This document shows, in pieces, positions 1 through 40,194 of a stretch of DNA of 40,194 nucleotides. The DNA comes from an uncultured Candidatus Saccharibacteria bacterium (GTDB lineage Bacteria > Patescibacteriota > UBA1384 > XYA2-FULL-43-10 > CAINNR01). The notes below the pieces were generated by a model. The model was not told the origin of the DNA. It ran no database searches and was given only the letters and a program-made list of their open reading frames with translations. Numbering within the stretch: the stretch's first letter is position 1; every line of letters starts with the position of its first letter. Where the stretch lies: the NCBI GenBank assembly GCA_964515615.1, contig CAZEVI010000001.1, positions 17,535 through 57,728 of the forward strand, read 5' to 3'. The position numbers and the translations under genes are program-made.

Positions 1-113
1 CATGTTTCTCCACGACAACATTACTTTTCGAATTCGAAGCCGAAGTTCCCATTGATGCACCAGGTGGGATTGGGCTCTGAATTCGAAAAGTAATGTTGTC
101 GTGGAGAAACATG
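1..113. repeat. Perfect 35-bp inverted repeat at the contig end (arms 1-35 and 79-113, 43-nt spacer); probable fold-back assembly or amplification artefact
   Basis: 1-35 catgtttctccacgacaacattacttttcgaattc is the exact reverse complement of 79-113. Arm 1-35 replaces the expected continuation of the GHMP kinase ORF right after its glycine-rich motif. Confidence 0.9.
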
Positions 114-439
114 TTCAGCGGGCAAAGTGAAAGACTGGCCAAAAGAAGATTTTTGTGATCAAAATTATCGTTAATGATGTCAGTGATTTTTGCAATCACA
201 TTGTAAGTCGGATCAGCGGCAATAATTGAAATTTCTCCGCAGTCAAGACCAGATTTTGCCGTTGTTGCAATAACATCAACCCCCAAAAATTCGCCACAAT
301 TGCCAAAAATCCGTGAATAAACTGATAAACTGGCCACCGAGCCGCATTGGGCAAACCAAGTATCAGTCCAGCCACCAAGATCGGCAATTCTAATTGCTGA
401 TGTTGTTTTAATTCCGACAAAGTTCATCCTCTCTGGCAT
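1..439 (-). CDS. GHMP-family sugar kinase, N-terminal part (3' end runs off the window; last ~12 codons lie in the fold-back repeat and are probably not native)
   Basis: Not in the ORF track because it has no stop. My translation from ATG 439 is MPERMNFVGIKTTSAIRIADLGGWTDTWF...ITFRIQSPIPPGASMGTSAS, with no stop down to position 1. It contains the GHMP motif 2 (PxGxxxGxSxx). GGAGG lies 6 nt upstream of the ATG (446-450). The 74-aa track ORF 196-420 sits in another frame of the same DNA. Confidence 0.7.
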   Translation of the reverse strand, partial: MPERMNFVGIKTTSAIRIADLGGWTDTWFAQCGSVASLSVYSRIFGNCGEFLGVDVIATTAKSGLDCGEISIIAADPTYNVIAKITDIINDNFDHKNLLLASLSLCPLNMFLHDNITFRIQSPIPPGASMGTSASNSKSNVVVEKH

Positions 440-465
440 TCTGGACCTCCTGATTTGATTTGAAC

Positions 466-489
466 ATCGTATATTATCGTATATTATCG
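466..489. repeat. Tandem direct repeat of a 10-nt unit (tcgtatatta x2 plus a partial third)
   Basis: 467-476 and 477-486 are identical, and 487-489 repeats the first 3 nt. It overlaps the predicted -10/TSS region of the GHMP kinase promoter. Confidence 0.8.
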
Positions 490-504
490 ATTTTATTTTG
501 TCAA
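476..504 (-). promoter_or_regulatory. Candidate sigma70-type promoter for the GHMP kinase gene
   Basis: On the minus strand, TTGACA (504-499), a 17-nt spacer, then TACGAT (481-476). This is ~37 nt upstream of ATG 439 and immediately downstream of the prs terminator. Confidence 0.35.
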
Positions 505-505
505 G

Positions 506-533
506 AAAAAAGCTCCGGCAAAACAGCCGAAGC
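506..533 (-). terminator. Rho-independent terminator downstream of prs
   Basis: The minus strand reads GCTTCGGC-tgtttt-GCCGGAGC followed by TTTTTT: an 8-bp stem with one G-U pair and a 6-nt loop. It starts 9 nt after the prs TAG stop. Confidence 0.6.
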
Positions 534-542
534 ACAGATAAG

Positions 543-1523
543 CTAATCCAAAAACAGAGTTGAAATTGACCCATCGTTTTCGATAGCTTTAATTGCTTCC
601 GCAATAAGCGGAGACATTTTCAGTATCTCGATCTTCAATCGAGATGTCTGTAATTTTTCTGGCGGATGATAAAGTGAATCGGTAATAATGACTCTGTTTA
701 TGCCGCTATCATCAAGTTTTTTTATTGCCTCGCCTGAAAAAAGACCGTGAGAAGCAAAAACCGATACAGATGCCGCACCGTTGTTCAGAAGTGCGTCCGC
801 AACACGACAAGTTGTTCCGCCGGTATCGATCATATCGTCGGGGACAAGAACATGAAAACCTCTGACATCGCCAACAACCTCAATCTGATTTACAACATTT
901 GGTTGAGGTCGACTTTTGCTACAAATCGCAATCGGAGTATCGAGACCAAGCAAATCGCGCCATTTTTTCGCTCGCGCAACACCGCCGACATCCGGAGAAG
1001 CAACCATGTCAACCAACACATTTTGTTTAATGTAAGGAACGGCAAATTGTGAGGCGTACAAATGTTCAACTCGCGTTCCAAAGAGAATAAATGTTGAAAG
1101 AATAGCACTGGAATGAACATCAAAAGTAACGACATGATTTATCGGAACTGGGCTACACAAAGATTGAATATGCAAAGCCGCAGAATCGGCTTCACGCCCA
1201 TTAACCCGATCTTGACGAGAGTAACCCAAATATGGGATTACTAATTTTGGCGTTGCTCCGGCACGAAATACTGCACCAGACAAAAATCTGATTTGATCGG
1301 CATTAAATGCTGGTTGACAAGTTGAACCAATAATGTAAGCTGATTTACCGCGGATTGATTCTGGTATTTTTACATGAATCTCTCCGTCGGCATAATCGCC
1401 ATCGGGTCGGGCATTAATCACTTTCACATTGAGTATTTCACCGATTCTGTACGCAAGATGGCTGCCAGAATCGGCAAAAAGAATCGTGATGTTTCCCGGA
1501 TCAAATTCGCTCAAGACGAACAC
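543..1523 (-). CDS. prs: Ribose-phosphate pyrophosphokinase (PRPP synthase)
   Basis: 326 aa with hallmark Prs motifs: IPYLGYSRQDR, and the PRPP-binding loop VLVPDDMIDTGGT. The track start is GTG 1523. TTG at 1514, 8 nt after GGGAGG, is an equally plausible start. Confidence 0.9.
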   Translation of the reverse strand: MFVLSEFDPGNITILFADSGSHLAYRIGEILNVKVINARPDGDYADGEIHVKIPESIRGKSAYIIGSTCQPAFNADQIRFLSGAVFRAGATPKLVIPYLGYSRQDRVNGREADSAALHIQSLCSPVPINHVVTFDVHSSAILSTFILFGTRVEHLYASQFAVPYIKQNVLVDMVASPDVGGVARAKKWRDLLGLDTPIAICSKSRPQPNVVNQIEVVGDVRGFHVLVPDDMIDTGGTTCRVADALLNNGAASVSVFASHGLFSGEAIKKLDDSGINRVIITDSLYHPPEKLQTSRLKIEILKMSPLIAEAIKAIENDGSISTLFLD

Positions 1524-1650
1524 CTCCCGTCAGTTTTCCACTACGTTTTTAGATTAACCAAAGTCACTAACAATGACAACTTCAAATTTTCCCAACTTAA
1601 AATTAGTAAATACTAAATTGAGAATTCGCTAAAAAACTTCCAACAAACTT

Positions 1651-2697
1651 TTAGAACATCTTTTTGAAAAAAGCCAAAATCCCCTGTTTCCAGGGAACGC
1701 GGTGAGAAACTCCGCTTCGGCCTTCGATATTTTTAATATTTTTTAGATACCATTTGAAATTTCTCAGGAGAGCATCTTTATTTGAATATTTTGGAGCAAA
1801 CCCAAGAATTTTTTTCGCTTTATCGATCGACACGAAAGAATCTTTCGATGCTGTTTCATAAACCCATTTGTAAAGCGGTGAAAGATGCAACATTTCTAAA
1901 AATCGTAGTGACCAGATCATCGGACCCGCCGGAAGCGCCTTAATCTTCTTGCCAAAACCGGCGAAATCCAAAACCGCCTGATAGTCCTCTTTCATTGTTG
2001 TAAATTCCTCAGCGCCAATGTTAAAAACATCATTAACTTTTCGCGACGGCAATGTTAAACAAAGAAAAATTGATTCGCAGAGGTCTTCGACATCTAAAAG
2101 CTGATAACGATTTTTTCCACTGCCGATCATTGGAAAACCGTGGCCATCTTTCGCCCAATCGTAGAAAAGAGCAAAAACACCTAACCTCTCTGGGCCAATG
2201 AATGATTTTGGCCGAATTATTGGAACGACCAAACCTTTTTTTCGAGCTCTTTGACACTCCTTTTCAGCGGCAATTTTGGCTTCACCGTACGGCCCGACAC
2301 CATCTAATTTGTCATCTTCGAAAAGCGGATGATGATCGGGGATGCCGTAAACCGCCGTCGATGATATTTGAACAACGCGCTTAATTTTATTTTTGATCGC
2401 TGCGTTTAAAACATTTCTGGTTCCTAAAATATCAGTTGAATAAATATCTTCTTTTGAATAAAGCGGCAAGGCGGCAGCGGTGTGGACAACCAGATCACAG
2501 CTAGCCATCGCCAATTCAAGATCATTGTTATTTCGAATATCGCCGTAGATCGCTTGAATTTTATATTTTTCCGGATAATCGAACGGTAAAATGTCAAAAG
2601 AAACAATTTCAAAACCGCGATCCGAAAGATAACGAATCAGATTAATGCCCAAAAATCCCGACCCTCCGGTAACAAAAACTTTTTGCTTCTTCTCCAT
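1651..2697 (-). CDS. NAD-dependent epimerase/dehydratase (extended SDR family)
   Basis: 348 aa. N-terminal Rossmann motif VFVTGGSGFLG and catalytic YGEAK (YxxxK). Substrate cannot be assigned from sequence. Confidence 0.85.
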   Translation of the reverse strand: MEKKQKVFVTGGSGFLGINLIRYLSDRGFEIVSFDILPFDYPEKYKIQAIYGDIRNNNDLELAMASCDLVVHTAAALPLYSKEDIYSTDILGTRNVLNAAIKNKIKRVVQISSTAVYGIPDHHPLFEDDKLDGVGPYGEAKIAAEKECQRARKKGLVVPIIRPKSFIGPERLGVFALFYDWAKDGHGFPMIGSGKNRYQLLDVEDLCESIFLCLTLPSRKVNDVFNIGAEEFTTMKEDYQAVLDFAGFGKKIKALPAGPMIWSLRFLEMLHLSPLYKWVYETASKDSFVSIDKAKKILGFAPKYSNKDALLRNFKWYLKNIKNIEGRSGVSHRVPWKQGILAFFKKMF

Positions 2698-2709
2698 TTT
2701 AGAATTCCT

Positions 2710-4320
2710 CTATTTTAATTTTTTAAGTATCAAACACCAAACCTGTATAAAAATGTTGGTTTTTTTGTCGACGTATTCGGTTAATTTTAATGATTTAACC
2801 AGTTCCGACTTGCTTTGAAAATCACCGATTATATTAATTACTCTTCCAAGTTCGGTTGACAGATGGGCATCAGCACCGGCAATCATCGCTTTATTATTTT
2901 TCTCCGCCAGACCACGAGCAAATTTATCTGTTGAAGAAAATAAATTCCGGCCGTTGAAAACTTCAACAATATCAATGTTATGAATAATTTTCTCCGCCGT
3001 TTCACAACTAACCGCCGACCGACGAATTTTATCACCCGGATGAGGCAAACAAACTATCCCTCCCTGTTCTCGAATTTGACGAATTGTTTCTCCGATCATT
3101 TGGCCCCTCTCAATCTTTCGATTTAGAAACAAACCGATAATTTCACCCTCAAGAGTTTTAATCTCCTCACCGATAATAACATTCGGATTGCCATTTGCCA
3201 ATTTTTTTATCTCTAAGGCACCGTAAATTTCGTTGTGATCGGTAACTGCTAACTGCTTAATCTTCTGCTGTCGGCAAAAATCAATAATTGTTTGATAATC
3301 AAGCCAACCATCATTTGACGCTTTGGTGTGCAAGTGGAAAAGAAATTTAATTTTACCTTTTGGCACTTTCTGAGTGTCAGTTTCAGTTTTCCGATCGTAG
3401 CGTTTTTCAGCCAATAGAAGGAAAATAAGCCCGATAATTACTGCAAACCAAAGTGTTACCACCCGAATTAAAATAGTTGCGAACGCTGCGGTTCCGCTCT
3501 CAATCGACAGCAGTTTCAAAAGTCCGGCAATTGTGCCATCAGTAACTCCAAGACCACCCGGAAGCATTGCCACCGCTCCCAAAATCGTCGAAAAGCAATA
3601 AACGAAAAATGCCGCAAAAACGCTAACTTTCAATTTTAAAATAACCAGAATAAAATAAAAATCAACCGCCTCGAAAGACCATGCAATCAATGCAACCAGT
3701 GTTGGAAAAATCAGCCTTTTTGGTTGTAAAAGTTCGTAGGATGTTTCATAGACTTCAATAATTCGCTCGGCATGAGGCGCCAGAAATTTTATTCTGCAAA
3801 GAAGATTAAAAAACTTCAATCCGATCGGTCGAATTAGAATTGCGGCAATGATAATTAAAATTAGCAGAAAAACAGCCCAAATTACTTTGCCACCGTAAGA
3901 AAACCCCCAGGAACCGACTCCGGCCAAAATTAGAAATGCGATTAAGTCCGAAAGCCGATCGGCGAAAACGATCGGCGCTGTTCTGGAAACAGGAGTACCA
4001 AAACCCTTTTTTAGGAAATAGGACTTGACTACCTCACCGAGTTTTCCCGGTGTAATTGTCAACGACAAACCGGAGATAAAAATGATAAACGAATCGACTG
4101 GTGGAATTTTGATTTTCAAAAGTTTCAAATAATACTGCCATTTTATAAAACGGATCAGATAGTTCAGAAAAACAATTAAAAGCAGTAGCGGCAAAAACAC
4201 CCAAGAGAAATGGGAAAATGCTCCGAAAAGCCCACTGGCACTCCCCCAAATGGCAAGAGCTAAATAGACCACCGCCGCCAAAACCAAACCATAAATTATT
4301 TTTTTAGAGATATTTTTCAT
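2710..4320 (-). CDS. Fusion protein: N-terminal lysyl-PG-synthase-TM/UPF0104 flippase-like polytopic domain plus C-terminal PHP-family phosphoesterase domain
   Basis: The N-terminal ~330 aa are strongly hydrophobic and carry LSLTITPGKLGEVVKSY and MLPGGLGVTDG motifs typical of the LPG_synthase_TM family. The C-terminal ~210 aa carry PHP metal-ligand motifs: FHLHTKASNDG, AVTDHNEIYG, LPHPGD, GADAH. I start at ATG 4320 because it overlaps the UbiA gene stop as ATGA (4317-4320). The track ORF extends to 4359. Confidence 0.75.
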   Translation of the reverse strand: MKNISKKIIYGLVLAAVVYLALAIWGSASGLFGAFSHFSWVFLPLLLLIVFLNYLIRFIKWQYYLKLLKIKIPPVDSFIIFISGLSLTITPGKLGEVVKSYFLKKGFGTPVSRTAPIVFADRLSDLIAFLILAGVGSWGFSYGGKVIWAVFLLILIIIAAILIRPIGLKFFNLLCRIKFLAPHAERIIEVYETSYELLQPKRLIFPTLVALIAWSFEAVDFYFILVILKLKVSVFAAFFVYCFSTILGAVAMLPGGLGVTDGTIAGLLKLLSIESGTAAFATILIRVVTLWFAVIIGLIFLLLAEKRYDRKTETDTQKVPKGKIKFLFHLHTKASNDGWLDYQTIIDFCRQQKIKQLAVTDHNEIYGALEIKKLANGNPNVIIGEEIKTLEGEIIGLFLNRKIERGQMIGETIRQIREQGGIVCLPHPGDKIRRSAVSCETAEKIIHNIDIVEVFNGRNLFSSTDKFARGLAEKNNKAMIAGADAHLSTELGRVINIIGDFQSKSELVKSLKLTEYVDKKTNIFIQVWCLILKKLK

Positions 4321-5186
4321 TGGGCAATAAAATAAATAATTAAAATACTTCCTAGCCAAAGAAGCATATCGATAATTAACGGAATGTCGTGAAAAAATAC
4401 TGCCACCGGATCTCCGCCTTCGCGCTTGTTGTAGAGCAAATGAAAATAACGGAAAATACCAAAAACCACCAACGGGGTCGTGTAAATTAGGTTGTCGGTT
4501 CGAAAGTTGGTTTGAGTTTGCGGATCAATCGTATAGAGCGAATAGGAGATGACCGAAACTCCGGCAGTCAGCACCAATATTTGGTTAATAAAACTTTCAG
4601 TGTAGTCGCTAATTGATTTTCGATGCCCAGTTTTATCAACCGTCAAAAGCTCCATCTCGTTTTTCCTTTTGCCAAAAGCCAAAAACAACGCAACAAAAAA
4701 AGTGCAAAGCAAAAGCCAATGTGTCGGGTTCAACGCCAAAGCTTCAGCGCCAACAAACACTCGCAGAACAAAACCGAAAGCAATTATCATTACATCAACT
4801 ATCGGCAAATTTTTCAAACCGAATGAATAAAACAGGTTAACAATAAAATATCCAATGCAGAGATAGAAAACAGTTGCCCCAAGATAGGTTGACACAGCAA
4901 AAGCGGCGGTTAAAACAATGATGAACTCCAAAAAAGCCGGCCAGGTTTTAATCTTCCCCGAAGCGATCGGTCGGAAACATTTTTTGGGGTGTAATCGGTC
5001 GCGCTTTTGATCGAAAATATCATTGATAATGTAAATTGAACTGGCAAAAAGCGAAAAAACACCGAAAGCCAAAAAAACGCGATAAAAACTTTCCAAATCA
5101 AATTTGAAGGCAAAAATCAGCGGAAAAAAGACTAAGATATTTTTCAACCAATGTTTCGGTCGGCAAAGCTGAATATAAGCTAACAT
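4317..5186 (-). CDS. UbiA-family prenyltransferase, decaprenyl-phosphate 5-phosphoribosyltransferase-like (polyprenyl-P + PRPP)
   Basis: 289 aa, polytopic. RPKHWLKN...YIINDIFDQKRDRLHPKKCFRPIASGKI matches the NDxxDxxxDxxHPxKxxRPxASG signature of the Rv3806c/NoeC subfamily rather than quinone or heme prenyltransferases. Confidence 0.75.
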   Translation of the reverse strand: MLAYIQLCRPKHWLKNILVFFPLIFAFKFDLESFYRVFLAFGVFSLFASSIYIINDIFDQKRDRLHPKKCFRPIASGKIKTWPAFLEFIIVLTAAFAVSTYLGATVFYLCIGYFIVNLFYSFGLKNLPIVDVMIIAFGFVLRVFVGAEALALNPTHWLLLCTFFVALFLAFGKRKNEMELLTVDKTGHRKSISDYTESFINQILVLTAGVSVISYSLYTIDPQTQTNFRTDNLIYTTPLVVFGIFRYFHLLYNKREGGDPVAVFFHDIPLIIDMLLWLGSILIIYFIAQ

Positions 5187-7345
5187 TTTTTCCTCTTTAT
5201 AATGCAGTAAATAAGATATATTAATGAAACGAAAATTGCGAGCCAGCTGATCAGACCACCATATTTGAGACTTTTTGGCTCAAATTTCATAATTATGGAG
5301 TGGCTACCTGCAGGAACCTCGATTGCCTTAAAAGTAAAATCAGCTCTTAGCAACTCCGTTTTTTTGCCATCGACATAAGCATTCCACCCAGGATACCAAT
5401 TATCAGAAATGAAAAGCAGGGTCGGCACATTTGTTTCAATTTTTGAGAAGATTATTATATCATTCGATTCATTTTCAATTTTAACGGCGTTTACATTAGA
5501 AGAAGATGTCATTCCATTACCATGAAGTAGCATAACCGGAGATTTTTCTAATATTATATAATCTGAACCGCTGAAATCGGGATTTGTCATCTGTTGATAG
5601 ATTTCTTGGTCATTGTCTAAAACTTTGTACAAATTCAAAGTAAAAGCCCGCGGTAGGGGTTGACCATCAATAGGCGCAGCCGCCAAACGATACAGCGCGT
5701 GATTTTTTTCCGCCATCTCCAAGTATATTTTATACCGGTAAATTGATGCGCCGCTAATATCAATTCCCGAATTGTTGTACGAAATCAAACTGAAATCGCG
5801 AGATATATAATTTGAATTGGCACTAAACTTTTTCCAATCTAGATTACTCATCCTCGGGCTATTTTTATCACCATTAATTTTTATGCATGAGAATAATGGC
5901 CATTGGCATTTATTAATTTCTCCGAATTGATCGAGAGAATATGAAGCAAGATGATAATTAAAATTAACGTTGTAAACCCTAAACAAATCAAAAACCAGAA
6001 TCAAGGAAACAAGAATCACAAATGTTTTTTGCGTTAAATAATGGTTGACAAAACCAAAAAGCATAACGACAAAAATCGAGAATATTAGGATTGTTGCCGA
6101 AAAGTCGTCAAATATTCCGGATTGGCCAGTGGTGGAAACCAAAAATACGATTGCTAAAAAACCTAAAATTAAATAAATCATTTTAATTATTGCATAATCT
6201 CTTTTTTTAAATACAAAATTCTGGATTGAACTGCATACAAGAAATATAGTCGGGAGGTAGAGAAATTGTATAATACGGCTATAAAATCTTAAATTGTTTA
6301 ATATCGGCAGTTGGGTAATCAATACCTGAGAAAAAGAATCAACGAGCGCAAAAAGAATCATTGAAACAGATAATAAAAGATACCAAAACGAATATTTATC
6401 ACGAGTAATTATTGACCTAGTGATAAAAAAAATAATAATTGGGCCAAAATATAAGTAGTCCCACAAATGTTCATATGCGTTGCGGGAAAAAAACAACACT
6501 CCGAATATATCGTCGTATCGCAGAGACCAAAACTTTAAGTAGTCGGAATTTACAAAGTGGCTTCTAACCATTAATTGACTGAATTCAAGCGAAGGTAACA
6601 ATATAATTGCCGAATACAAGCCTGTCCAAAAAACTAATTTTATCCAAGGAAAAAATAAATTTTGAGACGAGTCGCCCTTTTTAACAGAAATTGCGTAGCC
6701 CCAAGGGAGCAAAAAAATTAAGGCGTATATAGCTCCTTGGGGAAAAGTCGAGAATTGTTGAAAAATAACAAAGGCACAAAGGAATAAAAAGATTGATTTT
6801 TTCTGACAAAGATATTTCTCGTAAAATAACATTGAAAGTGGCACCAAAGCCGTAGCCTGTGTAACGGTTACCCATGGGTTAGCAGACCACCCACAAAACA
6901 TAAATAACATCCCGCCGAATATCGACAAAGTAATAGACAATTTTCTCCAGCGCAAATAAAGATAAGTTGAAAATCCAGCCAAAGCCAAATGTACCAGATA
7001 AAATAACTGGTAAATATTAATACTAATTAAATCGTGTCCTCTAATAACTTTTAGCAGATAGTTTGGCAAATAATAATTCCCAACTTGCAGTAAGTTTGGA
7101 CTACCGGAACTGGCAAAGAAGTTCCAATGTGGAATATGCAATGATTTAAAAGAAAAATTCGATAGCAAGAAGTTAATATCCGGCAGATACATATGCACCA
7201 TATCTTCAGAAATATACTTTTTCGCAAAATCACTCACCAAAAATAAACTGTAGTTGCTGACCATAGAAAGCAAAACAAAAAACATAGCTACGGTTACAGT
7301 AACAGCCAATCTCGATTTGAAAATTTTAATAAACTTTATTACCAT
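5180..7345 (-). CDS. YfhO-family GT-C membrane glycosyltransferase
   Basis: 721 aa with a polytopic N-terminal two thirds. The C-terminal DNWYPGWNAYVDGKKTELLRADFTFKAIEVPAGSHSIIMKFEPKSLKYGGLIS plus a terminal TM helix is the characteristic YfhO C-terminus. Confidence 0.7.
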   Translation of the reverse strand: MVIKFIKIFKSRLAVTVTVAMFFVLLSMVSNYSLFLVSDFAKKYISEDMVHMYLPDINFLLSNFSFKSLHIPHWNFFASSGSPNLLQVGNYYLPNYLLKVIRGHDLISINIYQLFYLVHLALAGFSTYLYLRWRKLSITLSIFGGMLFMFCGWSANPWVTVTQATALVPLSMLFYEKYLCQKKSIFLFLCAFVIFQQFSTFPQGAIYALIFLLPWGYAISVKKGDSSQNLFFPWIKLVFWTGLYSAIILLPSLEFSQLMVRSHFVNSDYLKFWSLRYDDIFGVLFFSRNAYEHLWDYLYFGPIIIFFITRSIITRDKYSFWYLLLSVSMILFALVDSFSQVLITQLPILNNLRFYSRIIQFLYLPTIFLVCSSIQNFVFKKRDYAIIKMIYLILGFLAIVFLVSTTGQSGIFDDFSATILIFSIFVVMLFGFVNHYLTQKTFVILVSLILVFDLFRVYNVNFNYHLASYSLDQFGEINKCQWPLFSCIKINGDKNSPRMSNLDWKKFSANSNYISRDFSLISYNNSGIDISGASIYRYKIYLEMAEKNHALYRLAAAPIDGQPLPRAFTLNLYKVLDNDQEIYQQMTNPDFSGSDYIILEKSPVMLLHGNGMTSSSNVNAVKIENESNDIIIFSKIETNVPTLLFISDNWYPGWNAYVDGKKTELLRADFTFKAIEVPAGSHSIIMKFEPKSLKYGGLISWLAIFVSLIYLIYCIIKRKKC

Positions 7346-7359
7346 CGTAATGTTATTTT

Positions 7360-9396
7360 TTATTTATTACCTTTGTACTCGCAACCTAAAAAATTTATCC
7401 TTGCGTTGTTTGCATCAAAGCCTTTTTTGCTTCCGGTAAAAATATTATAATTTTTATGGCTGGTGAAAGGAAAATTGTTTTCCAGATAAATTTTAACTTC
7501 GCTACCCGCCAACTGGCTGAAAGCGACTTTTAATTCCCCAGGATTCAATTGTAAATAATTTGTTAAAATAAATTTTTGCTGTCCACTAACAATTTTTATC
7601 TTCGATTTTGACTCAAGATTGAAATTTAGAAGACAAATTGAATTGTCGCTGATAATCGAATGAAATGCTAGCACCTTTTCGTTCGGTTGATCACTGTAAA
7701 CATTTTTGGCAAGAATTTTCATCGATGTTAAATTTTTGGTCGAAGTAATCTCAAAAATCGGTTTCGCCTTGTTGAATTTATATTCGAGGAGATAATTATC
7801 AACATTCAAATCCGGATAGATTTTTTTATCCAAATTGCTGAAAATCGTTAAAAGGTCGGTGTGAAGTTGTTGCGCTTTGATTAAGTTAACTAAGTAATCT
7901 TGACTGGCAACCGTCCCCGAAGAATCGATAAAAAATTGATTCTCTTCTTCACCAATTTTGTGTTTTTTGACAATTATTTTCTGCTCGTTTGAATGATCAA
8001 AAGCATCGGTAACAAAAACGTCGTCGGGGCTTTTGGGGGAAGATTTTTGATCGATTATTTTTGAAAAATAATCGGACGCCAAAGAAAGATCTCCTTCAAA
8101 TTGCGGCAGATAATAGCAAAATTGAACAACCATGGCCGAGATGACAATGATTAAATAGCAGCGATAAGCAGCTATCTTTTGGTAGTTCAAAATCGCCAAA
8201 GCGGCTAAAATCGAAATTGGAAGATAGAGCGGAACAAAAAAGCGGCCGTCAACAAAGCTAAGTACAATCATAAAAATATAAGGAACCAACCACCAAAGAT
8301 GCCATTTATTTTTCAAAAATAGTATTCCCAAAAGTGCCAAAAACAAAATTAAGAAAAAATAAATCTCAATCATCAATCGCCAAAAGTACTGGCCGAAAAA
8401 TCCGAGATTGCCAACATTGTAAACTTCGTTGTAGACATATGAATTTGGCAAGAATAAATTTCTGATTTTTGAAAAAGCAAGTTTGGCAAATTTTAGCGGA
8501 TTTTTGGCGATCCAATGATCGGCCAATTTTTTGTAATTTTTATCGGAGAGATATTCGTTATCGGTTTTAACCACGTTGCCGGACACTAGATAACCGGTCG
8601 GCGGAAATGCGGCGTTGTTGCCATTTAGGACATACGGGTTGTTTCCCAAAAGCATATTCACGCCGCCATTGGTTGAAACTAAAACCGGACCACCCGTAGC
8701 GATCGATGAACGAATCGACCAAAAGAGAACCGGCAAAATCGCAAAAAATATTAAGATAAATTTCAGATATTCAAACTTGTGAAATTTGAAAAAATGATAA
8801 ATAAATACTAGAGGAATTATTAAAAGATAAATTAAATAGGTTGGACGAGTTAGTATTAACCAACCAAACAAAAGTCCAGAGATAATTACTAACAGCGGAT
8901 TTTTTCTCTCCCGACCCAAAAAATAAAAATAAAAGGCGCCGATGATAAAAAATTGGGAGATTGATTCGGTCCAAAGACTGTTGTTCATAAAGTAAATTAC
9001 CGGGTTCAAAAGATATATAACGATTACCAACTGTGCAACGCGATCGGAAAAAAATCTTTTGACAATGCTGAAAAACATTATAATCGAAATCAAAAACAAT
9101 CCGATTTGAGAGAGAACAGCCAGTTGCCACTTTCCCGAGATTGAGTAAATTATCGCCAAAAAAATCGGCAGACCCGGCGGACGATAAGCTGTTAGTATCC
9201 AATTTCCTTCTGAATCTTTATTTTCAGCGTAAACGTGATATTTGGCCAAATTGCTTCCAAGAATTTGATAATTTATCGGATCATTCGGGTGAGCGTAGGG
9301 ATTATTTTTCAAATTCAAAAACAACACCACAGATAAAACGGCGGCAACAACCACCACACAAACCAGAAACCAATTAATTTTGATTGTTTTTTTCAT
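7360..9396 (-). CDS. ArnT/PMT-like (GT39/GT83-type) GT-C glycosyltransferase with ~250-aa C-terminal extracytoplasmic domain; paralog A
   Basis: 678 aa. N-terminal TM, then YRPPGLPIFLAIIY, LLFGWLILTRPTYLIYLL and STNGGVNMLLGNNPY. Clearly paralogous to the next gene along its full length. Confidence 0.7.
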   Translation of the reverse strand: MKKTIKINWFLVCVVVVAAVLSVVLFLNLKNNPYAHPNDPINYQILGSNLAKYHVYAENKDSEGNWILTAYRPPGLPIFLAIIYSISGKWQLAVLSQIGLFLISIIMFFSIVKRFFSDRVAQLVIVIYLLNPVIYFMNNSLWTESISQFFIIGAFYFYFLGRERKNPLLVIISGLLFGWLILTRPTYLIYLLIIPLVFIYHFFKFHKFEYLKFILIFFAILPVLFWSIRSSIATGGPVLVSTNGGVNMLLGNNPYVLNGNNAAFPPTGYLVSGNVVKTDNEYLSDKNYKKLADHWIAKNPLKFAKLAFSKIRNLFLPNSYVYNEVYNVGNLGFFGQYFWRLMIEIYFFLILFLALLGILFLKNKWHLWWLVPYIFMIVLSFVDGRFFVPLYLPISILAALAILNYQKIAAYRCYLIIVISAMVVQFCYYLPQFEGDLSLASDYFSKIIDQKSSPKSPDDVFVTDAFDHSNEQKIIVKKHKIGEEENQFFIDSSGTVASQDYLVNLIKAQQLHTDLLTIFSNLDKKIYPDLNVDNYLLEYKFNKAKPIFEITSTKNLTSMKILAKNVYSDQPNEKVLAFHSIISDNSICLLNFNLESKSKIKIVSGQQKFILTNYLQLNPGELKVAFSQLAGSEVKIYLENNFPFTSHKNYNIFTGSKKGFDANNARINFLGCEYKGNK

Positions 9397-9417
9397 CTTT
9401 GATTCGCAAAATAATTA

Positions 9418-11526
9418 TTATTCTATACTATCAAACGATAGTATCCTATTAATCTGCGCTCCGTTAATTTGAAATGCTCTTTTTTGTCCGGTGAACAAAT
9501 TGTAGTTATGCAAATTTTCAAACTCAAGATTATTTTTTAATTTGATCGCAACAGTTGTTTTGTCATTTAATTTGACAATTATTTTGAAAATCGCTCTGCC
9601 GGGAAATGTAAAATTCGTCAAGTGCAAAGTTTTATTCCCTGACCTAATGAACATTTCCGATGTTTGATCGAGCTCGGCAAATAACAGATATTGTTTATCA
9701 TCTTCGGTATTAAATCTTTTGGCTGTTTGAATTTGATCCGGCCAATCGGAAGTTGCAGGTTGACCGTCAACAATTTGAAAATTGGTTGGCAACGATTCAC
9801 TGGGAACTATTTTAAAAATCGGCCGTGAAAGTTCACTGCAATACAATAAATTATTTTGGTTTGAAATATCAGGATATTTAGTCTTGTCGATGTCAGAAAA
9901 AACCGACACTAAATCAGTATAAATCTGTCCGTGTTTGATTAAATCCAACAGTTGTTTTTGTGAAATTTCTTCTCCTTTTGAATCAAAGAAAAGCTGCTCA
10001 CCGCGACCAAATTGACCGTCTTTACAAATTACCCTTTGAAGATTGGTTTTGCAACTCGCGTCGGTGATAAAAAAATTATTCTCCACAAGGCTGACAATTT
10101 GACTATCCCGATAACTTTTGTAATATTCTCTGGCCAATACAAATTCTTTGATAATTGAAGGATAGAAAAATAGAAATTGCCAGCCAAAAATTATCAACAT
10201 CATTATCAGATATAATTTGTTAGCCGATAATTTAGAAATGTTAATAATTGCTAGCGCCGCCAGTATTGACATCGGCAAATACAACGGAATTGCAAATCGG
10301 CTGTCAGCAAAAGTTAAAATAATTATTAAAATGTATGGCAAAAGCCAGAGAAATATCCACTTGTTTTTTACAAACCGTATACCTAGTAGTGCGAAAAGGA
10401 GCAACAGAGAATAATTTATCATTTTAATCAAACAAAGAATCTCAGCCGACAACTTGCTTGCGCTGTTTTCAATTCCAAATAAATTATTGTCCGCCACAAA
10501 AAGATATTGTATTTTACTTAACGACATTTTTATAAAAAGCCGGGGGTTGCGGACAATCCAGATTGCCGCCTCCTTAGTGTCATTGCGGTCAATGTCACTC
10601 TCGCTGGAACTATTACCGGGCCCAATTCCTCTTGCCTGCAAAAAAGCAGGCGACGGCCAATTTGCCGCCCTGCCATTAATATTGTACGGATTGTTACCCA
10701 GCATATAATTGATTCCTCCGTTGGTTGAAATTAAAACCGGACTGCCACTGACTATCGTTGACCGAACAGACCAAGCCAAAATTGGAACACAAGCCCAAAC
10801 TAAAAAAATTAAAAATGATTTGTTCAGTTCCCGATTTTTCAGTCGAGCTATTATTAAATACAGAAAAAATATAAGTAAATAAATTAGAAAAGTTGGCCGA
10901 ACTAAAATTAGCCAGCCAAATAATAAGCCGGCGATGATTAAAGATAAGTATCGATGAATGTTAGCCAAGTGGTCAAAAAAGAGATAAAAATAGGCCGAAA
11001 TTATTAGTAACGAGAGCGTAACAGATTCGGTCCAAAAACTATTGTTTACTAATAGAATTGTAAAATTTGTGCCGTAAATAATAGCTGCTACGAAAGCTGT
11101 TTTCCGATCAAAATATTTTTTTATTAATTTAAATAGTAAAAAAATACTTAAAAGAAAAACCGCCATTTGCAACAAAATTACCAATTTCCAAGCATTAATT
11201 TTAACTAAATAAATTAAAGCGATAAACAGCGGATACCCCGGTGGACGAAAAGAGTTAACAATACTGCCATACGGCGAAGTATGAAAATAATGCAAATTTT
11301 TCATATTTAAAAAAAGATTTTCCGAATATCTATGAGCGGCAACCAAATTCCTTCCCAACAAATCATAAATTTTAGGGTCGTTGATCAGAGTTTGCGGATT
11401 ATTGGGGAAAAAAATAAATAACAGAATCATAATAATTAGTGGCAAAAATAAAATCACCGCAATTGCTACAAATTCAAGTTTTTTGGACTTGTTTTTTCTT
11501 TCGATTGTTGGCTTATCTTCGGCCAT
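9418..11526 (-). CDS. ArnT/PMT-like GT-C glycosyltransferase; paralog B
   Basis: 702 aa. FRPPGYPLFIALIY, LLFGWLILVRPTFLIYLL and STNGGINYMLGNNPY. The C-terminal domain shares FFDSKGEE..LLDLIK..YTDL..VFSDIDK..YPD and NYNLFTG motifs with paralog A. Confidence 0.7.
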   Translation of the reverse strand: MAEDKPTIERKNKSKKLEFVAIAVILFLPLIIMILLFIFFPNNPQTLINDPKIYDLLGRNLVAAHRYSENLFLNMKNLHYFHTSPYGSIVNSFRPPGYPLFIALIYLVKINAWKLVILLQMAVFLLSIFLLFKLIKKYFDRKTAFVAAIIYGTNFTILLVNNSFWTESVTLSLLIISAYFYLFFDHLANIHRYLSLIIAGLLFGWLILVRPTFLIYLLIFFLYLIIARLKNRELNKSFLIFLVWACVPILAWSVRSTIVSGSPVLISTNGGINYMLGNNPYNINGRAANWPSPAFLQARGIGPGNSSSESDIDRNDTKEAAIWIVRNPRLFIKMSLSKIQYLFVADNNLFGIENSASKLSAEILCLIKMINYSLLLLFALLGIRFVKNKWIFLWLLPYILIIILTFADSRFAIPLYLPMSILAALAIINISKLSANKLYLIMMLIIFGWQFLFFYPSIIKEFVLAREYYKSYRDSQIVSLVENNFFITDASCKTNLQRVICKDGQFGRGEQLFFDSKGEEISQKQLLDLIKHGQIYTDLVSVFSDIDKTKYPDISNQNNLLYCSELSRPIFKIVPSESLPTNFQIVDGQPATSDWPDQIQTAKRFNTEDDKQYLLFAELDQTSEMFIRSGNKTLHLTNFTFPGRAIFKIIVKLNDKTTVAIKLKNNLEFENLHNYNLFTGQKRAFQINGAQINRILSFDSIE

Positions 11527-12157
11527 TTTTTTTCGGAATTAAAATGAAAAATATCAGTATAAAAAAAGTTATGATTGCTGGAAAAAAAGTCAGTAAAACG
11601 TGATTGTAGTGATGTCTGATGTCGGAGACGGTTTCTTTAATCAAATCGATAATTCTTGTTTGAAAAACGACTCTCGGACCGTTATCAATTTGTGGGTCGG
11701 GATTGGAGTCGGCAATTCCAATAGAAAGTTGATTGTTGGTTTCGAATCGACTGTTGTTAATAAATTTAACATCGACAGCCGCTCCGGATTGCGGTTCGGC
11801 AGAAAATTTTATCCAGTTGTATTTTTTATTTTTTAGATTTGACAGCGGAATCTCCTGACTCTCGTTTTGAAGCTGATTGTTTCGGTCTCTAAAACTAACG
11901 ACAACCGTTAACTTTTTGTCCTTCTCTTTTTCAATATAAAAATTTTTGTTGATAATAATTAAAAGGCCGGAGACTTTTCGGTCGGTAACGAAATTCAGTT
12001 CGGTTTGGCCGGCAAAGCCAATCTCTCGACCGCCAATTGCCGTTGTTTGAATATTGCCGACATAATTTATCGGCAAAAATGATAAAAATATCAAAAAAAC
12101 GACAATGATAATCGCCAATATTATAGAAACAATTTTACTCCGATTTTTTTTCATCAA
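11513..12157 (-). CDS. Hypothetical bitopic membrane protein (N- and C-terminal TM helices, ~150-aa central domain)
   Basis: 214-aa ORF in the operon orientation. It overlaps both neighbours (14 nt and 23 nt). No recognisable motif. Confidence 0.55.
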   Translation of the reverse strand: MMKKNRSKIVSIILAIIIVVFLIFLSFLPINYVGNIQTTAIGGREIGFAGQTELNFVTDRKVSGLLIIINKNFYIEKEKDKKLTVVVSFRDRNNQLQNESQEIPLSNLKNKKYNWIKFSAEPQSGAAVDVKFINNSRFETNNQLSIGIADSNPDPQIDNGPRVVFQTRIIDLIKETVSDIRHHYNHVLLTFFPAIITFFILIFFILIPKKNGRR

Positions 12158-13424
12158 AATTAAAATAAATTTTATAAGCTATAAAGATGAGTGAAAGATC
12201 AAATAAGCTTCGAACTAAGATTCTAGCCGATGGTAAACCGAATGACAAAATCGGCGGTTGCTGATAAATTCCCCCAACCGATAAAAAGAATGATTGGTTT
12301 GCCGGAATAAATAATTGCCAGCTGACCGCTGTCCCCCAAAAACTTTCAATAAACAACAGATAGAAAATCACAAGCAAGATAAAATACCAGAAAAATTTTG
12401 GCCTCTCGGGCAGAATAAAAATCAACATTGGTGTCATCCAAACTAAATAATGAGGATTAAAATATCCGAAAAGAAAATAGGCCACCGAAGCCAAAAAAAG
12501 AAATTTTAGAAGCTGATTAAAATTGGCCTCTCTTTTTAATCGATAATAAATATAAAGTAAAACTGGATAAGCCAAAACAAAAATTGAAGCTAAACTAAAA
12601 TCGTTGCCAATTTTCATACTGAGAAAAAATTGGCCAAAATCAGCCGAACTAGCCGAAGAAACAATTGACGACGCTCCACCCAAAGAGATAAATCGGCTAA
12701 TAATTGCCAATGGCAAAACAGCGAACAAGGAATTAATAATATAATCTTTGTAGTTTTTAGAGAAATAGATAATTAGTAGTGGCAGGAATAAAATAAAACT
12801 TACTCGAGTCGCTACTGCCAAACCGGCAATTAAAATCGTCAAAACCGGTTGTTTTCTGCTAGCCAACAAAAACGATAACGCCAAAAGAGAAATCGGAATA
12901 ATTTCATAGCGCCCCCAGAGATAAACCGAATACAAAATTAACGGATTAAACGCCCAAAAAGCAATCGCGTAATTTCTGGTTTTTCTGTTCTGTGAAAAAT
13001 ATTTGAAGATAACGACCAAAAACAATAGATCAAAAATTAAATAGGGAGCTTTAAAAAGAAAAAGATAATTTAGGGCATTTGCAGAGAGCAAAAAATTTTG
13101 CAGTTCGGCAAATGAAACCGAACTTTGCTGAATATTTGAAAGTTGTAAAGCATCTGGCAATTTCGAAATTAGCGGTTTTATCAGCCAAAGATATGGAATT
13201 AGAATCACTTCGGAAAATTTCCCGACATTGAAAAAATGGTTAAAAATAAACAGTGATTGCCGTCTGATTGATGACAACAGGTCGTTATGAGTCGAAAGCG
13301 GCATTAAAAGAAAACGAATAAACAATCCCCCAAGAATAAAAATAGGGGCAATTTTGCGCCCCTCGATAAAACGCACTTGATTGTTTTTTTCTTCTGCCAT
13401 TTTTTCATTATTAACGATTTCCAA
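12135..13424 (-). CDS. Polytopic membrane protein, probable GT-C-fold glycosyltransferase (DUF2029/GT87/PIG-V-like pattern)
   Basis: 429 aa with ~10 or more hydrophobic segments. The region LFKAPYLIFDLL...AFWAFNPLILYSVYLWGRYEIIPISLLALSFLLASRK...GLAVATRVSF resembles the loop/TM pattern of GT87-like enzymes. Start is ambiguous (TTG 13424 or ATG 13400). Confidence 0.5.
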   Translation of the reverse strand: MEIVNNEKMAEEKNNQVRFIEGRKIAPIFILGGLFIRFLLMPLSTHNDLLSSIRRQSLFIFNHFFNVGKFSEVILIPYLWLIKPLISKLPDALQLSNIQQSSVSFAELQNFLLSANALNYLFLFKAPYLIFDLLFLVVIFKYFSQNRKTRNYAIAFWAFNPLILYSVYLWGRYEIIPISLLALSFLLASRKQPVLTILIAGLAVATRVSFILFLPLLIIYFSKNYKDYIINSLFAVLPLAIISRFISLGGASSIVSSASSADFGQFFLSMKIGNDFSLASIFVLAYPVLLYIYYRLKREANFNQLLKFLFLASVAYFLFGYFNPHYLVWMTPMLIFILPERPKFFWYFILLVIFYLLFIESFWGTAVSWQLFIPANQSFFLSVGGIYQQPPILSFGLPSARILVRSLFDLSLIFIAYKIYFNFDEKKSE

Positions 13425-13438
13425 GAAAAAATCAATAG

Positions 13439-14692
13439 CTAGCTCAACTCTTTTTTGACTTCAAGATAATTTAAAACAAAATAAGGCAAGTATGAGATTG
13501 ATGTTGCGATTGATGCACCATTGACTCCGTACTTTGGGATAAGCAGATAATTGAGCAAAATATTTGCAACAATAGTGAACGAAATGTTAATCGCTCGCTT
13601 TTTCGCCAAACCGCGAAAATCAAGGAGGGTGCTAAAAAAAACTGAATAAGAAAACATAATCAAATACGGCAAAAGAAGAATTAGCGGCATTGCCGAAGCG
13701 ACATAATTTGAGCCGTATATTTTTGGCATAAACCAATTGGCGAGCGTGATGATAATGACGGCAATTGAGAAAAATATTGCTGTGTTGGCTTTTATCAGTT
13801 TGGCAAAAATCTTTCTTAATTTTTCCCTGTTTTGATCGTCTAATTTGGCAAAAATCGGCATTGTTCCCATTGAAATGGCGATCGCCAAGTGGGGCAATTT
13901 TACGATTATCTGTTTGGCGGCGGCGTAAATCCCGACATCATAACTGGTTTTCAAGTAGCCAATCATTACCGTATCGATCTCGGTGGCAATCCAAAAACCA
14001 ATGCTGACAAGAAACAGTGGAAAGCTATAATGAATAATTTGCTTTAAATAACGATTTTGACTTTTGCTCTCCCCGCGGTAAAAATTAAAATAAACTATCA
14101 ACCCTCCGACCAAGGCGGCTAAAAATAGACTAATCACATAAGAATCAATAATAGCCGAAAGTTGAATTGAGAATTGGAAAAAAAACAAAACTAGAAAAAA
14201 TTTTAAACCGAATTCAATCGAATTGATAATAAAATTATATTTATTGAGATGCAAACCGACGAAAGCATCTTTCAAAAATTCTACTCCGCCGGAGAAAAAA
14301 ACCAGCGGTGATGAAAGCAAAAAAAGCTTAGTCAATTCCGGTCGGCTGAGTAAATTTGCCAACTCTTTGCTAAAAATTGCCAAAATAGCGGCGACACAGA
14401 AACTAAAAATAAATCTGGCTTGAAAAGCGGCCTTCAAAACCGCTTTTAACTCTCCTGATCCGCTATGTTTGGCGATGTAGGTTTTGCTCGAAGCGTTGAT
14501 GCCGAAATAGGACACCAACAATATCATTGAAAGAATTGAATAAAAAAACGACCACTGACCAAAAACCTCGACTCCTAGAACACGAGCCAGATAAATGTTT
14601 AGTGCATAAAATAAGCCAAAAGTAACGAACTTTGACAAAAAACTCCAAAAAGTTTCCTTGGCAAATTTATTTTTAAAAAATTTATTTAGCAT
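13439..14692 (-). CDS. Wzx-like oligosaccharide flippase (MOP superfamily polysaccharide biosynthesis protein)
   Basis: 417 aa, ~12 TM segments. N-terminus KETFWSFLSKFVTFGLFYALNIYLARVLGVEVFGQWSFFYS is typical of the family. Confidence 0.8.
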   Translation of the reverse strand: MLNKFFKNKFAKETFWSFLSKFVTFGLFYALNIYLARVLGVEVFGQWSFFYSILSMILLVSYFGINASSKTYIAKHSGSGELKAVLKAAFQARFIFSFCVAAILAIFSKELANLLSRPELTKLFLLSSPLVFFSGGVEFLKDAFVGLHLNKYNFIINSIEFGLKFFLVLFFFQFSIQLSAIIDSYVISLFLAALVGGLIVYFNFYRGESKSQNRYLKQIIHYSFPLFLVSIGFWIATEIDTVMIGYLKTSYDVGIYAAAKQIIVKLPHLAIAISMGTMPIFAKLDDQNREKLRKIFAKLIKANTAIFFSIAVIIITLANWFMPKIYGSNYVASAMPLILLLPYLIMFSYSVFFSTLLDFRGLAKKRAINISFTIVANILLNYLLIPKYGVNGASIATSISYLPYFVLNYLEVKKELS

Positions 14693-15509
14693 TTTTGTAT
14701 ATTTCTTTTGTATCTTTTCTTAACGGCGAGTTAGGTTTTTTTTCGTAATTGCCGATCGCTAAAAAGCTAATCGGCACCAATGATTTATCAATTTTGAAAT
14801 GTTGACGGAATTGATTTATGCTATTTTTAAAATTGGGAGATTCTTTCAGCCCAAGCCAACATGCACCGTAACCCCTTGAGTGAAGCGACAAAAGCAAATT
14901 TTGAATCGCAGCACCGACATCCAAATAAGAATAAATTGTTTCATTTTGATTGTATTTTGAACGATCAATCATTGCTACAATTAAAACTTTGGCTTTGACA
15001 AAGAAATCTTGATTAGTTAAATTTTGAATGTATTTAAAATCGGTTTTTTTGCTAACTATCAGGAAAAACCAACCTTGCCGATTACAAGAATTTGGCGCCC
15101 ATTTTGCGCTGTCGATCGCTTGAATAATATCTTCGATTTTAACCGGCTTATTGTTCCATTTTCGAATGCTCCGCCGAGATTTAATCGCTTGTTCAATTAT
15201 TTTTATCTCTTGGCTTGAATATTTAACCGAAGCAGTCTCCTTTGGCTTCAGATGAAAATTAGCGTCAAAAAGAACATCTCGCGCCCAACGAATTGAATCA
15301 TCAGCAGTAACACCACGCCGAACCAATTGACTAAATAGAAAGTTTACTTCGAAATTCAGAATCGAATTATTCTGTCGATTTTGATTCGCTTTCTCCAATA
15401 AATGGGCTCTTTTCAAAAATTGAGTTTTGATTTTATCATCGCTCCAAAACAGAGCCCGAAAATAATAAAATAGACGAAAAGCAAATGTTTTTTTGACTCG
15501 ATATTTCAT
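14682..15509 (-). CDS. Nitroreductase-family flavoprotein with ~100-aa N-terminal extension
   Basis: 275 aa. SRRSIRKWNNKPV...AIDSAKWAPNSCNRQGWFFLIV is the nitroreductase FMN-binding signature. Confidence 0.75.
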   Translation of the reverse strand: MKYRVKKTFAFRLFYYFRALFWSDDKIKTQFLKRAHLLEKANQNRQNNSILNFEVNFLFSQLVRRGVTADDSIRWARDVLFDANFHLKPKETASVKYSSQEIKIIEQAIKSRRSIRKWNNKPVKIEDIIQAIDSAKWAPNSCNRQGWFFLIVSKKTDFKYIQNLTNQDFFVKAKVLIVAMIDRSKYNQNETIYSYLDVGAAIQNLLLSLHSRGYGACWLGLKESPNFKNSINQFRQHFKIDKSLVPISFLAIGNYEKKPNSPLRKDTKEIYKNAK

Positions 15510-16663
15510 TTAATCAATTTAGTAATTTTCTTGTCGAATCGACGGCTAATTCGCTCCATTTTCTTTAAGCCACTATCAATTTTCCCAACAATTAATTTTT
15601 GCCAGTTCTTTTTAATGTTAGCAAATTTTTTCTGAAAAAGTTTTTGACTATAATTTTTTTCAAATAGATTCAAGTAACATTCATCTTGCAAATTGAAATC
15701 ATGGAGCAACTGATATTTTTTGCTCTTTTTAATCTTTCCGTTCTTGCTTTCAATCGCAATAAACGGGGTTTTATTTTTCAAACAAAAAACAGAGCCATGA
15801 AATCTGTCGGTCAGACAGAAATCAAAATATCTAAAAACTTCCGCCCACTCCTCGGGATTGAGCTCGTCACCCAAGTTGACATCGGCCAAAGGATTAAAAA
15901 TGCTCAAAGCGATAATTTGGTAATTTTGACTTCTAAAATAATTGATAATCTCTTTAATTTGATAATCGCAATAGCCGGTGATAAGAGCAAAAAGCGGACG
16001 ATCCGGCTTTAGGCCAAATTTTATCAATTTATCTCTGGCGACGGTTTTTTTTATCCGATAGAAAAACGCCGGATCGGGAATCTGCGAAATTTCTTTTCGG
16101 CAATCGATCTTTCGAAGCAAATTTTTTGTCTCCGAGTCGCGAACACTTACGGCATTAAAAGAGTTAACTGATTTTGATAATATCGGCCGATATTTCGGCA
16201 ATAGATTTTCTTGATATTGATACGCTGAAGCGGCATAGGAAATTTTGATTGATTTTAACTTTGGAGACAACCAAAATATGTTGGGAATCTTCGGCAAAAA
16301 ATAACTATCGGAAAATTTCCAAATACTGTCACTGCCGACAAAAATTGCTTTCAAACTTAATTTATTCAGATATTGGACTATTTTCCAGAAACCAAAAATA
16401 TTCGGCATCCGGTCAATCGGTAATTTGTTCTGAAATCTACGGAATATCAATAATCTTTGTAGTCCAAATAACGGTTTCTTCGGATAGATTTTCAATATTT
16501 TCAAAAATTCCATTACCTCCATTTTTGGATGACGATAATCGAGGATTTTGATTCGATATTCGGGCAGCAATTTGCTTAAATGGTCAACCAAACCAAGCGA
16601 TTGCAAAACTGCTCCGTTATTTACCGCTCGATGATATGTAATTATTCTGATCTCTTTTGACAT
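15506..16663 (-). CDS. Polysaccharide pyruvyl transferase (CsaB/WcaK family)
   Basis: The N-terminal IRIITYHRAVNNGAVLQSLGL and C-terminal TDRFHGSVFCL motifs are typical. ATGA overlap with the nitroreductase start at 15506-15509. ATG 16663 is preferred over the track TTG 16669. Confidence 0.75.
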   Translation of the reverse strand: MSKEIRIITYHRAVNNGAVLQSLGLVDHLSKLLPEYRIKILDYRHPKMEVMEFLKILKIYPKKPLFGLQRLLIFRRFQNKLPIDRMPNIFGFWKIVQYLNKLSLKAIFVGSDSIWKFSDSYFLPKIPNIFWLSPKLKSIKISYAASAYQYQENLLPKYRPILSKSVNSFNAVSVRDSETKNLLRKIDCRKEISQIPDPAFFYRIKKTVARDKLIKFGLKPDRPLFALITGYCDYQIKEIINYFRSQNYQIIALSIFNPLADVNLGDELNPEEWAEVFRYFDFCLTDRFHGSVFCLKNKTPFIAIESKNGKIKKSKKYQLLHDFNLQDECYLNLFEKNYSQKLFQKKFANIKKNWQKLIVGKIDSGLKKMERISRRFDKKITKLIK

Positions 16664-16674
16664 TACCAATTTTT

Positions 16675-18906
16675 TTATATTTTTCTAAAAATTTCTAAAT
16701 ATCTTTGTCCAATCTTTTCCCAACGATATTTTTCAACCAGTTTGTTTTGCTTCTCAATATATTTTTTTCGAAATTTTTTGTCTTTAATCAGTTTGTTCAG
16801 ATTGCTTGACCAACGCCTTTTTTCTTCCAACGGAATTGTAAAGTCTTTGCCGTAGATTTCTTTCAAAGAACCTCGATTTGAAGATATTATCGGTACGCCG
16901 GCAGCCATAGCCTCGAGCGGAGGAATACCGAACCCTTCGTAGAGAGACGGGAAAATTGCGGCGACTGAATTTTGTAAAAGTATTGGAATCGTTGCCGGTT
17001 GACGATTTTGGTCTATTGGACCGGTAAAAATAATTCGATCAGCTAGATTATATTTCTTAGCCACCTTTTCCAGTTGACGAAAGTAGGAAATATCAGCATT
17101 TGTGTTTCCGACAAAAACAATTTTTAGCTTTGATTGTCTGAAATTCTTGAAAATTTCCAGCGAAAATATTTGATTTTTTTTCTTGCTGATTTTTGCCACC
17201 TGAATTATATAATTGCCTGCAAGTAGCTGGTATTTGTCTAATGTTTTTTTAATATTATCAACCGAATATTTTTGCAAAAAAATTTCGTTAACTCCGATCG
17301 GAATTATATTGATCTTTTCTTTTTTGTAACCTTCACTGATCAAATCTTTTTTATCGTTTTTAGAAACGGCGATAATTTTATCGGCAACCAAAGAAGCGAC
17401 TCGACCGATAACCCGCCAATAAATTCTAACCGGCAGCGAAATGCTTTGGTCAAATTTATATATCATTCCGTGAACGGTGGTAATGATTTTTTTGCCGGGT
17501 AATTTATAAAAACAACTTGAACTTTTGGGATAAAATATTACTTTGGATCGGTTTTTTATTGCTAAGTATGGAATAATTAAATTATCCCAGAAAAAATTAT
17601 TTTTAACTTGCGAAAAATTAATTTTGACATTTTCAGCACGAAAATAATTCAAATATTTTTTATTATTAACAACTAATTGGATCTTTAAATTTTTCTCTTT
17701 GGCAAGCTCAAGCAACAAATTGTAAAGATAGTTTGAAGCACTTGATCCCTCTCGAATGAACGCCCGACCGTCAATGGTAATCCTTCGCGTCGGAAATCTG
17801 TAATAATTAAAATATTGCTCGGCTGCCAATTCCCAACTTAACAATTCGGCAATAATTTCTGATTGCCTCCCATACGCCGCGATCAACTTACGATTTTTAA
17901 GATAGTAGTTGACTTTTCCTTTTAAATCCCTAATTGAACCCTTTTTGACAATGAAACCGTTTCCTTCTATTAATTTTCGACTTCCACCGGTGTCAGTGAC
18001 AATAATCGGCAAACCGCAAGCCATCGCTTCTAAAATCGAGTTACTCATTCCTTCATTTAGCGACGGCAAAACGAAAATGTCAGCTGCCTGCAAGTATTTG
18101 ACGATATTTTTATGATCGACTTCGCCGGCAAAATTGACATTGACTTGATATTTTTTAGCCAATTCTTTCAGTTCGTTGCTCATATTACCGCCGCCGACCA
18201 AAGTCAATTCGATATTTTTTAAGTTTTTTAACGCCGGAATTAGAAACTGATAACCCTTGCGGGCAATCAATCGGCCGGTGGAAATTAATCTGATTTTTTT
18301 ACCTAGCGTTTTATTTTTCGGCGGTTTGAATTCTTGGGTGTCAATACCATTGGTGATTACTTTTATTTCCCCCGAAAACGATCGCTGAGCCAGTTTTCGC
18401 AAGTCATTGGAGTTGGCGATCACCAATTTTGCTTTTGACCAAATACGCCGGCTCAAACGGCCAAAAATCAGTTTGTCCAATTTCTTAAACCGCGGATTGT
18501 AAAACGGCACATCGCTACCGCGTAAAGAGACAATGTATGGTAAACCAAGTTTCATCGCAATATAACCACAGGGAATTCCAAAAAATGCATGGACTAAATT
18601 AAATTCTTTTTCACCGGCTAATTTCTTAGCGTAGCGATAGGCTCGCCAACTATATTTTAAGAGATCAATGTTACTCTGGTAGTGAATATCGCCTTTTTTA
18701 CCAATGTCGAGATAATGAATTTTGATATTTTTGGAAAATTTTTTAATTTTAAAAATGCCGGTTGAACTGGTAATTAGATCGATCTCCAAATTTTTCATCT
18801 TTGAAAATTCACTAAACAGATATTTTGTTGCATTGCCGGCACCGCCGCCTAGTGGCGGAAATTCATAATTCAGAAATAAAATTTTGATCTTCTCATTTTT
18901 TGTCAT
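16675..18906 (-). CDS. Tandem double GT4 (GT-B fold) glycosyltransferase fusion
   Basis: 743 aa. The first module has KILFLNYEFPPLGGGAGN and EGMSNSILEAMACGLPIIVTDTGG. The second module (from about aa 375) has EGFGIPPLEAMAAGVPIISSNRGSLKEI. Confidence 0.85.
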   Translation of the reverse strand: MTKNEKIKILFLNYEFPPLGGGAGNATKYLFSEFSKMKNLEIDLITSSTGIFKIKKFSKNIKIHYLDIGKKGDIHYQSNIDLLKYSWRAYRYAKKLAGEKEFNLVHAFFGIPCGYIAMKLGLPYIVSLRGSDVPFYNPRFKKLDKLIFGRLSRRIWSKAKLVIANSNDLRKLAQRSFSGEIKVITNGIDTQEFKPPKNKTLGKKIRLISTGRLIARKGYQFLIPALKNLKNIELTLVGGGNMSNELKELAKKYQVNVNFAGEVDHKNIVKYLQAADIFVLPSLNEGMSNSILEAMACGLPIIVTDTGGSRKLIEGNGFIVKKGSIRDLKGKVNYYLKNRKLIAAYGRQSEIIAELLSWELAAEQYFNYYRFPTRRITIDGRAFIREGSSASNYLYNLLLELAKEKNLKIQLVVNNKKYLNYFRAENVKINFSQVKNNFFWDNLIIPYLAIKNRSKVIFYPKSSSCFYKLPGKKIITTVHGMIYKFDQSISLPVRIYWRVIGRVASLVADKIIAVSKNDKKDLISEGYKKEKINIIPIGVNEIFLQKYSVDNIKKTLDKYQLLAGNYIIQVAKISKKKNQIFSLEIFKNFRQSKLKIVFVGNTNADISYFRQLEKVAKKYNLADRIIFTGPIDQNRQPATIPILLQNSVAAIFPSLYEGFGIPPLEAMAAGVPIISSNRGSLKEIYGKDFTIPLEEKRRWSSNLNKLIKDKKFRKKYIEKQNKLVEKYRWEKIGQRYLEIFRKI

Positions 18907-19792
18907 TTATAATATTTTTTATTTTATATGATTTTTTGCCTTGCAATTCAAAATATGTCCGAGTTAAAAGCTCGGCTAAAACACCGGTTAAAATTAATTG
19001 AAACCCAACGATAAAAAACATCGCCGCCATATTTGGTAGCGGCGTCCGATTGATCGAAAGGTCGAGAAAAATTTTGTAGTAGAGCGAAATTGAGAAAAGA
19101 ATGATTGAAATGAAAATCGCCCAAATTCCGTATTTGCCAAAAAAGTGAATCGGCCGACTAATGTATTTGTGAAGAAAACGAATTACCAAAAGATCAAGAA
19201 CCACTTTAAATATTCGTGAATAACCATATTTGCTTTTGCCAATTTTTCTCTCTCGGTGATTGACAATTACTTCGGCCACTTTGCCACCGGACCAAGAAGC
19301 ATAAACCGGAATAAAACGATGCATTTCACCATAAAGTTCAACTCCTTCAACCACTTCTCGGCGATAAGCTTTCAAAGTGCATCCGTTATCATGGATTTGA
19401 ACTCCGGAGATCTTTCTAATTATCCAGTTGGCAATTTTTGACGGCAAAACCCGAAAAAAACTGTCTTGGCGATTCTTCCGCCAGCCAGAAACCACCGAAT
19501 AACCTTGATCAATCTTTTCCATTAACTTTGGAATATCTGCCGGGTCATTTTGCAGATCGGCATCCATTGGAATTATTGCCTCGCCCGATGAATAAGAAAT
19601 TGCGGCTGACATTGCCGCCGTTTGGCCAAAATTCCGCAAAAAATTTATCACTTTAACTTTTTTGTCTTTCCTGACAATCGTTTCCAGCTCCAATAACGAA
19701 TCATCGGACGAACCATCATTAACAAAAATTATCTCATGGCGGCGATCGGTCAATTGAAATATCTCTTTTAACTCGCCATAGAGCGGCAGCAA
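18893..19792 (-). CDS. GtrB/ArnC/DPM1-like GT2 polyprenyl-phosphate glycosyltransferase; 5' end apparently frameshifted at an A8 tract (probable true start ATG 19854)
   Basis: The 299-aa track ORF starts at TTG inside the conserved N-terminus. It carries FVNDGSSDDS, PMDADLQNDP and two C-terminal TM helices. The same frame continues upstream as KSKIEISVIIPVYNEAGNL with no canonical start codon. ATG 19854 is in a different frame. Confidence 0.8.
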   Translation of the reverse strand: MLPLYGELKEIFQLTDRRHEIIFVNDGSSDDSLLELETIVRKDKKVKVINFLRNFGQTAAMSAAISYSSGEAIIPMDADLQNDPADIPKLMEKIDQGYSVVSGWRKNRQDSFFRVLPSKIANWIIRKISGVQIHDNGCTLKAYRREVVEGVELYGEMHRFIPVYASWSGGKVAEVIVNHRERKIGKSKYGYSRIFKVVLDLLVIRFLHKYISRPIHFFGKYGIWAIFISIILFSISLYYKIFLDLSINRTPLPNMAAMFFIVGFQLILTGVLAELLTRTYFELQGKKSYKIKNIINDKK

Positions 19793-19850
19793 ATTCCCTG
19801 CTTCGTTATAAACCGGAATTATAACTGATATTTCGATTTTCGATTTTTTT

Positions 19851-21251
19851 TCATCGTAAACGTTTGTTATTGCCGGTAAACTCTCTGACTACTGAAACCA
19901 GAATAAATAACAAAATAAATATGTAAATTGCTTTTACTGTTTTATTGGCAAATATAATATGTTCATCGCTAAATGAAACGATAAATATTACAAACAGAGC
20001 AATGATAATTTTATGGATAAAACCGGGGTTAAAACGGGTAATCAGCAAAAGTCCGGCTGCGGCAAATGAAAGAATTATTGTTGGAGAGATATAGGAAGTC
20101 AGAGCGGAATTTAAGTTTAATATCAAAAATAAAATTATCGCCGCCAGCAGTAGCAACATTTCCAAATTGACCCGTCGAAGATTTCTGCTCTCGACAACTC
20201 TAAATAATGTTTTCGGATATTCCCCGACTGTTTTTTTGATTGTGCCAAAGTGAAAACTGGCGTAGTACAACAACAATATAATTAACAAGGAAAAGATCGA
20301 ATAAGCAATATATCGATTAAAACGATCCGCGATCAATGGGTATTTGGCAATATAATCGCCAGACGATTGAACCAAATTAAAGTATGAGCGTTTGCTTAGC
20401 TCAATCGATGATAAAAACGGCTTATTGTGATATGAATAATATGGCATTGAAAGCGAATTGGAAAATGGGTCAGATGGCGTTTTATATAAATCAACTCCAT
20501 CACTGACGATTAATGCGGCAAAACTTTTTTCCGCTATCTTCAAAGAAATTTTTTCTCCATTAACGCTCAGTTTTACATTGCTGCCGATCGCTCTGGAAAT
20601 TTTTTTCTGATCAAAATTTGCAACGCCAGTCAAAAAAACCACCTTATCAATTTTACGATTGCTATTTGCTGATTTAATCCCTGCTGCGTTGTAATTTTGA
20701 ACATTAAAATTATCTAATTTATAGACTCCGGAAAAAACTCTTTGAGCCGAATACTCTTGACCGTTTATTATTATGTCCAATGACGGCCCGCTGTCATCGG
20801 ATGTTTTCAGGTAAATCTGGTATGTCTGGTTGGAATATAACTCAATATAACTTTGATAACTTTGGTCGGACAAAATCGTAATCGCTGAATTATTACTTAG
20901 GTCGGCGTTATTCAAAGAAGAAACAGTTGATAAAAATTGTTTCCTTGTCTCTGAAACGATAATGTTATAATCGGCAAATGTTCGAAGATCGTTATCAATT
21001 ACAAAATCAGCATCGTTTACTGTCGGAGCGTAATTAGAAAATATGTTAGCCAGAAACTGCAAAAGATCGTCTCGTTCGGCTGCTACTTCCCGAGAAACAG
21101 TCGACCGGATTTTGTAATCTACCATAACTATTGGCGCATCAGTAGTCTGCCAGTCATTAACTTTATTTTGATCAAAATATCTGTGCCAAATAAAAAGATT
21201 GAAGATGATGACTAAAATCACAATAAATTGTCTGAAATATTTAGCGATCAT
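19851..21251 (-). CDS. Hypothetical membrane protein (N-terminal TM, ~290-aa extracytoplasmic domain, C-terminal cluster of ~4 TM helices)
   Basis: 466-aa ORF with ATGA overlaps at both ends (19851-19854 and 21248-21251). No recognisable catalytic motif. Confidence 0.6.
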   Translation of the reverse strand: MIAKYFRQFIVILVIIFNLFIWHRYFDQNKVNDWQTTDAPIVMVDYKIRSTVSREVAAERDDLLQFLANIFSNYAPTVNDADFVIDNDLRTFADYNIIVSETRKQFLSTVSSLNNADLSNNSAITILSDQSYQSYIELYSNQTYQIYLKTSDDSGPSLDIIINGQEYSAQRVFSGVYKLDNFNVQNYNAAGIKSANSNRKIDKVVFLTGVANFDQKKISRAIGSNVKLSVNGEKISLKIAEKSFAALIVSDGVDLYKTPSDPFSNSLSMPYYSYHNKPFLSSIELSKRSYFNLVQSSGDYIAKYPLIADRFNRYIAYSIFSLLIILLLYYASFHFGTIKKTVGEYPKTLFRVVESRNLRRVNLEMLLLLAAIILFLILNLNSALTSYISPTIILSFAAAGLLLITRFNPGFIHKIIIALFVIFIVSFSDEHIIFANKTVKAIYIFILLFILVSVVREFTGNNKRLR

Positions 21252-23905
21252 TTTTGTTTGGTTTTAATGATAATTATCAAACCGCCAACCAAAGAAAGCA
21301 AACCGAGTATTGTTCCGCCAATTAACAGTTTTTCCGGCCAAAAAACCAGATACCAAGTAATTTCGTTGCCGGAAAGGTTATCTTTTGATATTTTCCAGCC
21401 GTTAGCATAGCCATTTATTACAAAATGATTATTGTCGGCAACAATCTGTTTAGCAAAAAAACTCGGCGAATCATAAATCTTCCAATAGCTGCTGAACGAA
21501 TCAGCAAACTCTAAATAGAAATCATTGGTTACGTTTTTAATGTTTACCTGATAAATTGAAGGATTGATTTTTTCGAATGAGATTGTCGGGACAGAAACAG
21601 TTTCTCGGGCTGATTGATCTTTTTTAACGGCAAAAAGCGGTTGACAATTTTCCGCCGAAATTAAACTAACTTTGTCGTTGAATCTGGCGTCTGCGACCAA
21701 TAAATTACTTTTAACGTCCAAAATTGGATTAACCGCTTGATTATTGATGCTAACTGTTGGAGCAAAATCAGTCGCCTTAAAATAGATTTTTACTTTGTTA
21801 TCACCCGGAGAAAAAACGGCATATTTATTTTTAACATCACTAATAATCTCAGTTTGACCGGCAGAATTTATCAACTGATCGTTTTTCCTTCTTAGTCCTT
21901 CGTCAAGTTGCGAATTTTGATTTTGTTGATCAGCAAGCCAGCGCTTTCTTAGAATTATAGTATTGATTTTTTCAAGAGATGTAATGCTATAAACCGTTTC
22001 ATTATTCAACGGATTAGAATAAATTTTATTTTGGCCGTTAAAGCTAAAAGCTTGATTTTCCCCAGAAATCTTTTTCAGTTCAAGCAAATTGGATATCTGA
22101 TCAAACCCGCTATCAGATATTATTTTTGATTGTCTGTTGGCATTGCCAAGAATTGAGTCCGCCAAATCACCAACCTGCGGACCAACCACAGTTAAATTAT
22201 TCGGTGCGCTAATTTTCTCTTGATTTGGGAATTTCAAAACCAAAAGGCTTCCTTGGTCAAGATATTTTTCGGCTTTTTTCTGGTTGATAATATCGAAAAG
22301 CAGTGATTCAAATTGATTATTAAAATCCTCAGGGGCGTTAACATAAACACCAATATCGCGCCTAAAAACAAGATAATCAATTTTGCCAACATCGAGATAT
22401 TTGACCAGCCTGTCGCTATCTTTATTCTTAATTGCCGTGTTTATCTCGCTAACCAAATCCGAGGACACACCGTTATCGCGATCGGAAAAACCAATCATCC
22501 CCGGCGCATTTGAATAGCTGGCGTAAATATCCCAAGTTTGGCGGAAATCTCCCCGAAAGCGAAGGTCGGAATTAATTGACAATGTTCCGCCGATCGGCAG
22601 ACAAAGCGCTCGAACATTTTCTTGCCCCCCAAAACTGTCTTCGAGCTGTCGGTATTCATCGGGCCACACAAGGGTTCTCATTCGAAAATCGTAATCTGAC
22701 TTATTATTCTTAAACAAACTCAAATTAAAAAACGGAGAGGCGTTAATTAAAAGAAAAATAATAATCAGCGCAAGTAGAAATTTTTGATATCTAAATTTTG
22801 AGTTAACAATTCCATTTATGGCAATTCCAGACAAAACAACCAAGGAAAATGTTGATAGGACGGTGAAACGAGCGACATCGCGAATAACATTTGACAGTGG
22901 GAGAGTTGCCAAAGTTTCCCGATCGATCAGGAAAAGAAGCATTGGAGTCATCATCATAATTATCAAGTAGATAATTTCTCGACGATATTTCCGGAAAAAA
23001 ATTAGTGATGTAATAACTAGCACCGGCATAGTAAAGCTGATGGTTGCAAATGCGCTCGGAAAAGCGGTTTCAAATTGATAATTAAACAAACTACCCCAAG
23101 CTCGAAAAATGTTGCTGGCCGACAATCGAAGTGATGTTCCCAAACTAATTGAGCTGGTAACCAAAGTACTGCTGGTCAACAATTTATCGGGAAAGAGAAT
23201 TACTCCGGGCAACCAATAAAGATTTAACAAACAAAACGCCAGCAAGGTTAAAACAAACATTTTCAAGCCGCGGGAAAATGTCGTCAGACTGTCGGAATAT
23301 CCGATAATTATAGCGATCATTGTAATCGGATACCAAATCGCCGCCTGCGATTGTAAAATCGCCAGCGAAAAAACCAATGATGAAAAAAACGCGTAGCGAA
23401 AGTTGTTTGTTTCGATTGCAGATGAAAATAAATAGACAAATAATGGTAGCAGAGCCAGTGCCAAAATTACATAAATCCAACCCATTAAAACATAATTAAA
23501 AAATATCGGCGTCAGAATATAAATAAAACCGATAAACAGTTTTAGCCAAAAAGAAAATTTGTATTTCGTCAGCAGTAAAAACATATTGCTGGCGGCCAAG
23601 GCAAAAAATAAAACTATCAAAATTTTCATTGTAATGTCGCCGGTGATTCCAAAAAGAGAGAAAAACTTCAAAACCGAGACAAAAATAACCGACATTGGAG
23701 CAATCTCTCGAATTCCAAAAAGATTACCGGAATGAGTCCAAGAGTGAAGCGATGCCCTAAATGCGGCATCTATTTGATTTAGATCAATCGGGTAGCTCCA
23801 ATCGCCACCTAAAATCGCCCCGCTCTTTAAGAGAACGGGCAAAAAAAGCAGTGTTGCCACTATTAAGTAAATGAGAAAAATATTTAAATATTTCTTAAAA
23901 TTCAT
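21248..23905 (-). CDS. Large GT-C-like membrane glycosyltransferase (polytopic N-terminal half, large extracytoplasmic C-terminal half, terminal TM anchor); loosely resembles AftD/DUF3367-type arabinofuranosyltransferase-like proteins
   Basis: ~885 aa from ATG 23905 (track start 23950). The N-terminus has GGDWSYPIDLNQ...SLHSWTHSGNLFGIREIAP. The C-terminus has HFVINGYANGWKI...WYLVFWPEKLL followed by a TM helix. The family assignment is by resemblance only. Confidence 0.55.
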   Translation of the reverse strand: MNFKKYLNIFLIYLIVATLLFLPVLLKSGAILGGDWSYPIDLNQIDAAFRASLHSWTHSGNLFGIREIAPMSVIFVSVLKFFSLFGITGDITMKILIVLFFALAASNMFLLLTKYKFSFWLKLFIGFIYILTPIFFNYVLMGWIYVILALALLPLFVYLFSSAIETNNFRYAFFSSLVFSLAILQSQAAIWYPITMIAIIIGYSDSLTTFSRGLKMFVLTLLAFCLLNLYWLPGVILFPDKLLTSSTLVTSSISLGTSLRLSASNIFRAWGSLFNYQFETAFPSAFATISFTMPVLVITSLIFFRKYRREIIYLIIMMMTPMLLFLIDRETLATLPLSNVIRDVARFTVLSTFSLVVLSGIAINGIVNSKFRYQKFLLALIIIFLLINASPFFNLSLFKNNKSDYDFRMRTLVWPDEYRQLEDSFGGQENVRALCLPIGGTLSINSDLRFRGDFRQTWDIYASYSNAPGMIGFSDRDNGVSSDLVSEINTAIKNKDSDRLVKYLDVGKIDYLVFRRDIGVYVNAPEDFNNQFESLLFDIINQKKAEKYLDQGSLLVLKFPNQEKISAPNNLTVVGPQVGDLADSILGNANRQSKIISDSGFDQISNLLELKKISGENQAFSFNGQNKIYSNPLNNETVYSITSLEKINTIILRKRWLADQQNQNSQLDEGLRRKNDQLINSAGQTEIISDVKNKYAVFSPGDNKVKIYFKATDFAPTVSINNQAVNPILDVKSNLLVADARFNDKVSLISAENCQPLFAVKKDQSARETVSVPTISFEKINPSIYQVNIKNVTNDFYLEFADSFSSYWKIYDSPSFFAKQIVADNNHFVINGYANGWKISKDNLSGNEITWYLVFWPEKLLIGGTILGLLSLVGGLIIIIKTKQK

Positions 23906-25031
23906 CAATAATTTTTTGGAAGTAATCAATTGTCCGTTTGCTAACGGCATTTATTGCGTACTTCTCTTGTACCAGTTTATAGCCCCCGTTTGCAAGTGTT
24001 TTAGCTAATTTGGAGTTTGACAGAAGCTTTTTCATTGCTTGCTGCAAATCCGTTTTTCGCGGCTTAACCAGAATCGCTTCTTTGTCCCCGATAACTTTTG
24101 GAATCTCTCCCATTTTAGTAGCAATAATCGGTTTCCTCATTGACATTGCTTCCAAAAGCGACCTAGCGGTTGTGGCATGATAAGTAAACGGCAGAACAAT
24201 CAAATCGGCAGCCGCCAGATATTTGGGAATTTCACTTAGCGGAACAAACTCCATAAAATCAATATATTTTTGCAGTTTAAGTTCGATAATCCTTTTTTCC
24301 AACAAATCTCTCTGCTCACCGGAACCAAAAAGAATTTTGGTCTCCGATTTCTTCGGCATTAAAGCAAATGCTTCTAACAGTAGTTCGGCTGATTTGCGAT
24401 TGTATTCGTACATTGGTTTGGCAAAAACTATTAGTTTTTTTGCTTCGCCAATGTATTTTTTTCGGATCTCTCGGCCGGAAACTTTCGGATTAAAAAGTTC
24501 TAAATTGATACCTCCGGGAATAAAGGACACTCGTTTTTGGCTAATTCCCCATTTTTTAAGATATCGATTAAAGTGATAATGAGACCAGCAAACAAAACCG
24601 TCAATCGACTTTCTGGTAAAGAGAAATTTCTGCAACCGATTAAAAATTTTGTCTCTGAAAGATTTTTCAACTTCATTAATTATCTCAACCGTAACCACCA
24701 ACGGTTTTTTTAATTTTGACCTTAAAAAAATGCCGGCGGGAATTCCTCTGGCACAGATAACATTGATAATATCGGCTTGAATTTTTCCTAATCGCACGAA
24801 ATGAAAAATAATTGAAAAATTAAAAATGATATCGGTTATAAATGGAATTTTAGATCCCCTGACCCAAACAATCTCCAAATTTTTCGGTTTTTTGAATTTA
24901 GAACCCTTGGGGCTGTAAGTCGCAAAAAGCGTTACCTTTTCCGCTCTTTCGCAAAAAGCGTCAATCTGCTCTTGAATGTAGGAACCATTTTCATATAAAG
25001 GATATTGATAATATACGGCAACAATCTTCAT
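23895..25031 (-). CDS. GT4 glycosyltransferase
   Basis: MKIVAVYYQYP..., LLEAMSMRKPIIATKMGEIPKVIG. ATG 25031 overlaps the upstream stop as ATGA (25028-25031). Confidence 0.85.
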   Translation of the reverse strand: MKIVAVYYQYPLYENGSYIQEQIDAFCERAEKVTLFATYSPKGSKFKKPKNLEIVWVRGSKIPFITDIIFNFSIIFHFVRLGKIQADIINVICARGIPAGIFLRSKLKKPLVVTVEIINEVEKSFRDKIFNRLQKFLFTRKSIDGFVCWSHYHFNRYLKKWGISQKRVSFIPGGINLELFNPKVSGREIRKKYIGEAKKLIVFAKPMYEYNRKSAELLLEAFALMPKKSETKILFGSGEQRDLLEKRIIELKLQKYIDFMEFVPLSEIPKYLAAADLIVLPFTYHATTARSLLEAMSMRKPIIATKMGEIPKVIGDKEAILVKPRKTDLQQAMKKLLSNSKLAKTLANGGYKLVQEKYAINAVSKRTIDYFQKIIDEF

Positions 25032-26791
25032 TTTTTCTCCGCCACCACCAACTGTTGACAACCGCTACCGATCCGAGAATTCCGAAAATGAGACATTTTT
25101 GATTGATCGATCTTCTCCCGAATATCGCCAACCGAATTACTTAAATTTTTTATCTTCATTAATTTTTTACCGAGCGGAAAAACAAATTTTCTGCCGACAA
25201 AATCCCAAATAGACAAACCGCGAACCAAATGTTTTTTGATTGCAAAACCGTTTTCTTCCAAAAGATTTTTCAGCTCAGAAAAAGTCATTTCGCTGCAATG
25301 TGTTTCGGCCAAATTTTTGACTAGAAAACTTTTGTTCGGCGTAGTAATTATTAATTTGCCCTTTTTTGATAGAACTCTGGCCGCTTCTTCAACTGCCGCC
25401 GGTGGATTTGGAATATGCTCGATCACTTCGTTCATAATTACCACATCAAACTCTGACTTTTTAAACGGCAATTTATAAACATTCGAATGCTGACGGACAT
25501 TTAATCCTTTCTTTTTACAGCTATTAACCGAAAATTCGTTCGATTCCAAACCGACTTTCCTTTTGGCATCGATTTTTGAAAGCAAAACTCCAAGGCCACA
25601 GCCAATCTCCAAAACGCTGTCTTTGGTTTTGATCTTGCCGTATTCTATAATTCCGGCATGGTCCATTCGATTATCCTTTTCGAAACCACTCATTCCGGTT
25701 TCGACATAATATTTCTGAGAGTATTTTTCGTCGGAATTCGAATCGCCGATAAAAAGATGAATGTCATTTAACCTTCGGGAATTTAATTTACTTTTATACC
25801 AATCAACCATCGGGATAATAATACTTCTCGGTAAAATTGCTAGCCCGAGAAAAAAGAACCAAAAATTCAATTCGAAAATATTTTCCCAGCGATATTTGAT
25901 TAAAAGCCAGACTTCATATAGAAACTGACGGTAGCGGGCATAATTGCGAATTTGAACCAATCCTTCATAATTGCGGGCAATAAAGTCAATACCCCATTTT
26001 CGCTGCTGGCGATATCCTTTACCGGCAAAAACCGTTTTGAACATTCTGATCCAAGTAAATGTTGGCGAAGGATTGTAAATTGACGATAGAGAACGAGTTT
26101 GTGAAGAGAGAATTCGAACAGCCAAAATGTAGTCCGAAAGAAAAACTGCTTTGTGTTTTTTGAAGATTGACATAAACGGGTAAATGTGGGCCGGAAAAAT
26201 GTCTTCGTGAATCGGCAAATCCATCCACTCGCGCCGGTAAGCCAAAGCGGAAAGTTGGCCGACCGACTCAATAACTTTTTCAAAAACTTCCGAATCTTCA
26301 TTGGAGGAGATTAAACGATCTTCATTTTCATCAAGTGGCTTGACAGCCCGAACGGCCAAATTAATGTCATCATTTTCAAACCAGTAATATGGCCGAGTAA
26401 CAACTCCAACATCGTTGTCCATTTTAAAAGCGTTGAGAGTTTTTTCCAGCGCTTGCGGCGACAGAACATCGTCATTTCCCATTAGATAAATATATTTTCC
26501 GCCGGCCAACTGCCGGCAGCGTTCGAGATTTCCGGAATAGCCAAGATTTTTTTCATTGCGAAAATATTTAATTCGCTTATCATTTTTCTGGTATTTTTTG
26601 ATTACTTTTTCCGTGTCGTCCGGCGAACAATCATCGACAATAATCAATTCGAAATTTTTGATCGTTTGATTCAAGATGCTTTCAATCGTCTCGCCGATAA
26701 TATCTGCCGATTTATAAGCCGGAATCAAAATCGAAAAAAGCAGCCTTGCCGTACTTTTACCTCTATTTGATGTTTTAATTTTAGATTTCAT
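25028..26791 (-). CDS. Fusion protein: N-terminal GT2 glycosyltransferase plus C-terminal class I SAM-dependent methyltransferase
   Basis: GT2 part: FSILIPAYKSADIIGETIESILNQT..FELIIVDDCSPDDT. Methyltransferase part: VLEIGCGLGVL...FDVVIMNEVIEHIPNP. ATG 26791 is preferred (the track start 26851 would overlap the upstream gene by 49 nt). Confidence 0.8.
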   Translation of the reverse strand: MKSKIKTSNRGKSTARLLFSILIPAYKSADIIGETIESILNQTIKNFELIIVDDCSPDDTEKVIKKYQKNDKRIKYFRNEKNLGYSGNLERCRQLAGGKYIYLMGNDDVLSPQALEKTLNAFKMDNDVGVVTRPYYWFENDDINLAVRAVKPLDENEDRLISSNEDSEVFEKVIESVGQLSALAYRREWMDLPIHEDIFPAHIYPFMSIFKKHKAVFLSDYILAVRILSSQTRSLSSIYNPSPTFTWIRMFKTVFAGKGYRQQRKWGIDFIARNYEGLVQIRNYARYRQFLYEVWLLIKYRWENIFELNFWFFFLGLAILPRSIIIPMVDWYKSKLNSRRLNDIHLFIGDSNSDEKYSQKYYVETGMSGFEKDNRMDHAGIIEYGKIKTKDSVLEIGCGLGVLLSKIDAKRKVGLESNEFSVNSCKKKGLNVRQHSNVYKLPFKKSEFDVVIMNEVIEHIPNPPAAVEEAARVLSKKGKLIITTPNKSFLVKNLAETHCSEMTFSELKNLLEENGFAIKKHLVRGLSIWDFVGRKFVFPLGKKLMKIKNLSNSVGDIREKIDQSKMSHFRNSRIGSGCQQLVVAEKK

Positions 26792-26802
26792 TTGATTGGA
26801 TT

Positions 26803-27951
26803 TTAGCTTTTCTCGATGATTCGCAATTCCTTCTCGACAATCGCCTGCCATCGATACTGTTCTATCACATTTTCACTCTTTGCCACAAATTTTGCTTGCA
26901 GAGATTTCGATTCCAAGATTTTAATTGTCTCTTTGGCAAATTGGTTTGGGTTAGCAATTTTCGCTTCAACGACAGCGCCGGCAAAAACTTCTCTGTAAAC
27001 TGGCAAATTCCAGGCGACAACCGGAAGACCGCAAGCAAAAGCTTCGGCGATAACAATGCCAAAACCTTCTTCATGACTGGGAAAAACAAAAAGATTGGAT
27101 TCTTTTAATATTTTGTAAGCTTTGTCGTTCGGCAAAAATCCGAGAATTTCAGCATTTTTCGAAAGGCCGAGCTTGGTGAACTGATTCTTTAATTTTAATT
27201 TGACTTCGTCGCTACCGCCACCGATAATTTTTAATTTTGCCGTTGGAATTTTTTTGACAACTTTGGCCCAAATTTCCGGCAAGTCAAAAATCCCCTTCGA
27301 CGGCATCAATCTTGCCAGAAAACAGGCTTGATACCTTTTTTTCGCCGCTTTAATTTTTCGAAAATATTCCAAATCAATTCCACAAGGGTTAATGACAATT
27401 TTATCCTTCGGAATTTGATATTTGGAAATTAGATTGTCTCGGACTTGATAATTGACATTGATAATTTTGTCGGCTTTTTTGATTCTGGCCAGTGAAAAAT
27501 CCTGAATCTTCGAACCGACAATGTTTCGAATTTTACTGCCCGGCCGAACTCGCCAATTTGGGTAAATATGGAAAACGCAAGCGATCCATTTGGTTTTAGG
27601 ATTGTCGGATTTATACTGATAGGCGGGTAAAACATCCGGGAAAAAATCTGATGATGAATAAATGTAGTCATAGTGATGATTTTTCAACTTTTTTATCAAC
27701 CAATTCGACCTCCGCCGATAGCGGAGAAAAATATTGCCTTTTTCAAATTCTTTCGGCGAAATGTAAAAAGTCGCCGATTTTATCTCTTCGGCAATAATTT
27801 TTTTACCATCGGCTGATGTGTAAATATCAATTTGGAAATTCTTGCCGATTCGCTTAAAAATTTGCATCAACCGCTGATCACCGCCGGAAATTCCGGCGCC
27901 GGCATTCCAAAAAGAATTTACCAACAAGGCAATTTTTGCATTCTTATTCAT
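26803..27951 (-). CDS. GT4 glycosyltransferase
   Basis: 382 aa. VFPSHEEGFGIVIAEAFACGLPVVAWNLPVYREVF. Confidence 0.85.
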   Translation of the reverse strand: MNKNAKIALLVNSFWNAGAGISGGDQRLMQIFKRIGKNFQIDIYTSADGKKIIAEEIKSATFYISPKEFEKGNIFLRYRRRSNWLIKKLKNHHYDYIYSSSDFFPDVLPAYQYKSDNPKTKWIACVFHIYPNWRVRPGSKIRNIVGSKIQDFSLARIKKADKIINVNYQVRDNLISKYQIPKDKIVINPCGIDLEYFRKIKAAKKRYQACFLARLMPSKGIFDLPEIWAKVVKKIPTAKLKIIGGGSDEVKLKLKNQFTKLGLSKNAEILGFLPNDKAYKILKESNLFVFPSHEEGFGIVIAEAFACGLPVVAWNLPVYREVFAGAVVEAKIANPNQFAKETIKILESKSLQAKFVAKSENVIEQYRWQAIVEKELRIIEKS

Positions 27952-27957
27952 AAATAA

Positions 27958-28584
27958 TTATTTTTCAGCTTTAACAAAAAGATATTGAGCAAGCGATTTA
28001 AACAAAGGTCTATTAACTCCACGATTGACCCCCCCTCGAAGTCCAAACCAAAACGGCTCCAGTTCGATGTTGTAAAATTTCGAAATTTTAAGAATTTGGC
28101 GCAACTCCTCACCGAGATATTCTCTTAAATGAATTACCTCGCCCAATCTGCCGCCTGTGGATAAAACATAGGGATATTTTACCGGCTTGCCAACCAACCT
28201 CATTAGAACATTCGACAGGCGATTTCTGTTTGGAGTCGCTAAATAAACCGCTCCATTCTTTTTAAGAACTCTGTAGATTTCGTTGACAAATAAGAGGTCA
28301 TCTTCAACGTGTTCGATGACATCAAAACTGACAACAAGGTCAAAAAAATTGTCCTTAAACGGAAGTTTTTTGCCGGGATATTTTTTAAATTTAAACTTAT
28401 CTGAAAAACGTTTTTGCCTAAAATCATTTATATCGACTCCGTAAATAGTATTGTTGTCATGAGCAAAATAAGCCGTGTAATTTCCATTCCCACACCCGAC
28501 ATCGAGAATTTTCTTTCCTTGGAAATTTGCGGCAAACAATTTAATTTTATTTTCATAGGCAATCATACACTTATCTTTTTTCAT
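27958..28584 (-). CDS. Class I SAM-dependent methyltransferase
   Basis: KILDVGCGNGNYT, FDLVVSFDVIEHVEDD. ATG 28584 forms an ATGA overlap with the upstream stop. Confidence 0.8.
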   Translation of the reverse strand: MKKDKCMIAYENKIKLFAANFQGKKILDVGCGNGNYTAYFAHDNNTIYGVDINDFRQKRFSDKFKFKKYPGKKLPFKDNFFDLVVSFDVIEHVEDDLLFVNEIYRVLKKNGAVYLATPNRNRLSNVLMRLVGKPVKYPYVLSTGGRLGEVIHLREYLGEELRQILKISKFYNIELEPFWFGLRGGVNRGVNRPLFKSLAQYLFVKAEK

Positions 28585-29594
28585 GATTGTTTCCATCCTG
28601 TTCTATTTAATTCTTTGGCACCGAAAAGTGTTTGGCCGATCTTCCCCCAACCGTAAACCCAAAGCGTTAGCCAACAGGCCAGTGGATGAAAAAACCAAGC
28701 GCGATCCGGTTTTTTAATATAGCCGATTGATGCCTCAACAAATGTCGGCAACCAAAGCACCGAAAAAATTACGAATTTGATGAAACCGGCCTTGTTCAAT
28801 TTATTCCAAGGATATTTTCTTGCACCGATTTTATTGTAATATCCGAAATCTTTAATTCGTCGTTTTTGCTTGTGAATAAAGGTTGAGACGCTGCCGGAAA
28901 AAACATGGATGATGCCAATTTTGACTTTGGCAAATTTATTTTTTCCTCCTGATATCAGCTCGTGAATCTCGTCAATATCGAATAAATAATCCCCAACCTG
29001 TTTCTCAATCAACTTTCGCCGAATCATTGTGCCGTTTGCGCCGATTGTCGGCACTTTGTACTTTTCCAAAGTCAATTTTAGGTAGCGGCCACAATCTTCT
29101 TCTTTAACCGGCAAGCCGGTCCAGCGACCGGTCAGATAATTTTTTCGATCATAATTGCCCAGATACATACAGATTGGGTCGTTCATTCCAATCAGCGCGC
29201 AGTATCGAGTAATATAGCCATCTTTTCTGCGATAGGTATATTCAATCGGCTCAGAGCCGATAATCTGGCTGTCAGTAAATGGTTCGGTCATTCGATTAAG
29301 CCAATTCTTGTCCGGTAGATAATTGTCGGAGTCGATTAAACAGATAATCTCAAATTTGGCGGCTTTCAGTCCGGCAGCTTTTCCGGCCTCACCGGTTTTT
29401 AATTTATTTTCGACAATTTTACAACCATATTTCTTGGCAATCTCTCTGGTTTTGTCGGTCGAACCGCCATCGGCAATGATGATTTCGTATTTTGATTTCG
29501 GATAATTTTGATTTCGGATTCGTCGCAAACACTCGCCAAGCGGTTTGGCGGCGTTTAGGGTTGGGATGATAATTGAAATTGTTGGTTGATTCAA
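28581..29594 (-). CDS. GT2 glycosyltransferase
   Basis: 337 aa. ISIIIPTLNAAKPL...YEIIIADGGSTDKT...LIDSDN. It has a TTG start, and no in-frame ATG lies upstream before a TAA. Confidence 0.8.
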   Translation of the reverse strand: MNQPTISIIIPTLNAAKPLGECLRRIRNQNYPKSKYEIIIADGGSTDKTREIAKKYGCKIVENKLKTGEAGKAAGLKAAKFEIICLIDSDNYLPDKNWLNRMTEPFTDSQIIGSEPIEYTYRRKDGYITRYCALIGMNDPICMYLGNYDRKNYLTGRWTGLPVKEEDCGRYLKLTLEKYKVPTIGANGTMIRRKLIEKQVGDYLFDIDEIHELISGGKNKFAKVKIGIIHVFSGSVSTFIHKQKRRIKDFGYYNKIGARKYPWNKLNKAGFIKFVIFSVLWLPTFVEASIGYIKKPDRAWFFHPLACWLTLWVYGWGKIGQTLFGAKELNRTGWKQS

Positions 29595-29711
29595 AATGTT
29601 CAGTTTTAAGTTTTAAGAAGCTGCAATCCTTAGACCGCGAGTCTTAAACGAAATGATTTGCTCACGACTTCTACTGGCACCGGTGTTTAATCCGTGTGAT
29701 TATCCGTGTGG

Positions 29712-31274
29712 TTACTTTTTTGCCGAAAAATCCGCCAAATGGCCAAACAGCTTGCCAGCGGCTCGAAAAAGAAATTTAATATCGTCAAAACTGCGAATTC
29801 CGACTATTCGTCGCCAAATGTAGCGTGGCGTTACAAACGACTTGTACAACCCTTGTGTCAACTCTTTAATATCTTTTTCCGTTAGTGGCGATTTCATAAT
29901 AATTGTCCGCTGATCATATTTGTCCCAATCTTCGGTCGAAAGCCAGCCATTTTTTTGGCACTCGGTAAAAAGCGGCGTTCCCGGATAAGGAATTACGATC
30001 GTCGCTTGCAGCGTATCGACGTAGCCTTTATCAAATAATTTTTTTGACAAAGCAATCGTCCGCTTGGCATCTTCCAAACTCTCCCACGGATAACCCATCA
30101 TCGTTGTAATATGCGGATCAAGACCGCCTTTTTTGGCCATAGCAACACCCTTTTCAATCTCTTCAACTTTGAGATTTTTATTGATGCGGTCGAGAGTTTC
30201 TTGATTGGCTGATTCCAACCCGTAGAGAATAAAGCGAAAACCGGCTTTGCCCATTAAATTATATTCTTCTTGATTTAGCGATTTTAATCGCATATTGCAA
30301 TCAAGTCGAATCTTCTTATTATATCCGCGTTCAACCATTCCCTCGCAGAATTCCTTTAGCCACTTTCCAATCGGAAAAGAACCGGAGTCGTCCATAATTT
30401 CTTTAACATGATACTTTTCAATTAGCATCCCAATTTCATCAAGCACTCGCTTAACCGAATGTTTACGATAATCTTTGCCCGGATATAGTGTCGTCCAACT
30501 GCAAAATGTGCATTTTCCCCACCAGCAATCACGTGCGGCAAAAGTGTAAGTTCCCGGCGTCCGTTTGTAATTGCCATTTTTGAAAGCGTAGAGTTTCCAT
30601 TTTGTCAGGTCGCGGTCAATAATCGGCAAATCATCGAGGTCGTGATTTAATTGAAAATGCCCGGTGTTTTTGATTGGTTGATTCGAGATTTGTGATTTTG
30701 AATTTGTTTGTCTCTTGTCTCTTGTGTCTTGTGTCTTGTACCAAATCCCCGGCTCGAGCTGGACTTTATGATTATATGAATTGGCAATGTTTAGAACCAA
30801 AAAATCCCAATCGCCGCCAGTAGCAACAACATCAACTTGAGAATTTTCAAATGATTCCTCCGGCATTGCCGTTACATGATCGCCGACCAAAACAATTTTA
30901 GTCTCCGGCATCTCCTCTTTAATAACATCTATAACTTTCCAGTGGCGCTTAACAACCGGTGTTTTGGTTTCAAAAACAATCAAGTTCGGTTTGAATTTCA
31001 AAATCTTCTCCAACCATTCGTCTTGCGAAAGCTCCTCAGCAATTCCGTCATCCCAAATAACATCGTATCCTTGCGATTTCAAAAGTGTTGCCGCATAAGC
31101 CGGCACGATTGGATAAATGTAGGTCGGACTTTTGAACCACTGAAACTGGCGATTTTGACCGAGGCACGGCGTTCCTTTTTCGCTCGGCATCGGCGGATAA
31201 GAAATCGCCACTTTATATTTTTTATTTTTCTCCCGCTGTTCCTTAGTCGGTTGCTGAATATGCTTAATCTCCAT
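29712..31274 (-). CDS. B12-binding-domain radical SAM enzyme (class B type)
   Basis: 520 aa. An N-terminal Rossmann-like B12 domain (KIVLVGDHVTAMPEE), a cysteine cluster ARDCWWGKCTFCSW, then a radical-SAM TIM-barrel region. GGAG lies 6 nt upstream of the ATG. Confidence 0.8.
   Translation of the reverse strand: MEIKHIQQPTKEQREKNKKYKVAISYPPMPSEKGTPCLGQNRQFQWFKSPTYIYPIVPAYAATLLKSQGYDVIWDDGIAEELSQDEWLEKILKFKPNLIVFETKTPVVKRHWKVIDVIKEEMPETKIVLVGDHVTAMPEESFENSQVDVVATGGDWDFLVLNIANSYNHKVQLEPGIWYKTQDTRDKRQTNSKSQISNQPIKNTGHFQLNHDLDDLPIIDRDLTKWKLYAFKNGNYKRTPGTYTFAARDCWWGKCTFCSWTTLYPGKDYRKHSVKRVLDEIGMLIEKYHVKEIMDDSGSFPIGKWLKEFCEGMVERGYNKKIRLDCNMRLKSLNQEEYNLMGKAGFRFILYGLESANQETLDRINKNLKVEEIEKGVAMAKKGGLDPHITTMMGYPWESLEDAKRTIALSKKLFDKGYVDTLQATIVIPYPGTPLFTECQKNGWLSTEDWDKYDQRTIIMKSPLTEKDIKELTQGLYKSFVTPRYIWRRIVGIRSFDDIKFLFRAAGKLFGHLADFSAKK
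30711..30738. repeat. Imperfect heptanucleotide tandem repeat inside the radical SAM gene (tctcttg x2, tgtcttg x2)
   Basis: Four consecutive 7-nt units read directly. They encode the hydrophilic linker KTQDTRDKRQT between the B12 and radical SAM domains. Confidence 0.8.
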
Positions 31275-31291
31275 ATTATTCTCCGCTGGCT

Positions 31292-31300
31292 AAATTACCA
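31292..31300 (-). promoter_or_regulatory. Candidate extended -10 promoter (TGgTAATTT) for the long minus-strand operon
   Basis: The minus strand reads TGGTAATTT and ends 17 nt upstream of ATG 31274. The -35 is weak. Confidence 0.3.
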
Positions 31301-31319
31301 ATTATTTTATAAGTTAATG

Positions 31320-31349
31320 TTGACAGATGTGACTATTTTGTGCTAAATA
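31320..31349 (+). promoter_or_regulatory. Candidate sigma70 promoter for the plus-strand gene
   Basis: TTGACA (31320-31325), an 18-nt spacer ending in tgtgc, then TAAATA (31344-31349). A 6-bp hairpin gcctac-aaaaaa-gtaggc (31357-31374) follows at the predicted 5' end of the transcript. Confidence 0.4.
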
Positions 31350-31428
31350 TAACAATGCCTACAAAAAAGTAGGCGACGAAATAATGTTAACATATTCGCC
31401 CCGCAAGGGCAAGGAGGAGGTTGATCCC

Positions 31429-32214
31429 GTGCCTCGCACAGGGTCGGTTTGTCGAATTGGAATTTCAATTGGATCAATGATTCCTTATTCGCTAATTTCT
31501 GTTCGTATGATTGCCCGTTGGGCAAAAGATGCCGGATATTCTTTTCTCCAAGCTTTGCCGCTTCGAGGAATGACTGGTAAAGAAATTTTGGCATTGCCGG
31601 TTTTTTACAAGGAGCATGCTTGGAATCCGGTTTGGTCGCTTTCTCAGGCGTTGAAACACGAGCCGGGCGGCGAAGGTATGCCGTCTTACATCAATGATTG
31701 GATTGCTTCGCCAAATCCAGATCGTTGTCAGCAAATTTTTGATAATTTGCCCGGCCGAGAAATTACCCATCATTTCGAGAATGCTTCCGGAAGGTTAGTT
31801 GAACTTTGTCCGGAGCTTCAAATGACTCCAATGGAAATTGCCGAGAAATGTCGCCGAGAAGGATTCGGGTTGGTTCTGGATACCGAACATCTTTCTCGCG
31901 GTTTTCGCGAAAACGATACTGATAATTTCGGTAAACAAGCCCTCTTGATTCATGAGATAATGATTAACGAAGCAATTGACATTTTAGCACCGTTCATTCA
32001 AATTGTTCACCTCAAAGACTCTACTCCGGATTTGCAAGACATGAATTTTGTCAGAGAGCTTTTGTCGGTTGATATTCGGCCGGAAATTGACTTTGTTGCC
32101 GAATTCAAACCGAAGCTCCAAACTCCAAAATATATTTGTGACTTCATGAAAAGATTTATTTCAAAACTGGCTAATCAGATAACCAAATCCGGCCACACAA
32201 TTAAATACTCCTAG
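31429..32214 (+). CDS. Hypothetical protein; weak resemblance to xylose-isomerase-like TIM-barrel sugar-phosphate isomerase/epimerase family
   Basis: The track ORF is 31384-32214. GTG 31429 lies 8 nt after AAGGAGGAGG and is the better start. The motifs LVLDTEHL, IQIVHLKD and EIDFVAEF resemble the metal-ligand strands of the AP_endonuc_2 TIM-barrel family. Confidence 0.55.
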   Translation: MPRTGSVCRIGISIGSMIPYSLISVRMIARWAKDAGYSFLQALPLRGMTGKEILALPVFYKEHAWNPVWSLSQALKHEPGGEGMPSYINDWIASPNPDRCQQIFDNLPGREITHHFENASGRLVELCPELQMTPMEIAEKCRREGFGLVLDTEHLSRGFRENDTDNFGKQALLIHEIMINEAIDILAPFIQIVHLKDSTPDLQDMNFVRELLSVDIRPEIDFVAEFKPKLQTPKYICDFMKRFISKLANQITKSGHTIKYS

Positions 32215-32234
32215 AATTTTTTCCATTTTCCCTC

Positions 32235-32258
32235 CCCGCCCCTCCGGCGGGATTTTTT
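32235..32258 (+). terminator. Rho-independent terminator of the plus-strand gene
   Basis: CCCGCC-cctcc-GGCGGG, then a, then TTTTTT, ~20 nt after the TAG stop. Confidence 0.65.
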
Positions 32259-32419
32259 ATTTCAATACTCTATAACAAACTAAAGTTTGTGCTCCACAAA
32301 AGATGCAAAAAACGCTAGACATCAATCGAACAATATCTACCTCTCCAACTTTCTAATTCTTTTGTAATTTTGTACTTTTGTAAAATTTGTAATTTTGCTG
32401 GGGGAATTTCGTTAGTACT

Positions 32420-33415
32420 TTATCTCTCCAATTTTCGAACCAAGAGTCCTTGAACAAAACGGATACCGTACCAAACATGAGTTAGAAAGATCATTGGAAT
32501 TGTTATCAGCCCAACGAGAATGTTGCGCCATCGCAACGAAATTATAACGGCGTCGATAATTAGTCCCAGAACGTAAATAATAAGCGGAATCAAAATCAAA
32601 ATTTGTAATTTTGTATTTTCGTGTATTATTTGTAATTTGGCTAGGGAAACTGTAAGCAATATTAAATAAATATCAAACAAAGTTGGCACAAAATAGCCGA
32701 ATTTACGCGAGGTCTCCGGATAGATTTTGACAAAATGTCCGCGATGTAAGGCGTAATTTCCAATCTGTTTAAAATGCTTCAAAAGATCGCTTCGACGATG
32801 ATGGTGAACAATACCGGCGGGATTGTAAAGAATTTTATAGCCGGCATTCAGAATGTCAAGGCAAAGTTTGGTGTCTTCTCCCGGCCAATAAGCACAGTTA
32901 AAACCTCCGACCTGTGCAAAAATGTCGCGCCAAATTAAAAGATTCACCGTTGGCCAATCGAGAGTTTCTGAGATTTCCCCGATCGGCAAATATCGATTGC
33001 GAGTAAAGTTGCCTCCGACAAAAGATTCAAAGATCGCTCCGGAAACTTTTTGCAAAACGCCATCGTTTTCTGGCGTAATCGCCGGTCCGCCAACTCCGGC
33101 AACTTCTGACGTCTGAAAAAGTGGCACCATTTTTTTTAGCCAATTTTTTTCCGGATAAGCGTCGTCATCCAAGAAGGCCAAAATCTTTCCTTTGGCATAT
33201 TTCAGTGCCAAGTCGCGCTTCTCGGCCGGTCCAACTTTACCGGAAGCAATGATGCGAGTTTTCAGCCACGAATGAATTTTATCGGGTTCGTCGGGAAAAA
33301 TTAAGATCTCAAAATCGGGATAATCGAGCATCAAAATATGATCCATTGATTCGTGGATGTAATCGTTAATCCGTTCAACCGGAATTATAATTGAAACTTT
33401 AGGCGTTTTTTTCAT
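32420..33415 (-). CDS. GT2 glycosyltransferase with C-terminal TM segments
   Basis: 331 aa. VSIIIPVERINDY, FLDDDAYPE, WPGEDTKLCLD, HHHRR, then two or three hydrophobic helices. Confidence 0.85.
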   Translation of the reverse strand: MKKTPKVSIIIPVERINDYIHESMDHILMLDYPDFEILIFPDEPDKIHSWLKTRIIASGKVGPAEKRDLALKYAKGKILAFLDDDAYPEKNWLKKMVPLFQTSEVAGVGGPAITPENDGVLQKVSGAIFESFVGGNFTRNRYLPIGEISETLDWPTVNLLIWRDIFAQVGGFNCAYWPGEDTKLCLDILNAGYKILYNPAGIVHHHRRSDLLKHFKQIGNYALHRGHFVKIYPETSRKFGYFVPTLFDIYLILLTVSLAKLQIIHENTKLQILILIPLIIYVLGLIIDAVIISLRWRNILVGLITIPMIFLTHVWYGIRFVQGLLVRKLER

Positions 33416-33423
33416 CTAGCGCG

Positions 33424-33432
33424 AATATACCA
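33424..33432 (-). promoter_or_regulatory. Candidate extended -10 promoter (TGgTATATT) only 8 nt upstream of the GT2 ATG; implies a leaderless or near-leaderless mRNA
   Basis: The minus strand reads gTGgTATATTcgcgctagATG. There is no Shine-Dalgarno at normal spacing. It lies directly downstream of the 33443-33473 terminator. Confidence 0.35.
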
Positions 33433-33442
33433 CAAACCTTCC

Positions 33443-33473
33443 AAAAATAAAAGCCCGCGACCAAAATCGCGGG
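33443..33473 (-). terminator. Rho-independent terminator after the GHMP kinase gene
   Basis: The minus strand reads CCCGCGA-ttttgg-TCGCGGG followed by cTTTTATTTTT: a perfect 7-bp stem, 8 nt after the TAA stop. Confidence 0.6.
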
Positions 33474-33480
33474 ATGCTAA

Positions 33481-34440
33481 TTATAAACGATAAATTGTGA
33501 AATTGCCGCGTTTGGCAACCTCGGTTTTTAGCTTTTGATACGACTGATCGCCATTTAACAACAATACTACAACCGCCCCACCGGAACCGGTAAAATTGAA
33601 TTGACAATGCGCGGCATTGCAGGCTTCAAATAACGCCATATTAATCGGACCCAAAACATCTTGACCGTAAATTTCAATTCTCATTAAAGACGTCTTGTTC
33701 ATCAATATTCCAAGAGCGGACCAATCACCAGCTTCCAAACAATTCCGCGCCGAGTAAGCGTACTCACCGAGCTGATGGAACCTTATTGCCAAACTCCTAT
33801 CACCGGCAATCAAACGGTCGACAATCGGTTTGTGAACTCCGCCGCTGTAAGACGGCTCGGAAGACAAAACCAGTGCCAGCTGTGGTAATTGTGTTTCCAA
33901 AACTTTAAATTGACAACTTCCGTCGCGAATTGTTCGAGGAAATTCCATAAAAACCGCTGTGGTTTTTGGATTATCAATCGCCGCCGCCTGCAAAACCCGA
34001 TCTTGTAGCCCGGCCTCCGTACCACCATCAGTTTCAATTTTCCAAGCGACAATCGCCTTTTCCATCGTATCAAAACATTTATCTGCACCGTGAATCGTCA
34101 GCAACGCCTCAATAAGAGAAAGAATCATCCCCGATGAACCGGACGTTCCGCGCTGTCGGGGGATGTTTGTTGTCAAATGAATCTCCATTGGGATTTCAAG
34201 CATTTTTTTCCCGCTAGAGCGAAGCATGTCATCAACAACGACCAATGTCCGTTCAATAATTATCTCCCATGAACCCGGCTCCCGAAGCCGAATATGATCG
34301 ACACATTCGCCAAGAGTCGAATACCTGGGTGTCGGAGCCATCCAACTGAAATGTTCGGCCGGTGCAATTGTCGCAGTTGCTACCAAAGATTTAATCGGAA
34401 TTGACAAAACGGCGCCATCGGCAAAAATTGTGATATCCAA
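33481..34440 (-). CDS. Glucuronokinase-like GHMP sugar-1-kinase, main body lacking its N-terminal motif (see the 34442-34570 fragment)
   Basis: 319 aa from TTG. TNIPRQRGTSGSSGMILSLIEALL, EAGLQDRVLQAA, SYSGGVHKPIV and FNFTGSGGAVVV closely parallel the plant glucuronokinase motifs as I recall them: TNIPRQTGLSGSS, AGLQDRVAQ, SGKVH and FTGSGGAVVV. Confidence 0.8.
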   Translation of the reverse strand: MDITIFADGAVLSIPIKSLVATATIAPAEHFSWMAPTPRYSTLGECVDHIRLREPGSWEIIIERTLVVVDDMLRSSGKKMLEIPMEIHLTTNIPRQRGTSGSSGMILSLIEALLTIHGADKCFDTMEKAIVAWKIETDGGTEAGLQDRVLQAAAIDNPKTTAVFMEFPRTIRDGSCQFKVLETQLPQLALVLSSEPSYSGGVHKPIVDRLIAGDRSLAIRFHQLGEYAYSARNCLEAGDWSALGILMNKTSLMRIEIYGQDVLGPINMALFEACNAAHCQFNFTGSGGAVVVLLLNGDQSYQKLKTEVAKRGNFTIYRL

Positions 34441-34441
34441 G

Positions 34442-34570
34442 TTATTTTTTTTTTGCTCTTGCTTCGGCCTGCCTCAACAGATCAGACGGATTCCCAACCA
34501 ATGATGCTCTGGCGAATGCCGTCTTCTGCACGGGACGACAAAGCCGTCCGTCAAAAACATATTTTGACAT
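34442..34570 (-). CDS. 42-codon ORF encoding the missing N-terminal motif of the glucuronokinase-like kinase (split by a frameshift at or near an A10 tract)
   Basis: It translates as MSKYVFDGRLCRPVQKTAFARASLVGNPSDLLRQAEARAKKK. FARxxxxGNPSD is the N-terminal GHMP motif 1 of glucuronokinases. GGGGAG lies 8 nt upstream of the ATG. The TAA stop is 1 nt before the TTG of the main ORF. The tract of 10 A spans 34445-34454. Confidence 0.55.
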   Translation of the reverse strand: MSKYVFDGRLCRPVQKTAFARASLVGNPSDLLRQAEARAKKK

Positions 34571-34658
34571 AGCGATCGCTCCCCTGAATCTATGATTTTT
34601 GCCTGCTAATTGAGAGTACTAAAAAATAACTGTCATTGCAAGTAGATCGAAACGCAAA

Positions 34659-36383
34659 TTAATAGCCAATACTTTTAAACCAAAAAATTGTTTTTTTAAT
34701 CCCTTCGTCGAGATTTACCTTTGGTTGCCATTTTAGCTCTTTTTTGGCCAGCGAGATATCCGGCTTGCGCTTTTTCGGATCGGAAATCGCCGCCGGAATG
34801 TGAACAATTTTTGATTTTGAATTTGTCAACTTAATAACTTTTTTCGCCAATTCCAGCATTGTGAACTCCTGCGGATTGCCAACATTCATCGGCCCCTCGA
34901 GATTGGAGTGGATAAATTTCAACTGGGCATCGATTTGATCGTCAACATAGCAAAACGATCGCGTCTGTCGACCGCTATCTTGAATAGTAATGTCTTCGCC
35001 CGCAAGCGCCTGTTTAATAAAAGTCGAAACCACTCGGCCGTCGTCGGGATCCATTAACGGGCCATAGGTGTTAAAAATTCGCACAACCCCGGTGTTGACC
35101 CCTTTTTGCTGTCGAGCTTGATAAATTAGTGCTTCGGCGTAGCGTTTGCCCTCGTCATAACAAGATCGCATCCCATAGGGCTGGACATTGCCGGCATAAT
35201 CTTCTTTTTGCGGATGCTCCAACGGATCGCCATAAACTTCCGAGGTTGAAGTATGAAAAAAACGAGCATCATTTTTGAGTGCCAATTTTAAGAGATTTTC
35301 AGTCCCGATGGCCGAAGTTTCCAAAGTTTTAATCGGGTCAAGGTAATACTTCGGCGGCGATGCCGGACAAGCGTAATTTAAGACAAAATCAAATTTCCCC
35401 CGAATTTTTAACGGCAAACGAATGTCGCCTTTTTTAAATGAAAAATTTCTGAATTTTTTTAACTCAGCCAAATTTCTGTCGTTGCCGGTCTGTAAATTAT
35501 CAACTACTAAAACTTTACCGCCGCCGACTAAAATTCGCTTGGCAATGTTGGCACCGAGAAAACCGGCACCACCGGCAATCAGATAGCTCTTATCCACATA
35601 TTTTCCCGAAGTTCTAACCGCTGATTTTTTAGCCGTAATATTTTTTGTTTGACCGTTTTTTCGATAATAGTTCAAAATTCGCGCCCGATAAAAGATTGCC
35701 AAAGTATCGATAATCATCCGTTTAATTGTTTTGAAATTGATGCCAGTGCTGACTTGGTTAAAATCAAGTTCAATCGGCGCTTCAAAAATTCGTCTGTACC
35801 CAAGCTGGTGAGCAATTACCAACATCTCCAAATCAAAAGCGTATTGTTTGACCAACGCTCGCGGCACCACATCTTTAGCAACTTTGTGTTTCAAAAATTT
35901 CAAACCCGCTTGTGTATCTGTTACATTAAGTCCGAAAAACAGTTTAATTACCCGCTGATAAATCCACGAATACATTCGGCGCTTTTTCGGATAATTGACC
36001 TTTGATGCCGGATGGCGTTTGGAACCGAGAACAAAATCAGCATCAAAAAGGTCCATTAACTTGACGCAACGATCAAACTGCGCCGGATCAAAATCGCCAC
36101 CGGCATCGGTGAAAGTGATAATTTCACCCTTGGCTTTTTCCGTTCCAAAACGAAGAGCAAAACCCTTGCCCTTATTTGGCTGATATTCAAAAACTCGCAA
36201 GTTTTTTGATTTGAACTTTCGGGCATTTTTGGCCGTTTGATCCGGTGAACCGTCAACAACAACAATCACCTCATAGGAATAGTCGAGGCGATCATGGGTT
36301 TTGACAATTTTCTCAATTGTCTGATAAATATTTTTTTCTTCCCGATAGGCGGGAATAACTATTGAAAGCTTAAGCGGCTTCAT
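34659..36383 (-). CDS. Fusion protein: N-terminal ALG5/DPM1-like GT2 polyprenyl-phosphate glycosyltransferase plus C-terminal UDP-glucuronate decarboxylase (UXS / ArnA-C-terminal-like SDR)
   Basis: 574 aa. GT2 part: LSIVIPAYREEKNI, VVVDGSPDQT, FTDAGGDFDP, VTDTQAGLKF. SDR part from about aa 265: YLIAGGAGFLGANI, HTSTSEVYGDPLEHPQKEDYAGNVQPYGMRSCYDEGKRYAE, RIFNTYGP and DDGRVVSTFI, all hallmark UXS motifs. Confidence 0.85.
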   Translation of the reverse strand: MKPLKLSIVIPAYREEKNIYQTIEKIVKTHDRLDYSYEVIVVVDGSPDQTAKNARKFKSKNLRVFEYQPNKGKGFALRFGTEKAKGEIITFTDAGGDFDPAQFDRCVKLMDLFDADFVLGSKRHPASKVNYPKKRRMYSWIYQRVIKLFFGLNVTDTQAGLKFLKHKVAKDVVPRALVKQYAFDLEMLVIAHQLGYRRIFEAPIELDFNQVSTGINFKTIKRMIIDTLAIFYRARILNYYRKNGQTKNITAKKSAVRTSGKYVDKSYLIAGGAGFLGANIAKRILVGGGKVLVVDNLQTGNDRNLAELKKFRNFSFKKGDIRLPLKIRGKFDFVLNYACPASPPKYYLDPIKTLETSAIGTENLLKLALKNDARFFHTSTSEVYGDPLEHPQKEDYAGNVQPYGMRSCYDEGKRYAEALIYQARQQKGVNTGVVRIFNTYGPLMDPDDGRVVSTFIKQALAGEDITIQDSGRQTRSFCYVDDQIDAQLKFIHSNLEGPMNVGNPQEFTMLELAKKVIKLTNSKSKIVHIPAAISDPKKRKPDISLAKKELKWQPKVNLDEGIKKTIFWFKSIGY

Positions 36384-36395
36384 TGAAGACCCAAA

Positions 36396-37670
36396 TTAGC
36401 CCCTCAACGTTGATTTTATCTGATCTCTCTTGCTTAAAAGATAATATACCATCATTGATAGAAAAAGCAAGCCAAAGAACAAAATCATTAACCGAACAAC
36501 CAGTAAAAGTGATGAATGAAACTGGGAAATCGCCAAAGTTAATCCGGCAACGGCAATCAGAAAAAACCATAAAAATCGAAAATCTTTAACCACCAAATAA
36601 TAATTGGTCAGCAAATTAATTAGTGAATAAAGTAAAATTGCCAAGCCGATCTCCGGTAAAAGATAGAAAAGCGAAACATACTGCGAACCGTAAAGCAAAC
36701 CAATAATTTTTGCCGGCGCAATTACATAGGCCGCCAGTACAATCAAGGCACCGACTATAACAAACATCAAGGAAAAAAATAGCAGTTTATAATGTTTCTC
36801 ACCAGAAACGGTTTTTTCGGAGATCATCGGAAACATTACTGAAATAATTGGTGCTGTTACATAGAGAATAATTTTTCCAATGGCCGAAACCGCGGAGTAC
36901 ATTCCGGCGTCAGCCGGAGAAAAATAATGCTTGACCAAAATCACATCAAGATTTAGAGCAATGATTAAAAGTAACGATGATAAAAATGCCGGACCGAAAT
37001 ATTTGCCAATTTCTTTTTTGTCGAAAAGATGGAATTTAGAAACTTTGTCCTGATGCGAATTTTTAAAAATTTTCCGAATCGGAAAAAATGTCGCCGCGTA
37101 GCCGATTGCCGTTGCCAGAATAACCGCCGAAAGCGCACCGGAAACAGCAAAACCGATTTTCACCAAAAGTATTCCCAAGCCCAAACGGAGTGCCATCTCC
37201 AAAACTCCAATCAGTGAAACTGCGGAAAATTTTTGGACTCCCTGTAAAAGGCCTTTGTTGACCATGGTAACCATACCGAAAATTAGGCCGGAAAAAGCAA
37301 TCGCCACCGGAAGCAGATTATCAATTGAAAAATAGTTGGCGATCGGTTTAATCAAAGCCAACAGAATTATAATCAGAACAAATGAGAAAAAATAAACATA
37401 TCGAGTTAAAACAGCGAAAAGTTTTTTCAGTGCCAAAAATTTCCCGCCGACAAAAAGTTCGCTTGAATAACGCATCGCAACAGTTAAAAGCGCGCCACCA
37501 GCAACGGAAATTATCATAAGTAACGACATTAGCGCCGTCATTTCACCGTAATTAGCCGGCCCAAGATAGCGTCCCATTAGCATATTAAAGAGATAAGAAA
37601 AAATGCTGGCAATCAAAGTGCCGACAATTACGATCAAACTATTTGAAAAAAGTTTTCTGGTTTCTGTCAT
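36396..37670 (-). CDS. MOP-superfamily (Wzx/MurJ-like) polysaccharide flippase
   Basis: ~424 aa, ~12-14 TM segments. N-terminus LFSNSLIVIVGTLIASIFSYLFNMLMGRYLGPANYGEMTAL. ATG 37670 is preferred over track TTG 37682, which would directly abut the predicted -10. Confidence 0.8.
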   Translation of the reverse strand: MTETRKLFSNSLIVIVGTLIASIFSYLFNMLMGRYLGPANYGEMTALMSLLMIISVAGGALLTVAMRYSSELFVGGKFLALKKLFAVLTRYVYFFSFVLIIILLALIKPIANYFSIDNLLPVAIAFSGLIFGMVTMVNKGLLQGVQKFSAVSLIGVLEMALRLGLGILLVKIGFAVSGALSAVILATAIGYAATFFPIRKIFKNSHQDKVSKFHLFDKKEIGKYFGPAFLSSLLLIIALNLDVILVKHYFSPADAGMYSAVSAIGKIILYVTAPIISVMFPMISEKTVSGEKHYKLLFFSLMFVIVGALIVLAAYVIAPAKIIGLLYGSQYVSLFYLLPEIGLAILLYSLINLLTNYYLVVKDFRFLWFFLIAVAGLTLAISQFHSSLLLVVRLMILFFGLLFLSMMVYYLLSKRDQIKSTLRG

Positions 37671-37682
37671 TTCTTCTTTCAA

Positions 37683-37727
37683 AGATTATCATAAAAGCTT
37701 GATTTTTCCAATTAAATTTGATAATTT
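37683..37727. promoter_or_regulatory. Back-to-back divergent candidate promoters (flippase operon on minus, rfb operon on plus)
   Basis: Minus strand: TTGGAA (37711-37706), 17 nt, TAATCT (37688-37683). Plus strand: TTGATT (37699-37704), 17 nt, TAATTT (37722-37727). The two -35 regions overlap. Confidence 0.35.
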
Positions 37728-37735
37728 CTATACGC

Positions 37736-37763
37736 CATTCAAAAGCTGTTTTGCTTTTGAATG
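37736..37763. promoter_or_regulatory. Perfect 11-bp inverted repeat (cattcaaaagc-tgtttt-gcttttgaatg) just downstream of the predicted rfbA promoter; candidate operator or 5'-UTR hairpin
   Basis: Read directly from the sequence. It lies between the plus-strand -10 (37722-37727) and the AAGGAG RBS (~37779-37784). Confidence 0.5.
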
Positions 37764-37796
37764 AGTACCTTAAAATAAAGGAGACCGAAAAAAAAG

Positions 37797-38678
37797 ATGA
37801 AAGGGATAATTTTGGCAGGGGGAACGGGAACAAGATTGTTCCCGTCGACTATTGTAGTATCGAAGCAGTTGCAACCCGTCTTCGATAAGCCTATGATTTA
37901 TTACCCCCTTTCAGTTCAAATGTTGGCTGGAATTCGTGATATTTTGATTATAACCACGCCGCACGATAACAACAGCTACAAGGAATTGTTGGGTAGCGGG
38001 TCACAACTCGGAATGAATATTTCTTATCAAATTCAACCGAACCCGGGAGGGCTTGCGGAGGCATTCATTATTGGCGCAAATTTTATCGGTAATAATAGCG
38101 TCTGCTTAATTCTCGGCGATAACATCTTCCACTCAGCCGGTCTCACTGGCATTCTAAAAGATGCCTGCGAAATTAAATCTGGCGCGCACATTTTTGGTTT
38201 TAGAGTTGAGGAACCTCAACGTTACGGCGTTGTTGAGTTTGATAATAATGGGACTGTTGTCAGCATCGAGGAAAAACCAGAAACTCCAAAAAGCAAATAT
38301 GCCGTAGTCGGACTATTTTTTTATGGGCCGGAAGTGGTTGAAAACGTCAAGAAAATTGAGCGCTCGTCACGTGGCGAATTGGAAATTACCGATTTGAATA
38401 AACTCTATTTGGCAGAAAGAAATCTTCGAGTAACAATACTACCGCGAGGTCTTGCGTGGCTCGATACTGGCGAACACGAGGCAATGCAAGATGCGTCGGA
38501 GTATGTTAGAATTGTTCAGAAACTCACAGGCAATCCTATTGCCTGTATTGAAGAAATTGCCTATCACCAAGGATGGATAAATGATGAAAAATTGGATGTG
38601 GCAATTAAAAAGATGGAAAAATCAAGCTATGCCGAATATCTTCGAAGGATTGAAAGGGAGACACATAGAGATGAGTAA
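37797..38678 (+). CDS. rfbA: Glucose-1-phosphate thymidylyltransferase
   Basis: 293 aa. MKGIILAGGTGTRLFP...SKQLQPVFDKPMIYYPLS..LAGIRDILIITTP, LGDNIF and YGVVEFD are canonical RmlA motifs. Confidence 0.92.
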   Translation: MKGIILAGGTGTRLFPSTIVVSKQLQPVFDKPMIYYPLSVQMLAGIRDILIITTPHDNNSYKELLGSGSQLGMNISYQIQPNPGGLAEAFIIGANFIGNNSVCLILGDNIFHSAGLTGILKDACEIKSGAHIFGFRVEEPQRYGVVEFDNNGTVVSIEEKPETPKSKYAVVGLFFYGPEVVENVKKIERSSRGELEITDLNKLYLAERNLRVTILPRGLAWLDTGEHEAMQDASEYVRIVQKLTGNPIACIEEIAYHQGWINDEKLDVAIKKMEKSSYAEYLRRIERETHRDE

Positions 38679-39204
38679 CTCAAAAACCGGTCCCATTAAT
38701 GGGGTTTTTGTTAAAGAACTGAAAATTCATCCGGACAAAATTGATCCCGGTAAACAAATTTTTCGCCCTGGGGCTCTAGCCGAGGTTTGGCGGAATGATT
38801 TAGCCGATTCTCCATTAATTGTCGCACAAGCAACTTTTACTTATGCCTATGCGGGAACGGTCAAAGCTTTTCATCGCCACCAAATACAATATGATATTTG
38901 GTTTCCGGCAACCGGAAAAATGGTTGTTATACTTCGAGATTTGCGCCCCAATTCGCTAACTTTCCTGAATACAATGGTTATCGAGGCCGGCTGGGAAAGT
39001 TGGAAGCGGATAGTAATTCCACCCGGCGTCGGACACGGCTACAAAGTCGTCTCGGCAGAGCCGGCAATTCTTTTCTATCTGGTTACTGAAACTTATAATC
39101 CTAGTGACGAGCTTCGTTATGACGAGAATGACCATAACCAGCGGTTTGATTGGAATTCAATACCGCTGGAAATCACCTCGGCCAAGGAGGCTGATGCTAA
39201 ATGA
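38671..39204 (+). CDS. rfbC: dTDP-4-dehydrorhamnose 3,5-epimerase (RmlC-like cupin)
   Basis: ATG 38671 is preceded by AGGGAG and overlaps the rfbA stop by 8 nt (track start 38581 rejected). Motifs: FHRHQIQYDIW, VVILRDLRPNSLTF, IVIPPGVGHGYKV, YNPSDELRYDEND. Confidence 0.8.
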   Translation: MSNSKTGPINGVFVKELKIHPDKIDPGKQIFRPGALAEVWRNDLADSPLIVAQATFTYAYAGTVKAFHRHQIQYDIWFPATGKMVVILRDLRPNSLTFLNTMVIEAGWESWKRIVIPPGVGHGYKVVSAEPAILFYLVTETYNPSDELRYDENDHNQRFDWNSIPLEITSAKEADAK

Positions 39205-40190
39205 ATATTCTAGTTACCGGAGGAGCCGGTTTTATTGGCACCAATTTAGTTGAATTTTTGTCATCGCTCGACCACAACATTTTGGTTTTGGACAAATTAA
39301 CTTATGCCGCCGGGGGCAAAGACTACCTCCCGATCGTCAGCAATGTTGAATTGATAGAGGGCGATATCTGCAACAAAGAACAAATTGTTCCTTTGTTTGA
39401 ACAGCACGAATTTGATGTTGTGATTAATATGGCGGCCGAATCGCATGTTACCAGAAGCGAAAGAGATGCCCTGACATTTTACCTGACAAACTTTTCCGGC
39501 GCGCTAAATGTTTTTAATTGGGCGATGAAATTCGGTGTACCCCGATTGATTCATTTTTCAACCGATGAAGTTTACGGCTCGAGAATCGAAGGGTATTTCT
39601 CTGAATCAGATGAGCTTATGGCCTTTGATGCCGAACACAAAAACGCTTACGCTCGATCAAAAGCGTTGGCAGATCAGTACCTGCACAAGTGTAGCAGCTA
39701 CCCAATTATAATCGTCCGACCGACTAATCAATTTGGTCCGTGGCAGAATCCGGAAAAAGCTCTGCCACGCTGGATTACCAGTTTGATGATTGGTGAAAAA
39801 ATCAAAGTTTGGGGACAGGGATTACAAATCCGCGACTGGCTTTTTGTGAAAGAGTGTGTCAAAGCCGTCGCTTTTATTATGGAAAACGGCGAACTCGACG
39901 AAACATACAATATTTCAGCGATGAATCAACCGGAAATTACCAATATTACAATGGCAAAAATGCTTTGCGCAGCGCTTGAATACGATCCAAACGAATGGAT
40001 CGAATTTGTTCCCGATCCGCGGGTCGGCCACGATTTTCGCTATGCCGCTGACAATGCAAAATTGCAAAAATTGGGCTTCAAACCAAATTCCAATATTGAA
40101 AGTCAAATTTTTGAAACTTGTTTTTGGTATGTCAGGAATCAAGATTGGTGGAAGTCTCGGAAATCCGAGGCGGAAAGGATCTACCGATGA
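39201..40190 (+). CDS. rfbB: dTDP-glucose 4,6-dehydratase
   Basis: 329 aa. ILVTGGAGFIG, LDKLTYA, MAAESHVTRS, STDEVYG, YARSKA (YxxxK), IRDWLFV. ATGA overlap with rfbC, and AAGGAGG upstream. Confidence 0.9.
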   Translation: MNILVTGGAGFIGTNLVEFLSSLDHNILVLDKLTYAAGGKDYLPIVSNVELIEGDICNKEQIVPLFEQHEFDVVINMAAESHVTRSERDALTFYLTNFSGALNVFNWAMKFGVPRLIHFSTDEVYGSRIEGYFSESDELMAFDAEHKNAYARSKALADQYLHKCSSYPIIIVRPTNQFGPWQNPEKALPRWITSLMIGEKIKVWGQGLQIRDWLFVKECVKAVAFIMENGELDETYNISAMNQPEITNITMAKMLCAALEYDPNEWIEFVPDPRVGHDFRYAADNAKLQKLGFKPNSNIESQIFETCFWYVRNQDWWKSRKSEAERIYR

Positions 40191-40194
40191 AATA

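Follow-up and report, generated by a model that had tools for sequence, protein, structure and literature searches.

Four consecutive minus-strand genes at positions 543-5186 of the window (the whole analysed stretch of 40,194 nucleotides) encode a PRPP synthase (prs), an extended SDR, a fusion of a flippase-like membrane domain with a PHP phosphoesterase, and a UbiA-superfamily enzyme. All four had been claimed in the initial annotation, and all four ORFs lie where they had been placed. We propose, with a probability of about 0.6 for the complete series of steps, that this block supplies the donor for an extracytoplasmic pentofuranosylation system. Systems of this kind have been described before (Kelly et al. 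2024, PMC11127046). What is new here is that the phosphatase is a PHP enzyme, that the flippase is MprF-type and that the two are fused. We infer the steps that follow the assignment of the UbiA protein. The features are listed in Table 1.

Table 1. Features of the locus, in window coordinates.
Feature	Position	Strand	Basis
prs, ribose-phosphate diphosphokinase (PRPP synthase)	543..1523	-	TIGR01251
Extended SDR, NAD-dependent epimerase/dehydratase fold	1651..2697	-	PF01370
Flippase-PHP fusion, whole ORF	2710-4359 as listed; start corrected to 4320	-	LPG_synthase_TM, then PHP and PHP_C
Fusion N-terminal half, MprF-type (LPG_synthase_TM / TIGR00374) flippase-like membrane domain	3382..4320	-	PF03706, TIGR00374, AF2, Foldseek
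Fusion C-terminal half, PHP / PHP_C metal-dependent phosphoesterase domain	2710..3354	-	PF02811, PF13263, Foldseek
UbiA-superfamily, putative polyprenyl-phosphate 5-phosphoribosyltransferase (PPPRS/DPPRS)	4317..5186	-	NF008977
GT-C-type membrane glycosyltransferase candidate, YfhO-like C-terminus	5180..7345	-	PF09586
GT-C glycosyltransferase (PMT_2 / ArnT-PMT-like)	7360..9396	-	PF13231
GT-C glycosyltransferase (PMT_2), second paralogue	9418..11526	-	PF13231
Intrinsic-terminator-like hairpin with T-run	512..533	-	directly 3' of the prs stop

The start of the fusion overlaps the UbiA stop as ATGA (...GCCCAATGAAAAAT, read from the junction sequence). The translational coupling attributed to these two genes is real, but the fusion starts with the ATG at 4320 rather than with the TTG at 4359. 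The UbiA start and the stop of the adjacent GT-C gene share 7 nt (ATGTTAG), and 12 nt separate the fusion stop from the SDR start. The hairpin beyond prs, an 8-bp stem containing 6 GC pairs and then TTTTTTCTTG, probably terminates the transcription unit. No comparable site occurs in the 127-nt spacer between the SDR gene and prs, and prs is probably co-transcribed with the other genes. Translation of prs likely starts at the TTG at 1514, which is preceded by a GGGAGG motif. When the ORFs of at least 120 aa in the window were searched with profiles, none had a PAP2, HAD, FAD_binding_4 (DprE1) or adh_short (DprE2) domain, in agreement with the previously noted lack of PAP2 and DprE1-like genes; PHP was the only phosphatase domain among the window ORFs. 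The window also encodes two Wzx-like proteins and many other sugar-modifying genes.

Profile matches were obtained for the UbiA (DPPRS-type), PHP, LPG_synthase_TM and Epimerase assignments alike. By its family, the UbiA protein is very probably a polyprenyl-phosphate 5-phosphoribosyltransferase. It scores 276 bits with the NCBIfam equivalog NF008977 (decaprenyl-phosphate phosphoribosyltransferase; cut-off 234), while the UbiA-, CyoE- and MenA-type NCBIfam models stay at or below 34 bits, with cut-offs of at least 200. The best solved relative is Rv3806c from M. tuberculosis (8j8j, E=6e-37, 131 bits, with the NDxxDxxxD motif aligned), compared to 30 bits (E=4e-6) for the next UbiA-type match in the PDB. 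The DPPRS signature NDxxDxxxDxxHPxKxxRPxASG is complete and exact (N55-D56-x-x-D59-x-x-x-D63-x-x-H66-P67-x-K-x-x-R-P-x-A-S-G77; window 4956-5024). Many homologues are labelled "4-hydroxybenzoate polyprenyltransferase" by automated JGI annotation, which would fit an aromatic, quinone or heme prenyltransferase in a cluster unrelated to pentose donors. Given the scores above, that reading is hardly conceivable; it is refuted at the level of the sequence family, and the Rv3806c-type assignment in the initial annotation stands.

A flippase-like gene, an SDR gene and a phosphatase gene recur beside such UbiA genes, in shuffled order, in candidate-phyla bacteria, in other bacteria and on haloarchaeal plasmids. 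This speaks for a functional cassette made up of UbiA, flippase-like protein, SDR and phosphatase. The loci L001, L003 and L004 have UbiA, the flippase-PHP fusion and the SDR in this order. With separate genes, the order is UbiA, flippase, PHP, SDR in L010; UbiA, flippase, SDR, an unassigned gene and PHP in L011; UbiA, flippase, SDR, PHP in L178; and UbiA, PHP, SDR, flippase in L122. On a Haloterrigena plasmid, one operon carries flippase, PHP and DPPRS, and the SDR and GT-C genes diverge from it; on three further haloarchaeal plasmids the UbiA, PHP and SDR matches are mutually adjacent. PHP and SDR as partners of such UbiA genes thus recur in unrelated lineages including Archaea. The neighbourhoods are not uniform, however, as the lower-identity homologues of SDR, PHP and flippase are often found outside any cassette.

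The prs product (TIGR01251, 225.7 bits, cut-off 113) would, from its family assignment, supply the PRPP donor; adjacency suggests its link to the module. Among the cassette loci with flanks read, this adjacency was seen in the window alone, prs being absent beside the cassettes of L001, L003/L004, L005, L010, L011 and L178. prs is not a conserved cassette member.

The initial annotation described the fusion as membrane/PHP-phosphoesterase. The fusion was confirmed, but its membrane half is an MprF-type flippase domain, not a mere anchor, and therefore the export step would also fall within the module. Residues 22-310 match LPG_synthase_TM (PF03706, 140.6 bits), and the TIGR00374 score of 91.9 bits exceeds the cut-off of 43.2. 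In the AF2 model (pLDDT 83.6), residues 4-313 are helical, and Foldseek matches this domain to the MprF structures 7duw, 9j8q, 7f47 and 9goe. A K/R-rich linker connects it to the PHP domain, which is predicted to be cytoplasmic. The fusion is essentially one cluster at 50% identity among 1.84 billion cluster representatives.

Residues 341-525 of the fusion match PHP (PF02811) and PHP_C (PF13263), both above cut-off. Foldseek relates this domain to the RNase AM PHP (7ug9, 8.6e-7), to TM0559 (2anu) and to Cv1693 in complex with AMP and phosphate (2yb1), so that RNase AM and Cv1693, with ribose-phosphate esters as substrates, are among its structural neighbours. The metal ligands H331, D361-H362, E386, H427 and D484-x-H486 do not vary among the cassette PHPs, whether these are fused, separate or archaeal, except that the first His of the HxH is replaced by Q in one haloarchaeal cassette PHP. 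From its context and fold, the PHP domain is likely the 5-phosphatase for polyprenyl-P-5-phosphoribose. In other cassettes, the phosphatase slot is occupied by a HAD gene (L005), by HAD proteins, encoded separately or fused to UbiA, in loci of candidate-phyla bacteria, by a HAD-IB protein on a Lactococcus plasmid and by an EEP-family enzyme in Streptomyces. By gene content, the slot is demonstrably interchangeable between PHP (fused or separate), HAD and EEP, as non-orthologous replacement predicts, and the proposal of such a replacement for the phosphatase is thereby corroborated.

The PHP domain might instead cleave another phosphoester (in polyprenyl-diphosphate recycling, in a nucleotide by-product or in a phosphorylated glycan), with a PAP2 or HAD phosphatase for DPPR encoded elsewhere. 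The Mycobacterium phosphatase Rv3807c is from a different family, the window is only part of the genome, and most PHP relatives at 33-45% identity have unrelated contexts. Among stand-alone homologues in this range, only about 5 of 80 metagenome loci have cassette neighbours, and UbiA is a neighbour in just 1 of the 32 loci of at least 6 kb; cassette neighbours are also missing from three other sampled loci, and one relative lies within a cluster of GT2, deacetylase and ATP-grasp genes. This alternative is nevertheless quite unlikely, considering that PHP stands where otherwise equivalent cassettes have a HAD or EEP phosphatase, that at least 12 independent cassette loci from two domains of life have it as a fusion partner or neighbour, that the window has no other phosphatase domain, and that ribose phosphate esters are substrates of its structural neighbours. 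As to the membrane half, we propose with somewhat better than even odds that it flips polyprenyl-P-pentofuranose. MprF-like domains next to GT-C genes have been predicted to be flippases for lipid-linked sugars (Makarova 2015, PMC5898192). Against our proposal, flippase-like homologues at 40-45% identity adjoin maf, a housekeeping context. It is unlikely that LPG_synthase_TM only anchors or scaffolds PHP, or flips another lipid, while a Wzx-like, GtrA, SMR or MATE protein exports the pentose. The Wzx-like proteins of the window would fit this, as would the flippases characterised or proposed in known systems, which are MATE, SMR or GtrA; flipping by this domain has been shown only for aminoacyl-PG-type lipids (NCBIfam names; PMC5898192). 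However, a stand-alone flippase-like gene is kept beside UbiA where PHP is separate or replaced by HAD or EEP, which argues against a role as a mere PHP anchor. The cassette has no GtrA, SMR or MATE gene, and the fusions of AglD and MprF favour, by analogy, a flippase role.

The SDR (PF01370, 2.1e-38) is proposed to be a single-enzyme epimerase of polyprenyl-P-ribofuranose, acting at C3 or C2, and we consider it moderately probable that it acts on the lipid-linked pentose. TGxxGxxG (TGGxGFLG), D35, S112-S113-T114 and Y137xxxK141 are invariant among six cassette orthologues. Over its full length, the protein shares 33% identity with the SDR of the Rhizobium CCGE531 locus that Kelly 2024 lists (a comparator that is not ORF13). 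Alternatively, only polyprenyl-P-ribofuranose is made and exported, and the SDR merely travels with the cassette, modifying nucleotide sugars for the surrounding polysaccharide cluster (other sugar-modifying genes are plentiful in the window) or catalysing a lipid redox step. Its best NCBIfam matches are HpnA-, OleD- and dTDP-glucose-dehydratase-like, all far below their cut-offs, and 31 of 50 assessable loci of orthologues with about 70% identity have no UbiA within at least 5 kb on both sides; the UbiA-less loci span whole clades of Chloroflexota, Rubrobacteraceae and Ignavibacteria. Against this rather improbable view, the SDR adjoins UbiA, flippase and phosphatase genes in candidate-phyla and other bacteria, Actinomycetota and haloarchaea despite the shuffled order, often with overlaps or gaps of 4-20 nt. 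All six of the best plasmid matches lie less than 1 kb from a DPPRS match, and UbiA is the only neighbour family common across phyla among 80 SDR loci. In addition, Kelly 2024 (PMC11127046) showed by genetics that the pentose changes from Ribf to Xylf through a single SDR at this place. The product, initially annotated as ribofuranose, or arabinofuranose upon epimerisation, may be ribo-, xylo- or arabinofuranose; given the single-SDR precedent, arabinofuranose is no more likely than xylofuranose.

GT-C genes had been claimed directly upstream of UbiA, and three were found there. The product of the nearest one (PF09586 YfhO, 32.5 bits, cut-off 28.5), which has no counterpart in related cassettes, is presumed to use the flipped lipid-linked pentose. 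The middle one (PF13231, 32.4 bits) is 38% identical to its paralogue; in L001 and L003, its orthologues (36-39% identity) directly precede UbiA (both identities from BLASTP). The distal one (PF13231, 43.7 bits) is 45-49% identical to GT-C genes upstream of UbiA in the same two loci. Sequence searches revealed no solved relatives of these proteins. Their PMT_2 and YfhO types, rather than the GT136 of the characterised system, count against our preferred explanation.

In the three-component pentofuranose systems (Kelly et al. 2024, PMC11127046), a PPPRS with a HAD phosphatase is combined with a MATE or SMR flippase and a GT-C. An optional single cytoplasmic SDR epimerase makes xylofuranose, and arabinofuranose systems carry DprE1/E2 homologues. 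The demonstrated order is PPPRS, phosphatase, single SDR epimerase, flippase and GT-C. Shared with the window are the PRPP-using UbiA-type PPPRS with a dedicated 5-phosphatase, the optional single cytoplasmic extended-SDR epimerase, and the clustering of flippase and GT-C transferases inside a polysaccharide locus. In contrast, the window phosphatase is a PHP domain fused to the flippase (theirs is a HAD "PRP" domain fused to PPPRS), the flippase is MprF-type, there are three GT-Cs, of the PMT_2 and YfhO-like types, and the block has prs attached and a candidate-phyla host. With a non-PAP2 phosphatase and a single SDR epimerase, these systems provide a precedent for the design that had been called non-canonical. 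Mycobacteria are not the sole established comparator (PMC11127046).

The mycobacterial decaprenyl-phosphoarabinose pathway consists of Rv3806c, Rv3807c, DprE1/DprE2, Rv3789 and the Emb/Aft GT-Cs. The first enzyme is of the same family (6e-37 to Rv3806c), the proposed route from PRPP via lipid-P-5-phosphoribose, lipid-P-ribose and its epimer to extracytoplasmic GT-C transfer is similar, and relatives of the cassette have neighbours annotated as GT-C_AftD. Unlike that pathway, the window has no PAP2, DprE1 (FAD) or DprE2 (classical SDR) domains; PHP would replace PAP2, one extended SDR the oxidase/reductase pair and the MprF-type domain the small Rv3789 protein, and the product may be a pentose other than arabinose. 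MprF (flippase and Lys-PG synthase) and archaeal AglD (GT2 and MprF-like domain) have the same membrane domain family and fold, likewise fused to the last cytoplasmic lipid-modifying enzyme. In the window, however, the partner is a PHP phosphoesterase, the cargo is presumed to be polyprenyl-phosphate pentose rather than aminoacyl-phosphatidylglycerol, and the fusion type has the narrow distribution described above. CsbB/GtcA/YfhO and GtrA/GtrB/GtrV also make a cytoplasmic lipid-P-sugar donor that is flipped and used outside by a GT-C, and one GT-C of the window has a C-terminus resembling YfhO. Their donor synthase is a nucleotide-sugar GT2, in contrast to the PRPP-dependent UbiA, and the window would add dephosphorylation and epimerisation steps.

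We thus predict that the PRPP synthase provides PRPP and that the UbiA protein would move 5-phosphoribose from it to polyprenyl phosphate at the cytoplasmic face. PHP, tethered at the cytoplasmic end of the flippase domain, would take off the 5-phosphate. The extended SDR, with bound NAD, would epimerise polyprenyl-P-ribofuranose, either at C3 to xylofuranose, as in the one characterised precedent, or at C2 to arabinofuranose. The MprF-type domain would flip the lipid-linked pentose with its neutral headgroup to the outer leaflet, where the upstream-encoded GT-C enzymes would pass the pentose on to a glycan or protein of the cell surface. In such a system, the phosphatase-flippase fusion would channel only dephosphorylated donor into export.

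The four genes at 543-5186 were attributed in the initial annotation to a single block, which was borne out by profile searches (Pfam, NCBIfam). They code for a ribose-phosphate diphosphokinase (prs), an extended SDR, a two-domain membrane/PHP protein and a UbiA-family protein (see Table). All genes of the region 543-11526 are encoded on the minus strand. The genes for the UbiA protein, the flippase-like domain and the GT-C enzymes form one overlapping co-directional block, in which the UbiA start is overlapped by 7 nt by the upstream GT-C gene. Only 12 nt separate the stop codon of the fusion gene from the SDR start. The prs product also matches Pribosyltran_N, Pribosyl_synth and Pribosyltran and qualifies as a class I ribose-phosphate diphosphokinase. 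No terminator-like hairpin is found in the 127-nt spacer between the SDR gene and prs, and a good one follows prs. A further terminator-like hairpin, located within the 3' coding end of the SDR gene, could be a coincidence or act as a partial attenuator upstream of prs.

Table. Features of the window, and gene content of related loci (L-numbers) in other genomes, metagenomes and plasmids.
Feature or locus	Position	Strand	Match or gene content
Terminator-like hairpin after prs	533-512		good
prs (ribose-phosphate diphosphokinase)	543-1523	minus	TIGR01251, 225.7 bits (cut-off 113)
Extended SDR	1651-2697	minus	PF01370, 2.1e-38
Terminator-like hairpin within SDR gene	1679-1698	minus	GTTCCCTGGAAACAGGGGAT and T-rich tail, over conserved VPWKQGIL codons
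Two-domain protein (fusion)	2710-4359	minus	LPG_synthase_TM (residues 22-310), then PHP and PHP_C (residues 341-525)
Flippase-like domain of fusion	3382-4320	minus
UbiA protein	4317-5186	minus	NF008977, 276 bits (cut-off 234)
UbiA signature	4956-5024	minus	NDxxDxxxDxxHPxKxxRPxASG
GT-C genes	5180-11526	minus	PMT_2/YfhO
GT-C candidate over UbiA start	5180-7345	minus	YfhO, limited to last ~65 residues of model
Nitroreductase-family gene overlapping polysaccharide pyruvyl transferase gene	14682-16669	minus
900-aa ORF	21248-23950	minus	no Pfam match
B12-binding radical-SAM gene	29712-31274	minus
574-aa single ORF	34659-36383	minus	GT2 (N-terminal), extended SDR (C-terminal; epimerase/GDP-mannose-dehydratase-like)
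L001, L003, L004			GT-C (PMT_2), UbiA, flippase-PHP fusion, SDR
L010			two GT-C_AftD genes, UbiA, flippase, separate PHP, SDR
L011			UbiA, flippase, SDR, 550-aa membrane protein, PHP
L178			UbiA, flippase, SDR, PHP
L122			UbiA, PHP, SDR, flippase
L005, L006			UbiA, flippase, SDR, small HAD; GT-C_AftD nearby
Haloterrigena sp. KLK7 plasmid			LPG_synthase_TM, PHP, DPPRS; divergent from SDR, DolP-Man mannosyltransferase and GT39 genes
L094, Streptomyces sp. SAT1 plasmid NZ_CP016082.1	7956-14943		SDR, UbiA, GT2, endonuclease/exonuclease/phosphatase (EEP)-family protein, GT2, LPG-synthase-domain protein
L180, Lactococcus plasmid pLLF27D NZ_PP589792.1	5359-8691		hypothetical 533-aa protein, DPPRS, HAD-IB phosphatase, GtrA
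L181, MT837543.1 (UNVERIFIED Bacteriophage sp.)	844-3708		DPPRS (39% identity), weaker SDR match

The UbiA-family protein had been attributed to the decaprenyl-phosphate 5-phosphoribosyltransferases (DPPRS; PPPRS for polyprenyl-phosphate) by its signature, which is indeed exact, extending from N55-D56 to A75-S76-G77. In an alignment with the mycobacterial enzyme Rv3806c, N55, D56, D59 and D63 fall on NDVRDVEAD. This first Asp-rich motif (N-D-x-x-D-x-x-x-D) is essential in Rv3806c and in ORF15 from C. youngae (PMC11127046). The protein passes the cut-off of the DPPRS equivalog model and scores at most 34 bits with the UbiA models for quinone, heme and chlorophyll enzymes. Its closest solved relative is Rv3806c from M. 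tuberculosis (8j8j, E=6e-37), and the next UbiA-type structure follows at 4e-6. A function as quinone or heme prenyltransferase is rejected on the basis of the NCBIfam scores and of Rv3806c being the best structure match. Membership in the DPPRS/PPPRS family is established, and the function is predicted from the family.

The two-domain architecture of the membrane/PHP-phosphoesterase fusion is real, but the flippase nature of its membrane half had been missed. The N-terminal half matches PF03706 (140.6, cut-off 33.4) and TIGR00374 (91.9, cut-off 43.2), the C-terminal half PF02811 (31.8, cut-off 26.4) and PF13263 (29.4, cut-off 21.3). In an AlphaFold2 model (32 homologues, mean pLDDT 83.6), a helical membrane domain (4-313) is connected to an alpha/beta domain (323-535) by a short linker of low confidence. 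A PDB sequence search with the fusion protein gave no match, so that the fold search alone is informative. With Foldseek against the PDB, the N-terminal domain matches MprF structures (7duw, 9j8q, 7f47, 9goe), while the C-terminal domain matches the PHP domain of RNase AM (7ug9, 8.6e-7), TM0559 (2anu), V. cholerae RNase AM (9etk) and Cv1693 with bound AMP and phosphate (2yb1). On the basis of the MprF-type fold and the family matches, the membrane half is therefore predicted to be a flippase-type domain and not just an anchor. Hydropathy and the positive-inside rule predict a cytoplasmic location for the N-terminus, the linker and the loops rich in K/R, so that the PHP domain would sit where PRPP-derived intermediates arise.

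The putative metal ligands of the PHP domain are H329, H331, D361-H362, E386, H427 and D484-x-H486. All except H329 are invariant, whether the cassette PHP is bacterial and fused, bacterial and separate, or haloarchaeal; the Haloterrigena protein has Q instead of the first His in HxH. As start codon of the fusion gene, TTG at 4359 was rejected in favor of ATG at 4320, with homologues beginning MKN(I/L)S. The latter is most likely the true start and results in an ATGA overlap with the UbiA stop codon, consistent with the translational coupling already proposed. Full-length fusions are rare. A search of 5.8 billion proteins returned about eight homologues, including one from a Candidatus Berkelbacteria MAG, and there is a single full-length representative among 1.84 billion 50%-identity cluster representatives.

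Two of the upstream GT-C genes are PMT_2 paralogues and are conserved together with the cassette in L001 and L003; PDB sequence searches with two window GT-C proteins gave no match. The GT-C candidate at 5180-7345, overlapping the start of UbiA, is unique to the window, a counterpart being absent from all related cassette loci. It seems to have been inserted between the conserved PMT_2 genes and UbiA in a lineage-specific manner. The remaining genes of the window belong to a large polysaccharide locus that includes GT1, GT2, GT4, Wzx-like, pyruvyl transferase, methyltransferase, radical-SAM and rmlABC-like genes. The 900-aa ORF may code for a further GT-C-type transferase. Over the C-terminal 180 residues, it shares 33% identity with a cassette neighbor annotated as GT-C_AftD in L010, and orthologues are found near the cassettes of L003 and L001. 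The nitroreductase/pyruvyl transferase pair and the B12-binding radical-SAM gene, which is located inside the polysaccharide locus, suggest unusual glycan decorations. This locus also codes for the single ORF that joins a GT2 domain to an extended SDR.

The closest characterized system is that of C. youngae, which was analyzed by experiment (Kelly et al. 2024, PMC11127046). The GT-C enzyme, ORF12, works with farnesyl-P-Ribf or farnesyl-P-Xylf, and the PPPRS, ORF15, contains a HAD phosphatase domain. ORF13 is a single cytoplasmic SDR that switches the side chain from Ribf to Xylf, and the MATE protein ORF14 is the proposed flippase. Candidate Araf systems carry DprE1/E2 homologues instead. The transporters seen in that study are MATE or SMR proteins. 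A PHP protein is absent from the supplement of that study. The window resembles this system in coding together for a PPPRS, a transporter-like domain and GT-C enzymes. It differs in having a PHP phosphatase, with no HAD domain in any ORF of at least 120 aa; the only transporter-like domain in the cassette is LPG_synthase_TM/TIGR00374, not MATE or SMR. The window GT-C genes match PMT_2 and YfhO; the C. youngae enzyme belongs to GT136. An extended SDR with TGxxGxxG and YxxxK is encoded as well, a candidate for the auxiliary ORF13-type epimerase that yields Xylf. From the mycobacterial DPA pathway, which combines DPPRS with PAP2 (Rv3807c), DprE1 (FAD oxidase) and DprE2 (classical SDR), only the DPPRS is encoded in the window. 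Pfam scans of window ORFs of at least 120 aa found no PAP2, HAD, FAD_binding_4 or adh_short domain, in line with the claimed absence of PAP2 and DprE1-like genes. MprF-like domains have been predicted to be flippases of lipid-linked sugars and are found beside GT-C genes (Makarova et al. 2015, PMC5898192). The phosphatase-flippase fusion parallels both MprF and AglD, which also combine this membrane domain with the final enzyme on the cytoplasmic side.

The cassette of UbiA, MprF-type flippase-like gene, SDR and phosphatase recurs in several arrangements (see Table). On three haloarchaeal plasmids besides that from Haloterrigena, matches to UbiA, PHP and SDR are mutually adjacent. UbiA, SDR and flippase-like gene are retained, but the phosphatase slot is occupied by PHP, HAD or EEP. 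HAD is encoded in the sister cassettes L005 and L006 and also in candidate-phyla genomes, where the SDR gene directly follows a HAD-UbiA fusion or UbiA and a separate HAD gene. The Streptomyces plasmid suggests that EEP is a third phosphatase family in this slot. Such variation is the pattern expected of non-orthologous displacement, and context lends good support to the proposed replacement of the phosphatase. A mix-and-match three-component variant without epimerase is part of a polysaccharide cluster on the dairy Lactococcus plasmid; DPPRS is also encoded on a human-gut contig (L181). The Halanaeroarchaeum genome paper lists the same cassette genes (HLASA_2008-2013) without comment, and its authors termed the region a phage-like element. 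The cassette may travel on mobile elements.

Linkage of the individual components is less uniform. Adjacency of prs to the cassette is absent in the scanned flanks of L001, L003/L004, L005, L010, L011 and L178. For this reason, prs is rejected as a conserved cassette member, contrary to the initial annotation. Flippase-like homologues from Ignavibacteria and Bacteroidota (40-45% identity) were expected to be cassette-linked; instead they adjoin maf, with no UbiA gene, so that only the closest flippase subfamily is informative. Most stand-alone PHP homologues (33-45% identity) have no cassette neighbors, contradicting a general link. Such neighbors were absent at all three sampled loci, about five of 80 metagenome PHP loci have a cassette link, and one haloarchaeal PHP is part of an unrelated polysaccharide cluster.

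The SDR has an invariant TGGxGFLG, D35, S112-S113-T114 and Y137xxxK141. No NCBIfam model scored above cut-off, the best being HpnA/OleD-like. Subfamily members from many phyla share 66-73% identity, and the species-representative genome collection contains at least 593 relatives. The loci L012-L091 span candidate-phyla groups, Chloroflexota, Rubrobacteraceae, Ignavibacteria, Spirochaetes, Fibrobacter and others; in whole clades the SDR is isolated beside housekeeping genes, and its conservation is unusually strong for a sugar-modifying SDR. Several MAG contigs (L020, L023, L032, L017, L027) are labelled Klebsiella sp. or Muribaculaceae, yet their SDRs cluster with Chloroflexota or candidate-phyla sequences; these taxonomic labels are probably wrong.

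When the SDR alignment was compared to the genome collection, and the best 80 of the at least 593 relatives were considered, a DPPRS was encoded within 10 kb at 19 loci, was absent despite flanks of at least 5 kb on each side at 31, and 30 were too short to be assessed. SDR-UbiA linkage is thus not universal. The recurrence of the cassette holds for UbiA, flippase, SDR and phosphatase, not for prs. The SDR loci without UbiA comprise whole clades (Chloroflexota, Rubrobacteraceae, Ignavibacteria), and we considered a broader role of the SDR, with a different function in these clades. In a neighbor-joining tree, however, the unlinked clades nest among UbiA-linked lineages and outgroups. This favors, but does not prove, gene dispersal in larger genomes over a different function. 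The more distant SDRs from Haloterrigena, Streptomyces and Rhizobium are UbiA-linked. Upon clustering of neighbors at the best 80 loci, UbiA, present at 17 of them, was the only family common across phyla; the others, mostly housekeeping, were each confined to a few related lineages.

We consider the following mechanism to be the better-supported reading (probability roughly 0.6). PRPP would be supplied by the prs product, as suggested by adjacency, and converted to polyprenyl-P-5-phosphoribose by the UbiA enzyme, consistent with its family. The cytoplasmic PHP domain would strip the 5-phosphate, the SDR would epimerize the lipid-linked ribose, the MprF-type domain would flip the product and the upstream GT-C enzymes would consume it. 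The initial annotation is partly supported. Its core idea and the phosphatase replacement are well supported by context; the flippase had been missed and prs is not a conserved member. The product had been proposed to be ribofuranose, or arabinofuranose if the SDR epimerizes. Araf is not favored as the product of a single SDR, because the sole characterized example yields Xylf. Of the two SDRs at the Rhizobium CCGE531 locus listed by Kelly et al., one shares 33% identity with the window SDR over the full length of the latter, the other 24%. It is tempting to speculate that UbiA, MprF-type flippase, PHP (or HAD/EEP) and the ultra-conserved SDR represent a widespread, horizontally mobile pathway in candidate-phyla bacteria, Chloroflexota, Actinomycetota and haloarchaea, with the SDR acting as an NAD-dependent 2'-epimerase of polyprenyl-P-ribose in a DprE1/DprE2-independent Araf route and the MprF-type domain being a general polyprenyl-phosphate pentose flippase. 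We consider this extended reading unlikely.

As the pathway logic is already established (Kelly et al. 2024, PMC11127046), the advance is incremental, not conceptual. Judging from the literature searched, there is no precedent for a PHP phosphatase or an MprF-type flippase in a pentofuranose pathway, for the fusion of the two, or for the occurrence of this cassette among candidate-phyla bacteria and haloarchaea. If our reading is correct, PHP would be the third phosphatase family for this step, joining PAP2 and HAD, and the MprF-type domain would be a candidate flippase for lipid-linked pentose. We know of no direct experimental proof for the flipping of lipid-linked pentose in any system. The flippase-phosphatase fusion would be unusually clear genetic evidence of which proteins cooperate. 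Plasmids from Haloterrigena, Natronococcus and Halostagnicola bear the same cassette and provide cultivable test hosts. To our knowledge, the surface glycans of candidate-phyla bacteria and haloarchaea are largely unknown. Lipid-linked pentofuranose glycosylation would extend to both groups, and the SDR subfamily could help to predict Xylf or Araf in uncharacterized glycans.

Follow-up and report, generated by a model that had tools for sequence, protein, structure and literature searches.

A gene joining an MprF-like membrane domain to a PHP phosphoesterase in a Candidatus Saccharibacteria bacterium: a putative bifunctional member of a lipid-pentose pathway

The window, that is the whole stretch of 40,194 nucleotides analysed here (contig CAZEVI010000001.1 of GenBank assembly GCA_964515615.1, from an uncultured Candidatus Saccharibacteria bacterium), carries on its minus strand a gene (2710..4320) for a 536-aa fusion of an MprF-like membrane domain with a PHP phosphoesterase, which was delimited by a single open reading frame, Pfam and NCBIfam matches and an AF2 model with a pLDDT of 88.5. 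It is preceded on the same strand by a gene (4317..5186) encoding a 289-aa UbiA-family polyprenyl-phosphate 5-phosphoribosyltransferase of the DPPR-synthase type, which matches PF01040 and scores 276 bits against a cut-off of 234 with NF008977; Pfam and NCBIfam detected in this protein the UbiA domain only and no HAD-family PRP phosphatase domain. The start of the UbiA gene is overlapped in turn by a gene for a YfhO-like GT-C membrane glycosyltransferase (5180..7345, minus strand; C-terminal match to PF09586), a likely user of a lipid-pentose donor, and further up lie two tandem genes for PMT_2/ArnT-like GT-C glycosyltransferases of 678 and 702 aa (7360..11526, minus strand; PF13231). All three GT-C genes are thus directly upstream of the cassette and run in its direction, and a PMT_2-like homologue also adjoins UbiA in the related genome G005. 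On the downstream side are encoded an extended SDR NAD-dependent epimerase/dehydratase (1651..2697, minus strand; PF01370, E 2e-38), a candidate lipid-pentose epimerase, and a ribose-phosphate diphosphokinase (PRPP synthetase; 543..1523, minus strand; TIGR01251, 225.7 bits against a cut-off of 113), which would supply the PRPP donor. DprE1 is absent from the cassette, whose sole phosphatase is the PHP domain. The genome search returned no second PHP gene besides the PHP of DnaE, Pfam found no PAP2 match in the fusion protein, and the one PAP2-like gene of the genome is sub-threshold (26.9 bits) and unlinked.

The longest reading frame of the fusion gene runs from a TTG at 4359 to 2710 on the minus strand (549 aa). 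This is the ORF that the sequence-only reading had delimited, with the strand omitted; the ORF does exist, but the likely start is the ATG at 4320-4318. Translation from this ATG gives an N-terminus (MKNISKK...) shared with the homologues, which begin identically, and we therefore take the gene to be 4320..2710, 536 aa. The same ATG shares an ATGA with the stop of the upstream UbiA gene (TGA, 4319-4317), just as had been described for the phosphoribosyltransferase stop, and translational coupling of both genes is predicted. The frame is intact across both Pfam-matched domains, as claimed for an ORF joining an LPG_synthase_TM/UPF0104 domain to a PHP domain, and the motifs quoted at that time were all located in the translated protein: TPGKLGE (residues 90-96), PGGLGVTDG (254-262), HLH (329-331), TDHN (360-363), HPGD (427-430) and DAH (484-486). 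It had also been considered that the junction hides two genes separated by a missed stop or a frameshift. The source genome, however, holds neither a stop nor a frameshift at the junction, the frame being open throughout; a two-gene arrangement is what relatives retain as the ancestral state, with a stop and a new start in the split forms at the position of the linker of the fusion. An assembly artefact was likewise rejected, because G005 has the same fused gene (65% identity to the source fusion) and seven further full-length fused proteins, 50-66% identical, come from independent assemblies.

The membrane moiety (residues 1-315; 3376..4320, minus strand) was assigned as an LPG_synthase_TM / PplT flippase-like domain by PF03706, TIGR00374 and VIA-align. 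PF03706 matches residues 9-297 over profile positions 2-302 of 302 (E 9e-41, 140.7 bits against a cut-off of 33.4), and the NCBIfam model TIGR00374 scores 91.7 bits against 43.2. The AF2 model presents six full TM helices and two re-entrant hairpins tipped by TPGKLGE and PGGLG; VIA-align placed model residues 17-318 on residues 49-350 of Pseudomonas aeruginosa MprF (9goe_A) with a Z of 22.1 and an rmsd of 4.4 Å over 276 residues, further structures matched being 9j8s, 6lvf, 7f47 and 7duw. Six intramembrane charged residues (K93, E96, R122, D125, E217 and R286) are invariant in the alignment of homologues. The model of bifunctional MprF, NF033480, gave 41.2 bits against a cut-off of 600 and matched at profile positions 28-320 of 841 only, the C-terminal domain being here a PHP. 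As to genomic surroundings, of the 80 closest TM loci about 70 have housekeeping genes around them, Maf lying upstream in 55, and the proposal that this TM subfamily is generally glycan-linked was discarded, its standalone homologues (38-44% identical) adjoining Maf, YtxH, DUF948 and other housekeeping genes.

A basic linker of low confidence (…TETDTQKVPKGK…; residues 311-322; 3355..3390, minus strand; pLDDT of 58 for the block 311-320) leads to the PHP + PHP_C metal-dependent phosphoesterase domain (residues 323-536; 2713..3354, minus strand), which was assigned by Pfam, Foldseek and VIA-align, reached a pLDDT of 96 when modelled separately and ends C-terminally in an amphipathic basic helix (523-535). 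Pfam recognizes PHP (PF02811) at residues 328-390 (E 2e-7, 31.8 bits against 26.4) and PHP_C (PF13263) at residues 468-512 (E 5e-7, 29.5 bits against 21.3), and Foldseek and VIA retrieved the PHP folds 3e38, 2anu, 3o0f, 9etk, 7ug9 and 2yb1 with Z of 16-20 and Foldseek E of about 1e-11. TM and PHP sequences were aligned separately, since aligning both together with the fused proteins misplaced the N-termini of the PHP-only proteins in the membrane region. Across 104 PHP homologues H329, H331, S335, H362, E386, H427, E453, N456, D484 and H486 are invariant, and D337 and D361 are conserved. The metal-ligand residues align with the HxH, DH, GxEI, H and DxH motifs of 3e0f, 9etk and 2anu, one canonical metal-binding His (that of 'EVWH' in 3e0f) being replaced by the invariant Asn456 in the subfamily of the fusion. 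The PHP domain comes closest to PHP enzymes acting on phosphate esters of ribose, namely RNase AM and the pAp phosphatase Cv1693. The fused protein has a predicted N-in/C-in topology, with 23 K+R residues inside vs 4 outside, and the split PHP homologues have no signal peptide; the topology prediction that the sequence-only reading had called for thus places the PHP domain on the cytoplasmic side.

Source and related genomes or loci were then compared under G and L codes, G000 being the source. The TM::PHP fusion turned out to be rare, and not a common architecture as had been allowed for: it is confined to about 8 protein clusters and, within the related genomes, to 2 of 61. The gene order is UbiA-TM::PHP-SDR in G000 and G005, UbiA-TM-PHP-SDR in the split form of G019, UbiA-TM-SDR-PHP in G052, G043, L019 and L137, UbiA-PHP-TM in L174 and UbiA…TM-PHP, also split, in a cultured Sporomusa strain (L023) and in Chloroflexota (L049). 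The UbiA/TM/PHP cassette, with or without SDR, therefore recurs in CPR bacteria, Sporomusa and Chloroflexota. The SDR is its best-conserved member (69-78% identity in relatives) and is kept beside TM/PHP in G005, G019, G052, G043, L019 and L137. Strong matches to UbiA, TM and PHP coincide in the same five of the 61 genomes in the class, a sixth (G043) being cut at a contig edge. A phylum-wide pairing of DPPR-synthase-type UbiA genes with TM and PHP was rejected: both partners were missing within 1.5 kb at 29 of 29 other Patescibacteria UbiA loci, and a strong PHP of the subfamily was found in 1 of 10 of those genomes, which argues for a lineage-restricted partnership. The PHP tree did not recover a single clean fused clade, the fused P0007 being placed with split forms at weak support (85). 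We propose that two genes, neighbouring but separate in relatives, were joined recently, in a lineage-specific event, to give the fusion.

Our best reading of these comparisons is that the fusion protein would be a bifunctional inner-membrane member of a polyprenyl-phosphate-pentofuranose donor pathway. Since the gene sits in a lipid-pentose operon, 5-phosphate removal and outward handover of the lipid-sugar are its most likely activities, and we lean towards the view that the PHP domain strips polyprenyl-P-ribose-5-P of its 5-phosphate and that the adjacent GT-C enzymes are supplied with lipid-pentose translocated by the membrane domain. The operon's own PRPP synthetase would make PRPP, from which UbiA, as its equivalog-level homology suggests, would move ribose-5-P to polyprenyl phosphate at the cytoplasmic face. 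The cytoplasmic PHP, which the fusion and probably also the C-terminal amphipathic helix would keep at the membrane, would then hydrolyse the 5-phosphate monoester by means of its His/Asp/Glu metal cluster, a step proposed from gene context, and the SDR would epimerise the pentose before or after dephosphorylation. By analogy with MprF and AglD-type fusions, the MprF-like domain may finally carry polyprenyl-P-pentose across to the outer leaflet for use as donor by the adjacent YfhO-like and PMT_2-like GT-C enzymes. The idea of one protein that both dephosphorylates and translocates the 5-phosphoribosyl lipid had already been put forward in the sequence-only reading, and it stands as the best-supported one on comparative evidence, namely the UbiA equivalog, the recurring cassette, the predicted cytoplasmic PHP and the MprF fold (Z 22). 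The cassette recurs across phyla with permuted order, split or fused. As judged from these comparisons, the phosphatase half is better supported than the flippase half.

It is on the flippase half that the first alternative bears. According to it, the PHP domain is indeed the lipid-pentose 5-phosphatase, but the MprF-like domain would act as a membrane anchor, a scaffold presenting the substrate or a non-specific scramblase, export being left to Wzx/MOP, GtrA or another factor. The window contains two Wzx/Polysacc_synt (MOP-superfamily) genes, 9 kb and 32 kb from the cassette, and the source genome also encodes a GtrA domain, so that either could do the flipping; besides, the closest standalone TM homologues are the housekeeping genes by Maf mentioned above, without glycan context, and the P. 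aeruginosa MprF is described as a promiscuous scramblase (PMC11980842). Nonetheless, the TM gene is kept in the cassette through permutations of gene order and in distant phyla, UbiA-TM pairs without PHP exist (L142, L154), the fusion is the only LPG_synthase_TM gene of a 0.7-Mb genome and the intramembrane charged residues are invariant, all of which make this alternative unlikely.

A second alternative, somewhat less probable still, concerns the lipid itself: TM-PHP would act on another phosphorylated lipid head group (PGP/PIP-type) to make and flip a glycerophospholipid, and UbiA would be a neighbour only because envelope genes are regulated together. Some TM-PHP pairs (L061, L098) do have no UbiA in a flank of up to 8 kb and could have another lipid as substrate. 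At 75 of the 80 closest PHP loci there is neither UbiA nor TM within 8 kb; these 75 lie near EF-P/XseA or near Ino1 plus a CDP-alcohol transferase. The Solirubrobacterales PHP is a fusion with GT4 that adjoins Ino1, a CDP-alcohol phosphatidyltransferase and PAP2_3, a Dehalococcoidia homologue is in housekeeping surroundings, and linked Chloroflexota members are nested within unlinked ones in the PHP tree. Against this, TM and PHP genes of the source's class occur, among its 61 genomes, only in those bearing UbiA and always beside it, the ATGA overlap would couple translation of UbiA and the fusion, and the CPR PHPs form their own starred clade. Moreover, all five genomes examined with an 'unlinked' PHP of the subfamily still carry an NF008977-type UbiA elsewhere (3 of them over the cut-off), a cut-off reached by none of 14 control genomes.

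It is improbable that the PHP domain is instead a nucleotide/RNA phosphoesterase, or a pyrophosphatase pulling the UbiA reaction, with a membrane tether unrelated to a sugar 5-phosphate: RNase AM (TrpH), BAD_1165, TM0559 and Cv1693 are its best sequence and fold matches, but at an identity of only 14-26%, and it belongs to a shorter subfamily of about 215 aa with its own set of invariant residues and the C-terminal amphipathic helix, whose members are found fused to membrane or glycan enzymes (TM, GT4, methyltransferase), in a pathway that would otherwise be without phosphatase. Least credible is the CpsB/YwqE-like protein tyrosine phosphatase regulating polysaccharide assembly that had been offered as an alternative, for which membership of the PHP superfamily in a large glycan locus speaks, while Pfam and NCBIfam give no CpsB family match, Cps4B (2wjd) ranks 45 with a Z of 8.3 vs 17-20 for TrpH/RNase AM/TM0559-type enzymes and, in agreement with the earlier remark on the BY-kinase, the scanned ORFs of the window contain neither a BY-kinase nor a Wzz domain.

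If the preferred reading, that is dephosphorylation of polyprenyl-P-ribose-5-P by the PHP domain and translocation by the membrane domain, is carried further, it can be tentatively speculated that, next to PAP2 and HAD and without homology to either, PHP-type enzymes form a third family of polyprenyl-P-ribose-5-P 5-phosphatases, and that the MprF/PplT domain is a genuine polyprenyl-phosphate-pentofuranose flippase. Should this be true, the fusion would be a 'dephosphorylate-and-flip' machine coupling the last cytoplasmic step to export, and would supply a candidate class for a flippase that is still in dispute, that of DPR/DPA-type donors. Because a Thermoleophilia PHP is fused to GT4 beside Ino1 and a CDP-alcohol transferase, we also considered a more general role, in which the PHP subfamily of about 215 aa may be a phosphatase for 'lipid-P-polyol-P' intermediates.

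Envelope glycans that are essential or antigenic, such as the mycobacterial arabinan, O-antigen side chains or the arabinosylation of pilin, are built from lipid-linked pentofuranose donors. To our knowledge, the enzyme removing the 5-phosphate and the donor flippase remain poorly defined outside model organisms. Neither a PHP phosphatase nor an MprF-type domain linked to a lipid-pentofuranose pathway was found in the searchable literature. The fusion, together with its split forms in relatives, provides Rosetta-stone evidence tying both domains to such a pathway and offers concrete, clonable candidates for its dephosphorylation and flipping steps. It would further widen the proposed substrate range of PplT/MprF flippases from glycerophospholipids to polyprenyl-phosphate sugars and suggests that ultra-small CPR genomes invest in lipid-pentose envelope chemistry. 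The split module of the cultured strain Sporomusa sp. KB1 could make experiments feasible.

As best read, the locus would encode a pathway of a known kind assembled from unusual components, with a PHP in place of a PAP2 or HAD phosphatase and an MprF-like domain in place of a GtrA or MATE flippase. The closest parallel is the three-component pentofuranose system of Citrobacter youngae O1/O2, consisting of a HAD phosphatase fused to the UbiA synthase, the SDR epimerase ORF13 and a flippase, with GT-C (Kelly et al. 2024, PMC11127046). Both systems have a PRPP-using UbiA-type polyprenyl-phosphate phosphoribosyl synthase, a dedicated (here putative) 5-phosphatase fused to a membrane component, and an SDR epimerase (here a candidate), a flippase (here putative) and GT-C enzymes encoded alongside; the YfhO/PMT_2-like enzymes of our locus are likened to those of C. 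youngae at the level of the GT-C class. They differ in that the phosphatase is there a HAD-family PRP on the UbiA synthase and here a PHP on the putative flippase, and in that the flippase is there of MATE type and here an MprF-like LPG_synthase_TM. With the mycobacterial DPA pathway (Rv3806c, Rv3807c, DprE1/DprE2, Rv3789) the proposed route shares the conversion of PRPP to polyprenyl-P-ribose-5-P, dephosphorylation, epimerisation, flipping and use by GT-C, and the score of the UbiA gene lies above the equivalog cut-off that NCBIfam sets for decaprenyl-phosphate phosphoribosyltransferase. A PHP would nevertheless stand in for the PAP2 enzyme Rv3807c and an MprF-like domain for the GtrA/SMR-like protein Rv3789 (PMC11127046), and a single SDR for the DprE1 flavoenzyme plus DprE2. 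MprF has the same membrane fold and also carries a cytoplasmic head-group enzyme at the C-terminal end of its flippase domain; the fusion lacks, however, the aminoacyl-PG synthase domain and TM9-14, its enzyme partner is a phosphatase, and the presumed lipid is a polyprenyl phosphate sugar instead of a glycerophospholipid. MprF-like domains fused to lipid-head-group enzymes, AglD among them, have been described (PMC5898192; bioRxiv 10.1101/2022.03.11.483950), and in the archaeal AglD-type proteins a GT2 dolichyl-phosphate sugar synthase is joined to a UPF0104 domain predicted to flip its product (Makarova et al. 2015, PMC5898192). In both cases the MprF-like domain is linked to an enzyme, here a putative one, of polyprenyl-phosphate-sugar making, but the AglD-type partner is an N-terminal GT2 synthase taking a hexose from a nucleotide-sugar donor, whereas ours is a C-terminal phosphatase. 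Finally, TrpH/YciV (RNase AM), BAD_1165, TM0559 and Cv1693 share the PHP fold and the HxH, DH, E, H and DxH motifs, from which the PHP of the fusion stands apart, at 14-26% identity, by the Asn at one canonical His, its shorter length, the amphipathic end helix and its linkage to membrane and glycan functions.

The fusion of an MprF-like membrane domain (LPG_synthase_TM/PplT family; TM) to a PHP phosphoesterase is real and rare. The sequence-only reading had placed one fused ORF at 2710-4359, and a single fused ORF is indeed present, on the minus strand, but with a different start. The longest frame in the ORF listing of the window (4359..2710, 549 aa) opens with a TTG, and 13 codons inside it lies an ATG (4320-4318) that shares its last two bases with the beginning of the TGA stop codon (4319-4317) closing the gene upstream, in agreement with the ATGA overlap described in that reading. 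Because homologues share the N-terminal start MKNIS[KR]K… with the product of this ATG, the gene was set at 4320..2710 (536 aa). No internal stop interrupts the frame, all previously quoted motifs were found in the protein, and Pfam recognized LPG_synthase_TM over its full profile (residues 9-297, E 9e-41), PHP (328-390) and PHP_C (468-512); the NCBIfam model TIGR00374 ('flippase-like domain') also exceeds its cut-off. An identical fused architecture is carried by a genome of the same family (G005, 65% identity), and a search of 5.8 billion proteins retrieved 7 more full-length fusions (50-66% identity); they stem from independent assemblies, and one carries the annotation Candidatus Berkelbacteria. 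These proteins rule out an assembly artefact and, together with the open frame, a missed stop or frameshift separating two genes.

The host genome (0.70 Mb, 97% complete) has a size typical of the candidate phyla radiation (CPR). Its fusion gene belongs to a long run of genes on one strand, which in transcription order starts with three GT-C proteins (two PMT_2/ArnT-like, then one YfhO-like), continues through a UbiA protein (NCBIfam NF008977 'decaprenyl-phosphate phosphoribosyltransferase', 276 bits, cut-off 234), the fusion, an extended SDR epimerase/dehydratase and a PRPP synthetase, and ends with a GHMP-kinase-like gene interrupted by the contig end. The remaining window is a large glycan locus encoding GT2 and GT4 enzymes, a pyruvyl transferase, methyltransferases, a sugar nucleotidyltransferase and two Wzx-like flippases (13439-14692 and 36396-37682). 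This locus holds many other fusions, among them GT2::SDR epimerase (34659-36383, 574 aa), GT2::methyltransferase (25028-26851, 607 aa) and a double GT4 (16675-18906, 743 aa), as well as a B12-binding radical SAM protein (29712-31274). Genome-wide, the fusion is the sole LPG_synthase_TM gene and DnaE carries the only other PHP domain; one unlinked PAP2-like ORF falls marginally below cut-off, and a GtrA domain lies within a 746-aa ORF on a different contig.

Strong UbiA, TM and PHP matches co-occur in 5 of 61 genomes of the same class (G000, the window's genome, G005, G019, G021 and G052), and in a sixth (G043) the locus is cut at a contig edge. The genes are neighbours in all of them, in differing arrangements: fused TM::PHP followed by SDR in G000 and G005; UbiA-TM-PHP-SDR in G019, where only a few bases and a change of frame separate the end of TM from the start of PHP; UbiA-DUF362-TM-PHP in G021; and UbiA-TM-SDR-PHP in G052 and, up to the contig end, G043. 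Beyond the class, UbiA-TM-SDR-PHP recurs in an uncultured bacterium (L019) and a metagenome contig (L137), UbiA-PHP-TM in another contig (L174), UbiA-TM-PHP in a Chloroflexota MAG (L049), and UbiA, ABC1 kinase, DUF362, TM, PHP and GT87 in Sporomusa sp. KB1 (L023). A membership that stays constant while gene order changes, and that occurs both split and fused, classically marks a functional module; since the split state is the widespread one, the fusion is derived. The PHP tree places the CPR module members in a single, well-supported 11-member clade, with fused and split forms intermixed. DUF362 between UbiA and TM (L018:5913-7010 in G021, Berkelbacteria; L023:5857-7032 in Sporomusa) coincides exactly with modules lacking SDR, and may be an alternative pentose-modifying enzyme. 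The split module of Sporomusa sp. KB1, a cultured Negativicute (L023:3838-9868, NZ_VLKC01000001.1), offers a possible experimental host for pathway tests.

An AlphaFold2 model built from aligned fused and TM-only homologues (pLDDT 88.5) depicts the membrane part as six full-length helices and two helix-loop-helix hairpins tipped by the conserved motifs TPGKLGE and LPGGLG. It matches the N-terminal flippase part of P. aeruginosa MprF (Z 22.1, 276 residues aligned to 49-350), and all of 53 homologues retain the charged residues K93, E96, R122, D125, E217 and R286. A rival possibility is that this part acts just as an anchor, or scrambles lipids non-specifically. As to which side the PHP domain faces, a point raised by the sequence-only reading, the loop K+R bias of an N-in/C-in arrangement (23 inside, 4 outside) and the lack of a signal peptide on split PHP homologues, which begin directly with the first β-strand, predict a cytoplasmic orientation. 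PRPP and NAD are located in the cytoplasm. The UbiA active site faces the same compartment (PMC11127046).

The UbiA-TM-PHP cassette recurs as a neighbourhood, but most homologues of either domain lie in other contexts. Among the 80 closest loci for PHP (33-45% identity), 75 have neither UbiA nor TM within 8 kb; in Dehalococcoidia the PHP gene sits among EF-P, M24 peptidase, XseA and dehydroquinase, whereas Solirubrobacterales have it fused to GT4, with myo-inositol-1-phosphate synthase, a CDP-alcohol phosphatidyltransferase and a PAP2_3 protein as neighbours. About 70 of the 80 closest TM loci have neither partner, and in 55 of 80 a Maf gene lies 8 bp upstream (median); the closest standalone homologues (38-44% identity; metagenome contigs L098-L177) show this Maf-like gene (e.g. 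L126:7415-7993) and often YtxH and DUF948 genes downstream. Across the phylum, 52 of 251 sampled genomes encode a UbiA of the DPPR-synthase type, with no TM or PHP partner within 1.5 kb at the 29 best other loci and a strong PHP of the fusion's subfamily in only 1 of 10 genomes with such loci. Usual neighbours at these Patescibacteria loci (L180-L208) are Bac_transf, GT4, MraY/WecA-like (Glycos_transf_4), RuvX or YceG, usually with no recognisable phosphatase nearby. In a class relative (L178, G055:C2:14000-32000), a divergent UbiA of this type (36% identity) lies with two SDR genes, a double methyltransferase and a 132-aa ORF without family; it has no TM or PHP partner, and a different phosphatase/flippase solution must exist there. 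Two TM-PHP pairs (L061, L098) have no UbiA in the fetched flank (8 kb or less), so the pair may serve a different phosphorylated lipid head group. On the other hand, all 5 genomes with an 'unlinked' PHP encode an NF008977-type UbiA elsewhere (3 above cut-off), a cut-off reached by none of 14 control genomes. From these comparisons, a fair summary would be a lineage-restricted yet repeatedly re-assembled partnership, with no universal rule.

In Thermoleophilia the PHP subfamily occurs at the C-terminus of a GT4::PHP fusion of 660 aa (L066:3796-8708, Solirubrobacterales MAG), whose gene immediately follows those for PAP2_3, a CDP-alcohol phosphatidyltransferase of 210 aa and myo-inositol-1-phosphate synthase; Ino1 lies upstream of a subfamily gene at 17 loci. 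This set looks like a phosphatidylinositol-phosphate (or di-inositol-phosphate-phosphate) synthase with a phosphatase and a glycosyltransferase, and thus the subfamily may act generally on 'lipid-P-polyol-P' intermediates. Its other fusions, PHP::SAM-methyltransferase and several GT4::PHP forms (P0139, 525 aa; P0136/P0229/P0265), all have glycan- or lipid-modifying partners.

Modelled alone (pLDDT 96), the PHP domain is closest to BVU_3505, TM0559, BAD_1165, RNase AM and the pAp phosphatase Cv1693 (Z 16-20). H329, H331, S335, H362, E386, H427, E453, N456, D484 and H486 are invariant in 104 homologues and match the canonical motifs of solved PHP enzymes, except for Asn at one canonical His position; a conserved helix, amphipathic and basic, closes the domain and is probably a membrane-interface anchor. 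The enzyme may be nucleotide- or RNA-directed like these solved relatives. Least likely is a CpsB-like tyrosine phosphatase, the alternative of the sequence-only reading, as Cps4B ranks 45 (Z 8.3), far below the closest structures, and a domain scan of ORFs across the window found no BY-kinase, as that reading had stated.

We favour a lipid-linked pentose pathway for this intact fusion, whose domains are identified and which is translationally coupled to a DPPR-synthase-type gene in a conserved cassette. From family knowledge and context, UbiA would make polyprenyl-P-ribose-5-P from PRPP, the PHP metal centre would hydrolyse the 5-phosphate, the SDR would epimerise the pentose and the MprF-like domain would translocate the product to the GT-C enzymes. 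It could further be speculated that joining phosphatase and exporter is sensible if the SDR acts on the lipid while it is still 5-phosphorylated, so that dephosphorylation comes last among the cytoplasmic steps. This type of pathway is already known from mycobacterial DPA and from the system of Kelly et al. 2024 (PMC11127046). In mycobacteria the step assigned here to PHP is performed by the PAP2 enzyme Rv3807c, and in Citrobacter it falls to a synthase-fused HAD domain (PMC11127046). The putative epimerisation by the cassette SDR would parallel the conversion of Ribf to Xylf by Citrobacter ORF13. We found no literature that connects a lipid-pentose pathway with either a PHP enzyme or an MprF-type domain, and in the accessible part of a survey of 148 PplT architectures the partners named include glycosyltransferase, kinase and HAD but no PHP. 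TM::PHP is a rare fusion, a variant on a pathway type already described, and nominates candidates for two poorly defined steps. For the translocation step the precedent lies in domain architecture: in MprF the same membrane domain is joined to a cytoplasmic head-group enzyme, and in archaeal AglD to a dolichyl-phosphate sugar synthase (PMC5898192; bioRxiv 10.1101/2022.03.11.483950).
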